The translations under genes were made by a program, and so were the position numbers. Positions 1 through 64,000 of a stretch of DNA of 64,000 nucleotides are shown piece by piece. Below the pieces are notes generated by a model. That model was not told the origin of the DNA, did not search any database, and worked only from the letters and a program-made list of their open reading frames with translations. The stretch comes from Octopus sinensis (Eukaryota). The stretch is from NCBI RefSeq assembly GCF_006345805.1, contig NC_043001.1:81530001-81594000 (forward strand), in the 5' to 3' direction. The first letter of the stretch is position 1. Each line of letters opens with the position of its first letter.

Positions 1-443
1 CCCAAGGTGCCACGCAGTGGGACTGAACCCGGAACCATGTGGTTGGTAAACAAGCTACTTACCACACAGCCACTCCTGCTCTGTGTAAGCATTCGATTTG
101 TTTGGGCACACTTACATTAAAAAACAATTTTAGAATGACTTTTTTCTGTCAAAACGCTAAAAGTAACTGACCAACAAAAAAAAGCAACCAAGATTCAACC
201 AAATCAAAATATAAACCCAAATACTAAGCGAACAAAGATGAACCATCCCACTTCCATTGCGCTCGCACACGCACACACACACACACACCACACACACACA
301 CACACACACATGCACATACATGCACATATCCCATAGCACATTATTCTGGACTGGTGTCTTTTATCATATTTGACTAATGTGAAACTGTTTACAAGCAAAC
401 GGTCGGTTTGGATGATGTGGCTGTAAAAACCTGCTCTCTCTCT

Positions 444-830
444 CTCTTTTACTTGTTTCGGTCATTTGACTGTGGCCATGCTGGAGCACCGCATTTAATC
501 AAGCAACTCGACCCCAAGACTTATTCTTTGTAAACCCAGTACTTATTCTATCAGTCTGTTTTGACGAACCGCTAAGTTACGGGGACATAAACACACCAGC
601 ATTGGTTGTCAAGCAATGCTAGAGGGACAAACACAGACACACAAACACACACACATACATATATATACATATATGCGACGAGCTTCTTTCAGTTTCTGTC
701 TACCAAATGCACTCACAAGGCTTTGGTCGGCCCGAGGCTATAGTAGAAGACACTTGCCCAAGGTGCCACGCAGTGGGACTGAACCCGGAACCATGTGGTT
801 GGTAAACAAGCTACTTACCACACAGCCACT
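444..830 (-). mobile_element. tRNA-derived SINE (octopus OR-type, CORE-like), near full length
   Basis: tRNA-like head with GGTTCAGTCCC B box, CCTTGGGCAAG core, TA/TG microsatellite, conserved tail; other copies at 10878-11275, 41282-41510 and 53527-53900. Confidence 0.8.
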
Positions 831-1022
831 CCTGCTCTGTGTAAGCATTCGATTTGTTTGGGCACACTTACATTAAAAAACAATTTTAGAATGACTTTTT
901 TCTGTCAAAACGCTAAAAGTAACTGACCAACAAAAAAAAGCAACCAAGATTCAACCAAATCAAAATATAAACCCAAATACTAAGCGAACAAAGATGAACC
1001 ATCCCACTTCCATTGCGCTCGC

Positions 1023-1066
<44 letters not shown>

Positions 1067-1593
1067 TCACACTGAGTTAAAACGCTGTTGATAACTATTC
1101 ATATCCAGTACTGCTGCCGTAATCTCCTTTAGAGAGAATTAGAAATAATGATATTTCTATGTTTGAAAACCAGCGGATGTATTCCACTGAATTTAGGTAA
1201 ATAATCCTTCGAACATTCGGTCAGCAGCGATGCCTGCTTGGTCCAGCTACTCCACATTGATAAGAGGCAAACACCTCAAAACTAGTCTTTGGATGCCAGA
1301 CCAGCAAGGGGAAGCTGCTGACCTCCCCTGTTCAAAGATTATAATGGATACAGGTTTGTGTGTCACATAGCTAGCTAGAGGTGATTGCCTCTTGGAGCTA
1401 ATCAACGGCAGCATTCGTCCTATTTTTCAGGACTGCCATGTTAGCTTGGCAATAACTATTAATATCCAGTACCACTGCTGTAGTCTCCTTTAGAGAGAAT
1501 TATAAATAATGATATTTCCACAATATCTATTTCAATACACAGTTTCACATCAGGAATTTTGCAAAACCAATTCATAAATATATATATATATAT

Positions 1594-1724
1594 AAAGTAA
1601 ACAGAAAATGGAGAAATATTGATCAGCAACAATTGACTTACATCAATTATTACTTATTATAAAAGTAATAATTAATGTAAGTCAATTGTTGTTGATCAAT
1701 ATTTCTCCATTTTCTGTTTACTTT
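1594..1724. repeat. 131-bp foldback (62-bp arms), probable MITE
   Basis: Arms 1594-1655 and 1663-1724 are reverse complements with 2 mismatches. Confidence 0.8.
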
Positions 1725-1769
1725 AAATTTGATTCCTGATAAACTCATGTTTATCTTTGTCACTACCTG

Positions 1770-2096
1770 TAACCTACGAGCATAATATACTTGCATATGT
1801 ATGTCCAGGGTTAACAGGTAATTACACCAGTGTGTATGGAGGGGAGAAAATCAGGTGTAGAGTTGGTGAATCTCAGAAAGCATGGAAGTTTCGAAGGATG
1901 CAGTGCTCCGACAACTAACAATTGATGCCGGCAGTTTGTTCCATGCTTCAGCAACTCTCAGCATGAAAAAATGTTTCCTAAAGTCATGGGAGCTGTGCTG
2001 TTTTCTGACTTTGTAAATATGTCCACGGGTGTTAGATGGGTGGAGTTTGAAAAGGTGCTCAGAGTTATTTATTGGAATGTTCTGCCAGTAATCCAA
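1770..2096 (-). mobile_element. CR1/L2-group LINE 3' fragment
   Basis: NTRGHIYKV...HFFMLRVAEAWNKLP, typical ORF2 C-terminus. Confidence 0.75.
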
Positions 2097-2409
2097 GATT
2101 TTTAAAGGTGTGTGTGTGTGTGTGTAAGAGTGAGTGACAGGGAAAGAGAGTGGGGGAGAGAATATGAGTAAAATGTAAGTTTAATATGGTTTGAAGGAGC
2201 TGCAATCATGCTGTAACATCTCTATAGATACATATTTCTATGTGCACGTGTGTGTGTGTGTGTGTTCCTATGTGTATGTCTATGTACATGTATGATTAAA
2301 TTCGCATTGACTGGAAATTAAACTTTTGTCTGACTATTTATTTAATTACTCTGGCAATTAAATTTCTTTCAAACCTGGGCATGGACACATTGAAACTCTG
2401 ACGTCTGGC

Positions 2410-2830
2410 AGCTGACTTGGCAGACACCCATAAAATTATTAACCATCTTACAAACAATAACTCTGAGCACCTTTTCAAACTACACCTGTCTAACACCCAT
2501 GAACATGTTTACAAAGTCAAAAAACAGCACAGCTCCCATGACTTTCGGAAACATTTTTTCACACTAAGAGTTGCTGAAGCATGGAACAAACTGCCGGCAT
2601 CAGTTGTTAGTTGTCGGAGCACTGCATCCTTCAAAACTTCCATGCTTCCTGAGATTCGCCAACACTACACCTGATTTTCTCCCCTCCATACACACGCAAG
2701 CATGTATCTGACTCATACACTGTTCACTTCCCAAACATTTGTACATTACTGCATATGCTTTATACGCACTTTTTGACAAGTTGTGGTGCACCTGAGCACT
2801 GTATACAATAATTTCATTATTATTATTATT
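2410..2830 (+). mobile_element. CR1/L2-group LINE 3' fragment with (TTA)n tail
   Basis: Same family as 1770-2096, opposite strand. Confidence 0.75.
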
Positions 2831-4499
2831 TTATTATTTTAAAAGTGGAAGGACATATTAGATAATGATAGTTCAAGATACACTGCGTATAAGAATTTTC
2901 AAAACGAAATGATGTGTCACAGCTGAAATATGATCTGCTTGATGGTAGGATCTCTGGATCACGACTCATCTGGATCTAAATAACAATAGTTATGCAGTAT
3001 ATCAATGTGATATTTCTTCTTTTAAACAGTGAAATCCTTCAACTATTTCTGGTATTTCGAGCAATGCTGCAAAGCAGTTTATTCGTTTGCGCGTTCATAC
3101 CGAGTGAATTGTTGTTTTGTTTTCTTTTTTTCTTTTTTCTTTCTCTCTTTTTTTTCTTTTTAATTTTTTCAATTATGTTCTCTGTTTTGTTCAGTTTTCT
3201 AGTTTGATTTTGTAAAAAGGAGTTATTTCCCTTGATGATAAAGGTAGGTAACTTGGTTATCTACGATCGCAAGTTTAACTTCTGTTAAAAAACATTACTT
3301 TTGAGAACTTTTACAATCGAGAAGATTGGTTTAGTATATTTCTGGTGCTTGTAAAATAAATACTAGGGATCAAGGACATGATTCGAACTCAGAAATAGAA
3401 AGTAAACAAAATTTGATAAAGCACTGACGTTTCAGAAGAATGTGGTACAATGTCGAAGAAATCAGCATCGTTATCGCTATTGCCTTAACATCCATTTTCA
3501 CATGGCAAAATTTGCTGAAGCAGATTTTCTGCGGCTGGATGTCCTTCCTGTCACCAACCCTTACTTGTTTCCAAGTAACGTCATATCCACCACAGCCCCT
3601 TCTATAGCCGGACATCTTTTCAAAGAAGATTGATAACAAAGGACACCGTCTTGTTTTTTACGATTATCTCACCAATCCTTGACAAAGAAACGTCTCGTCT
3701 TGTATAAATACGAGAAACTAGTTCTTAAACTCATTTGTACCTTTATCTTCTGAGTTCAAATCTATTCGGCGGATATCAGCAATAGGTAGCACACACAAGT
3801 TGAATCTCCGTTTTGACGGGGATTTTTCAAATTTTTTTTGGGGGGGGGGGGAATGATGGGGAGCAAAAAATACGGCAATAGTAAGAAAAAGAAATTCACG
3901 TCTTTTGTTTTTGCTTGAGTGTAATAATGGGGGTGGACATCATTTTTCAGTTTTTTTTCTCCAAAAGATGCTTCCCATCATTTCCAAGGGTACCATGTTT
4001 AAAAAAATATCTGAAAAATCCTCATCAAAACGAAGAAATTTCAACTTGCATGTGCTACCCATTGCTGACGTCTACCCTGTTTTCATCATTTAAACTGTTT
4101 ATTCCTCCAAGATAAATAAAATACCAGTGAGATGCTGAAGTTAATTCACTTGACCACTTCACTTCCTTAATAAATTACTAGAAATTAAATCCAACATTTC
4201 ATTGAGAAAAGAAATGTGTTAGGAATAGAACCTAGCACTTTATAAGGAATGGAAGCGTTTTAGGAATGAAATCTAATGCTTTATTAGGATTGGAACAAAA
4301 TATTTTATTAACCCTTGTGTTACAATATTTCTATTGAAATACACTACCCTTTCAAAGTATTCTATCTTCTTTTTCATTGCTCTGTTTCTGACCCATATAG
4401 GACAGTTAGAATACGACAGTCTACCAGTCTCAGTTTTAGATGCAATATTATGTTTTCTGAGGTGAAGATCTTTTCTCATTCTTAAAAATGTTTTAAGCC

Positions 4500-5830
4500 T
4501 TGTGAAGGTTGGGTGAATAGTTCATAGGCTACCCAAGATAATCCCAGGGTATGTGACCAAATGAGGTTTCGTTTTCAACATTATACCCCTTACAAGCCAC
4601 ACACTTCTTCCATTGGTGTTGCAGTGCTTGAATCCAGTTGGTGAAGAAGCATACATCCTCTTGGTCAAAAACAGTCATCAACAGCAGATATGACATCATC
4701 ATCATCATTGCAATATTGGTTCCCAGACAAGTGTCTTTCCATATTGCAGAACAGATGATAATCTGATGGGGCCAAATCAGAAGAATAGGGAGGGTGATAA
4801 ACCAGTTCAAAGTTACAGTCACACACAGCAACCATTGAAACCAAGGACTAGTGTGCTGGAACATTGTCCTGATGAAACAAAACCCCTTCTTATTTCTTTA
4901 TTGCCCACAATGGGCTAAACATAGAGGGGACAAACAAGGACAGACAAAGGGATTAAGTCAATTACATTGACCCCAGTACATAACTGGTACTTATCGACCC
5001 TGAAAGGATAAAAGGAAAAGCCAACCTTGGCGGAATTTGAACTCAGAACGTAACCGCAGACGAAATACCGCGAAGCATTTCGCCCAGCATGCTAACATTT
5101 TTGCCAGCTTGCCGCCTTTAACAAAGCCCCTTCTGTCAGTTTCCCTGGGCATTTGGTCTTGGTAGCCTTTTGTAAATGCATCAACAGGTTGGCATAGTAC
5201 TCTCTGTTGATCATGTGGCCCTTTGAAGATGATCAATAAACACAACGCTTTTTGCATCCAAAAACCTGAAGCCATCACCTTCCCTGCAGATGAAATGACC
5301 TTGGCCTTCTTTGAAGCTGGTGAGAACAGCTATTTCCACTCCATGGATTGTTTCTTTGTCTCTGGCTCAAAAGTGATGAAGCCAACCCTACTCATCTTGG
5401 CTTAGGAAACATTCAAGAAAACCAGCTGAATCTACCTCAAACACTGTCAGATTTTCCCATGATGTGATCAGCCTGCTGCACTTTTGATCAGCTGTCAGAA
5501 GACATGGCGCCCACTGAGTAGAAACCTTCATCATGCCAAGTTCATATTCTGAAATCACTCGCAATGCTAACAACATTGACTATTTGATTTATAAAGAGTC
5601 AAATGTCATCCATCACCATGTGGTAAACACTATCAGTATTTTCCTTGATGGTGGCAGTTGCATGTCTACTAGATGCTGGGTCATTTTCAAGACTTTCTGT
5701 TCCCCTCCTAAATTCAGCTGCCCACTTTTACACTGTTGATAAAGCTGAAGCATCATCCCCCGAATGTAGCAACCATATCAGCATGAATGTCCTTGAGGGG
5801 TTTAAACCCTTTTTCTGCAAGTACTTGATA
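4500..5830 (-). mobile_element. Degenerate mariner transposon interrupted by a SINE at ~4890-5110
   Basis: Fragments ELGMMKVSTQWAPCLLT, KVMASGFW and IQALQHQWKKCV resemble a mariner transposase. Confidence 0.75.
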
Positions 5831-6295
5831 ACACCATGATGCCAAATTTTGCTTCTTTATTTTTTCTAGTATGACTGTTGGGAATATTTTAAGAGCGTGA
5901 AACATGAGACTGAAAATCCTGATATCAGAGAACTCATTGATTTAGGATTTTTTGCAGCAGGATGATAAATACTGATGTTTTAAAGTCTTTAAGGAGGTTC
6001 TCTAGAGTCATAGATGCCTTTGGAAAGGCCTGTGAGATTCTCATACCATCATCTTCTCATGCTTCTAACATCTTACATGTTATAGCTAGCCCAGGGGTTT
6101 TACTTTTCTCATCTTCTTGATGTTATGTTCCACCTCAGACTTGAAAATCTTTGGTCTGAATATTCAGGTTGGATGGTGAGGTCGTTTTAGATCTTTCATC
6201 TTTTAATAGGTTTCCCATGAGCTCTGTCCATATTTTCATGATCTCCTCTTTTACAAAAAGCAGGTTTCCTTCTTTGCTTTTAATACATACCCATC
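5830..6295 (-). mobile_element. RTE-clade LINE ORF2 fragment
   Basis: CIKSKEGNLLFVKEEIMKIWTE-like translation with frameshifts. Confidence 0.6.
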
Positions 6296-6660
6296 TTTGG
6301 ATATTTTTATTTCACTATCTGTCAACTCTTTGATATTTATACATTTTATTGTGGTTTATTTTTTTGTTTGTGTGAAGTTTCTTGATTTCAACATATTTTT
6401 CTTTCATTCCTATGTTTCCTTCATTCATTATTCTAGTCATGTACATTTCTGTATTCAGGAAACCATAACCAAGAGTTTACTCCACATGGTTCTGGGTTCA
6501 GTCCCACTAAGTGGCACCTTGGAAAAGTGTCTTCTACTATAACCTTGGGTCAACTAAAACCTTGTGAGTAGATTTGGTAGACGGAAACTGAAAGAAGCCT
6601 GTCGTATATCATCATCATCATCATCATCATCGTTTAGCATCCGTTTTCATATATATATAT

Positions 6661-7030
6661 ACTAGCAGTATCGCCCGGCGTTGCTCGGGTTTGTAAGGGA
6701 AATAACTATAAAGCATTTTTAGAGAGTTATAGCCAAAAAATGGGAAAAAAATGATGGTAAATTTTTTTTTAGTTAAAAAGGTCGAGTTGCGTCCCCTAGA
6801 CAGTCTGTGGTTTGTGTTTCTGATTCTCGACCCCATGTCGAATTTATCGATTTTTTTCAGAACTGGGGGAACTTTTCAAAATTTTCACTGCGTTAGTTTT
6901 GAATTATGACATTGGGCTATGTGTGTGTCAAGTTTCATCAGAATCGGTTGAAAGCCGTGGTCAGGGTGAGGGTACAACCTAACAGACACACAGAAACACA
7001 CACAGACAAACTGCTGTTTATATATAGAGA
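6661..7030 (+). mobile_element. Helitron/Helentron-like non-autonomous element nested in a SINE
   Basis: ACTAGC... start with subterminal CCCGGCGTTGCTCGGG hairpin, internal ACAG/AC microsatellite, TATATAG end. Confidence 0.55.
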
Positions 7031-7034
7031 GATA

Positions 7035-7336
7035 TCACGTGATCATGTGACTGACCAGGCTATCAGATGTTGCTACACATCGCTGGTCACAATGCACTTC
7101 GCATTGTTTTAGCCTTCAAATGACGCCACCCCGCTGGCTAAGCAAGCAGGCCAACAGAAGAAAGAGTGAGAGAAAGTTGTGGTGAAAGAGTACAGCAGGG
7201 ATCACCACCACCCCCTGCTGGAGCCTCATGGAGAATTTAGGTGTTTTCACTCAATAAACACTCACAACGCCCAGTCTGGGAACCACGATCTTACGACTGC
7301 AAGTCCGCTGCCCTAACCACTGGGCCATTGTGCCTC

Positions 7337-7340
<4 letters not shown>
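7035..7340 (-). mobile_element. tRNA-derived SINE, second family
   Basis: Head GGCACAATGGCCCAGTGGTTAGGGCAGCGGAC with A-box-like motif. Confidence 0.65.
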
Positions 7341-7370
<30 letters not shown>

Positions 7371-7699
7371 CATATATATATATATGTATATGTGTGTTTG
7401 TGTGTGTGTGTGTATGTTTGTGTCTGTGTTTATCACCCCACCATCATTGACAGCTGATGCTTGTGTGTTTATGTCCCCGTAACTTAGCAGTTTGACAAAA
7501 GAGACCAATAGAATAAGTACTAGGCTTACAAAGAATAAGTCCTAGGTTCGATTTGCTCAACTAAAGGCAGTGCTCCAACATGGCTGCAGTCAAATGACTG
7601 AAACAAGTAAAAGAATAAAAGAAAAAATATATATATATTATTTTATTATTAATAATATTACTATTTAGATTTATAACTAACGTTTGTCGATTGTATTTA

Positions 7700-8408
7700 A
7701 CTCTCAATTTCATTAGTTATGGAACTTACAGGTAAGATAGAACCGCTATTTTGGAATTCATCTTTGAAGAATATTCCTGTACCATCTAGAAAAGAATATA
7801 TTTTGGAACTTGTTAATAATGTAAAAAGTTTTATTAATAGGATTAAATGGAAAGCCTACTATAATAATTGTAACATATCTAATATTAATGATGTAGAGAA
7901 TACTAATCATATCAATACACAATTTAAATCTAGAAAGGAACCCCATATAATAGGGATATACAGGTTTTAGAGGATAATATTTGAAAGGTGGTGAAAAATA
8001 TTAAATTTCATAAATACTCAAATAGGCACAATGAATATTTAAGAAATCTAGCTATTAGAATAAAAGAAATGCTAAATACGGAAGGAATTATAGCACAATC
8101 AGATAAAACTAGGAACCTGTATAAACTAGATGTTAAACTATATGATAATTTATTAGAGAAAGAAATTAATTAAAAAAATATAAAATTGTTCCTAAAAATA
8201 CTCTTTATAATATAAATAAGGCCTCTAAATTAATCATAATGAAATATGAGTTAGATAATAAAACTGAACCTTATGTAGCTATGCACCCTAGAATTACTTT
8301 AAAAGACCATAAAGATAATTTTTATTCTGGCCCAAAAGTTAGACTTATTTGTCCATGTAACTCAGATCTAAGGAAATTACATAAAATTATTTTAGATATA
8401 TTAATAGT
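7700..8408 (+). mobile_element. Penelope-like element, fragment of the RT-upstream region
   Basis: SLKNIPVPSRKEY, RIKWKAY, SDKTRNLYKL and LKDHKDNF...PKVRLI across broken ORFs. Confidence 0.7.
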
Positions 8409-9580
8409 AAGGCAGTGGGCTGGGAGAAATGTTAGTATGCCGGACAAAGTATTTAGTGGCATTTTGTCCATCTTTATGTTCTGAGTTCAAATTCTGCTGC
8501 GGTTTATTTTACCTGTGGTCGATTTTAGTGTTACATAACTGGCACCTGTGCAGGTGGCACACAAAAAGCACCTTTTGGGCGTTGGACCTCATGGAGGCAA
8601 AGTAACCAATGCTGGTGGCATGTGAAAAAGCATCTTTCAAGTGTTGTCCCTCATGGAGGCTATGATGAATGACTGAGCCCTTTGGCATTATGCAATGTTT
8701 GAGAAGACCCACCAAGCCAAGTAAAATTGTAGTCGTGGCAGATACTGGTGTCATGCAAATGGCCCCGGTACCAGTGACATGCAAAAGTACTCATTACACT
8801 CTGGGAGTGGTTGGCTTTAGGAATTGCACCCAGCTGTAGAAACCATGCCAAATCAGACTGGAGTCTGATGCAGCTTCCAGCCTACCAGCCCTGATCAAAC
8901 TGTCCAACCCATGCCAGCATGGACAACAGATGTTAAATGATGGTGATGATGATGATGATTAACCACTGGGGTCAGTGTAATTGACTTACCCTCTTTCCCA
9001 TAATTCCTGGCATTGTTCCAAATTTTGAAATTGTTTTTTATAGTACCAATGCAATTTCTGAAAAGCCAGATTTACTAGTTTCCAGTAGGCTCTCAAATTT
9101 GGTAAAATTTGGTAAAAGCAATGTTATTTTATCACTGTTGACATCAGGAAAGCTTTTATCCATATCTGGATGTAAATCTTCAATAAAAACTGTCTGCCTT
9201 ATGATCTTTTTAGCTTCCCATCAGATCATGTCTATGTAAATCATGAAAAAATATTTATAAGCACATGAAAAAGGTTGATAAAAAAAATTCATTGGTATAA
9301 CTTGAGATTTGTACCCTGACCCGGAATTTGTTTCCTCTAAACTTTCATTAAAATGCATATTTTTTAATGGAATTTTACAAAGATAGGCTTATGATTATTT
9401 TGATGAAATTTAAGAAAAAAAAGCACTGTGGAAGAGTTTCAGCTCTTTTTCCTTTCCTCTGCTTAGAACTATGTCACCACTAATTTTCATGATCTTAGTA
9501 AATTTTTCCTTTTTTTTTCTAGAAAAATAACCATAATTGAAATCTACATCCTCAAAAATGCATTTCTGCCAAATGCTATA

Positions 9581-11084
9581 CAGGGGTTGGACAAAATAAC
9601 GGAAACACCTTAAAATTTCAAACAAATTTATTTTAATATGGGGTAGCATTTGGCAGAAATGCATTTTTGAGGATGTAGATTTCAATTATGGTTATTTTTC
9701 TAGAAAAAAAAAAGGAAAAATTTACTAAGATCATGAAAATTAGTGGTGACATAGTTCTAAGCAGAGGAAAGGAAAAAGAGCTGAAACTCTTTGGCAGTAA
9801 TTACAGCTTGAATTCTATGAGGTATGGACTCGTATAAAGTTTGAATTGTTTCCAAAGGAATTTTTGTCCATTCTTCAGCTAAAACAGTCTCCAGTTCCTG
9901 TAGTGATGATGGTGGAGGATATCGACCCCTTACTTGTTTTTCTAAAATGCACCATAAACGTTCAATAATATTGAGATCTGGGGACTGTGGTGGCCAGATA
10001 AGATGTTCAACTTCACTAGAATGTTCCTCATGCCATGCCATTCAGTAACAACTTTAGCTGTGTGAATTGGTGCATTATCATCCTGAAAGACTACATTTCC
10101 CTCTGGAAACAGTACCACAACCATAGGATGAACCTGATCAGATAAAATGCTTAAATTGTCTTGACTATTAATTCTGCCATGAAGAGAAACCATTGAGTCA
10201 ACAAATCTCCAAGATATAGCCCCACCCCAGATTATCACAGATCTTCCTCCATGTTTAACAATTGGAAGAAGGCAATCTAGGTCAAATGCTTCTTTTGGCT
10301 GTCACCACACATGTACTCGGCCGGTGGTTGGAAATGAGGTAAAGGATGACTTGTCCAAGAAAATAACATTCTTCCACTGCTCTAGAGATCAATTCTGTAG
10401 GTTTTTACTCCACTCTAAGTACTTTGCAACATTTGTTTTTTAAAGTAGTGGTTTTCTGATTGCAGCCCTCCCATGAAATCGGGCTCTGTGCAGCTCCCGG
10501 CAAACAGTTTTTGTACAAACTGGGTTCTTGAGATGGTCGTTAAGCTCTGCAGTAATTTTGGGAGCTGTACTTTTGTGATCCTTAAGAGTCCGATGGTCCC
10601 TATCTGAAAGTTTTGGTTTTCTTCTGAAGTTTTGTTTCAACGAGGAGGTTTTTTCCCCCTTTCTCAAAGGTTGTCATTACCTTTGAGAGAGTACTTGATG
10701 CACCAAACATTTCAGCTGTTTTCATAACGCTAGCGCCTGCCATACGAACACCAACAATTTGACCTCTTTGAAAGTCCAATAGATCTGTCATTTTAATGAA
10801 TTTTAATTACCTTTTTCTGATGATATCTGAAAAGAAACAACAATTTTAGCAAAACATATTAAGCAACACTAATAATACTCTTTTACTTGTTTCAGTCATT
10901 TGACTGTGGCCATGCTGGAGCACCGCCTTTAGTCGAGCAAATTGACCCTGGGACTTATTCTTTGTAAGCCCAGTACTTATTCTATCGGTCTCTTTTGCCG
11001 AACCGCTAAGTGACAGGGACGTAAACACACCAGCATCGGTTGTCAAGCAATGCTAGAGGGACAAACACAGACACACAAACACAT

Positions 11085-11125
<41 letters not shown>

Positions 11126-11356
11126 TATGACAGGCTTCTTTCAGTTTCCGTCTACCAAATCCACTCACAAGGCTTTGGTCGGCCCGAGGCTATAGCAGAA
11201 GACACTTGCCCAAGATGCCACGCAGTGTGACTGAACCCGGAACCATGTGGTTGGTTAGCAAGCTATTTACCACACATAAAAATAAACAAGCTTTTGATGG
11301 TTTTATAGATATTTCAAAATTATGCAGGGTGTTTCCATTATTTTGTACAAGTCCTG
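9581..11356 (-). mobile_element. Tc1-like transposon, degenerate, with a SINE insertion
   Basis: 29-bp TIRs at 9581-9609 and 11328-11356 (4 mismatches); DLLDFQRGQIVG HTH and WPPQSPDLNIIE motif. Confidence 0.9.
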
Positions 11357-11879
11357 TTGATGTCTAAAGATATTCTTTTCAAAGGGAGTCATACAGAAAC
11401 AAATTCATTCTGATCATTCAAGTGAGAATGATTAGAAAATGAAAAAAAAACAAAAAAAAATGTTTAATTTCATTTATATTATGGCATAGCAGTCACAGGT
11501 TTGATTGTGTGGTAAGAACTCAAAACCATGTGGTTTCCCAACCACAAGGTTTTGAGTTCGTTATACAATAGCCTTGGGCCAACCAAAGCCTTGTGAGTGG
11601 ATTTAGTAGATAGCAACTGAAAGAAGCCCATCATATGTGTATGTGTGTGTTTGTCCTCATCAGTGCTTGACAACTGGTGTTGATTTGTGTATGTCCCCAT
11701 AATTTAGTTGTTCAGAAAAATAGACTGACAGAATAAGTACCAGGCTTATAATAAAAGTACTGGATTTGATTCATTCAACTAAAAATTCTTCAAGGGAGTG
11801 CCCCAGCATGGTCGCAGTCAAATGGTTGAAAAAGATACATGATAGAAGAAAAGAGATAATTGTATTCTATCCTTGAAAA

Positions 11880-13560
11880 CGAACCTTTGCAAAAATTTCA
11901 TCAGAATCAGCGATGATTGATTACATCAATATAAAGGAAGACGCTGTAATAAAGGCTATAGATGAAATGAAAACAAACTCAGCTACTGGCCCCGATGGAT
12001 TCCCAGCAATCCTTCTAAAAGTATGTAAGAGAGTCCTAGCAAGACCACTGCAGTTCCTCTTTCAGAGCTTCCTTGCAACTGGCAAACTTCCAAGAAAACT
12101 GAAGGAAGGTAAAATATGCCCTATTCATAAAGGAGGTAGCAGAGTGGAGGCCAAGAACTACAGACCTATTTCTCTGACCTCACACATCAGCAAGGTCATG
12201 GAACAAATAGTCAGAAGGAAACTAATCACCTTCCTTGAAGAAAATGACTTGCTGCCTGACACCCAACATGGTTTCTGACCAGGATGAAGCTGCCTAACTC
12301 AGCTCCTACAACACTATGATTGTGTGCTGAAATGACTGCTCAACCACTCAAATGTGGAAGTCATATATCTCGACTTTGCAAAGGCCTTTGATAAAGTCGA
12401 TCATGGAATGATATGTCACAAACTGCGTGATCTTGGCATAGTTGGAAAATTGGGAGAATGGCTTCATGACTTTCTGAAGGATAGCAGCCAGGTGGTAGTA
12501 GCCTATGGGGCCACTTCCATTAACATGCAAATAGTGAGCAGTGTTCCGCAAGGCACTGTTTTGGGACCACTACTGTTCATAATGGCCCTCTCAGACATGC
12601 CCTCAGCCACGCAGAGAGCCACGATTACAAGTTATGCAGATGATACAAAAGTTTCACAGGCAATACAGAACCCTGAAGACACTATGCACCTGCAATGTGT
12701 GCTGGACAAAATATACAAGTGGGCTGAAAAGAATAGCATGCAGTTCAATCAGCATGCAAAACTAAATGCAATACCCAATAAATACACTGGACCTGGAGGG
12801 ATTGCAAGTGCGAGACCTGGGTATTTACATGAGTGATGATGCAACCTTTCATGTGCATGTTGCTAAATTGGCAATGAAATGTAGGCAGCTGACTGGATGG
12901 ATTCTTAGAACCTTTAGAACAAGAGACCAGGAAACCATGATGGTCCTCTGGAGGACACTTGTGTTGAGCCACTTTGACTATTGCTCTCAGCTATGGTCAC
13001 CATCCAGTGTCAAATTAATCACAGAACTTGAGGCAATCCAACAAAGCTACACAAAGAAGATAGCCTCTGTTCAGCATATAAGCTACTGGGAAAGACTCAA
13101 GAGATTAAGACTCTATTCCTTAGAGCGTAGGCGAGAAAGATATGCCATAATATACATCTGGAAGATCCTAGAAGGACTTGTCCCAAACTTTGGCATCGAG
13201 AGTTACAGAAATGCTAGAACTGGGCACCACTGCATAGTGCCAAGGACTCCAAATTTGCCATCAAGATGTAGGACAAGATACTTGTGATAGCCTAGGCTTC
13301 AGAGACCCACAGCTCTTCAATATCCTCCCGGAGGATCTGAGAGACCTGCATGGGGTTGATGCAGATGTCTTTAAAATAAAACTGGATCTCTTCCTGTCAG
13401 GTGTCCCAGATGAACCAACTTCATGGCAGGAGGTGCAAATGAGGGCAGCTGCATCGAACTCTCTCATGCACCAAATGGCAATTGTTAAAAAGCATTCGTG
13501 AAGTAAAATCATGTAGCAACACCAAATGGCGGTGCCCCAGCTCGTGAGCTGAAACTAGAT
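11880..13560 (+). mobile_element. 5'-truncated CR1/L2-group LINE ORF2 (reverse transcriptase), inactivated
   Basis: YRPISLTS, YLDFAKAFDKVDH, VPQGTVLGPLLF and YADDTK motifs; stops and frameshifts. Confidence 0.9.
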
Positions 13561-13617
13561 AAAATAAATAAACTAATATGCATATACAAAATTTATGAGG
13601 AAACAAATTCGAGACAA

Positions 13618-13872
13618 TACAGTTCTATAATTAAGAGATGAGGAATTATGTACATTATTTACAATTGACGTATATTTGTCCTCATCTTGTTTGTTGTTAA
13701 CACAATGTTTCGGCTGATATACCCTCCAGCTTTCATCAATGTCTTGGGGAAATTTCGAACCTGGGTTCTCATTCCCCAAGACATCTGATGAAGGCTGGAG
13801 GGTATATCAGCCGAAACGTTGTGTTAACAAAAAACAAAATGAGGACAAATATCCGTCAAATGTAAATAATGT
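13618..13872. mobile_element. Penelope-related non-autonomous foldback insertion
   Basis: ~100-bp inverted arms; flanking direct repeat AAATTCGAGACAA at 13605-13617 and 13873-13885. Confidence 0.65.
13780..13825 (+). ncRNA. Minimal type I hammerhead ribozyme motif, Penelope type
   Basis: GACAT-CTGATGA-A-GGCTG...CAGCC-GAAAC-GTT-GTGTT: core boxes, stem II, palindromic AACGTT stem III, 5-bp stem I. Confidence 0.65.
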
Positions 13873-14845
13873 AAATTCGAGACAAGACAGCAAATTGTGA
13901 TAATGTCAATTCATTAATGATTGAAGAGAATTATAGCAACTTTTATTTACTTTCTCTGTTTGTCTACTCTTTTATTTGAGGAAATAATTCAGCCGTAATT
14001 CTTCATTAGGACCATAACACACATACAAACATTATTTTTTAATCAGAAGTGACTCCAAAGACCGAGTTTGGTTAGCGCTAGCCCACGAAACTCTCATCCC
14101 TTGAGTCATTCCACTGATAAAAAAAAACAAATAAACCAGGGGAGAATTCTGGTTTAAGCACGACATAACTTTTTATATTTTGGAATTTTCGGAAATGTTT
14201 TGGGAATTTGTGAACAGGAATCACACTACCCGTTTTCGGCGGTTAGGGTTACGCCGAAAACGGCTAGTGTGCGTATTCTTCACCTTCGCCAGTTTTTCTA
14301 CACACTGGAATTTAAACGATTATCTAAAAAAAAAAAAAAAAAATGCTTTAATAACTGCCCTCCCCACCAAATCCTAAAATTTCTACTCTTTTTCGATTTC
14401 TAAAAAAATCTGATTTTAAAAGACGGACAGTCGGAATTTTTTTTGCTTAATCCTCACCAATGGAACATTAAATATGATTATGGAGAGAAAAAATATTGAA
14501 AATCATCAATACACATTAGAGTAACGAAGAAACGAGGAAAGTATCAGGTGGTCGTGAGATGTGCGAAAAACAACAGCTAGATCGCCCTTAAGTCACACAC
14601 CAGTTTAAAAAATTTTTTTTTTTATATGTGCACATTCATGTTTTATCCTGTTTGTACTAACAAACCTATACACATCTCTTTCTCTCTCTACACACACATG
14701 TATTATATATATATAAACATACATCTTTCTCTTTCTCTCTGCATTATAAATATATAGAGAAAGAGAAATGGATAGATAAACATCAATGTTTACGAATTTA
14801 TACATTTAACGTATTATGTCAAATTCCCAATTATCAAGAGCAAAA

Positions 14846-14906
14846 GCGGAAGTTGCCTGAATTACTTGCCCTTTACTACCCAGAATCCCGTAGTCTTTCT
14901 TTTTCC
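14846..14906 (+). promoter_or_regulatory. RPL18: RPL18 core promoter: ETS/GABP-like GCGGAAGT and TCT initiator / 5'TOP tract
   Basis: GCGGAAGT at 14846-14853; TCTTTCTTTTTCC at 14894-14906, 14 nt before the ATG; typical of ribosomal protein genes. Confidence 0.8.
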
Positions 14907-14919
14907 GCTGATATCCACC

Positions 14920-14922
14920 ATG
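14920..14922 (+). CDS. RPL18: RPL18 exon 1 coding part (ATG only)
   Basis: CCACC-ATG followed by donor GTGAGT; joins in frame to exon 2. Confidence 0.9.
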
Positions 14923-15047
14923 GTGAGTTTGTGCTGATTCTAGCGATGAAATCTTTTGCTTATAATCTAATGAATCCGTTGTTAATTTTACCAAAATGGT
15001 TTTGCTTACGCTTATTAATCACTCTTCTTTGATATATCTACTGACAG

Positions 15048-15134
15048 GGTATCGATATTTGCCATCGATTTGAGAGGAAAGTGAGGAGAAAAGCCCCCAA
15101 AAGCAATGATATCTATCTCAGGTTACTCGTCAAG
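15048..15134 (+). CDS. RPL18: RPL18 exon 2
   Basis: [29 protein letters not shown]; CAG/GTAAG boundaries; matches eL18 N-terminus. Confidence 0.97.
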
Positions 15135-16372
15135 GTAAGACCACCACATGCGCTTTATTTCTTGTTATATTATGTTAAATATCTTCTTTTTCAACATTAT
15201 ATTATATAAATGACTAATGTATGGAAAAAAATCCATCCAAATATGTGCATAACTTGTATAAAATTCTATTTCTTCCCACGCACACGTGAACGAAAATAAA
15301 AATGGTCTAATGTATAGTGGAAGCCGCTTATTGTTATCACTTGCGGTTTTTTTTTCCCCCCCGACAGTAATCGTAATTAGTGGATATTGTTACATTCTTT
15401 GTTTAATGTTAGCTCGTTTATTGTTAAGGGAGGTTTTGTTCAAATGATCCCAAAAAGCGGATTCTCGGCGGAATGAAATGAGATTGAAGAATTTGATTCG
15501 CTTAAACTTCAATAATATTAAACGTTGGATATTTTTTACTGCCTCTATCACTTGCAACCTCGTACTGAGATTGGCTTAATTGCAATATTTACATAAAACT
15601 CCCACCGTGGGGACACAAGACAAATATACTCCACGTGTAAGTTTTAAGGCATCACCGTTATGGCGATGAATACGCACACTCGGTGTTTAGGGTTACGCCG
15701 AAAACGGGTGGTGTGCGTATGAAAGCAACTGTATTTGGACATAAAAATAGGGGTTGGTTGTTAGACGGTGTATTGTCATCCCCTTAGCTGTCCTTAATGA
15801 TTAATGATTAATGTTGTAGTCAATATCCTTCTGCTCCTTTAATATAAAAGCTTTAGGTTAGAGTCTACAGGGGCCGGGGTTTGCGTTGTGTACAGGCTGT
15901 GTATTGTTTTCCACAACATTTATTCACTGTTATATATAGTAATTGAGCCACGTGGGTGTTGTTAAACTTGAAGCATAAGTATTCCAACCATGGCCATCAC
16001 ATTTGTAAATAACTTCGTTGATATATGTAACGAATGCTTGGAATTAGTTTACTTATGTGAAATGAAACACCTTAATTCAATCCTTTTGATACTAAACCGC
16101 CTATGGTACAAACTTATTTTAAAGTGATCTAAATTTAAAACTTGAGACAAGAATGCTAATTTATGTTCCCGACACCAGGTTGAGTTATATTCGAATTTAA
16201 TTAAAACAAAGCCAATATGTCTAAGAGTTAAAACATTAAAATACAGTGGAAAGAAAAGTATAAGGTGCATCTTTATTGGAGATGATGGGATAGAGATTTG
16301 TCATAGTTCAGGTAGTAATCACTTATTGAAATGTAGTAGACAAAATTCTGCACATGTAGGATGTAGAATGGT

Positions 16373-16424
16373 TGTCTCCGATGAAGTGAAAATAATTCTG
16401 ATTCTTTTGCAGCTGCTGGAGACA
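16373..16424 (+). pseudogene. Degenerate family A C/D snoRNA copy (A1)
   Basis: TGTCTCC...GGAGACA stem and D' CTGA retained; C' box and D guide deleted. Confidence 0.45.
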
Positions 16425-17789
16425 CCATTTCTGTAGGTGATCGACCACACTTTGATACAATCATGTGGTTCTTTGAATGATCATTCACATAGTTGGGTAG
16501 TTACATACTTGCATCATCATATAATTTTTTTTTTCGGTTGGTTTTTAAATGCAAGATTAAGGTGAACATTAAATAGTCCTTTAAACAGATTAGTACATTG
16601 AGGGGACAGGTTTATTTATATATATATACACACATACATACAGTGTAAGAAAAGAAACATGACCGTGTGATTTTTTGTGTTCATAGCTCACAAATAGGCA
16701 GAAACATCCTTATTTTTGACTGGAAAACCATACGGCTGCCTGCAATTTGGGTTCAAAAAATTAAAACCCATAGAAAATGTATGATGTATTGAGCTCCATT
16801 GTCTTCATAGTGCCAACACCACTTAAAGTGTTTTATGTTTTTTCTTATTATTATTTGAAAACGGATTAATTTTCTGCTGCATTCTAATATATAGATATAG
16901 GAAGAAGGTAAGCTTCAAGGTGTAGGAAGTTAGTGTGCTTCAAGCAGTCTTTAGAAGAAATAAAAATACAACTTTCAGGAACAATAGAGGTTTATTGGCA
17001 CAGGAAGTTGTGTATTTTCCATGTATTGAATAAAAAAGGTTATTTTACAGTTCATGGTTAGCAACTGGGATTGCTGTATATGCAAATAAAACATCCAAAA
17101 TTAGGGAATGGGGGAAGATGTAATCCAGGCTACATGTTTCATAGCTAGCGGAACCTTGGAAGTAGTAATTATCCAAACAAATGGTAGATCGCAAGCTATA
17201 CTTTGTGCCAAGAATATGTTGATTACTCAGTTTACCTTGTCATTGGGAGATCCCATTTATTGGATACATTAGCTGCATGTTGGGTGGGCTCAGAGGGTAA
17301 AAACCTACTGAAAATGCAGTGTTTCTTTTAAATTCAATTAGCAAAATGTCTCAGTATCTGGGGAAGCATTATACTCCTATCGAGTCCACATGGGATCTTC
17401 TATAAAGTTGCTTGATTTTAGATATATACTATTTACTCTTGCATCTGTTCAACCCTTTTGCTACTATCTTTTTAAACTACACTGTCTTAATTTTAATGTT
17501 ATTCAGCTATTTCAAACAATTTTGATGGCAGTTTTAATATTACATCACTTCAAAACAGGTTGTTATCAAAAGAGCTTATTCATTAATGACAATATTTATT
17601 AACAGTTAGGGTAGTATCTGAAAAGGTTGGTTAACTATCAGACAACAGAATATAGTGTCTAAAGTGGTAGACTCTCTGGAAAGATTTTTTGAGACCCAGA
17701 GCTGCTGGCACAGGTACACAACCAGTGTTAGCAGCTTTTAATTTGGAAATGTAGATTAAGTGGTTCTAGTGGGTAAATTAGAGTATGAG

Positions 17790-17861
17790 TGTCTCAATGA
17801 GGAAGAAAAATTCTGATTATCTTTGTGATGACCTTTCAGGATCACCCAACTGATGGAGACA
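17790..17861 (+). ncRNA. Box C/D snoRNA candidate, family A (A2)
   Basis: TGTCTC stem, ATGAGGA (C), CTGA (D'), GTGATGA (C'), CTGA (D), GAGACA. Confidence 0.7.
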
Positions 17862-19105
17862 CAACTACTAATGACGGTTGTTAAATGCAATATTAGTCTA
17901 TCAGAGCATCAGTGCCCGTTTAAATGATTGGGTTGGCCATATCCAGCCAAAATATTGTATTTGTTTTGTTCAAACTGGCTGAGTTTGGCCTCTTACACCT
18001 ACTCTACAATGTCATTCTAAAAGTATGCAATCAAAGCTGAGAGATATGGCATGAGTAATTGAAAACAAGCGATGTGGGTAAAATAAGCATTGCATTTGAC
18101 AGTAATCTGAATACTAAAGGCAGCTGGTCTTGTAACTAAACAAGAAGCCACTGGTACATATCTTGTTTGTCAACTGGTTCTTGGGTTGGAGAGTCTCCCT
18201 CAGTGAAAATTATAATGTTCCTAGTTGTATGCCGAGCAAGTGTCTTCTACCATAATCTCATTAGATCAAATCTGAAGGAGATATAAACAGGCCATTGGTT
18301 CTAGCACCTTTCAATTCTTTAGGCTGTTTCCTTTTTCATTTAAGTTTAGAAAATGGAGAAATGTAGCGTTAATGAGTGCAAGTGCTAGGGTTGATACTGA
18401 TATGTCACCTTACAGGTTTCTTCTTTTCTAATAAATTACATAGATCCAAATGTTTGTCATTTTCCAACTTCGTTTTATGCTCATAAACTTGCTGACTGGA
18501 GTTGGTTAGGTTGAAAGGATCCAACTGTTGGCTCTATTGTTTGCTTTGACTGTCTTAGTGCCAACCATTCAACAGTGAATGCTGGGTAGTCCCTCCCTAT
18601 TTTTTTTTTTTTAATCCTAAAATTTGAAGGATAGTTGACTTCGTGCTGCATTCCAGGGTCATCGAGAAAGGTTTCCATGATTTCAAAATTAAATAGTTAA
18701 ATCTGTATTAAAGGTATACTATTTATTTATACACCAAAACACGGAAAATCTTAAATTTTTCTTGTATTACTTAGTAGGTTTCAATATGAGCTCCCTTTGT
18801 TGCACGGCAAATACCTAAGCAATAGTCAACCTCCCTCCAGGTGCGCTGAATCATATCAGGATTCACAGTCACTATTGCTGCATAGATTCTTGCTTTTTTT
18901 CTGCGTAGAAATTTCCGGTTTCTTTAAAAAGGTTAAAACAACTGACTTAAACTCAGTGTGATGCATCTCACACTGCGCTTTCTGCTGTACAGTTGCCACA
19001 ATTTCTGTGGAGTGACTGGTCAGATGCTCACTAATGAAATAGTGATTTCAGCCAGGTTGATAACGAAAGGGTTAAGTGGTTCTAGGGTTTAAATTAGAAT
19101 AGTAG

Positions 19106-19179
19106 TGTCTCAATGAGGAAGAAAGAATTCTGATCATCTTTTATGATGACTAGTCAGGATCACCCAACTGATGGAGACA
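19106..19179 (+). ncRNA. Box C/D snoRNA candidate, family A (A3)
   Basis: Same box layout with ATGATGA as C'; extended terminal stem TAGTAGTGTCTC/GAGACACCACTACTA. Confidence 0.72.
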
Positions 19180-19877
19180 CCACTACTAATGTCAGTTGTT
19201 AAATGCGATATTAGACTACCAGACCATCTGCAAATATCAAAACTCTTACAGCTGTTCTACAGTCCCACATCGATTTCATGCAGATTGCTTGCTTATAGCT
19301 AGTGCATCTGACAACTAAAATCACAGAAACCTTTCCCGGTGACCCTGTATTGGCTGCAACAAGCTGGATATATAAAGTAAACTTAGTGGTTGCCATTACA
19401 ATTGAATTGTACGTCATCTTGCATCCGTTTAAACCTTTTATCATCATAACATCATTATTCGGTTATCAAAGGAGTTGATAATATTTACTAACAGTTATGG
19501 TATTATCCGAAAAGGTTGGTTAACTTATAGAGTGTCTAAAGTAAGGCAGCGAGCTGGCAGGAACATTAGCACACTGGATGAAATGCTTAGGGGTATTTCG
19601 TCTGTCTTTACATTCTGAGTTCAAATTCCGTCGAGGTTGACTTGGCCTTTCATCCTTTTGGGGTTGATAAATTAAGTACCAGTGGTGTACTGGAGTCAAT
19701 CAACTTGACCCCCCCCCCCCCCCCACACCAAAACAAAATTTCTGTCCTTGTGTCTAGAGAACAGAATATAGTGCCTAAAGTGGTAGACTCTCTGGAAATT
19801 TATTTTTTTTATAGACCCAGCGTTGCTGGCACAGGTACATTTCCTGTGTGTTAGCTTTTAATTTGGAAATGTAGATT

Positions 19878-20090
19878 AACCATTTCGTTAACTGTATTTA
19901 TTTTGAGATGCTCTCTGTTTCTTTCAATTAGTTTAAATATAACAAAGAATTTAGTAAAACAACTTAATCATTCAGCTAGTGTTAGGAACATAAATTGTGA
20001 CTAAGGTTTGGTGGAAGATTTTGAAAACAAGACATTTGTACTACAGAGCCAGAGCCGGTTTCAGCCAGGTTGATAATGAAATGGTTAACT
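19878..20090. mobile_element. piggyBac-type MITE at TTAA (related copies at 21031-21245 and 24310-24515)
   Basis: TTAA-CC(A/C)TTTCGTTA...AAA(T/G)GG-TTAA termini. Confidence 0.75.
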
Positions 20091-20118
20091 GGTTCTAGGG
20101 TTTAAATTAGAATAGTAG

Positions 20119-20192
20119 TGTCTCAATGAGGAAGAAAGAATTCTGATCATCTTTTATGATGACTAGTCAGGATCACCCAACTGATGGAGACA
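20119..20192 (+). ncRNA. Box C/D snoRNA candidate, family A (A4)
   Basis: Identical to A3. Confidence 0.72.
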
Positions 20193-21275
20193 CCACTACT
20201 AATGTCAGTTGTTAAATGCGATATTAGACTACCAGACCATCTGCAATTCTAGTGCCCGTTAGAAGACTAAACCCATTAGCATTAAATTGTTGGAGCCCTG
20301 GGAACAGTGAGCAAAAATCTCGAAGTACGTGGAACAAATAGGGGCTGCAATAAGGGGGAGCACTTGCTGAAAACAGCACTGCTTGGAACCAATAGGCCAT
20401 ATCCAGCCACTTTTGTTTCAATAAGTTATGTAGATCTAAATGTTTGTTATTTTCATGCAGATTGCTTGCTTATAGCTAGTGCATCTGACAACTAAAATCA
20501 CAGAAACCTTTCTCGGTGACCCTGTATTGGCTGCAACAAGCTGGATATATAAAGTAAACTTAGTGGTTGCCATTACAATTGAATTGTACGTCATCTTGCA
20601 TCCGTTTAAACCTTTTATCATCATAACATCATTATTCGGTTATCAAAGGAGCTTATTCATTGATAATATTTAACAGTTATGGTATTATCCGAAAAGGTTG
20701 GTTAACTTATAGAGTGTCTAAAGTAAGGCAGTGAGCTGGCAGGAACATTAGCACACTGGATGAAATGCTTAGGGGTATTTCGTCTGTCTTTACATTCTGA
20801 GATCAAATTCCGTCGAGGTTGACTTCGCCTTTCATCCTTTTGGGGGTCGATAAATTAAGTACCAGTGGTGTACTGGAGTCAATCAACTTGCCCCCCCCCC
20901 CCACAACATTTCTGTCCTTGTGTCTAGAGCAGAATAGAATATAGTGCCTAAAGTGGTAAACTCTCTGGAAATTTTTTTTTTTTTTATAGACCCAGCGCTG
21001 CTGGCACAGGTACATTTCCTGTGTGTAGATTAACCCTTTCGTTAACTGTATTTATTTTGAGATGCTCTGTGTTTCTTTCAATTAGTTTAAATATAACAAA
21101 GAATTTAGTAAAACAACTTAGTTATCATTCAGCTAGTGTTAGGAACATAAATTGTGACTAAGGTTTGGTGGAAGATTTTGAAAACAAGACAGTTGTACTA
21201 CAGAGCCTGAGCCGGTTTCAGCCAGGTTGATAATGAAAGGGTTAACTGGTTCTAGAGTTTAAATTAAAATAGTAG

Positions 21276-21346
21276 TGTCTCAATGAGGAAGAAAGAATTC
21301 TGATCTTTTATGATGACTAGTCAGGATCACCCAACTGATGGAGACA
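21276..21346 (+). ncRNA. Box C/D snoRNA candidate, family A (A5)
   Basis: As A3, with a 3-nt deletion between D' and C'. Confidence 0.7.
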
Positions 21347-22282
21347 CCACTACTAATGTCAGTGGTTAAATGCAATATTAGACTACATCTGCATTCTAGT
21401 GTCCGTTAGAAGACTAACCCATTAGCTTTAAAATAGGCCATATCCAGCCACTTTTGTTCCAATAAGTTATATGCAGATCTAAATGTTTGTCATTTTCCAA
21501 CTTCATTTTATGCTCATATCCTTGCTGACTAGAGTTAGGTTGAAAAGTATGGAGAAATGTAGGGTTAGTGGGTGCAAGTGCTCGGGTTGATACTGTTGTC
21601 CTGTCACTTTACAGGCTTCTCCTTTTGTTCTACTAAATTATGTAGATACAAATGTTTGTGGCACTTTCCACCTTGTCTTCATTTTATGCTCATATCCTTG
21701 CTGACTGGAGCTGGTTAGGTTGAAAAGATCCGACTAGTGCTATGGGCTTTATTGTTTGCTTTGACCATCTTAGTACCAACCACTAAATAGTGAGTGTTAG
21801 GTAGTAGTCTGTTCCACTTTGTTTTTTTAATCATAAATTCGAAGGACAATTAACTTTCTGCCACTTTCTGATATATATTACCAGCAACAGGCTGGGTGTA
21901 GAAAGTAAACTTAATGGTTATCTTTATGATTAGATCTATACATCATCTTGTATCCATTTTAAACCGTTTTAAATCATCATAACATTACTTCAAAACAGGT
22001 TTTTATTATAGATCCAGAGGTGATATCTGGCAGGTTGTCATCAAGAGTTAATTCATTTGATGCCAATATTATTAACAGTTAGAGTACTATCTGAAGAGGT
22101 TGGTTAACTAGTAGACAACAGAATGTGGGGTTTTATATGCTAGACTCTTTGGAGAAGGTTTATTTTTTGAGACTCAGAGCATCTGGCAGAAGTACACATC
22201 CTGCCTCTGTTAGCAACTTTGGGTCTCCAATTAAACTCGGAAATGCTGTAGATTAAATTGCTCAGGAGTGTCAGTGTATGAG

Positions 22283-22346
22283 TGTCTCAGTGAGGAAGAA
22301 GAATTCTGATTATCTTTTGTGATGACCTTTCAGGATGATGGAGGCA
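22283..22346 (+). pseudogene. Degenerate family A copy (A6)
   Basis: Boxes C, D' and C' present; the CACCCAACT segment (guide and part of D box) is deleted. Confidence 0.55.
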
Positions 22347-23323
22347 CTTTTACTGTTGCTAGATGTGATTTTATAGGCTCTCAGACAAACCTAACTGGCT
22401 TTTAAATGATTTTGTGTAGTTAACATGTAGAATTCTTGTGAAATAACTCCATATGGAATCACTAGGAGTTCCTTCTACCAAATACAATGGTGCAGTTAAT
22501 TTATTTATAAGACAGAAGACAAGATTTTGGTTCCCAAGTGATTATTGTATCATGGCTAACGTATTTGATTGTCCTTTTATTCTTAATTTGATTATTATAC
22601 TATCGTCATTCTGAGACAAGGCTGTGAAAGATTTGGCCAAACAATCCACCCCCGGTACTTTATTTTTTACTTTCAAATAGGGTGCTTGCTGACCACTAAA
22701 TTAAGGGAAGTAAACAAACCATCAGTTGTGGTGGTTGGCAAACAGGAAGACATAGTTATATAAGTAGACCAAGTTTATAGAAAAACAAGACGAAGACAGT
22801 TGGAATAACAAGCAGATGTATTAGTTTAATGCTCAGGAAAAAAAGAAATGTCTTTTACGTTTTGAGCCTATGCTCTTTAACGGAAAGGAATGAGGAAAAG
22901 GAGAGGGAGAGAAAAGCTGCAGTGTTCAGTGGTTCAACATGGTGATGCAGCTGGTTGCTACACTTTGTCTACCAGATTGCCTCACAAAGCACTATTTGGT
23001 CCTGGGAGGTGGAGACCATAGCAAAACACTTGATCGAGGTGTCATGCAGTAGGATTGCAAAGCGGGCTGGTTATGCACTTTGATAAATAGCTGCCAGGGA
23101 ATATTCATTGTGAAATCAAAAGTTTTTTCCCTCCTTAAATGTAATTGTCTTTGTCTATGCTATGAAAAGTTATTGTATTTTATTCACATTTGTAGGCCTG
23201 TCGCATGAGCAGGGTTCTGATCACATGAGAAAGCTGATTACAATACTGTTAGCAGCTATGGCTTGTGGAATGGTCTCACCAAGTGATTATACAAACTTGG
23301 TACTGTCTATAAGAGAGTGAGAT

Positions 23324-23394
23324 TGTCTCCAGTGAGGAATTTTAAATTCTAATTTTTGTCATGACCACAAAAGTTGCACAACTTATCGGAGACA
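23324..23394 (+). pseudogene. Degenerate family A copy (A7)
   Basis: TGTCTCC/GGAGACA stem and GTGAGGA; D' and D mutated to CTAA and TTA. Confidence 0.5.
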
Positions 23395-24998
23395 GTTATT
23401 TCTGTCAGGGGCTGAGGGGACTATTGCTATTTAGGTAACCCATGGTATAAATTGGTATTATCAATGGCTGGATCCTTCTCATATCGCTGCCAAAAGGTAA
23501 CCTTTTCTGAAGTCCTTGCATTTGGAATCAGCAGCAGATACAGATTTTAATACTGAAGTTGGGTTCGGTTTTGATGCAACTTATGGTTGCTCTTATGGCA
23601 GTCATTTAACTTTTTGAAAGTTAATGTGGGTACACTTACAGTTTTTAAATTGTTTTTTTTTTTATTCCAACAAACAGGTGTTGCTAGTAAAACCATGGTG
23701 CTTATTTTTGTGTCATTTGTCCAAGTTGGATTCAAAATTTTGTATTCCATCCAAGTCTTCTGCTCAGTATTCCTAGGTGGGTTGTGGGAATTAGGTCCTT
23801 GGGCATCTCCTCCGTAGGGTGCTATCAGAAGCAGTCGACATTAGGCCTTCTGGCAGGGTTCCCGGGCTTGACAAGCTGGGACTGGATATTATCCAACCCT
23901 CTCATTCTCGGTTTACCCCCAGGTTTCCTATTGCTTGGCTCGAAGAATCCATCTTGTGCTTCTTTCCTGCAACATTTTAATCACATCGGTAGTGTGAAAT
24001 GGAGCTGTGAATTCAATGTGGAGAGAAGTAACAGCTCTACTGGGAGAGACTCCGATTTCTGAGCTATGTATTCTGATGAGTAATGTTACTCCAGAGATCT
24101 TCCAGAAGGACCCTGTTTTGGCAACTTATATTCCTGAACACAGGTGAGGACAGGTCCAGAAACTGAATTGAAGATAGTATCTTCAGCATTTTTACTAACC
24201 TCACCACTTCTGAGGATCGACTGTAAGAACTAGCATACTACTGTGCCAGTACCTGTAATTTGAAACCAGATCCAGGATCTCACACCTACCCTACAATGTT
24301 ATTCTACATTAATCCTTTCGTTACCAAACCAGCTCTGTAGTACAAATGTCTTGTTTTCAAAAGTTTTGAATTAAAATCTTCCACCAAACCATACAATTTA
24401 TGTTCCTAACACTAGCTGAATGATAACTAAGTTATTTTACTAAATTATTTGTTATATTTAGAATCAATTGAAAGAAACACAGAGCATCTCAAAATACAGT
24501 AACGAAAGGGTTAAACAATCACATCTTAGAAATCTCAAAGATATGAGATAATGCATGCTTAATTCAAAACAATGTAAATTGATAAGCATTACATTTGACA
24601 AAGAAATCTGAACACTGAGGGGTTTTATTTCTTAATGATGTTCCCAGGTGTGCGTTGGGAAGACTTTCTTCAAGGGGCTTATGTCTGTCATCACAACACT
24701 TTTTCATTGCTGCTTTGAGCACTTAGCAGCAAACCCATACTGCACATGCTGGGGTCATTTGTTTAACCCTTCGGCATTTAAACCAGCCAGATCTGGCATC
24801 ACACACCTATCTTACAATGTAATTGTTAGAATATAAAAACAAGTGACATCACAATCCCAAAGCTGAGATAATACGTGATTAATTGAAAGCAGGTTACAAG
24901 AGCTTTTAAGCAACTGTCTTGTTTACATTGTCTATCAATGATTCCATAAACAGCATATCCTATCTGTATTTGTTCAATGCATCAACTTTATTTTACAG

Positions 24999-25106
24999 CT
25001 TTACCGCTTTTTGGCCCGAAGGACTAACTCCAAGTTCAACAAGATTATTCTGAAGCGTCTCTGCATGAGCAGAAGCAACAGACCACCAGTTCCCCTATCG
25101 CGTATT
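24999..25106 (+). CDS. RPL18: RPL18 exon 3
   Basis: [36 protein letters not shown]; CAG/GTAAGT. Confidence 0.97.
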
Positions 25107-25404
25107 GTAAGTATATTTTTCTTCGGTGTCTTAGGTTGTTGTGGTTAAAATATTATATGCTTCATGTCTTGGGAGTTTTATATTGGAGCTTGTTTAAGCC
25201 AGCCATATCCAATTCTATTTTTCTATGTCCTAACTAGTAGGTCCAGCCTCTCACACTCACCCTACAATGGTGTTGAAATCTGAAAACTCAGAGATAGTGC
25301 ATGGCTAATTTAAAGCAATGTGAATGAGTAAGAATTGCATTTGACAGAGCAATCCAAATGCTAAAGTGTTATGTTCCTTAAAAACTTGACTGTTAATATG
25401 GTGA

Positions 25405-25930
25405 AGGCACATGGCCCAGTGGTTAGTGTCTGGCTCACAATCATGAGGTAGTGGGTTCAATACCCGGACCAGGTTGTGTGTTGTGTTCTTGAGCAAGACA
25501 CTTTATTTCACATTGTTCCAGTCCACTCAGCTGTGGAAGTGAAATGCGACATCACTGGTGCCAAGCTGTATCAGCGTTTGCCTTTCCCTGTGTGGTAAGA
25601 AGCTTGCTTCCCAGCCATGTGGTTCCGGGTTCAGTCCCACTGCATGGCACTTTATGCAAATGTCTCAAGATACTTATACTACAGCCTTGTGAGTGGATTT
25701 GGTAGGCAGAAACTGAAAGAGGTTGTCATGTATGTATTTGTCTTCGTGTGTTTGTTTGTCCCTCCTCCCACCATCACTTGACGACTGATGTTGGTGTGTT
25801 TATGTCCCCATGACCGAGTTCGTCAAAAGAGGCCAATAGAATAAGTTTTGGAGTTGATTTCTTTGACCAAAACCCTTTAAGGCTGTGCTCCAGTGTAGCT
25901 GCAGTCGGATGAATGAAACACATAAAAGAA
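25405..25930 (+). mobile_element. CORE-type SINE with an OR-type SINE joined to it
   Basis: TGGCCCAGTGGTTAG head and TTGAGCAAGACACTTTATTTCAC core; similar copies at 26520-26820, 29100-29400(-), 61240-61630(-) and 63245-63460. Confidence 0.7.
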
Positions 25931-26056
25931 TATAATAAGCATTACATGATAGAATAATCTGGATGCGAAAGGGTTAATTTGAACCCTACTCAAGTTTGTT
26001 GGTATTAATTTATTGTCTCTGGAGTTGCTTCATTTAGCTGCATTTTCTTTGCGTAG

Positions 26057-26152
26057 GTACGACACATGAAGGGACAAGACGAGGATAAGATAGCTGTGGT
26101 TGTTTCTACAGTCACCGATGATATTCGTCTGCACATGGTGCCCAAGTTGAAG
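26057..26152 (+). CDS. RPL18: RPL18 exon 4
   Basis: VRHMKGQDEDKIAVVVSTVTDDIRLHMVPKLK; TAG/GTAAGT; ends in phase 0. Confidence 0.97.
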
Positions 26153-26917
26153 GTAAGTTTTCTCTTTGGTGTTTGTAATGTACTATTTCTCTCTTCTTTT
26201 ATGGATGATGTCTCTTGTTTTCTTTGTTTCCTAACTTCAGTGAATTTACTGTAAATGTCAGTTGCTTGTATGATTGGCATTGTTTCATTTGCAGCTGAGC
26301 CAAACTGTTTTTTCTGTTGATGAAATGAAAGTACTAAGAATGCCCTCTGTCCCAGCCTAAAATACCGCTTAATTTCATTTGTGGGTTGTTGCTCAGATTT
26401 CGTTAGTTGTGACCCTTTGTATTCTTTAGTGTAGATATTGAGCAACCAACACTTACCTGGATATATATTTGGTGTTGGACCTGTTGCTCTTCCATTATTA
26501 CAAACTTAACAAAGGTATTATGTGCGTGTGGCTTAGTGGTTATAGTATTCAGTTCATAATCATGTGGTCATGTGTTGAATTCCCAGTGATGCATCGTTCT
26601 TGAGCAAGACACTTTATTTCACGTTGCTCCAATCCACTCAGCTGCCAAAAATGAGTAGTACCTGTATTTCAAAGGGCCGGCCTTGTCACACTGTGTCGTG
26701 CTGAATCGCCCATGAGAACTGCTTTTGTGTGGAGTGCTTAGTCAGATGCATGTTACTTTCGTAAGCAGGCTGTTCCTTTGATCAGATCAACTGGAAGCCT
26801 CATAACTGGCAGTGCCATTCAAGTCATACATATACACAGGATCTAGCAACATTTAGCAATCAGCTGTTTCTCTTGGTACCATACTTAGTTGCTATTGTCA
26901 GGTTCAGGGAGTGGAAG

Positions 26918-26965
26918 TGTCTCCAACGAGAAAGAAATACTGATTCTTGTGATGACCATCAGAAC
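26918..26965 (+). pseudogene. Family A relic in intron 4 (A8)
   Basis: TGTCTCC...AGAAAGAAATACTGATTCTTGTGATGACC; 3' half lost. Confidence 0.45.
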
Positions 26966-27509
26966 TTGCATTGTAAGTGTACCATCTCTACTTTTTGGGT
27001 GTATCTAGCAAATTTTAAACAAATTGGGTTTTTATTGTAAGTTTTTCCAAGAGATTCTTTAAACATCAGTGAAGAACTTCAGAATCTTTTGTGGCCTTTA
27101 ATATATTTTATATTTAGTGGGTTATATAACAACAATCTTTAGAGAATTGTCAAAATTAATGGTGTTAGGGAGGGCTTCCAGCCATAAGAACAATGCTAAA
27201 TCACACTGGAGTTTGGTTCTGCCCCTCAGCTCACCAGCTCTCTTCATACCGTCCAGCCCATGCCAGCATGGACAATAGGGGTTAAATGATAATGATGCTG
27301 AATGGAGTTTTCTTTTCAAAGATGGAAAAATTCTAATGATTAATAGGTAGGATATTGGGTCCAACAACCTAGGTAAGGATTGCAGTTTTTGACTTTTCTC
27401 TATCTAGTGTTGTAGCCTTGCAAGTAAAGGTACAACAATCGTGAATTCTCTATATGAATGCGAGTTTTAATGTGAGGATCTTAAAAATTAATACAAGCAC
27501 TGCTTATAG

Positions 27510-27586
27510 TGACCACTATGATGATAACTACTTCCGTGGGTCTGATTGTTTAGTGATTTGCATCTAGCCAATCCACTGAGTGGTCA
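27510..27586 (+). ncRNA. Box C/D snoRNA candidate, family B (B1, diverged)
   Basis: TGACCACT stem, ATGATGA, CTGA, GTGATTT, guide TCTAGCCAATCCA, CTGA, AGTGGTCA. Confidence 0.8.
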
Positions 27587-29391
27587 GTTAATATTTATTT
27601 TTGGCTGTTTATATACTGACATGTCTAAGACTAATACAAGCATCCTCTTTGACAGTGATCGAAATTGAAAGTTCCCATGTTGATTTTTGTTCCAAACACC
27701 AGTTGATTTATTCAATTTTCATTAACATAGTAAATTAATTGAAACAAGCACTATATTTCAACAGAATTAAGACAATGAAGGGCTCAGTGTTACGGACTTG
27801 TTTTGAATTAAAAAGTTCATTGCTTAGTCTTGAATACAACAGACCTGTTTGGGTTTTGTTTAATATATTCTTGATTTGAAGCAGATTTGGCTGTTATTTT
27901 TATTGAGTTGTAATTCTAAAATTTGTTTCGAATCAAACTGAATTAGCAATACTTGAGAATATTGATGATGTATTTTTCCACAGCATTTCTCTAATTTGTT
28001 AGTTTTACAAGAGAACTACTGAGTCTTTACAACAAAACATACCAAGTTGTGGATGGGAAGTTTGCAAGTTTTTTTTGGGTTTTTTTTCTCCATTCATTAA
28101 ACTGTGTCCATGCTGGGTCACCTCTTTGAATACATAAACACACCAGCAATGGTTGACAAGCAGTGGTGGGGTACAAACACAAAGGCACACATATATACAT
28201 ACACACACAGAGTGGCTCAGAAGTGACCTATTCCTATTAAATTTATTACTTGATGAATATTGGCCGGGTAGGTGGATGGGCTACCACGGATCCATGGAAT
28301 GGCCTGCAAAGTCCCCAGGCCTCAGTCCTCTGCACTCTTTTCTCTGGGGAGTGCTAAAAAAAAACAATTGGGTGTTCAGTGTTAGACCAAAAACTTTCAA
28401 TGATCTGGAACAGAGCATCGTAAATACATGGCAAGATATAACACCAGAGCTGTGTAAAAAAAAAAACTTACTGATTCAACTATTGAACGATGCTGTAACT
28501 GTATTGCAAATAATGATTTACATATTGAACATTTGAGGTAACCTTTAACAATAAAGAGAGAATGCAGTGGGGCTGATGCATGTAGGAGAAACTAACTTCA
28601 CAAAACACATCAACCTCCTCCCTTAACCATTTTGGGCTCAAACCAGCTATATCTGGCGAAAATATTCAATGTTTTATGTTTGTTGTGTCCAGCTTCTCAC
28701 ACCTATCCTACAATGTCTTAAAAATAAGCAGTCACCACTATGAAAATCTCAAAGCTACAAGATAATCCCTGATTAATTCAAAACAATGTGAATAAATGGG
28801 CATAACATGACTGAATAATCTGAATGCTAAAGGGTTGATATCCACTTTTTCATGTTTGTAAGGGTTGGATGGCACATGCACACACACACACACACACACA
28901 CTTTGTTCAGTTTCTGTCTACCAAGCTCACTCAAGAGACTTTGCTTAACTCTGGACTATAGTAGACACTTCATGATGGTGCATCAGTGGACTGAACCCAA
29001 GACCACATGGTTGGTAGACAAACTATTTTAAAACCTTGTTCTAATACACATATAAAGGGGTAATGGGTAAAAAAAAAAAAACACAACCCTTCAGTAATGA
29101 ATGACCATACGATTGCACTTCAAATATTATCCTCCGAGGCAGATGCCTGGGCAACGTCGTTTATGGAAGATCAGCAGTCACCAATGCATACTAGCCTCTT
29201 CTCTCCATGACAGTGATGTTATCCAAGGGTGAAGCAAAGTCCGGAAAAGCTTGACGCCAGTTATGTCACAACTCGTTTCTACAGCTGAGTGAACTGGAGC
29301 GACGTAGAATAAAGGGTCTTGCTCAAGAACATAGTACATAGTCCAGTCTGGGAATTGAACTCACTATCTCCTGATTGTAAGCGCAATGCTC

Positions 29392-29462
29392 TGACCACTA
29401 TGATGAAAATTTTGTCCGTCAGATTGTTTGTGATTGTATCTAGCCAATCCACTGAGTGGTCA
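29392..29462 (+). ncRNA. Box C/D snoRNA candidate, family B (B2)
   Basis: C and D boxes, stem and D guide intact; D' region altered. Confidence 0.7.
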
Positions 29463-30044
29463 AATTTGTGTGCACAAGACTTATTTTTTATAGCCAGGAA
29501 GATTCTACATCTTTGTTTTGATATAGTGTGGAGATGGTCATTATATTTGTTCAATTTTGCTATTAGTCATTAAAATATATTTGAGATTTCCCCTGTCTCT
29601 TTTGTTAGGGTTTGCATCTCTTTTTTTTTTTTCATGCTGGCATGGATTATATGAATTTTGTTGGCAGATTTTTGTCTGCCAAGAGAATTGGCGAGACTTA
29701 GCAATGGTGGTTACCAACAGTTAGTACTAGGTTTGCTCTTTCACAATGATTTACTCAAAGGGATTTTCAGTCGCTTATTCCTATTGTTTGTGGAGCGGTT
29801 CTTAATATTTAAGACATGACATTCTTCTACAAATGCTACAAACATTACATAGTACAAGGGCCATATATTATTCACTTGTGCGTTATAAATGGAATCTGGC
29901 CACCATCTGTGTGACTTTGGTTTACAGTAATGAATATAATATTAATTCCTTGACCACCTGCAAGATTTAAGCCCTTCTCACCATAGCTCATTTGCTAGTG
30001 TTGTTACTTGTTCCCCTTTATTAACTTCAACTAACTGATCTGAC

Positions 30045-30119
30045 TGACCACTATGATGAAAACTTCTTCCGTGGCTCTGATTGTTTGTGATTGTATCTAG
30101 CCAATCCACTGAGTGATCA
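30045..30119 (+). ncRNA. Box C/D snoRNA candidate, family B (B3)
   Basis: All boxes intact; one substitution in the 3' stem. Confidence 0.8.
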
Positions 30120-30760
30120 AATTTATATACACATGGTAGGGAAATATCTTGTATCTTTCTTTTGATATAAGAACGGTTGTTACATTAGTTATAGGCTGAT
30201 AAACTGTGAGATAATAAAATAATTTAAATGAATTGTTTTAGGTAGATTTTTTTGATGGCTTTATCTGAGATATATCTGGGAGTACAGGGTTATTTGTACG
30301 AGGTCAAATGACTGCCAACAGTTTTTATAATTGAATCTTTCATTAGTCCAAGTTATAATGTGCCATTTTTTGTTTGCTTAAAGGAAAGGCTGGCTTGGAG
30401 ATATTGGCAGAGGAGATATTCATTCCTCTTTATTAGCAATGTATAGACGTCAGAAATTATTAAAGACACCTGTTAGGCATCTTTGATGTTTATATACTGC
30501 AGATCTAATAGATATATTCAAAAGGAATTTTCAATCCCTTGTTCCAATTATTTTTGGACAAGATCTTGACAAATTTTCCTTCTCTTTCTACAAACTATAT
30601 GAAAAAGGTACTTTAATTCAACCAGGATATTGCAACAAGGGGGCCAAATATACTCATTTGTGCATTGTATGCTCCTCAATCTAAATGCAATTTATCCATG
30701 TGACTTTTATTTACAGTAATGAGTATAATATTAATTCCAACATCAACTAACTGATCTGAC

Positions 30761-30835
30761 TGACCACTATGATGAAAACTTCTTCCGTGGCTCTGATTGT
30801 TTGTGATTGTATCTAGCCAATCCACTGAGTGGTCA
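30761..30835 (+). ncRNA. Box C/D snoRNA candidate, family B (B4)
   Basis: 75 nt, canonical C and D boxes, 8-bp terminal stem. Confidence 0.85.
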
Positions 30836-31515
30836 AATTTATATACACATGGTAGGGAAATATCTTATGTCTTTTTGATATAGTGCAGGAGTGATTGTTA
30901 TGTCAGTTGTAGGCTGGTAAACTATGAGGTAATAAAATCTATTTAGAGCTTCTTGTATCTTATGTCTGTTTAATTATTGTTAATCAGTAAAATGTATCTG
31001 GGATTTCTATCTCTTTTGTAATGTTTGTTAGGTCTAATGTCTTATATGAATTTTTTTTTGACAGCCTGATGGCTTTATCCGGGGCATAATATAATATATC
31101 AAGAAGCACTGGATTATTTGTACGAGGTCAAGTAACTACCAAGGGTCTTAATAATTTAATTTTCCATCGGTCTAAGTTATGATGTCCCATTTTTTGTTAG
31201 ATCCCTTCTTCCAATTATTTTTGGACAGGAACTTGACAAATTTTTCTACTTTCTACCAGCTTTACATAATCATGTTGAAAAAGCTACTGTAATTCAACAT
31301 GGATATTGTAACAAAGGGGTCAAATATACTCATTTGTGCATTATATGCTCCTCAATCTAAATGCAATCTATCCCCATCTGTGTGACTTTGGTTTTCAGTA
31401 ATGAGTATAATATTAATTCCTTGACCACCTGCAAGATTTAAGCCCTTCTCACCATAGCTCATTTGCCAGTGTTGTTACGTGTTCCTCTTTATTAACTTCA
31501 ACTAACTGATTTGAC

Positions 31516-31590
31516 TGACCACTATGATGAAAACTTCTTCCGTGGCTCTGATTGTTTGTGATTGTATCTAGCCAATCCACTGAGTGGTCA
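31516..31590 (+). ncRNA. Box C/D snoRNA candidate, family B (B5)
   Basis: Identical to B4. Confidence 0.85.
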
Positions 31591-32174
31591 AATTTATATA
31601 CACATGGTAGGAAAATATCTTGTATCTTTCTTTTGATATAAAAATGGTTGTTACATTAGTTATAGGCTGATAAACTGTGAGGTAACAAAATAATTTAAAT
31701 GAATTGTTTTGGGTAGATTTTTTTGATGGCCTGATGGCTTTATCTGAGACATATCTAGGAGCACAGGGTTATTTGTACGGGGTCAAATGACTGCCAACAG
31801 TTTTTATAATTGAATCTTCCATTAGTCCAAGTTATAATGTGCCATTTTTTGTTTGCTTAAAGGAAAGGCTGGCTTGGAGATATTCATTACTCTTTATTAG
31901 CAATGTATGGACATCAGAAGTTGGGCATCTTTGATGTTTATATACTGCAGATCTAATAAATATTTTCAATCTCTTGTTCCAATTATTTTTGGACAGGTAC
32001 TTGACCAATTTTCCTTCTACTCTTTCTACAAACTATATGAAGGAGGTACTGTAATTCAACCAGGATATTGCAACAAGGGGGCCAAATATACTCATTTGTG
32101 CATTGTATGCTCCTCAATCTAAATGCAATTTATCCATGTGGCTTTTAATTCCAACTTCAACTAACTGATCTGAC

Positions 32175-32249
32175 TGACCACTATGATGAAAACTTCTTCC
32201 GTGGCTCTGATTGTTTGTGATTGTATCTAGCCAATCCACTGAGTGGTCA
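32175..32249 (+). ncRNA. Box C/D snoRNA candidate, family B (B6)
   Basis: Identical to B4. Confidence 0.85.
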
Positions 32250-32920
32250 AATTTATATACACATGGTAGGGAAATATCTTGTGTCTTTTTGATATAGTGC
32301 AGGAGTGATTGTTATGTCAGTTGTAGGCTGGTAAACTATGAGGTAATAAAATCTATTTAGAGCTTCTTGTATCTTATGTCTGTTTAATTATTGTTAATCA
32401 GTAAAATGCATCTGGGATTTCTATCTCTTTTGTAATGTTTGTTAGGTCTAATGTCTTATATGAATTTTTTTTTTGACAGCCTGATGGCTTTATCCGGGGC
32501 ATAATATAATATATCAAGAAGCACTGGATTATTTGTACGAGGTCAAGTAACTACCAAGGGTCTTAATAATTTAATTTTCCATCGGTCCAAATTATGATGT
32601 GCCATTTTTTGTTAGATCCCTTGTTCCAATTATTTTTGGACAGGAACTTGACAAATTTTTCTACTTTCTACCAGCTTTACATAACCATGTTGAAAAAGCT
32701 ACTGTAATTCAACACGGATATTGTAACAAAGGGGTCAAATATACTCATATGCTCCTCAATCTAAATGCAATCTATCCCCATCTGTGTGACTTTGGTTTAC
32801 AGTAATGAGTATAATATTAATTCCTTGACCACCTGCAAGATTTAAGCCCTTCTCACCATAGCCCATTTGCCAGTGTTGTTATGTGTTCCTCTTTTATTAA
32901 CTTCAACTAACTGATCTGAC

Positions 32921-32995
32921 TGACCACTATGATGAAAACTTCTTCCGTGGCTCTGATTGTTTGTGATTGTATCTAGCCAATCCACTGAGTGGTCA
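32921..32995 (+). ncRNA. Box C/D snoRNA candidate, family B (B7)
   Basis: Identical to B4. Confidence 0.85.
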
Positions 32996-33716
32996 AATTT
33001 ATATACACATGGTAGGGAAATATCTTGTATCTTTCTTTTGATATAAAAATGGTTGTTACTTTAGTTATAGGCTGATAAACTGTGAGGTAACAAAATAATT
33101 TAAATGAATTGTTTTAGGTAAATTCTTTTGATGGCCTGATGGCTTTATCTGAGACATATATCTAGGAGCACAGGGTTATTTGTACGAGGTCAAATGACTG
33201 CCAACAGTTTTTATAATTGAATCTTCCATTAGTCCAAGTTATAATGTGCCATTTTTTGTTTGCTTAAAGGAAAGGCTGGCTTGGAGATATTCATTGCTCT
33301 TTATTAGCAATGTACGGACGTCAGAAATTATTAAAGACACCTGTTAGGCATCTTTGATGTTTATATACTGCAGATCTAATAGATATATTCAAAAGGAATT
33401 TTCAATCCCTTGTTCCAATTATTTTTGGACAGGAACGTGACAAATTTTTCTACTTTCTACCAGCTTTACATAACCATGTTGAAAAAGCTACTGTAATTCA
33501 ACACGGATATTGTAACAAAGGGGTCAAATATACTCATTTGTGCATTGTATGCTCCTCAATCTAAATGCAATCTATACCTATCTGTGTGACTTTGGTTTAC
33601 AGTAATGAGTATAGTAATTCCTTGACCACCTGCAAGGTTTAAGCCCTTCTCACCATAGCCCATTTGCCAGTGTTGTTACGTGTTCCTCTTTATTAACTTC
33701 AACTAACTGATTTGAC

Positions 33717-33791
33717 TGACCACTATGATGAAAACTTCTTCCGTGGCTCTGATTGTTTGTGATTGTATCTAGCCAATCCACTGAGTGGTCA
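33717..33791 (+). ncRNA. Box C/D snoRNA candidate, family B (B8)
   Basis: Identical to B4; 3' flank unrelated to the repeat units. Confidence 0.85.
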
Positions 33792-34827
33792 AGTGTGTTT
33801 GCATTGGTCTTAATTTTTAGAGCAAGGAAATTTCCTTGTTGTGAAGTTGTTTGTGCATCGGTATGCTGCAGAAATGGTTATTACATTGAGGTAATACATT
33901 ATATTTAGGGCTTCTCTGGTATTTATCTGTTCCATTCAGTTTTACTGTTTATAACAGAAGCCTTAAATTTTATAATGTTGTGTATGTTCATTAAGTTTAC
34001 CTCTTCAGGATTCAGATAATTTTGGCAACTGTTATACTTTTTATTACATTGTTTTCAATCAATCGTGCATTATTTAATAGCTTCAGGATTTCGATGCTGT
34101 GGTTGTTTGTGTTTAGAATGACATTATTAGGTCAGTATGAGGCTAAATCCAGCTGGTTTGATAAAACAAGTAGAATATTTGATCCAGGTGTGGCCGGTTT
34201 AAATATTGAGATTACAGCTGGGTTATTGAGTGTTCATCAAAGGACAACAATAAATGCCTTGAGGGAACTTGCACACTTGTCTTTGTGCTTTTTTTTTTTT
34301 TTTTTTCCTCCAGATGGCAGAATGGCAATTATCAGAGCATTGTATAGAATGCTTAATGCTATTTCTTCAGCATCCCTATGCTCTCTCTCTCAGGTTCAAA
34401 TTGCATCTGTGTGCACCAATGTGTATGTTGGTGGAGGACATTACTCATTGGTGCTGTGGCAAATGAGATAAAATCTACTTTGATTCTTAGCTCACTTAAA
34501 TATCCTGAATATTTTTTATACTAATCTGTCTCTTGTATGGGATAGTTGCACCAACTGAACTATCACTTACAACCCTTTCAGCTTTCTGTCAAACACCTTT
34601 GAATTTTTAGGCTTTTTATGCTACTGTGGTTTCAAGCCTTTTTGGCATGAGCAATCTCGTGCTTAAAAAAGTAGTCGGGGTTGCCTGCAGTTTTTATACA
34701 TGATTTCTTTTTCAATGGTGGTTTGTGACTTGTGTGATATTTAGCTGCTACTTTCTCGTTTACAGCTGTTCAAATAAAGTTCTATGGTAATATTATCTTG
34801 TACTGAGTGCCTGCTTTGTCTTTCCAG

Positions 34828-34951
34828 ATCTGTGCTCTGAAGATGACAGACCAAGCTCGCGCTAGAGTTCTTAAGAGCGAGGGTGAGATTTTGACTTTTG
34901 ACCAGTTGGCAATGATAGCACCCAAGGGCAGACATACCTCCCTGCTACAGG
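34828..34951 (+). CDS. RPL18: RPL18 exon 5
   Basis: [41 protein letters not shown]; CAG/GTAAGT. Confidence 0.97.
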
Positions 34952-35073
34952 GTAAGTATATTTTAATATTTGGTTCTGTTCTCTTGTGATGACCTGGTAA
35001 CATAAATTTGATAATAATAATAACACAAGCTTAAGAATTGGCTCGTTACTGTTTCGACTCTTTCTTTTTGCAG

Positions 35074-35143
35074 GACGTCGTAAAGGCCGCAAGGTTTATC
35101 GCCATTTCGGTCCGGCACCTGGTGTTCCCCACAGTCACACTAA
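35074..35143 (+). CDS. RPL18: RPL18 exon 6
   Basis: (G)[22 protein letters not shown](K); CAG/GTAAGT; splice phases consistent. Confidence 0.97.
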
Positions 35144-35521
35144 GTAAGTATCTTGTTTTGTTTTCCTTTTACCCTACTACCCTCTGGTGTTAGCTACCTC
35201 TTTCTGAGGCTTCCACTGAGTGATTAACATACTTTTAACTCTCTGCTGTGACTCAAGTACAACTTGGGGACAATATATACTAGATTTGATAAATTTATTT
35301 CTGTTACTGAAGCTGTCCTATTGGTGATGGCATAGAGCTGTGTAAAGTTATCTAAAATTGATTTGTCTCAAACACCAGCTTAATTCATTTACACCAATCA
35401 AAAGTTTAGGTGACTACCTACACAGCAGCTGTACCTGTATATTAGGTTGATTTTGATTAAAATATAATGATGGTGGTTTAGTTATGTTTTTGTAATCCCT
35501 TTCATCAATTCTTTCTTTCAG

Positions 35522-35597
35522 GCCATATGTACGTTCTAAAGGCCGAAAATTTGAACGGGCTCGGGGTCGCAGGAAGAGCAGAGGTTTCAAGAACTAA
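35522..35597 (+). CDS. RPL18: RPL18 exon 7 with stop codon
   Basis: PYVRSKGRKFERARGRRKSRGFKN*; joined ORF is 187 aa. Confidence 0.97.
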
Positions 35598-35619
35598 TTC
35601 TGTATTGGTTTGTTTCCAA

Positions 35620-35699
35620 AGTAAAATAACTCTAAAGTATTCGGTTGCTTTTGTTTTTTATTCCTTTTTGAGGAGTGTCCATCAAAGGACAACAATAAA
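35620..35699 (+). terminator. Candidate RPL18 poly(A) signals
   Basis: AGTAAA at 35620-35625 followed by a U-rich tract; AATAAA at 35694-35699. Confidence 0.45.
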
Positions 35700-36948
35700 T
35701 GCCTTGAGGGAACTTGTACACTTGTCTTCGTGCTTTTTTATTTATTTTTTTTTTTTCCGGGTGGCAAAATGGCAATTATCAGAGCATTGTATAGAATGCT
35801 TAATGATATTTCTTCAGCATCCCTCTTTCTCAGGTTCAAATTGCATCTGTGTGCACCAATGTGTATGTTAGTGGAGGACATTACTCATTGGTGCTGTGGC
35901 AAATGAGATAAAATCCACTTTGATTCTTAGCTCACTTAAATATCCTGTATTAGTCTCTAAGACTAATACAAATATCCATGGAAGATACTGGTGCCATGCA
36001 ACTGGCATGTAAAAGCACCCATTTGTGGAGTGGTTGGTGTTAAGGACATCCAGCCATGCCAAATCAGATGGTCATGTCATGCCAGCATGGGCAATACATG
36101 TTAAATAATAATTCAAACTAGCCATATCTATCTGGTCAGAATATTTACCCCTTTTGTTACCAAGCCGCCTGAAAAAAATTTTGGTTCATGTGACCAAGCC
36201 GCCCAAAACCGTCCGTAATTACTTATTCATATTTAAATGAGAATATCAGAGCAAATTCTCTTTAGTACATTCGTGAAACTTCGTAAAAAGTTCATCTACA
36301 GTTTTGTACAACGATCAAAGTGTAATTTTAATTGCGTGAATTTTGGGGGATTTTTTCCCCAAATTTGTTCCTATTGTGTTTTCAAAATTTGTAATTCTGA
36401 CAAAAAATGGATACGAATTTCATTATATCAAGCAGTGAGTCAGAATTCGAAGGATTTTCTACTGAAGACCTTGATAAATCTAACTCTATGACTGATAAAA
36501 AAAAAAAAAGCATGTGGTATTTGATAATGAATCCAATGTTTCATTTTCCGAAAATGAAAGCAGTGAATCCGAGAGCTCCGACAGCGATAAAGAAAATGAA
36601 TTGGCACCTGAATGGAGTGAAAATTTAAAAACTGTTTCTTTCAGTGATTTTTCTGAAGAAGCTGGACCAAGCCACAGTCTTTCCCAGGAGAGTAAAGCCT
36701 TATACTATTTCTTTTTACTTTTTCGAATGAGCCTATTTGAAATCATTACGGCGGAAACGAACCGTTAGCCTAAGTGTAAACAAAGCGAAAGAGAGGATAG
36801 TTTGTAGTTTCCCACTGCCTTAAATGAAATTAAGGCCTATTTTGCCATAAATATTATGGTTATCAGAAAATTAGGGCGGAAACGAACCATTACGCTAAAT
36901 GTAAACAAAGCGAAAGAAAGGATAGTTTGTGGTTTCCTACAGCCTTAA

Positions 36949-39539
36949 CCCTTTCGTTACTAACCTGGCTGAAAAAATTTTTGGTTCATAATACCAACCC
37001 GGCCGAGAGAACCTGTTGTTATTTAAATGTAAATTTGAACCCAAATCTTGTTGGTACATACGTTAAAACGTGATTTCACATTGTAAATAGTTAAGTTATA
37101 GTATCCGACATTGCTTGAAGTGAATTTTGGGAGATTTTTTTTCGGCATCGATTTTTCTTCAACTTTGAAAATGGATAGGAGTTTCATGTTATCAAGCATT
37201 GATTCCGAATTTAAAGCTTTTTCAACGGAAAATAGGGAGATATCGAGAAAAAGAATGAGATAGGCACTAAAGCACGTGGTGTACAAATTAATGAATAGGA
37301 TTTTTTTTATCCGAAAATGAAAGCAGCGCCTTCTGAAGAAACAAAGCGGCGATGGCAACAGCAAAGACGATTTTACATCGGAATGAAGTAAAAAAAACTT
37401 TTAAAATGTTTTTATTAGCAATTTTTCTGGGGAGATAGTTTACGAGGGGCATTCAATAAGTAATGCCCCTGACCCACTTCCCATAGCAGTAGAGCAACGA
37501 AACTTGGCATAGGTATTAGTCTTTTTCTACATAGGAACAACCCAGAGTTAGGCATTTCTCCCATCGTTTGATGCAGCTCTGGAGACCGTTTTCGTAGAAG
37601 ACCCCAGCTTGGTCCTCCAACCACGACGTGACTTCAGAAATCAAGGCTGCATCATCTGGGAAACGCTTTCCTTTCAAAAACAACTTCATGGCTGGGAAGA
37701 GGTGAAAATCAGAGGGTGCAAGGTCAGGAGAGTAGGGGGATGGGGGAAGAGTTCATAGCCGTATGCCTGTGCTTCTAATCTGGCGACATGAGAGTTGTGG
37801 ACCGGAGCGTTGTCCTGCAAGAGGAGGATGCCTTTGCTGATCTTGCCCCGCCTCTTGGTTTTGATAGCTTCTCTTAATTTCCTCAAAAGTGAAGCATGAT
37901 AGGCTCCTGTAATTGTGGTACCCTTTGCCAGGAAATCTGTCATCACTACTCTGTCATGGTGCTTCCACTGCATTGACTGGGCTTTGGTCTCTGGATCATA
38001 GTGATGGACCCAGGTCTCATCCTGTGTAATCGATCTTTTGAAAAATTTTGACACATCTTGGCACATCCCTAAATTCAAACCCTCGAGCACTCGACGTGTT
38101 CTTGCTTCTGGAAAAGTGTGAGCAACCTGGGAATCCATCTGGCAGACACCTTTTGCATATGCAAATGGTCATGAATGATAGTTTCCACAGACCCGGTACT
38201 AATCTTGACCTCATGGGCTATTTGGCGAATAGTTATGCGTCGATCTTTCAAAATGGCAGCCTCAACTTGACGGACAGATGCCTCATCAATGGCAGAAGGG
38301 GTGCGACCAGATTTGGGAGTTGTTTCCACAGAGTTCCGACCGTGTTTGAATTCACGATGCCAGCGTTTTACAAGGTCATATGATGGGGCATCATCACCAT
38401 AAGTTGCTTTCATTTCATCAAAAGTCTCCTGTGGTGTGCGTCATTTCAAATACAAAAACCGGATCACTGCTCGACACTCAACAGGCTCCATTTCCCACTT
38501 GACTCATTTCAAACACCTGTAAATCAGAAACCACAATCAGTTCGGAGCTGTAATTTGCCACGTAATCTATAGAAATATAAATAATTGCACATGCAAAATT
38601 TCAGCTAGATCGAACAACGGCAAGTTGGTCAGAGGCATTACTTATTGAACGCCCCTCGTATCTATAGTTTTCCTTAGGAAGCAAAACCGTTAGACTTTTA
38701 TTTTTTTCAGTACGCTAGTTTGAAGCGATCACTTCGGAAACAAATTTACGCAAATTGTAAACAAACACAAAAGTTTGGAAAATTTGTGAAGCAAATACTG
38801 GGTACTGTTGTGGATTTAGTTTTTATACAGGGAAACTAATGTTAATCAGCATGGCTTAGGGTACGATGTGGTCTGGAAGTTATTGTTTGATACGAGGGGC
38901 GTTCAATAAGTAATGCCTCTGACAATGCAGAAACAAATTTACACAGGATGTAAACAAAATGGGGGGATCAAATTTCGAAAAATTTGTGAAGCAAAATACT
39001 GAGTACTGCTGTGGATTTAGTTTTTATACAGAGAAAATAATGTTAGTCAGCATGGCCTAGGAAACGATGTCTGGAATTTATCACTTCCATACCATAACCA
39101 GGGCCGTATATTATTTTTTGACCGATTTCTTTAGTTCGGTCAAACTTGCGGTGGATTCCAGTATTTCAGTTTATTCCACCTTTATGGTACACCTGTTGTG
39201 CATTAAATTCAACTGATGATTTAGTGATGTGCACAATTCTTCTTTATCAAAATTTTGTTGCATACCCATTTGAATATTGGCTGATAATTCATTTTCTATG
39301 GTGATGTTTAAACAAAATTTTAATATTTTTACCTGTAATTAAAGTCACTTTGAGACAAAAGTTATGCAATAGAATTGATTAAGAACCCTTTCTTTAATTA
39401 TGTTCCAAATATCACTTTAATATGTTAAGTTAAAAAGTTTCAGTTATTTAATGAAATAAGCCTAAATTCATGATTATTTTAGAATTTAATTGAAACTCAT
39501 GAGGGGTGTATTTTGGTCAGAAATATAGTAATGAAAGGG
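36949..39539. mobile_element. Inner piggyBac-like element
   Basis: TTAA at 36945-36948 and 39540-39543; host sequence GCCTTAA/ATGAAATTAAGGCC resumes after the insertion. Confidence 0.8.
37443..38658 (-). mobile_element. Full-length mariner transposon, frameshifted
   Basis: 31-bp TIRs, TA duplication, DETWVHHYDPETKAQS and LLQDNAPVH motifs. Confidence 0.92.
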
Positions 39540-39869
39540 TTAAATGAAATTAAGGCCTATTTTGCCATAAATATTATGGGTATCAGAAAGTTACCCAGAA
39601 TAACAAATTCTATAGTAAAATTTTGTTGTATACCCAATTGAATATTAGCTAATAACCCATTTTCTATAGTGATGTTTAAACAAAAATTTTAATAATTTTC
39701 TATTTTGTTGAATTTACTTGTATCTACCTGCAATTAGTCACTTTGTGACAAAAATTATAGTATGGAATTGGTTGAGAACATTTCATTAAATTATCTTCCA
39801 AAAGTCACATTAATATATTAAACTTAGATATGTTTCGACCAAAGATTGTCCAGGCCATGTCTAACTTAA

Positions 39870-40380
39870 TAGCACCACCTGATAGGATTATTCGAATCCT
39901 GTTAAAGTCAAGTTTTTTGAAGTAGCGAGTTGTATCCATTATGGGTGGCTTATCTGGTATTCTTTGAAGGAATCTATCCAGACTCTGTTTAAAGTTTGAG
40001 GGATCCTTTTCCTCTTTGATCTCCCTCGGGACAATGTTAAATAGGGCAGGGCCTGTTGAGGAAAAGAATTATGTTGCAGTGTACATGTATGTTGTGATCT
40101 TGAATTGGGCAGGGGACATATAGCCCGTGGTTCCAAGTTTGGATGAACCTTGAAGCTAATGTTTAGGTCGTTTGGGCAAAGTTGGCGGTATATTTTCCAC
40201 ATCGTACAAATGATGCGACGCTGGAGGGAGTAAAGTTTCAAGGCTTTAAGGCGATCTCAATAATCGAGAGCAGCCATGCCTTCAATTTGTTTAGTGAGTG
40301 CCCTCTGGGGTGACTCAATTCTGGAGATGTCTTGTCTTGTGTGAGGAGACCACAGTGGGTAGCAGTATTCAAGGTATTGA
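39870..40380 (-). mobile_element. LINE ORF2 3' fragment
   Basis: EYCYPLWSP and KLYSLQRR motifs; related to 11880-13560. Confidence 0.75.
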
Positions 40381-42605
40381 TAAATAAAAAAGTTATATGT
40401 TAGAAATTAATTGAAACACGGGTGTATTTTGGTCAGAAATAGAGTAACGAAAGGGTTAACCTGTTTTATGTTGAAACTGTCCTGTTGCCTCAACTCTACA
40501 ATGCCATTCTGAAATTAAACAATCACTTCAACGTCTGTAAACTATAAGATAATGTGTGATAATTTATAACAATATAAACTTCACAATTGACAATCTGAAT
40601 ACTAAAAGGGTTGTGGTGTTGTACATCTGGATTAGTTCTATTACTTCATGTACGGCACTGTTCCTTGGAGTTTTTGTGGAACAATATGAGAAAAGCTGCT
40701 CTAGTCTTGACAATCAGTTTGCAGTCTTCTCATGAAACATGTCTAGTCATGTGGAGATATAACCTTAGCTGGAAATAGGTGATGGTTGTTGACAAGGGCA
40801 TTGGGCCAAAGTAAAACCTGTCTTGTCAAACCCTATCTGACTGATACTAGTGTCAGTATTTCGCATGGATCCTCACAACTAAATAATGTTTAAAAAGAAA
40901 TTATATTTTTATAATTATTTATTAGATGTATTTAAAAACTGCTAAAATATTTTTGTAGAAGTAAATCCAATTTATTGTACATAAATTTTAACAACAAACC
41001 CTTTACATGGTCCCTGGTTGAGAACCACTGATGTAGATCGTTATTTTGTATTAAATACCTGTAATGGTAGTGTTGCAAATACTGATAAAACAATCTTGTA
41101 GAATAGCAAGTGTGATTTGCTGATCTCTTATTCTCAGTTTGTCTTGCCTCTAGTTTAGCTGCTAGCCATTCTGCATATCTTAATGTCTTGTCATGCAACG
41201 CTTAATTCCGTCCTGGATTACCTCTTTTACTTTTGTATTCTTGTAGTTGTCTCCCTTTGTCAAAGTAGTATACTCTCTTTTCTCTTTTACTTGTTTCAGT
41301 CATTTGACTGCGGCCATGCTGGAGCACCGCCATCAGTCGAGCGAATCGACCCCGGGACTTTTTCTTTGTTAGCCCAGTACTTATTCTATCGGTCTCTTTT
41401 GCTGAACCGCCAAGTGACGGGGACGCAAACACACCAGCATCGGTTGTCAAGCAATGCTGGGGGACTGAATCCGGACCCATGTGGTTGGTTAGCAAGCTAC
41501 TTACCACACAGTCACTTTTTGTTTTTTCTCAACCATTGCAGTGGTCCTCAAGGATGCAAGTTCATGTAAATCTGTACACGGTTTGAGTAGAAACTAAAAG
41601 TATAGAGAAATATGAACTCACATTTTACATGTATACACTGAGTTTGTAAAACCGAAGAGAAAAATAAATCAAGTGATGTGGTGGTTTCCATGCCACACCT
41701 GACACCACTGTTATGCAGCATTGTTGTAATTTTCTTGTTTTAGACTATCTCACTGCCATTATTCTTGAAATGGTGTTGCAATAGATTGTGCACCTGGTAA
41801 TAGAAAGATAACCCATGATTGGAGCTACTGTTTTAGTGTTTTCCATTGGGCAGATGTCCTAAGCAAGCTACTTTGTACATTATTTTCCTTGTTCCTTGCT
41901 ACATCTTTGGGTGGGGTAGTTGGTAGTAATTTTATGTTTGGACAACAGTCTTGATAATGTAAATTTTATTAAATGCTTTATTTTCAAAATTAATTTGCAA
42001 AAAAGAAAAAGGAGCAGTATATTTTATACTGTTTACAATTGGTCTCATGTTCTAATCTTGATTGTTGCTTTCACTGCTTCATCCATGTACACTCCAGCCT
42101 TCTTCATCTGTCTTATGGTTGTATAAGAATTTCAAACCTGACCCTGTATTTGATCTGCAGATGTACACTGTTCTCATTCCACTCTGCAATCATGACACTT
42201 TTCCCTTCGGTTGAATTATGTGAATTAGCAGGACTTTGTGAACAATTCAGACTTAATTGTAAACTTGGATTATTTTTGAAAATTTTATCAAAAAGAAAAC
42301 CTGAAAGTGTAGCCAGTGTTATGTCTATCAGAGATAGTCACTCATTGGGATATGATGATTATTTAAGCAGTAGGAGTGGCTGTGTGGTAAGTAGCTTGTT
42401 TACCAATCACATGATTCTGGGTTCAGTCCCACTGTGTGGCACCTTGGGCCGACCAAAGCCTTGTCAGTGGATTTGGTAGACGGAAACTGAAAAGAAGCCT
42501 GTTGTATATGTGTTTTGACAGAATAAAGTTATTTGTCAGCATGGATAAGAATTGAAAAAAAAAAAAGGAATCCAAAGATAACAAAAGATTATTTGTACAA
42601 ATTCT

Positions 42606-42611
42606 TTTATT
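42606..42611 (-). terminator. Candidate distal poly(A) signal of the Caskin-like gene
   Basis: AATAAA on - followed by U/GU-rich tracts, at the end of a mostly transposon-free stretch. Confidence 0.4.
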
Positions 42612-43984
42612 CAATATCAGTTATGCTGTCAGAGACATATCCATAGGTCAAGTGGACCAAGTAAGAAAAACCAGGGGGGATGGAAAGGGGCTATGAACTT
42701 AAATTACAGAGATCGTCAGCAAGGCTTGCACATTGGCAGAGTTTGCCAGTAAAAAAAAAATTTTTTTCTGTAGTGAAGGGAGTGGGGTGGGGTCATCTGG
42801 GACCACTTTGAAGAACAGAAACAAGGAGTTGGGAGTTAGTTTGACATGATTTTTCGTAGTGGTAGAGTAGAGATTGGGAGTGGGTGAAGTTGTATAGGAA
42901 GACAAGGGTATTATTTTGAAGAAGCACATTTGAAGAGCATTTAAAGTGAATGTGAAGCAAGAAAGCTTTACATCTCAGGCAGCGATGGAACACACCAAAA
43001 AAAAAAAAAAAAAAAGGAAATGAATTTGGGTTTTGTGTGTGTGTACATATATATAAAGGGGAGCCCCCAAAAGTCACAGAGGGTTTCAAGGTTTAGTACA
43101 TTTTTTTTTATATGTAATTCACAATCTGTGGCTCTTCTTGTATATACTATATGAGGTGCTAAGTTATCGTAGATTTAAAACGGCATAGATGAATTAACAC
43201 CTTTGTGACATGGGCCACCCTATACATATATGTATATATGTGGGGTGGGTTAATGACAGTTGCTGGCACCACCCCCGTTTATCTTCATTCATTTCTTAAG
43301 GCTGTCAGTGTGGCTGGTCTATTTTATTTGTGCTTTTTTTTTTTTTTGCTTTTAATTTTTTACAGCTAATTTATAAAGCCAATAGATTAAGCTAACCATT
43401 GCATAATTATATAGATCACTTTTAATCTGCTTATAGAGAAGCAGAAATAAATAGCAAAGCTGGCGGAGGCGAAACATTATGTAAAGGATAGGAAGGTGAC
43501 AGCGACACAACCCAAGAACTGATACACTGAGATTTATGCAGATTGAGTTAGGTAATAATAGCATGGCTTGGGTGGTTGTAGAAAAGTTTTTTTTTTTTTT
43601 CTCAGAGAAAGAAGGAAGTTGCCAGAAGCAAGAAATGCATTTTACTTAATTTGCACTAATATGAACTACCCAGGTGCTTACTGCATCAGCTTCATATACC
43701 CAGGATCAATTGAAATTGTCAGGGTGTCACCAGATCTCTATCCCACGTTCTCCACAGGTTGTTCTTCAAAATAACATTTCCCCCAATACGTTGAAAAATT
43801 ATCGAAAGTAAAAATGGTATATGTGAGTTATTACATTCAGCATGAGATCACTCTACATAGGATTATTTCGTATTGGAAAAAAACTTTGCCGTATTATATT
43901 CTGTGTATGCACCAACATGCCCCAATCATGATGACTTCACATTGACTGACACAAAACTGTAAATTATAGATAGAAGGAAGGGTG

Positions 43985-44016
<32 letters not shown>

Positions 44017-47000
44017 TATAATCAATTGAAAAGACCTTCCAATACATAACTGGTATTTCTCAAAATAATGTGACATACACAAACATCTATTGAGATACAG
44101 ACAGAGCAGGCATTATATGACGAGAGAATTATTTGTATCAATTAAACAAGGTACCTTGAAGTTGAAGATACTTGTGCCCTATTTAGTTAGTCCACCATAT
44201 ATACAAGTTATGCTACATACAATGTCTAGGTATGTATAATTATATATTTATTCCAGGGGTGACTGGTTCCAAAGTAGGTATGTCCAGCCACTTAGAATAA
44301 AGATCTCAATGATAAATCTGAGAGGCAGTAAAATTTTTAATCCATAATTGTTATTCTGACAAAATACATTTTGTCATATTAACAATTATTGATTTAATTA
44401 TTTGAATTACATTTATTTACACAGGCACATATGACCGAGATAACAGGATGTTGGTCAATCAGCTGAATGGTTCAGTGCATTATATGCAAATAATGCTGCC
44501 AATAGTCTCTGTGACAAAGCTACTGAGCTGCATCAAGTTACCCAGCTCTAAATAGGTACAGTTTGTTTCTAAGACATAGAAGAACGGTAATTGCTGATAC
44601 TTTTGTTAATGCCGAGGTCAAGCGTTCCAAGAGAGTTGTGACTAGAAAAGCTAACAGGCACGTCCCAGTAATTAAATATCCTGTTCATACTTCATCCACA
44701 CTCACTCATATGCACAATATTCTTTAAAATGCCATCATAGGACTGGACCGCCTGGCCAGATCAAAACAGTAGGAATGGCCACAATAGTCACTCTTAATAA
44801 AAAATATACTTACTCTATTACAAGTATTGAGTTTTTATCACTTTGTTTGTAACAAATACTATATGATAGAAAGTCTTGCATTGAATTTTAAGAAGTTTCA
44901 ACCTCACGAAAACAATTGCTGGGATGGTTTGGTGTGGACGTTATCATACAAGGCTTTGTTGCCACCCCATATAAAGCGCTACTGTGATTTCAGTATGCTC
45001 TTAAAATTAAACCCTGCAAATTAAAATGTTGCATTACATGATGCCAGGACAGTTGGTGCAGCCCAGAGTTTACCTGCAACAACTACTATACACGACAGTA
45101 GTCAACAGTGTGTCTGTGTGCACATGTATGCACTCTTGTATGCATACGTAAGTCAAGTGGCCTTCTGTTCAAACACAGATGAATACAAGATATGTACATA
45201 AGTGAGAGGACCAAAGTTACAAGCTTTTAGAACTAGCTTAACCAGTATTTTGTATCTTCATACATACTTTTAACATACACACGCGAATATATATATATAT
45301 ATCTCACACATACATACATAGGTGTTTAAGATGTCAAAAAACAAGTCTTATGACCTCATGTTTCTCTGAAACGAAATAAGACAAAAGAATTGAAATGAAG
45401 AAGAAAAAGCTGGATGTGCACAAATTATGTCGATCACACAGGAATTATAGAATATAGCTACATTAACTTGAAGCACGATAGTCATCAGAGAGAGCAACAT
45501 TGCAATTCTTACTAACTTTTCCGCAAAAATGACCTTTTTTACTTATAATATAAAGATCTCTCTTACAAGCAATCTGCAAAACAGAACATTCACTTTGTAG
45601 AATTAATTTACAATATATATATATATATATATATACATGCACACACATACACTTTGCTATATGCATGCTTGGGAAGGGTCTGTATATATAGATTTTTATA
45701 ACATTTATTCACAATTTTTTTCAGTTTGTTTCCATTACTACAAGCTCTCTGCAGATTTAGAGCATTCACTTTTTTTCTGCAGAGCTCTTTCAGTGGCTGG
45801 AAAAAAACTGTATGTCACAATAAAATTATGAATAAATCTGAAAATTTCTTGGGAATTGTTCACATCCTAGTCTAATGATTAAGTTTATATATGTATATTT
45901 GTGTGTGTGTATGTGAGTATATATATATATTATATTTTGTGAAATTTGATTTAGTATTTCTAAATTGAATTTTTCCCTGTAAGTTTGGAATAATATTCCC
46001 TCATTTTTATATATATACATATATATATGCACACTGGAGCAAGTGGTTTTGTTGCTGAATGACCTGTCTACTTAACCACCTGGCTATAAAGTAAAAACAA
46101 AAGTATGAGGAAGGCGGGACCTGTTTCATAATCAGTCAAATCAAAACTAGAGCAAGTAGACCTTAAGTGCCTTGCTCAAGGTTACACTCACCATAATTGC
46201 TCAAGAGTAAAATTTGAATGGTTGGAAGCAATTCAAAAGTTGCTTAGTGTCTCATAATAACAGAACCAAATTTGATGAAGCAAAAGCAATATTATTTATT
46301 TTATATATATACCTATATATATATATATATGTATTGTAACTGCGAATGCCTAAATGTGTTAGAAGAGAAAGAGGATTTTCATTAAACTAAACACTGCTGA
46401 GAGTTAGCTGTTCCGGGTGACCAACTGACTGCCGATTAGAAGGGAAAGATGTCGTGGTTGACTGCATCACCTGATGTAAATTCACATTTAAAGGTGGGTG
46501 GGACGATGGGCGGAGGGGTGGGGGAGAGGGCTCCAAAGAGAGGTGATAAGCTTGTCCTGTTTTGTATTGAACTGCGGAAGGGAAAGGTATCATCAGAAAT
46601 ATTAGGAAATAGTAAGAAAGGAGTGGCATTTATATGACTTTCTCTCAGACACGTGAAGAATGTCAGCAACTGCCAATAAATTATTTCAATCCCCATTTGG
46701 AGTTTTTTGTTTCTTTTTTTTTTATAGAGAAGAAAGATTTTTATCTTTTTTTGTGTTTTTTTTTTAATATTATTTTTTGTCTTTTTGTGTGTCTTATTGG
46801 GAATGAATTTTTTTCTTTTTTTTCAAAAGTTCCCAAACAAGCTCTCTCGCTACGTCCAAAACTCACATACATCTGACAGGGGGGTTGCAAAACAACAAGA
46901 ACAACAGTTAATAAAACAAGGTCGTCAATGAGATAAAATATTGATTATTCGCTTGTATTCTTGTTTATAAATTACTAACCTACACTGGCATGGCATGGCA

Positions 47001-48395
47001 TGGCAGCGTGCACCATTTTATTCTCTTTTTTTTTTTTTTTACCAGCGTTGCATACAACAAACTATACATCTAAGAACACGCACATACATGTGTCTCTACA
47101 CATACATACATGTATTCACATTCATGCAACCACGTGTGAATGCACATATATATATATATATATACATACATACATACACACACACACCCATATATACATA
47201 TCCAAATTTACTTTCACCCACAATTTTGTATTTTAAGAGCCAAGATACATTTACAAAAGATTTACAAACGGAAAAAAATAAATGAGAAAAAAATTCTATA
47301 ATTTATACAATGGTGGGGGAACATGGGATTTTGGTTTAGGGGACTAGCTGGAGGAGAGAAACCATTATTTGGCATGAATTCTGGTTAATAATAATAGTAA
47401 TGATAATAATAGTAGTAGTAGTGGTAGTAGGTGTGTGGAGGTTCTGTGAGGTAGAAGACATCACACAAAAAAAAAAAAAAATTCCTTCGTAAACGTTTAA
47501 AAACTAAATGCTATTCGTGTGATGCTACTATCAATGATGATGATGATGATGGTGGGAGTAGTGATTATGATAACTGATAATGTTGATGATAATGATGATG
47601 ATAAATGGCAATGATGAAATCACCATGTTTGAGCAGTTGCACATTGTCACGCTTCACATGTGTTCATCGCCCGAAAAAGAATTTAAAAAAAAAAATTTTT
47701 TTTTTCCAATCTTAAATGTTGTTCCACATGACTTAATAATTTGTAAAATTTTACGACAAATTTGAAAAAAAAAAAATTTTACAAACAAACCATAAAAATA
47801 AAAAATAAATATTAGCCCAGACACAGCTTGTTTCTAAGTTCAAGAGCAGCTGTTGGAATTAACAAAAAAAAAAAAAATTTTTTTTTCATAATATAATAAT
47901 AATAATAATAATAATAATGGTTATTATTATTATTAACATTTCTAACAGGCACAAGGCCAGAAATTTGGGAAAGGAGGGGAGTTAATTAAGTCGATCAAGT
48001 TGACACCAGAATACAACTGGTACATTATTTCGTTAACCATAAACGAATAAAAGATAAAAGTCGACCATGGCGAGTTTCAAAGTCTGAATATAAAGGGACG
48101 TAACTAAATACCACAAGATATTCAATCCAAGCTTTAATGTATGTGTGTATGTATGCATATATATATATATATATGCATACACACGTTTCATGTGTGTGTA
48201 TACATACATATATATAAATGTCAATCTACCACCACTTTTTAAATATTAATAATAATAATGAAATACAGTAGCAGCAGCAACAATAGTAAAAGTAGAAGTG
48301 GTGGTGGTCTGGAATAATAACGGTTCAAGTGGAGAGGTGTGTGAGTGTCGGTATGCGTGGTACGTGGAGATGGACAATGGCGAAGGCAACGTCTC

Positions 48396-48498
48396 TTAAC
48401 TTAGTTCCAACATAGCATCGAGTTCTTCGGTGAGGTTCTGTAGCATGTTGTCTATGTCATGTAGAACATTCCCTGTCTCTGTGGTAGCAGGTTTGGCA
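48396..48498 (-). CDS. CASKIN: Caskin-like last coding exon
   Basis: AKPATTETGNVLHDIDNMLQNLTEELDAMLELS*, resembling the Caskin C-terminus ([22 protein letters not shown]). Confidence 0.9.
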
Positions 48499-48991
48499 CT
48501 GAAATAAAGAAGACAAATAGAAAGAGAATTACAAAGCTTGGTAATTTTCTATGCATAAAGACGTATATACAACATATATCATCACCAACATTTTTATATA
48601 CATACATATACTCTTTTACTTGTTTCAGTCATTTGACTGTGGCCATGCTGGAGCACCGCCGTTTAGTCGAGCAACTCGACCCCAGGGCTTATCCTTTGTA
48701 AGCCTAGTACTTATTCTATCAGTCTCGTTCGTCCCGAACGGCTAAGTAGCGGGGGATGTAAACACACCAACATCGGTTGTCAAGCGATGGTCGATTTGCT
48801 CGATCGACTAAAGGCGGTGTTCCAGCATGGCCACAGTAAAATGACTTAAACAAGTAAAAGAGTATACATAAATTCACAGACATACATACGCACAAATGTG
48901 CTTCAATTTATTCACCATGTCAAAATATGGATATATATATATATATATAGTTATCTCCCTTGAATAGTCCACAGCTAATAATAATACTTAC

Positions 48992-49121
48992 GGTTTGGGT
49001 GGCGGTTCCACGGGCTTCTTGGGTTCTACAGGCGGGGGTGTGGGTCTGAGTTTGGGTTTCGGTGCAATAATCGGCGACGCTGAAGCTTCATACTTCTTTG
49101 GCAAAGGAGGCCGCTGGGGAG
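48992..49121 (-). CDS. CASKIN: Caskin-like penultimate exon
   Basis: PQRPPLPKKYEASASPIIAPKPKLRPTPPPVEPKKPVEPPPK; phases match both neighbouring exons. Confidence 0.85.
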
Positions 49122-50117
49122 CTGCAACGAAGACGAGACAGTGAAGGAATTAGTAAAATTCCGTTATTTACATGTTATTTATTATATACCGATTTTGATG
49201 GCATTTGAGGGTGGAATGACCTAGCGAAATCGTAGTTTCGATTCCTGGATCGGGTGGTGCATTGTGTTTTTGAGCAAGACACTTCATCTCACATTGCTCC
49301 GCGATCACTTCCACACCTGTCGTGGTGGTTACACTTGTTCATCTGAAACAGGCAATACTTTTGATTTAATTACTAGCTGGCCCCATGCTGTCGAAAATGA
49401 AGGCTAATTGTAGTATTTTGTATATAAATAAGGTACATAATAATCACACATACAAACATTCACATACTTCCCTTGTACATGCACACACATACACTCAAGC
49501 AGAGTTGAAACGCTGTTGATTTTTCTTTTCAGCGTTGGATGTTCACCATCCCACTTCCATTACACATACACACACAAACAATCACTCAGGATTCCCTTTT
49601 ATATACATATACACTCACACAGAGTTGAAACACTGTTTGACTTTTTTTCGCTGTAGAACTTCAATTATCCCACTACCAAGTTTGCCATCAACCCTTCCTT
49701 TCTCATTCATATGTTGTGACGGAGAAAAACACAAGAGTATTACTATAGTAGATTACAAACAAATCATCCGTGCAAGATGTTCAGCAAGAAACTACAGGAC
49801 CCTCAGGCATATTTGATGCTGAGTTTTTGTGAGGAGGAGTAGGAAAAAAAAAAAAACGAAAGAAAAGGGGCTCAGAAAATCACCCCTGGATCCTAAAATG
49901 CTGAGTTGGACCTTCCATAAGAGATAATACATGAAACACCATTTTTCCTTAATATGCACAGCTGTAACTGAAGTGCGTACATTTTTTAAGCCATTAAATA
50001 CAGTATCAACCTATCTTAGCCACTTTTGGAAAGCACTTCAACAGAGTCCACCAAAAAAAAAAAAACTTAAGGAAAGGAGAATTTTGTATAAATATTTGAC
50101 TTGTAGAAGTACTTCTC

Positions 50118-50330
50118 ATCATCATCATCGTCGTTTAACGTCCGTTCTCCATGCTAGCATGGGTTGGACGGTTCGACCGGGGTTCTGGGAAGCCAGAAGG
50201 CTGCACCAGGCTCCAGTCTAATTTGGCAATGTTTCTACAGCTGGATGCCCTTCCTAACGCCAACCACTCCGTGAGTGTAGTGGGTGCTTTTTACGTGCCA
50301 CCTGCACATTTTACGTGCCACCTGCACTTC
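50118..50330 (-). mobile_element. SINE/LINE-tail repeat ending in (GAT)n
   Basis: GGTTGGCGTTAGGAAGGGCATCCAGC...TAAACGATGATG; copies at 8525-8960(+), 50690-51010, 53935-54210, 54850-55045(+) and 56845-57240. Confidence 0.7.
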
Positions 50331-51705
50331 TGTAAATATAAATACCTCTTTTGAAGTTTTACCTCTTTCAAATTGCGATAACACTGAATAAATTGTAGTA
50401 ACACTGAATAAAATTATTTATGTAGATTTTTCCTTTCCTAAAGTGTGTATACATTTTTTTGGAGGCCGCTGTGTAAGTTATGTTCTGTGCATCATCTTAA
50501 TAATAATTTTAAGACTATAAATTTAGGAGAGCGGTTAGTTAATAAATGAACAGCACAAGCAGAAAGAGAAGATGCAGATGATTCTGTCCATTAGCTTGCC
50601 TGTAATTGTTACTCTTGAGCTGTATGTGCAACTGTTTATTTTTTTGGGTTCGGGAGACCAAGTAGAGGGTAAAGTTAGACATGGGAGCATCATCATCATC
50701 GGTTAACGTCCGTTTTCCATGCTAGCACGGGTTGGACGGTTCAACCAGGGTCTGGGAAGCCAGGAGGCTGCACCAGGCTCCAGTCTGATCTGGCAGTGTT
50801 TCTATAGCTGGATGCCCTTCCAAACGCCAACCACTCCATGAGTGTAGTGGGTGCTGTTTACGTGCCAGGGGAGGCTGGCAGCGGACACGATCGGTTGGTG
50901 CTTTTTACGTGCCACCGGCACAGAAGCCAGTCAAGGCAGCACTGGCATTGGCCACATTCGGATGGTGCTTTTTACGTGCCACCGGCACACTGATGCTTTT
51001 TACATGCCACCGAGGTACCGATATAAGACTGGAACTTTACTTAATCAACTGCAGAAAATAAAGGCTAATTTAACTTTGGTAAGATTTAAAGTTATGGTGT
51101 ACAATGAGCTGCAAAACATACTGCAAGGAATATAGTCTGGTGCTGTAACAATTTTGCCAATCTACTGCACTAAGCACCCTCTCAAATTGTTTTACTAAAT
51201 CCTTTCAAATTCTTGATCATTTTCAAAAATTAATTTAAAACACAGAGTCATTGTTATTTCATTTAAAATATGGTAATGAAAAGGTTAATATAATCTTTGG
51301 GGGCAAATATACAGAAAGGGCACATTTACACAGCTAACGAATTGGAATATTCACAGCTAGTATCTAAAGTTTTGTAGGGTAAGATTTGAGAGGGACAGTT
51401 GACGGTTATTTCTGAAAGGTTGCATGTCTAAGCCACATTACATACTTGGTTCAACCTATGTTAGATATGTCTGTTTGCAATCATTTGGTGTCTTACTTTG
51501 CTACAGGGAATGATAGGACGTAGAACAAGCATGGGCAACCTTTTTCTGAGAACTGAGTAGCATGAGATATGGTTCAGCATAAGATAATTTTCTGTTAGGT
51601 ATGCCATTCTTCTGCAAGCTGCAGATGGCCCTTAACTGACATGGAACAAGCAGTGACATAACTAAAACCTTTACAGGTCAGTTTACGATGACATAAAATA
51701 CTTAC

Positions 51706-53406
51706 GTTCATCATTAGCATCATCGTTTAATTTTGCATGTGTCCTTTCGATTGAGCTACTTGTGAGTGAAGTGCTGTTGGAGCGAATACCAATGTTGTCA
51801 TGATCGACGTCTGTCAAATCAAAATCTGCTTGGAGTCCTTCAATTAGCTTCAGCGCCGCAGGAGAATTCTTCTGCTTTATCGTACCGATGTTTTCGTTAG
51901 CGAACGGCAAAGTGTTAGATTCCACACTCGAGTTGGAACTGTTTGATTCCACGCTCAATGTAGAATCCTTTCGCTTTGCCACAAACTCTTCTTGTTCTGG
52001 GATGCTCTTATCTAGAGTGGAGGTTGGTAGTGCCATAGGGGCTGGGGGATCCTCAATTATCTTCTCGTTAATTGGAAATTTTTGCATCAAAAATGCTGGT
52101 TTCTCTTTCAGGATGGGGCATGTGTCTTTTTTTAGCCTGGAAGGTGGATTGTTGCTGGAAAGATCCATAGTGGGTCGACCTCCCTTGGAAGGAATGCCAT
52201 AGTTATGAAGTCTTGGGGTGATAATATCCATGGCAAGTGGAGGAGGGGGAGGAGGCATTTCATCGCTTTCATTGGATGATGAGTCTTGGGCATCGGCATT
52301 GCCCATATTCTTGCCGAAACGCTCTGACAAAGTTTTGACGCAGTTTGCAAATTCTTCGTGGTGTGTTGTGGAGTTGGGCAGTGATTTTGACAACGAGTCA
52401 GCCATACAGATAGGGGTAGCCGGTTCACTGCGTCGGTTGGGTAAGTTGTATTTCGGTCCCTCTACACGCATTGAGTTACTTCGCTTCGGAGGTGGTGGGG
52501 GTGGCACCTTCTTTGGCTTTGTCGCGATTGGTGGATAGTAGTCGTCAGCATCTGGTTTCATGGGACTTAATGGTTCGCAGCCGGTTGAGATGGAGGTGTT
52601 GTTGTTTAGACTAACAGACTTTGGTAAAACCAGTGGTTTGGGTGATTTAGGAAGATTAACGACAGGCTGATCATAAATATGCTCGTGACTTTGACTACAA
52701 GATTTCATTGTGTTGAAACTCTTCAATGCTTCCACAGCTAACTCACGACTGTGTTTTTCGTCCAATAAATCGGGGGACATTTCACGCCCTTGCTGTTTAG
52801 ACTTAGCAGGGATCTTGGCTACAGGTTTTGGTTTCACCATGACTCGAGGGGAGACTGTGGCCGAAGGACGAGTGACATTATCACTGAGGGTGTCCTCTAT
52901 TATCAACTGACCGTTGGTACCTGGGAATTTTTCCTCAATGACATCAGAGCATCTCTTATTAGAAGAAGGTATATGAAATGATTGGTAAGTTATTGGCTGA
53001 CCAGTCATGTCCGTGCTTTCGACAATAGGAGACATATCACTCGAACTGTTGTTTGACAATGAGCGTTTCACTTGAATGGCTACGTAATCTGGAGGGAGAT
53101 TGCCAGGACTGGATGAGGTGGGTGTTTGGTCGCCACTGCTGCCCTCTTTCTCCCGGTATGGATGAAATGGGTGCATTTCGGTCAAACTTTCACCGGATGT
53201 CGATTTTTTAGGCCGAGTCAAGGTCAGGGTAGTGTCCGAAGAACTGTTGCTACCCGTGTCGAGTGACCACTGGCCCGACATATTCATCGCAGGAGGTTCG
53301 AGAGGCTCAATGTAGGGTGACCTTTGCTCTAAAGAAGACAAGCGCTTAGTACCAGCCATAATTCGTTTTAGGCGGTCGATGGCCAGGATGATCTTTTTCT
53401 GATGGC
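51706..53406 (-). CDS. CASKIN: Caskin-like large exon: end of SAM2 and Ser/Pro-rich region
   Basis: (G)HQKKIILAIDRLKR continuing into the long ORF; contains LPFANENIGTIKQK, resembling Caskin LPFAEEGNLTIKQR; phase-1 donor GTAAG at 51705. Confidence 0.9.
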
Positions 53407-54457
53407 CTGAAATGAAAAGAAAGAAAAAAAAAATCAGTTGTGGCTATTTCAGAAACATTGGTTACAGAAAAAAACAATGCTTTAACCTTTTAGCATTCAG
53501 ATTATTCTGCTAAACGTAATACTATCTCTCTTTTACTCGTTTCAGTCATTTGACTGCGGCCATGCTGGAGCACCGCCTTTAGTCGAGCAAATCGACTCCG
53601 GGACTTATTTCTTTGTAAGTCCAGTACTTATTCTATCGGTCTCTTTTGCCGAACCGCTAAGTGACGGGGACGTAAACACACCAGCATCGGTTGTCAAGCA
53701 ATGCTAGAGGGACAAACACAGACACACAAACATATACACACATATATATATATATATATATGACAGGCTTCTTTCAGTTTCCATCTACCAAATCCACTCA
53801 CAAGGCTTTGGTCGGCCCGAGGCTATAGTTAGAAGACACTTGCCCAAGATGCCACGCAGTGGGACTGAACCCGGAACCATGTGGTTGGTTAGCAAAGCCA
53901 CTCCTGCACCTAATGCCTATTTATTTACACTTATCATCATCATTTAAAGTCTACCTTCCATGCTGGCATACATCATCATCGTTTAATATCTGCTTTCCAT
54001 ACTGGCATGGGTTGGCCGGTTTGGCCGAGGACTGGCCAGCCAGGAGGCTGTACCAGGCTCCAATCTGATCTGGCAAGGTTTCTAAAGCTGGATGCCCTTT
54101 CTTAATGCCAACCACTCCGAAAATATAGTGGGTACTTTTTATGTGCCACTAGTACGGGGGGCCCAGTCAGGTGGCACTGGCATCAACCATGTTCAAATGG
54201 TGCTTTTTACGTGCTGGAATTAATCATACATTAATTCACAGCTTTGAAATTTTGATGATATGATTGTATGTTTCTAGAATGACATTGTAGGGTAGGTGTG
54301 AGAGGCTGGATACGACCAGTTTAAATCTAAAACAAATAGAATATTTGAGCCTGATGGGCTGCTTTAAATGATAAAGGGTTAAATGGGGTGAAAATTGCCC
54401 CATGATATATTGTTCTGGGATAACATGGGGTTATTCTATGAAAGCACATGTAGTATT

Positions 54458-54661
54458 ACACAAGGGGGTGCTGAAAAGTTCTTGGCTTCAAGGGTATCAC
54501 AAAAGGTCTGTTTGGGGGCCCAACCATTCTGAGTTCTTTTTACAAGGCTTAAAAAAACTGAAGGATCGCTGCAATAAGTGTTAAATATGCTGAATAAAAT
54601 CATAATTAACTGATCTTCCTCTACTTTCTTTTACCCAAAGCCTGAAACTATTCAGCACCCT

Positions 54662-54709
<48 letters not shown>

Positions 54710-55141
54710 ATGTATGTATGTACACACACATACACGGGGGTACTGGAAAGTTCCTGGTTTTAAGGGTACCATGAAAGGCTTGGTTAGAGGCCTAACCTTC
54801 AAAGTTCTTTTACAGGGCTTAGAAAAAACGAAGGACCACTGCAATAATTGTGTGAATCGGCACATAAAAAGCACCCACTACACTCACGGAGTGGTTGGCG
54901 TTAGGAAGGGCATCCAGCCGTAGAAACATTGCCAGATCAGACTGGGCCTGGTGCAGCCTTCTGGCTTCCCAGACCCCAGTTGGACCATCCAACCCATGCT
55001 AGCATGGAATGCGGACGATAAACGAAGATGATGATGATGATGATGATGTGAAGGGAATATGTTGAAAGAAACCATAGTTAACTGATCCTCCTTTATTTTC
55101 TTCTACCCAAAGCCAGGAACTTTTTAGCAACCCCGCTTGTA
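54458..55141. mobile_element. Two adjacent mariner-derived MITEs, the second carrying a SINE
   Basis: TAC(A)GGGGGT(G)CTG(A)AAAGTTC(C)TGG-type TIRs at both ends of each copy. Confidence 0.6.
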
Positions 55142-56093
55142 TATCAAGTTAGAGTAACATATCAGCACTGTTGGAAAACTAAGGCCATTGGGCTCACTTG
55201 ACCTGCCTATTGACATTTGTTTGAAGCGCGGGTTGGCTGGTGCTAAGATCCTTCTGTAACATGATTTCTCTTTTGTTAACGTCATGGTAAAGTGATGCCT
55301 GCAGCGAGTTAAATCTCTCCAAGAATTGAGTCTTACAATCAAAGGACATTCTCAAGAGACAATGACAGTCAGTTTCCTCTCTAAGCATCGACTTTGACAA
55401 GTCACAAGAAGGAATTTCTGTTTGAATTGTTGTGGTGGTGGAAATGGTGTATGTGTGTGTGTGTGTGTGCGCGCGCGTGCGTGCGTGTATATAGTTTGTT
55501 GTTGAACATATGTGTGTGTGTGTTTGTATGTATAAGAATGTGGGATCACATGTATATAGTTTGTTGGTGAGCATGTTTGTGTTGATATTACTGTGTGTGT
55601 GTGCATGCATCTGTATGTGCGTATCACTGTCTGTATTGGTATTACAGTCTGTGTGTGTGTTGGTATTCCAGTGTGGATTAGTATAACTGTGTGCATATTG
55701 GTGTTGATGTGTGTATGTGTGCATGCACATAGTATAGTTATGGCATGTTTATGTGTGTGTGAGTGTGTGTGCACATGCACGTTTGTGTGTGCATGCATTT
55801 TGGTATTGAAGCATGTATGCAATTGGTGTTGCTGTATGTGTGTACATGTTGGTATTGCTATGTAAGCACGTTGGCATTGATATATACTTCCGCTCACATG
55901 TGGATATGCATACATGCACCAAGACCAGGAAATAGCAGGAATAGCAAGAATTATTCAAAGAAGCAGAATCGGAGAGACAGAGAGAACCCAGGCCAGACAA
56001 GACGAGACATCTTACCAGGAGCTATCAAAGACCAAACATCTGTAAACACAAAGAATGAAATCAAAGGCAGCGACACCACAGCGAAAGACTTAC

Positions 56094-56232
56094 CTAAGAG
56101 TTTAATACCAATCTCTTCAAGATCTTCCCAAGTAATCTCGGTAACCTGGTCGATTGTGGTATAACCCTGACTTAGCAACGTATCATGGTAGTAATCCAGA
56201 TTCAGCAGTTTTAACCACTGCAGCAGATCGTT
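56094..56232 (-). CDS. CASKIN: Caskin-like exon, SAM2
   Basis: NDLLQWLKLLNLDYYHDTLLSQGYTTIDQVTEITWEDLEEIGIKLL; CAG/GTAAGT. Confidence 0.9.
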
Positions 56233-57689
56233 CTGGAAATAGAGAATTTGGTAAAAGATGGAAGGTCATCGGATGAATGAGAAAATAAGCTGAGAGGTCG
56301 TGGAAGGAATATGATAGGTTAATGAATGAGAATAAGGTAGGATTGATAGAATAACCACTGCAGCAGGTGGGGGAGAGAAGGGGGTGAAAAACCCATCAAA
56401 AACACAAAAGAGGTAGAATGGAAAAAATCAGCAAAAGGGGGGAAAAAATACAAATGTAGACCCTGCATTCCTAAAGTTGTTTATTTTTTAAATCAAGAAA
56501 TGAAAGTGGAAAAAGTAACGAAGGAGTAAGTAAAAAAATGTGAAAAGTGGTGACTAGATGCTCCATATTTATCCATCCTTTTAGTCCCCTATTCCTGGGA
56601 GGATCATGGGAGTGGAGTTCTCAGGCACCTCCTCCATAGGGTCCTATCGGAAATAACTGTCATTAAACTTTGTGGGTGGATTCTCAAGCATGATCAATTA
56701 TGGATATTACCATTCTTGGTCTTCTCCTAGGTTTCAGTTTTCGCATCACTCGTTCTCATCTCTGCCTTGCATCCCTTGGCAGCAGAACAATTCAGTGCAA
56801 GCTTCAGATCACATTCTAATGAGCCAAGTAGAACCATGTCTTCATCATCATCATCGTTTAACGTCCACTTTCCATGCTAGCATGGGTTGGACGATTTGAC
56901 TGAAGACTGGCAAACCAGTTGGCTGCCCCTAGCTCCAATCTTGATCTGGCAGAGTTTTTACAGCTGGATGCCCTTCCTAATGCCAACCACTCCAAGAGTG
57001 TAGTGGATGCTTTTACGTGCCACCGGCACAAGGGCCAGTCACGCGGTACTGGCAACGGCCACAAAAAAAATCGTGATTTTTTTTTTTTTTACGTGTCACT
57101 GGCATAAGTGCTTGTAAGGCTACGCTGGTAACGATCATGCTTGAATGGTGCTTTTTACATGCCACCGGCACGAACGCCAGTTAGCTGCTCTGGCAACGAT
57201 CACGCTCGGATGGTGCTCTTAGTGCTCCACTAGCACGGATGTCAGTCATCGAATTTGATTTCGATTTCACTTGCCTCAACAGGTCTTCACAAGCAGTGTC
57301 CAATGAAGGCATCTGCAAATATTAGCCGACTGGTCCTACACTCACTGAATGTGATACCAGTTCCACAACAACAGCTGTAAATGTCAATGCAGTTTATAAA
57401 AATTATGAAAAGCAGAGGTGACACTAGACATCCCTGGCTGAAGTCCAAAACCTATGCTGAAAGGTTTTGACTTAGCACCATGTATCTGAACACAGCATCA
57501 GGGAGGCATGGAGTAGGAGCACAAAAGATGCATGACCTAAGACCCCAAACTGCGGGTCAGGGAGAGAACAACCATTAAAGATTTGGAATTGAAAATGATA
57601 ACTAGATTTTAAGTAGGAAAAAAAAAATATGATAAAAAAGATGAAGAGAAAATAGGGTAGCTAGGTGACTGGTTAGAAAATATACTCAC

Positions 57690-57791
57690 AGGTTTGTAGT
57701 CAGGAATACCATCGTAGATGTTCATACGAGATATATCAGCTTTCAACCGTTTCCGATGACTTGGCTTGGTGATCCCAATGGCCGTGAGATC
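57690..57791 (-). CDS. CASKIN: Caskin-like exon, SAM1 C-half
   Basis: DLTAIGITKPSHRKRLKADISRMNIYDGIPDYKP; TAG/GTGAGT. Confidence 0.9.
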
Positions 57792-58269
57792 CTAGTGATG
57801 AGAAGAGGAGGAAGAAGATAAAGTAAGAAGAAAAGAAAAAGAGACTGGTTTTGAAATACTAATGGAATGGTATGCAGCGATTTTTCTGTGTGTTGTGTTG
57901 GTGCACGTGTTGTCGTTAACCCATTAGCACCCATGGTCCAGTTTTTAGGACCAGAAGGATAATCCATCATATTTTTGCAACACCTGTATTTTTTTGAGAT
58001 ATTTTTTAGTTAATCCTCAACACTGTAGAGTCTTTCAAATATTGAAATTTTTTTTTATATATTTAGGCATAGAATCAAAGGCATTGAATTAAAGACATTC
58101 CAATAGTGACCATCTCTACTTTTTATTTATACAGTGTGCATGCAGGAACATGTTATCCAATGTGTTGTACTGTCCTCCTTTTAATACGATAAGCCGTCAT
58201 TTGAGGGAGGGAGATGTAGCTATTATTTTTAACAGACTGAGTGATTGTCAGAGTGTGTGTACGTGTGAG

Positions 58270-58481
58270 AGAGAAAGAGAGAGATAATGGCAAAGTGACA
58301 AAAGGAGAGAGAGACAGATATGTAAACTGACAGAATGAGAATGTGAGAAAGAGATAGAGAAGAGAAGAGGTGTGTGTATGTGAGAGAGAAAGAGAGAGAG
58401 TGAATGAGAAAGATGTAAAGACAATATTAAGAGACAGAGGAAGATACAGGCAAACAGAATGAAAGAGAAAAATAATGAGGC

Positions 58482-58515
<34 letters not shown>

Positions 58516-58530
58516 AAGAGAGATGAAAAA
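58270..58530. repeat. GA-rich low-complexity tract
   Basis: Degenerate (GA)n. Confidence 0.9.
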
Positions 58531-58593
58531 AAGAACAAAAAGAATTAAAGGAGACAAAAGGAACTTAAATCAAAGGGAGACAAACCAACTTAC

Positions 58594-58704
58594 CTCCGGC
58601 GTCATTCGAGATATAGTCGGCATGTCGTAACCTGCCGATACAAAATTATCGTAATAGCCTTCAAAACGAAGATCTCTTAACCAAGTTAGAAGAATCTCCG
58701 AATC
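58594..58704 (-). CDS. CASKIN: Caskin-like exon, SAM1 N-half
   Basis: DSEILLTWLRDLRFEGYYDNFVSAGYDMPTISRMTPE; CAG/GTAAGT. Confidence 0.9.
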
Positions 58705-58744
58705 CTGAAAATAGACAAACAAAAAAATACATTGGTAAATGCAT

Positions 58745-59520
58745 GTTAGTGTGTGTGTGTGTGTGTGTGAAGAATGAGATGGAGGGGGGAGTTGTGCTGA
58801 AGTGTGTAGTTGTATGTGACTGTGAACTTGTATGTATGTGTTTATCAGTATGTGTGAATGTATATCCGAGTGTATGTGTGTAAGAAGTTGTGAGTTTGAG
58901 TAGGTAACAAATCCTTAAAACCTTAAAAATGTTTTAGCCTGAAGGCCGCGGCCATGCTGGGGCACCACCGCTGTAATTATGTGAGTGTATCCACCTGTAT
59001 AATTGAGTGCTGTGTATGAGTATGTGAGAGTGTGTGTGTCTGTGAGAGAGTGTGAGTGTGTGAGTGAGTGTGAGAGTGTGTGAGTGTGCATGAGAGTGTG
59101 AGTGTGTGCGTGTGAGAGTGTGTGTGTGTGTGAGAGAGTGTATGTGTGTGTGTGAGAAAGTGTATGTGTATGTGTGCATGTGATGTCATATGTGAATTAT
59201 GTCAATGAAATTCTATGTAAATGAACCTGTAAGAGTGTGCATGGTTGAGTAAGCATGTTGCGAATGAGAGTGAGCATGCGTGTAGTTGTGAGTTTGAGTG
59301 TAGTTATGAGTTTGAGTGAGTGCTTAATTGAGTGTAGCTATAGGTGTGTGTGAAGTATGCGAATGTATGTCTATGAAATTGTACGTGTGTGTATGTGAGT
59401 AGTTGTGAGTTTGAGTAGGTAACAGTATAAAGTGAGCATGTGTATCCACCTGTATAACTGAGTGCTGTAAGTGTGTGTATGTGTGTGTATGTATGTATGT
59501 GTGTGTGTGGTTGGGTGTAT
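58745..59520. repeat. TG-rich cryptic microsatellite
   Basis: Degenerate (TG)n/(TGAG)n with short internal duplications. Confidence 0.85.
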
Positions 59521-60149
59521 GTTGTAATTAGGAGTGTGCCAGTTAAGTGTGTCAGTGTAATCAGTAACTGTATTACATAATTGCTGTGAATTTCCCTGCT
59601 CGCCATAAATCACCACCACCACCACCATCGCTTTGTTAGCTTGCGGTGTTGAGTTCAGTTCCTTAAAGGAGGAGATGATGATGATGATGTGGAAGGAGGA
59701 AGAGGCAATGGTGGTTGGTGATGATGAAGGAAATGATGATGATGAGAGCAGAGGCAGGTGGCAGTAAAGCTAGTTATGATATCCAACCAGTGGTCCTATA
59801 AGGAAGGGGTGGGTATAGAAGATTCGTTGCTTTTAACAACAATCACCACTATAGAAAACAATATTAAAAAGAGAGAGGGAGAAAGTGAGAGTGGCAGAGA
59901 GCTGGCAGAATCGTTAGCACACCAGGAGAAATGCTTAGCGGCGTTACGTCCATCTTTACATTCTGAGTTCAAATTCTGCTGAGGTCGACAGAATAAGTAC
60001 CAGTGGAATACTGGGGGTGGGTCAATGTAATGTACCTGAGAGGCTCCATGGATTGTCATTCAAAGCAAAATGTAAATATAACTAAAATTTGAATAATACA
60101 AGTTAGTGTGAGTTAAGGGAAAGGGAAATATGGGATGAAGGAATAGGTT

Positions 60150-60610
60150 ATTATTATTGAGTGAGAGAGCAGTGCATGCTATCAAAGTGATACTGGGGTA
60201 AAATATACGAAGCCCAATATACCCATCATGACTACCCATCTGATAAGGGTACACCAGGCACATGCATCACAACCATATGTGCGCGACATAGTGATCTCAT
60301 ATCAAGATAAACAGCACATGACCTTGCAGGTGGGGCCCAGTTAGAATTTTCTTCAGGTTGAGTAGCCCATCCCGCTCAAAAGGTCCCTGAATAAGGGTTG
60401 TTTAAGGATGTTGAACAAAACACCCATGTTTCCAGAGGTGAATTATTCAAACCCCAAAGAATCCCTCTCAACACATGGCTATGATGCTCCTCTACTACTT
60501 CTGCTCGTGATCAGAGATGCACATATCGTCAGCCACTAAGGGACATGCTCAACTGGTTAAGGTCAAACAACTGACAAGCAAATCTGTAGTATTGAGCAGA
60601 ATATTTGTAC
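60150..60610 (-). mobile_element. Interspersed non-coding repeat ending in a short (AAT)n tail, probable retroelement 3' UTR
   Basis: Higher GC than its flanks; short AAT tail on the - strand. Confidence 0.45.
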
Positions 60611-60647
60611 TACTACTATCATCATCATTATTATTACTATTATTATT

Positions 60648-60861
60648 AAGGTGGTAAGCTGGGAGAATTGTTAGCATGTCAGGTGAAATGCTTAATGGTA
60701 TTTCGTCCTTCCTTGTGTTCTGAGTTCAAATTCTGCCAAGGTCGACTTTGCCTTTCATCCTTTTGGAGTTGATAAATTAAATACCAGTGAAACACTGGGG
60801 TCGATGTAATTGACTAGCTCCCTCCCACAAAATTTCAGGCCTTGTGCCTTTAGTAGAAAGG

Positions 60862-60899
<38 letters not shown>

Positions 60900-61235
60900 G
60901 GCGGCGAGCTGGTGGAACTGTTAGCACACTGGGCAAAATGCTTAGTGGTATTTCATCCATCTGCATGATCTGAGTTCAAATACCACAAAGGTTGACTTTG
61001 CCTTTGTCCTTTCAGCAGCGAGCAGGCAGAATCGTTGGCACAATGGGTGAACTGCCTAACGGCATTTCATCTGCTGTTACATTCTGAGTTCAAATTCCAC
61101 TGAGGTCAACTTTGCCTTTCATCCTTTCAGGATCAATTAAATAAGTACTAGATGCGCACTGGGGTCGATATAATCGACTTAATCCCTTTGTCTGTCCTTG
61201 TTTGTTCCCTCTATGTTAAGCCCCCTGTGGGCAAT
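60648..61235 (+). mobile_element. Cluster of three tRNA-derived SINEs (GGCGGCGAGCTGGCAGAA family)
   Basis: GAGTTCAAATTC B box and GACTTTGCCTTTCATCCTTT core; also at 4890-5110(-), 19545-19720, 20727-20900 and 59895-60030. Confidence 0.8.
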
Positions 61236-61945
61236 AAAGAAATGAATATAGTCCACTCTGAATGGGATGCCAGTGTTGCAGGGATATTCGTTTATAGCTG
61301 AGGCGGAATGGAGCAATATGAAATGAAGGGTTTTGCTCAAGAACACAATGTGTCACCCTGTCTGGGAACAGAAACCACAATCTTGTGATTGTCCATTGCA
61401 GAGTTAGACATCTTTGAGTAATGTGAAATGAAGAACACAAACACAGAGGATGCTCCAGGAATGGAAACTGTAATCTTGAAATTATCTGTCACAGGGTTAC
61501 CTATTGACAGCTGAGTGGACTGGAGCAATATGAAACGAAGTGTTTCGCTCAAGAACACAACACACAACCTGGTCCAGGAATTGAAACCATGATCTTGCAA
61601 TCATGAGTGTAACACCTTAACTACTAAGCTACACACCTTCACCAGAGAGAGGAAGAGGAGGAGGAGGAGAAGAAGCAGCAGCAAACTTCATTGGGATTGG
61701 AACCTCAAACAATGAGGTATGCAGCTTGTCTTTATATTTATGTTAAAATCCTGCAAAGGTCAACTTGGCTTTTTTTTTTTTTAACTCTCTTGGGACAGGG
61801 AATGGTGAAATAAAATACCAGTAATATACTTGGGGAAACAGGGAGGCATCAGTTTCATATTCCTATAGGACACAATACTGAATATCAAATTCTATCGAAA
61901 GCTAACACTGACAAGTGTGTAACACCTAGCAAGACACACACTGTA

Positions 61946-61997
<52 letters not shown>

Positions 61998-62460
61998 CAC
62001 ACATATACATACACATCCACACACATACATATACACACACATGCATACATATATGCGCACATACATATACACTACAGTCAAAGTATAGCACACCGCTGCC
62101 ACCGCCACCACCACCACTGCTACCACGGTCATCATTAGATTGGCAGTCACAGTAATAAGATGCTGAGCAGTGTTATCTCCTGCAGATTCTGGATTGTTGG
62201 CATGGAGACAGCTGTTGCTATGTGTTGACGGGATTGGTGGTAGCGATGGTATGTTTAGGTTGATGAAATGCTATGTTGACTTGACTGCTATACATATACT
62301 GCAGGGTGAGTGTGTGTAAGAATGCAAGCATGAATATGTGAAAATGCACACACACACACACATACATACATATATACATACATACACGTGTGTATACTTT
62401 GTCATGAGCTGGAAATGAGTAAGCAGGGTATTGTTACTGGTACATAGGTCAGTGACACAT

Positions 62461-62985
62461 CCTGCACTGGACAAGGATTAGGAAAACGCCAAGCACTTGG
62501 CCAGAATTAGAGAGACACACAGCACTGGACAAGGATTAGGGAGACATTCAGTACGGGACAAAAAGTTAGGGAGACACAAAGTACTTAGCTTAGCCAGGAT
62601 TTGGGAGTCAAAGCACTTGGCCAGGATTAGGGAGACATTCAGTACGGGACAAAAAGTTAGGGAGACACAAAGTACTTAGCTTAGCCAGAATTTGGGAGTC
62701 AAAGCACTTGGCCAGGATTAAGAAGACACAAAGCACTTGACCAGGATTAGGGAGATATCTAGCACTGCACAAAGATTAGGAAAACATCTAGCAGCGAATA
62801 AGAATTAGTGAGACATCCAGCATTGGACAAGGACTAGGGAGACATTCAGCAGTGGATAAGAATTAGGGAGACAGCCAGCAATGGGCAATGATTAAGGAGA
62901 CAGCCAGCAATGGGCAATGATTAAGGAGACATCCAGCACTGGACAAGGATTAGGGAGATATCTAGCAAAGGGCAAAAGTTAGGGA
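62461..62985. repeat. ~30-bp minisatellite
   Basis: Units like GGAGACATCCAGCACTGGACAAGGATTAG. Confidence 0.9.
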
Positions 62986-64000
62986 AACCACAATCATACA
63001 ATAATGCTAATAAAGAAGCCTTTTATTTCTACAGTTGGATGCCTTTCCTGACACCAACACTCAACTGTTTCCATGTAAGGTTTTATTTCCCTTGGCCAGA
63101 CATGGTTTTCATGAAAAACTGGAAATGAACTACACCACTTGTATGACAGTGACACTTGTTTACAATTATCATGTGATGTCTAGACAAAGGTGTACACACA
63201 CACGCATACAAATATATGCAACAATATATTTCCATTTGTGGAGATAAGTGGCTAAGTAAATAGGGTGCTTGCACTCAAGTCCGTAAGAATGCGGTTTCGA
63301 TTCCTGGACTGGACGATGTATTCCTGAGCAAAACACTTCATTTCACATTACTCTCCTCCACTCACCTGGTAGAAATGAGTAACCTTGCAACAGCTTGGCA
63401 ACCTATCCAGGTGGGGAATGTAATCGTCACAGCAACCAGGAAACTGGCCTCATGAGTGTACAGTCCTTCAATCAATATTTCCATCTACCAAATCTTCCCA
63501 CATGGCTTTGGTCAGCCTGGGGCCATAGAAGATACGTGTCCTAGGTGTTGCACAGTGGTACTGAACCCAAGACCATATGGTTGGGAAGCAAGATTCTTAC
63601 CTTATAGCCACGCCTTGCATTATAGTTCTGGTTCTCTTCCAGGTCTGCTTTCATTATCTACCATGGGATTTACCAAAGACCACTCCTGAGAATATTACTG
63701 GTACAACTATGCAGCTGAACATGTAATTAATCCATTTCAAGAACACTGCTGTGATTTCTTAACTTCGGATATTCCAAAGTAGTTCTTTGTAAGCCCACAG
63801 TATATTACTGGTATAGCTTGCACTAATACACAGCTCTCAGTAGAATAGCTTTATCCTCAGGACTGGGTGGTATACCCTTGACTTAACTAATATTGCCAAT
63901 CAGTAATGTATCAATACCACAGATATTGAACAGTGATATTGAAATAGGATAACTTTATTCACAGCAGTTGCTTTGACAGCTGAACCAAGACAAATGCTAC

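What the first reader, a model, noticed from the sequence alone, without database searches (positions are those of the whole stretch)
27510..33791. Eight-copy box C/D snoRNA array (family B) in a single RPL18 intron
Seen: eight 71-77 nt cassettes with an 8-bp terminal stem and C, D', C' and D boxes. B4-B8 are identical although X and Y flanks differ strongly. The D guide TCTAGCCAATCCA is invariant even in diverged B1 and B2. Inference: AGCCAATCC pairs 9 nt with the conserved LSU rRNA motif GGAUUGGCU, and the D+5 rule would put the 2'-O-methyl on its first U. The D' guide (complement AGCCACGGAAG) loosely resembles an 18S segment just 5' of the conserved GCAAUAACAGG motif. Many C/D snoRNAs in one animal intron is atypical.
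Basis: partly seen in the sequence, partly recalled or inferred. Interest (0 to 1): 0.78.

Follow-up and report, generated by a model that had tools for sequence, protein, structure and literature searches.

The report
Octopus RPL18 intron snoRNA array
One intron of the octopus ribosomal protein L18 gene carries eight tandem copies of a small guide RNA gene (box C/D snoRNA) that is conserved in octopus, argonaut and cuttlefish, a real but fairly ordinary feature whose RNA targets are still only predicted.

Summary
The window is Octopus sinensis chromosome DNA. Eight 71-77 nt cassettes sit on the sense strand of one 8.7-kb RPL18 intron (26153-34827). Each has a C box, a D box, a 7-8 bp terminal stem and two guide regions.

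The cassette is a genuine, selected box C/D snoRNA. Apart from the neighbouring family A cassettes, it is the only intron sequence still alignable with Argonauta and cuttlefish. The boxes and both guide cores are conserved, and the stem shows two compensatory pair changes. RPL18 holds 8, 8, 5, 6 and 5 copies in five cephalopods, and none in a scallop, a snail or a chiton. No Rfam family matches.

The targets remain unproven, because no cephalopod rRNA could be obtained. On 120 real eukaryotic rDNA loci:
- The D guide pairs 9 bp with the large-subunit motif GGAUUGGCU. Shuffled guides do as well 12-19% of the time.
- The D' guide fits large-subunit GGCCAUGGAAG(U) with 11-12 bp.
- Neither predicted site is a mapped methylation site in fly or Arabidopsis.

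Verdict: a new member of a known kind, in an uncommon tandem layout. Interest is moderate to low.

The parts
27510..27586 (+). B1, an old diverged paralogue (77 nt). Its D' guide carries a position-2 variant (GTGGGT) and its C' region has a 2-nt insertion.
   Evidence: 90.9 bits. Orthologous copies with the same private changes occur in O. vulgaris and O. bimaculoides.
29392..29462 (+). B2 (71 nt). The D' box is lost (CAGA) and the D' guide has decayed, but the D guide, C box, D box and stem are intact. An antisense tRNA-derived SINE abuts its 5' end.
   Evidence: 87.2 bits. The same state is seen in O. vulgaris. The O. bimaculoides copy 2 also has a decayed D' guide.
30045..30119 (+). B3 (75 nt). 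It equals the B4-B8 sequence except for a G>A change in the 3' stem half, which creates a C-A mismatch.
   Evidence: 101.9 bits. The O. vulgaris orthologue has the intact stem.
30761..30835 (+). B4, the reference copy. Stem 30761-30767 pairs with 30829-30835. C box ATGATGA 30769-30775. D' guide 30776-30792. D' box CTGA 30793-30796. C' box GTGATTG about 30803-30809. D guide 30810-30824. D box CTGA 30825-30828.
   Evidence: 106.9 bits.
31516..31590 (+). B5, identical to B4.
32175..32249 (+). B6, identical to B4.
32921..32995 (+). B7, identical to B4.
33717..33791 (+). B8, identical to B4. It ends 1036 nt upstream of the 3' splice site.
26153..34827 (+). RPL18 intron 4 (8675 nt), the host of all eight cassettes. 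The donor is GTAAGT and the acceptor is ttgtctttccAG.
   Evidence: The spliced CDS translates to a protein identical to O. sinensis/O. vulgaris RPL18.
29903..33874 (+). Higher-order tandem repeat: a two-cassette unit (cassette-X spacer-cassette-Y spacer) of about 1.4 kb, present about three times.
   Evidence: families D4, D8, D10, D18 with spacings of 1405-1479; spacer identities.
26057..26152 (+). RPL18 coding exon 4 (amino acids 68-99), the upstream flank of the host intron.
34828..34951 (+). RPL18 coding exon 5, the downstream flank of the host intron.

Best explanation
The eight cassettes are tandemly amplified genes for one box C/D small nucleolar RNA, a family shared by cephalopods and absent from Rfam. 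They are transcribed as part of the RPL18 pre-mRNA.

Inferred mechanism, from general box C/D biology:
- In each copy the C box (AUGAUGA), the D box (CUGA) and the 7-8 bp terminal stem would form the kink-turn.
- That kink-turn would recruit Snu13, Nop58, Nop56 and fibrillarin.
- The bound particle would protect a roughly 75-nt RNA while the rest of the excised intron is degraded.
- The RNA then guides fibrillarin to 2'-O-methylate the nucleotide paired to the fifth guide position upstream of box D and of box D'.

Most likely targets, inferred and not shown:
- The first U of large-subunit rRNA AAGGAU*UGGCUCU, just 5' of the ES27 expansion segment. By my own count this is about human U2873 or yeast U1937.
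- The A of large-subunit GGCCA*UGGAAGU, about 40 nt 5' of GUGUAACAACUCACC. By my own count this is about human A1963 or yeast A1238.

The array grew by duplication of a two-cassette 1.4-kb unit. Its copies are kept identical by selection, by gene conversion, or by both.

No cassette sits at the roughly 70-80 nt distance from the 3' splice site that favours splicing-coupled assembly. Release of the inner copies therefore probably needs the long terminal stem plus endonucleolytic cuts between copies.

Sub-confidences: real, selected box C/D snoRNA family about 0.9; D-guide large-subunit site about 0.4; D'-guide large-subunit site about 0.45.
For: Anatomy:
- All eight copies have the C box, the D box and the stem. 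Seven have a D' box, and all have a degenerate C' box.

Selection:
- Between Octopus and Argonauta or cuttlefish, only exons and the family A and B cassettes align across the RPL18 gene.
- In 20 distinct cassettes the C, D' and D boxes are almost fully conserved. The cores CTTCCGTGGCT and GCCAATCCA are conserved in nearly all copies, apart from the decayed D' guides of B2 and small variants in B1 and two cuttlefish copies.
- The stem is 96% paired, with two fully compensatory changes (C-G to U-A and A-U to G-C). No shuffle out of 500 reached the observed covariation score, and slid registers pair only 21-52%.
- B4-B8 are identical although their X and Y spacers are 82-89% identical with indels.

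Distribution:
- A covariance model finds exactly 8, 8, 5, 6 and 5 copies in O. sinensis, O. vulgaris, O. bimaculoides, Argonauta hians and Acanthosepion pharaonis (75-107 bits). It finds none in scallop, Gigantopelta or chiton RPL18.

Host:
- The cassettes lie on the sense strand of a ribosomal protein gene whose first exon begins with a pyrimidine tract.

Targets:
- The stretch of each guide that is conserved across cephalopods coincides with the stretch complementary to the two large-subunit motifs.
- The D' core reaches its score in only 2-6% of shuffles.
Against: - No expression data could be consulted.
- No cephalopod rRNA or snRNA sequence was available, so targets were tested only on heterologous rDNA.
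- The D-guide duplex is short (9 bp, and 8 bp in three cuttlefish copies) and is not significant against shuffles at 12-19%.
- An equal-scoring site lies in the variable 18S helix-44 tip of one metazoan-like rDNA.
- The two predicted sites are not methylated in the Drosophila or Arabidopsis maps, and those tables list no human or yeast equivalent. The predicted sites are therefore either lineage-specific or wrong.
- Rfam gives only generic C/D hits of 20-27 bits, below every gathering score.
- Cassette identity could partly reflect recent duplication rather than selection on every copy.
Confidence: 0.8

Rival explanations
1. It is a real box C/D snoRNA family, but with other targets. Candidates are the variable tip of 18S helix 44 (ES12), a cephalopod-specific expansion segment, an snRNA or an mRNA. 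Alternatively it is an 'orphan' or chaperone-type snoRNA that pairs without methylating.
For: - Shuffled guides match the 9-bp D-guide hit 12-19% of the time.
- A metazoan-like rDNA (L059) has CGGAUUGGCU in the 18S helix-44 tip with the same score, and other metazoan-type sequences read YYGGAUYGG there.
- The predicted large-subunit sites are unmethylated in fly and Arabidopsis.
Against: - The guide cores are conserved in nearly all copies from octopods to cuttlefish, which favours an equally invariant target.
- The two large-subunit motifs are in the conserved core.
- The conserved span of each guide coincides with the large-subunit complementarity.
Confidence: 0.35
2. Only one or a few copies are functional. 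The rest are recent passenger duplicates within a tandem intronic repeat, and their identity reflects youth or gene conversion rather than selection on dosage.
For: - Same-type spacers are 93-98% identical, so the last duplications are recent.
- B3 already carries a stem-breaking change, and B2 has lost its D' box and guide.
- Copy number varies from 5 to 8 within Octopus.
Against: - There is zero difference between cassettes next to X and Y spacers that differ by 11-18%. The chance of that over 75 nt is below about 2e-4, from my own arithmetic.
- B1 and B2 are retained as orthologues in three Octopus species.
- Multiple intact copies are kept independently in Argonauta and cuttlefish.
Confidence: 0.25
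3. It is not a snoRNA gene. Instead the cassettes would be a satellite-like repeat or a transposon-derived module that happens to contain C/D-like motifs.
For: - The cassettes sit inside a 1.4-kb higher-order tandem repeat.
- A SINE abuts B2, and the window is rich in SINEs.
Against: - The cassette, not the repeat around it, is what is conserved across cephalopods.
- The boxes are almost fully conserved and the stem covaries.
- The cassette is found only in RPL18 introns, always on the sense strand, with no poly(A) tail, and nowhere else in the 64-kb window.
Confidence: 0.03

Closest known systems
Intron-encoded box C/D snoRNAs in ribosomal protein genes (for example SNORD32A/33/34/35A in RPL13A)
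   Same: About 75 nt long, with C, D', C' and D boxes, a terminal stem and two antisense elements. They lie on the sense strand of a TOP-type ribosomal protein host and are released from the spliced intron.
   Different: In the RPL13A case there is one snoRNA per intron and each has different guides. Here there are eight near-identical copies in one intron, with guides that match no Rfam family.
Intronic snoRNA gene clusters of rice and Drosophila (Liang et al. 2002 NAR; Huang et al. 2004 JMB; titles seen)
   Same: Several snoRNA genes lie inside a single intron, which implies processing of a polycistronic intronic precursor.
   Different: From my own knowledge, the rice clusters mostly mix different snoRNAs, and the Drosophila clusters named in that title are H/ACA. 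Here there is a homogeneous tandem array of one C/D snoRNA in a mollusc. I could not read those papers.
Mammalian SNORD115/SNORD116 tandem arrays
   Same: Tandemly repeated, near-identical C/D snoRNA copies embedded in a repeated unit.
   Different: From my own knowledge, those copies each sit in their own intron between repeated non-coding exons of an imprinted host, and they are orphans. Here there are no exon-like splice signals between copies, and the host is a protein-coding ribosomal protein gene.
sno-lncRNAs (intron-derived long RNAs with snoRNA ends; PMC4234469)
   Same: The stated prerequisite, two or more snoRNA genes in one intron, is met eight-fold.
   Different: No transcript evidence is available here. 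Whether the cephalopod machinery leaves such RNAs or cuts between copies is unknown.
Arabidopsis snoR22 sites 25S Am1263 and Um1278
   Same: These are lineage-specific methylations in the same large-subunit neighbourhood as the predicted D' target, roughly 12 and 27 nt downstream by my count.
   Different: They are different nucleotides with a different guide, and no homology is implied.

Membership tests
Box C/D snoRNA | C box RUGAUGA near the 5' end and D box CUGA near the 3' end | tested here: met
   ATGATGA and CTGA are present in all 8 copies. In all 20 distinct cephalopod sequences the D box and the UGAUGA core of the C box are fully conserved, and one cuttlefish copy reads GTGATGA.
Box C/D snoRNA | A terminal stem that brings the C and D boxes together | tested here: met
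   The stem is 7 bp, plus 1 pair that uses the D-box A. It is 96% paired, with 2 compensatory pairs between octopods and cuttlefish, and slid registers pair only 21-52%.
Box C/D snoRNA | Internal D' and C' boxes | tested here: met
   D' CTGA is present in 7 of 8 copies (B2 has CAGA). C' is degenerate: GUGAUUG in Octopus and UGAAUG or UGAUUG in cuttlefish.
Box C/D snoRNA | An antisense element of 10 nt or more upstream of D or D', complementary to rRNA or snRNA, with the target opposite guide position 5 | tested here: inconclusive
   On heterologous rDNA only: the D guide gives 9 bp to large-subunit GGAUUGGCU (shuffle frequency 0.12-0.19), and the D' guide gives 11-12 bp with 2 G-U pairs to large-subunit GGCCAUGGAAG(U) (0.02-0.06). 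No cephalopod rRNA was available.
Box C/D snoRNA | A stable RNA of about 60-100 nt bound by fibrillarin, Nop56, Nop58 and Snu13 | not testable with these tools
   No RNA-seq or immunoprecipitation data are accessible.
Box C/D snoRNA | Sense-strand intronic location in an expressed host gene | tested here: met
   All copies are on the + strand within RPL18 intron 4.
Any specific Rfam C/D family (SNORD127, snoZ196, SNORD18 and others) | A score at or above the family's gathering threshold | tested here: not met
   The best hits are 27.2 bits against a threshold of 45 (SNORD127) and 27.0 against 55 (snoZ196). The alignments share only the boxes, not the guides.
SNORD115/116-type array (one copy per intron of a repeated exon-intron unit) | Splice sites or exons between successive copies | tested here: not met
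   The 8.7-kb intron contains no xGGTRAGT donor-like site and no recursive-splice-like site. Nothing but the cassettes (families A and B) is conserved in the introns.
snoRNA-derived retroposon or SINE | Dispersed copies with poly(A) tails and target-site duplications, outside the host gene and in either orientation | tested here: not met
   Copies occur only in RPL18 introns, are tandem and are always sense-strand. The 3' flank is AAATTTATATAC rather than a poly(A) tail. There is no other copy in the 64-kb window. A genome-wide search was not possible.

The most novel reading that the evidence does not exclude
Cephalopods process a long intron of a highly expressed ribosomal protein gene as a polycistronic snoRNA precursor. 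Either endonucleolytic cuts between copies release all eight RNAs, or stable sno-lncRNAs of 0.7-6.3 kb remain, capped at both ends by B-cassette particles. In either case the released snoRNA would install two lineage-specific 2'-O-methyl marks on the large-subunit rRNA core: a U next to the base of ES27 and an A in domain II. Neither mark is present in fly, Arabidopsis, human or yeast.
Probability: 0.3. Interest if true: 0.55.

Novelty: new member of a known kind. Interest (0 to 1): 0.35.

Why it matters
- It adds a well-supported family to the very thin catalogue of lophotrochozoan snoRNAs. The family is absent from Rfam and conserved across cephalopods.
- It gives two concrete, testable predictions of lineage-specific rRNA methylation in conserved large-subunit core sequence.
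- The layout is a natural test of how animals mature several snoRNAs from one intron. Eight copies share one intron, and none is at the splice-coupled distance.
- The layout also tests whether sno-lncRNAs exist outside mammals.
- The differences between octopus, argonaut and cuttlefish document rapid birth, death and homogenisation of intronic snoRNA copies. Copy number runs from 5 to 8, copies are spread over different introns, and some variants are species-specific but shared between copies.

None of this overturns current understanding.

Tried and rejected
- **Rfam.** I scanned the whole window at gathering scores, and the region and the cuttlefish locus at E up to 10 and E up to 1. Only generic C/D hits appeared, so no family can be assigned.
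- **Obtaining rRNA.** A viral-contig scan for a 28S motif found nothing. The single metagenome scan gave 120 eukaryotic rDNA loci, none of them identifiable as cephalopod. I considered querying the protein database with spurious ORFs from rDNA to reach octopus rDNA. I did not run it, because cephalopod hits could not be picked out of the top 120 and the search is expensive.
- **Literature search for the guide or target strings.** It returned only primers.
- **Literature on cephalopod snoRNAs.** The only statement I read on cephalopod snoRNAs was an Rfam-based count for the giant squid.
- **Hidden exons or recursive splice sites between copies.** None were found.
- **Homologues in RPL18 of scallop, Gigantopelta and chiton.** None were found.
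Rejected on metazoan-type sequences, with only 6 contiguous pairs.
- **snRNA targets (U1, U2, U4, U5, U6) and 5S and 5.8S rRNA.** I checked these only from memory of the vertebrate sequences and saw nothing better than 7 nt. This was not a tool result.
- **Long matches (12-16 bp) to variable expansion segments of two protist rDNAs.** Dismissed as chance.
- **Papers on Drosophila and rice intronic clusters.** They could not be opened.

Full report
**What is there**

The window is Octopus sinensis DNA. Positions 11920-38597 are 100% identical to CM016863.1 of assembly GCA_006345805.1. The spliced product of the + strand gene is identical to the RPL18 protein of O. sinensis and O. vulgaris.

The coding exons all have canonical splice borders:

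| Exon | Coordinates |
|---|---|
| 1 | ends at 14922 (..CTTTCTTTTTCC..CCACCATG\|GTGAGT) |
| 2 | 15048-15134 |
| 3 | 24999-25106 |
| 4 | 26057-26152 |
| 5 | 34828-34951 |
| 6 | 35074-35143 |
| 7 | 35522-35597 |

**Anatomy**

The reference copy B4 reads as follows:

- stem TGACCAC, then T
- C box ATGATGA
- D' guide AAACTTCTTCCGTGGCT
- D' box CTGA
- spacer TTGTT
- C' box, degenerate (T)GTGATTG
- D guide TATCTAGCCAATCCA
- D box CTGA
- stem GTGGTCA

B4-B8 are identical. B3 has a G>A change that breaks one stem pair. B1 is an older paralogue with changes in the D' guide and around C'. B2 has lost the D' box (CAGA) and its D' guide, but keeps everything else. Single-sequence folding recovers the terminal stem.

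**More than chance, and under selection**

- The 17-mer that joins the D guide to the D box occurs 8 times, against 0 expected.
- The cassettes sit in a higher-order tandem repeat, a two-cassette unit of about 1.4 kb. Its two spacer types are 93-98% identical within a type. Between types they are only 82-89% identical, with indels. Yet the cassettes next to both spacer types are identical.
- I fetched the RPL18 locus of four other cephalopods. Between Octopus and Argonauta or Acanthosepion, BLAST aligns only exons, the B cassettes and a second cassette family, A. The rest of the introns does not align.
- A covariance model built from 20 distinct cassettes finds copies at 75-107 bits in every cephalopod examined, listed below. 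It finds nothing in the RPL18 loci of a scallop, the snail Gigantopelta or a chiton.

| Species | B copies in RPL18 |
|---|---|
| O. sinensis | 8 |
| O. vulgaris | 8 |
| O. bimaculoides | 5 |
| Argonauta hians | 6 |
| Acanthosepion pharaonis | 5 |

- Across the 20 sequences the C, D' and D boxes are almost fully conserved. The D' guide core CTTCCGTGGCT and the D guide core GCCAATCCA are conserved in nearly all copies, apart from the decayed D' guides of B2 and small variants in B1 and two cuttlefish copies. The D'-C' loop and the distal parts of both guides vary.
- The terminal stem is 96% paired. Two pairs change on both sides between octopods and cuttlefish (C-G to U-A and A-U to G-C). No shuffle out of 500 reached the observed covariation score, and slid registers pair only 21-52%.

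This is the signature of a functional box C/D snoRNA.

**Family assignment**

Rfam gives no hit at gathering thresholds. Below threshold there are only generic C/D matches of 20-27 bits that share the boxes, not the guides. The family is therefore not a recognisable member of any curated family.

**Targets**

No cephalopod rRNA could be reached with the tools. I therefore fetched 120 eukaryotic rDNA loci from metagenomes, using a neutral large-subunit anchor, and scanned them with the box+5 rule.

*D guide.*
- It pairs 9 Watson-Crick bp (guide positions 2-10) with AAGGAUUGGCUCU in the large subunit.
- The motif is exact in 55 of 90 sequences.
- The match is short. It is 8 bp in the three cuttlefish copies that read TTGCC. 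Shuffled guides reach the same score in 12-19% of trials.
- One metazoan-like rDNA has an equal-scoring CGGAUUGGCU in the variable tip of 18S helix 44.

*D' guide.*
- A better candidate is large-subunit GGCCAUGGAAG(U), with 11 bp for Octopus and 12 bp for cuttlefish, including 2 G-U pairs. A few taxa have GGCCACGGAAG, which needs only one G-U pair.
- This site lies about 40 nt 5' of GUGUAACAACUCACC. Shuffled guides reach its score in 2-6% of trials for the conserved 12-nt core.

*An argument beyond the statistics.* For both guides, the stretch conserved from octopods to cuttlefish coincides with the stretch complementary to these invariant large-subunit motifs. The non-complementary distal guide positions drift.

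*Comparison with known methylation maps.*
- I placed the sites by measuring distances on the real rDNA: +49 nt from the U34/snR62 site and +104 to +105 nt from the U38/snR61 site. I also relied on my recollection of the human site numbers, which is consistent with the Drosophila spacing Um2204-Gm2243.
- On that basis the predicted sites are about human U2873 and A1963, about yeast U1937 and A1238, about fly U2253 and A1452, and about Arabidopsis U1941 and A1248.
- Neither is in the Drosophila map or the Arabidopsis map. The human and yeast columns of those tables show no equivalent.
- Arabidopsis does have plant-specific Am1263 and Um1278 a few nucleotides downstream of the second site.
- If the predictions are right, these are lineage-specific methylations. 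If they are wrong, the snoRNA has another target.

**Organisation and processing**

- In Octopus all copies share intron 4.
- In Argonauta three copies lie in intron 2 and three in intron 4, interleaved with family A cassettes. One block is repeated at an offset of 4413 nt.
- In cuttlefish the five copies are split 2+1+2 over three introns. One copy ends about 78 nt upstream of a 3' splice site, which is the classic position for splicing-coupled C/D assembly (established knowledge: Hirose and Steitz 2001).
- In the window B8 ends 1036 nt from the 3' splice site, and there are no donor-like or recursive-splice-like sites between copies. Splicing-coupled, one-per-intron maturation therefore cannot apply.
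- The long terminal stem fits splicing-independent assembly.
- Releasing the inner copies would need endonucleolytic cuts. Without them, the intron would leave sno-lncRNAs, whose stated prerequisite is two or more snoRNAs in one intron (PMC4234469).
- Intronic snoRNA clusters as such are known in rice and Drosophila (titles). The layout is therefore uncommon rather than unprecedented.

**Evolution**

- B1 and B2 are orthologous in three Octopus species. The B3-B8 block has three copies in O. bimaculoides and six in O. sinensis and O. vulgaris.
- Some variants are species-specific but shared between copies, which points to concerted evolution or independent amplification:
  - TACC at guide position 12 in alternate O. 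vulgaris copies
  - GTGGTTA and TGCTTC in O. bimaculoides
  - TATCCAGCC and CTGATAAT in Argonauta

**Verdict**

The snoRNA reading is well supported. The D-guide target is plausible but unproven. This is a new member of a known kind in an uncommon tandem layout, and interest is moderate to low.

Noticed in passing
window 17790-17861, 19095-19179, 20108-20192, 21265-21346 (+); degenerate copy 26915-26962: A second C/D-like cassette family ('A') has four copies in RPL18 intron 2 and a decayed copy in intron 4. It has the stem GTGTCTC/GAGACAC, a variant C box AUGAGGA, a good internal AUGAUGA and CUGA boxes. It is conserved in Argonauta and cuttlefish. The cuttlefish version's D guide pairs 13 bp with the extreme 5' end of 18S (CUGGUUGAUCCUG); the Octopus version pairs less well.
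   Followed up: partly
window 29100-29399 (antisense) and 26563-26649 (sense): A tRNA-derived SINE abuts B2. The antisense SINE head (AGTGGTCAGAGC) overlaps the 5' stem half TGACCACT of B2, and the same junction is present in O. vulgaris. The sense copy at 26563-26649 contains CTCCAATCCACTCAG, which resembles the D guide plus D box (CCAATCCACTGAG). This is probably chance.
   Followed up: no
L001 (Argonauta hians) 15215-16485 versus 19628-20898: A block of alternating A and B cassettes is repeated at a constant offset of 4413 nt, which places copies in both intron 2 and intron 4. It could be a real segmental duplication or an assembly artefact.
   Followed up: partly
L005 (Acanthosepion pharaonis) 16609-16685: One cuttlefish B copy ends about 78 nt upstream of the last 3' splice site, the canonical splice-coupled position. 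No Octopus copy is so placed. Cuttlefish also lacks the intron between exons 3 and 4.
   Followed up: partly
window 30776-30792 with 30810-30824 (every B copy): The 3' end of the D' guide (UGGCU) is complementary to the start of the D guide core (AGCCA). The two pair in the minimum-energy fold. The relation is kept in cuttlefish TAGCC copies.
   Followed up: no
window 30114 (B3): The stem-breaking G>A change in B3 is private to the O. sinensis assembly. The O. vulgaris orthologue has G.
   Followed up: partly
window 1-288 and 757-1044: A 288-nt direct repeat is 100% identical at a spacing of 756 nt, at the very start of the window (family D19).
   Followed up: no
window 441-674, 10875-11108, 41279-41512, 48608-48663, 53525-53759: There are multiple copies of an abundant octopus SINE (..CTTTTACTTGTTTCAGTCATTTGACTGTGGCCATGCTGGAGCACCGCC..), often followed by CA/TA microsatellites (families D2, D7, D20).
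   Followed up: no
window 58800-59205 and 62691-62993: There is a GT/GAGTGT-rich low-complexity tract with a strong GC skew (0.44 in 58-60 kb) and a 29-nt tandem repeat array (families D3 and D6).
   Followed up: no
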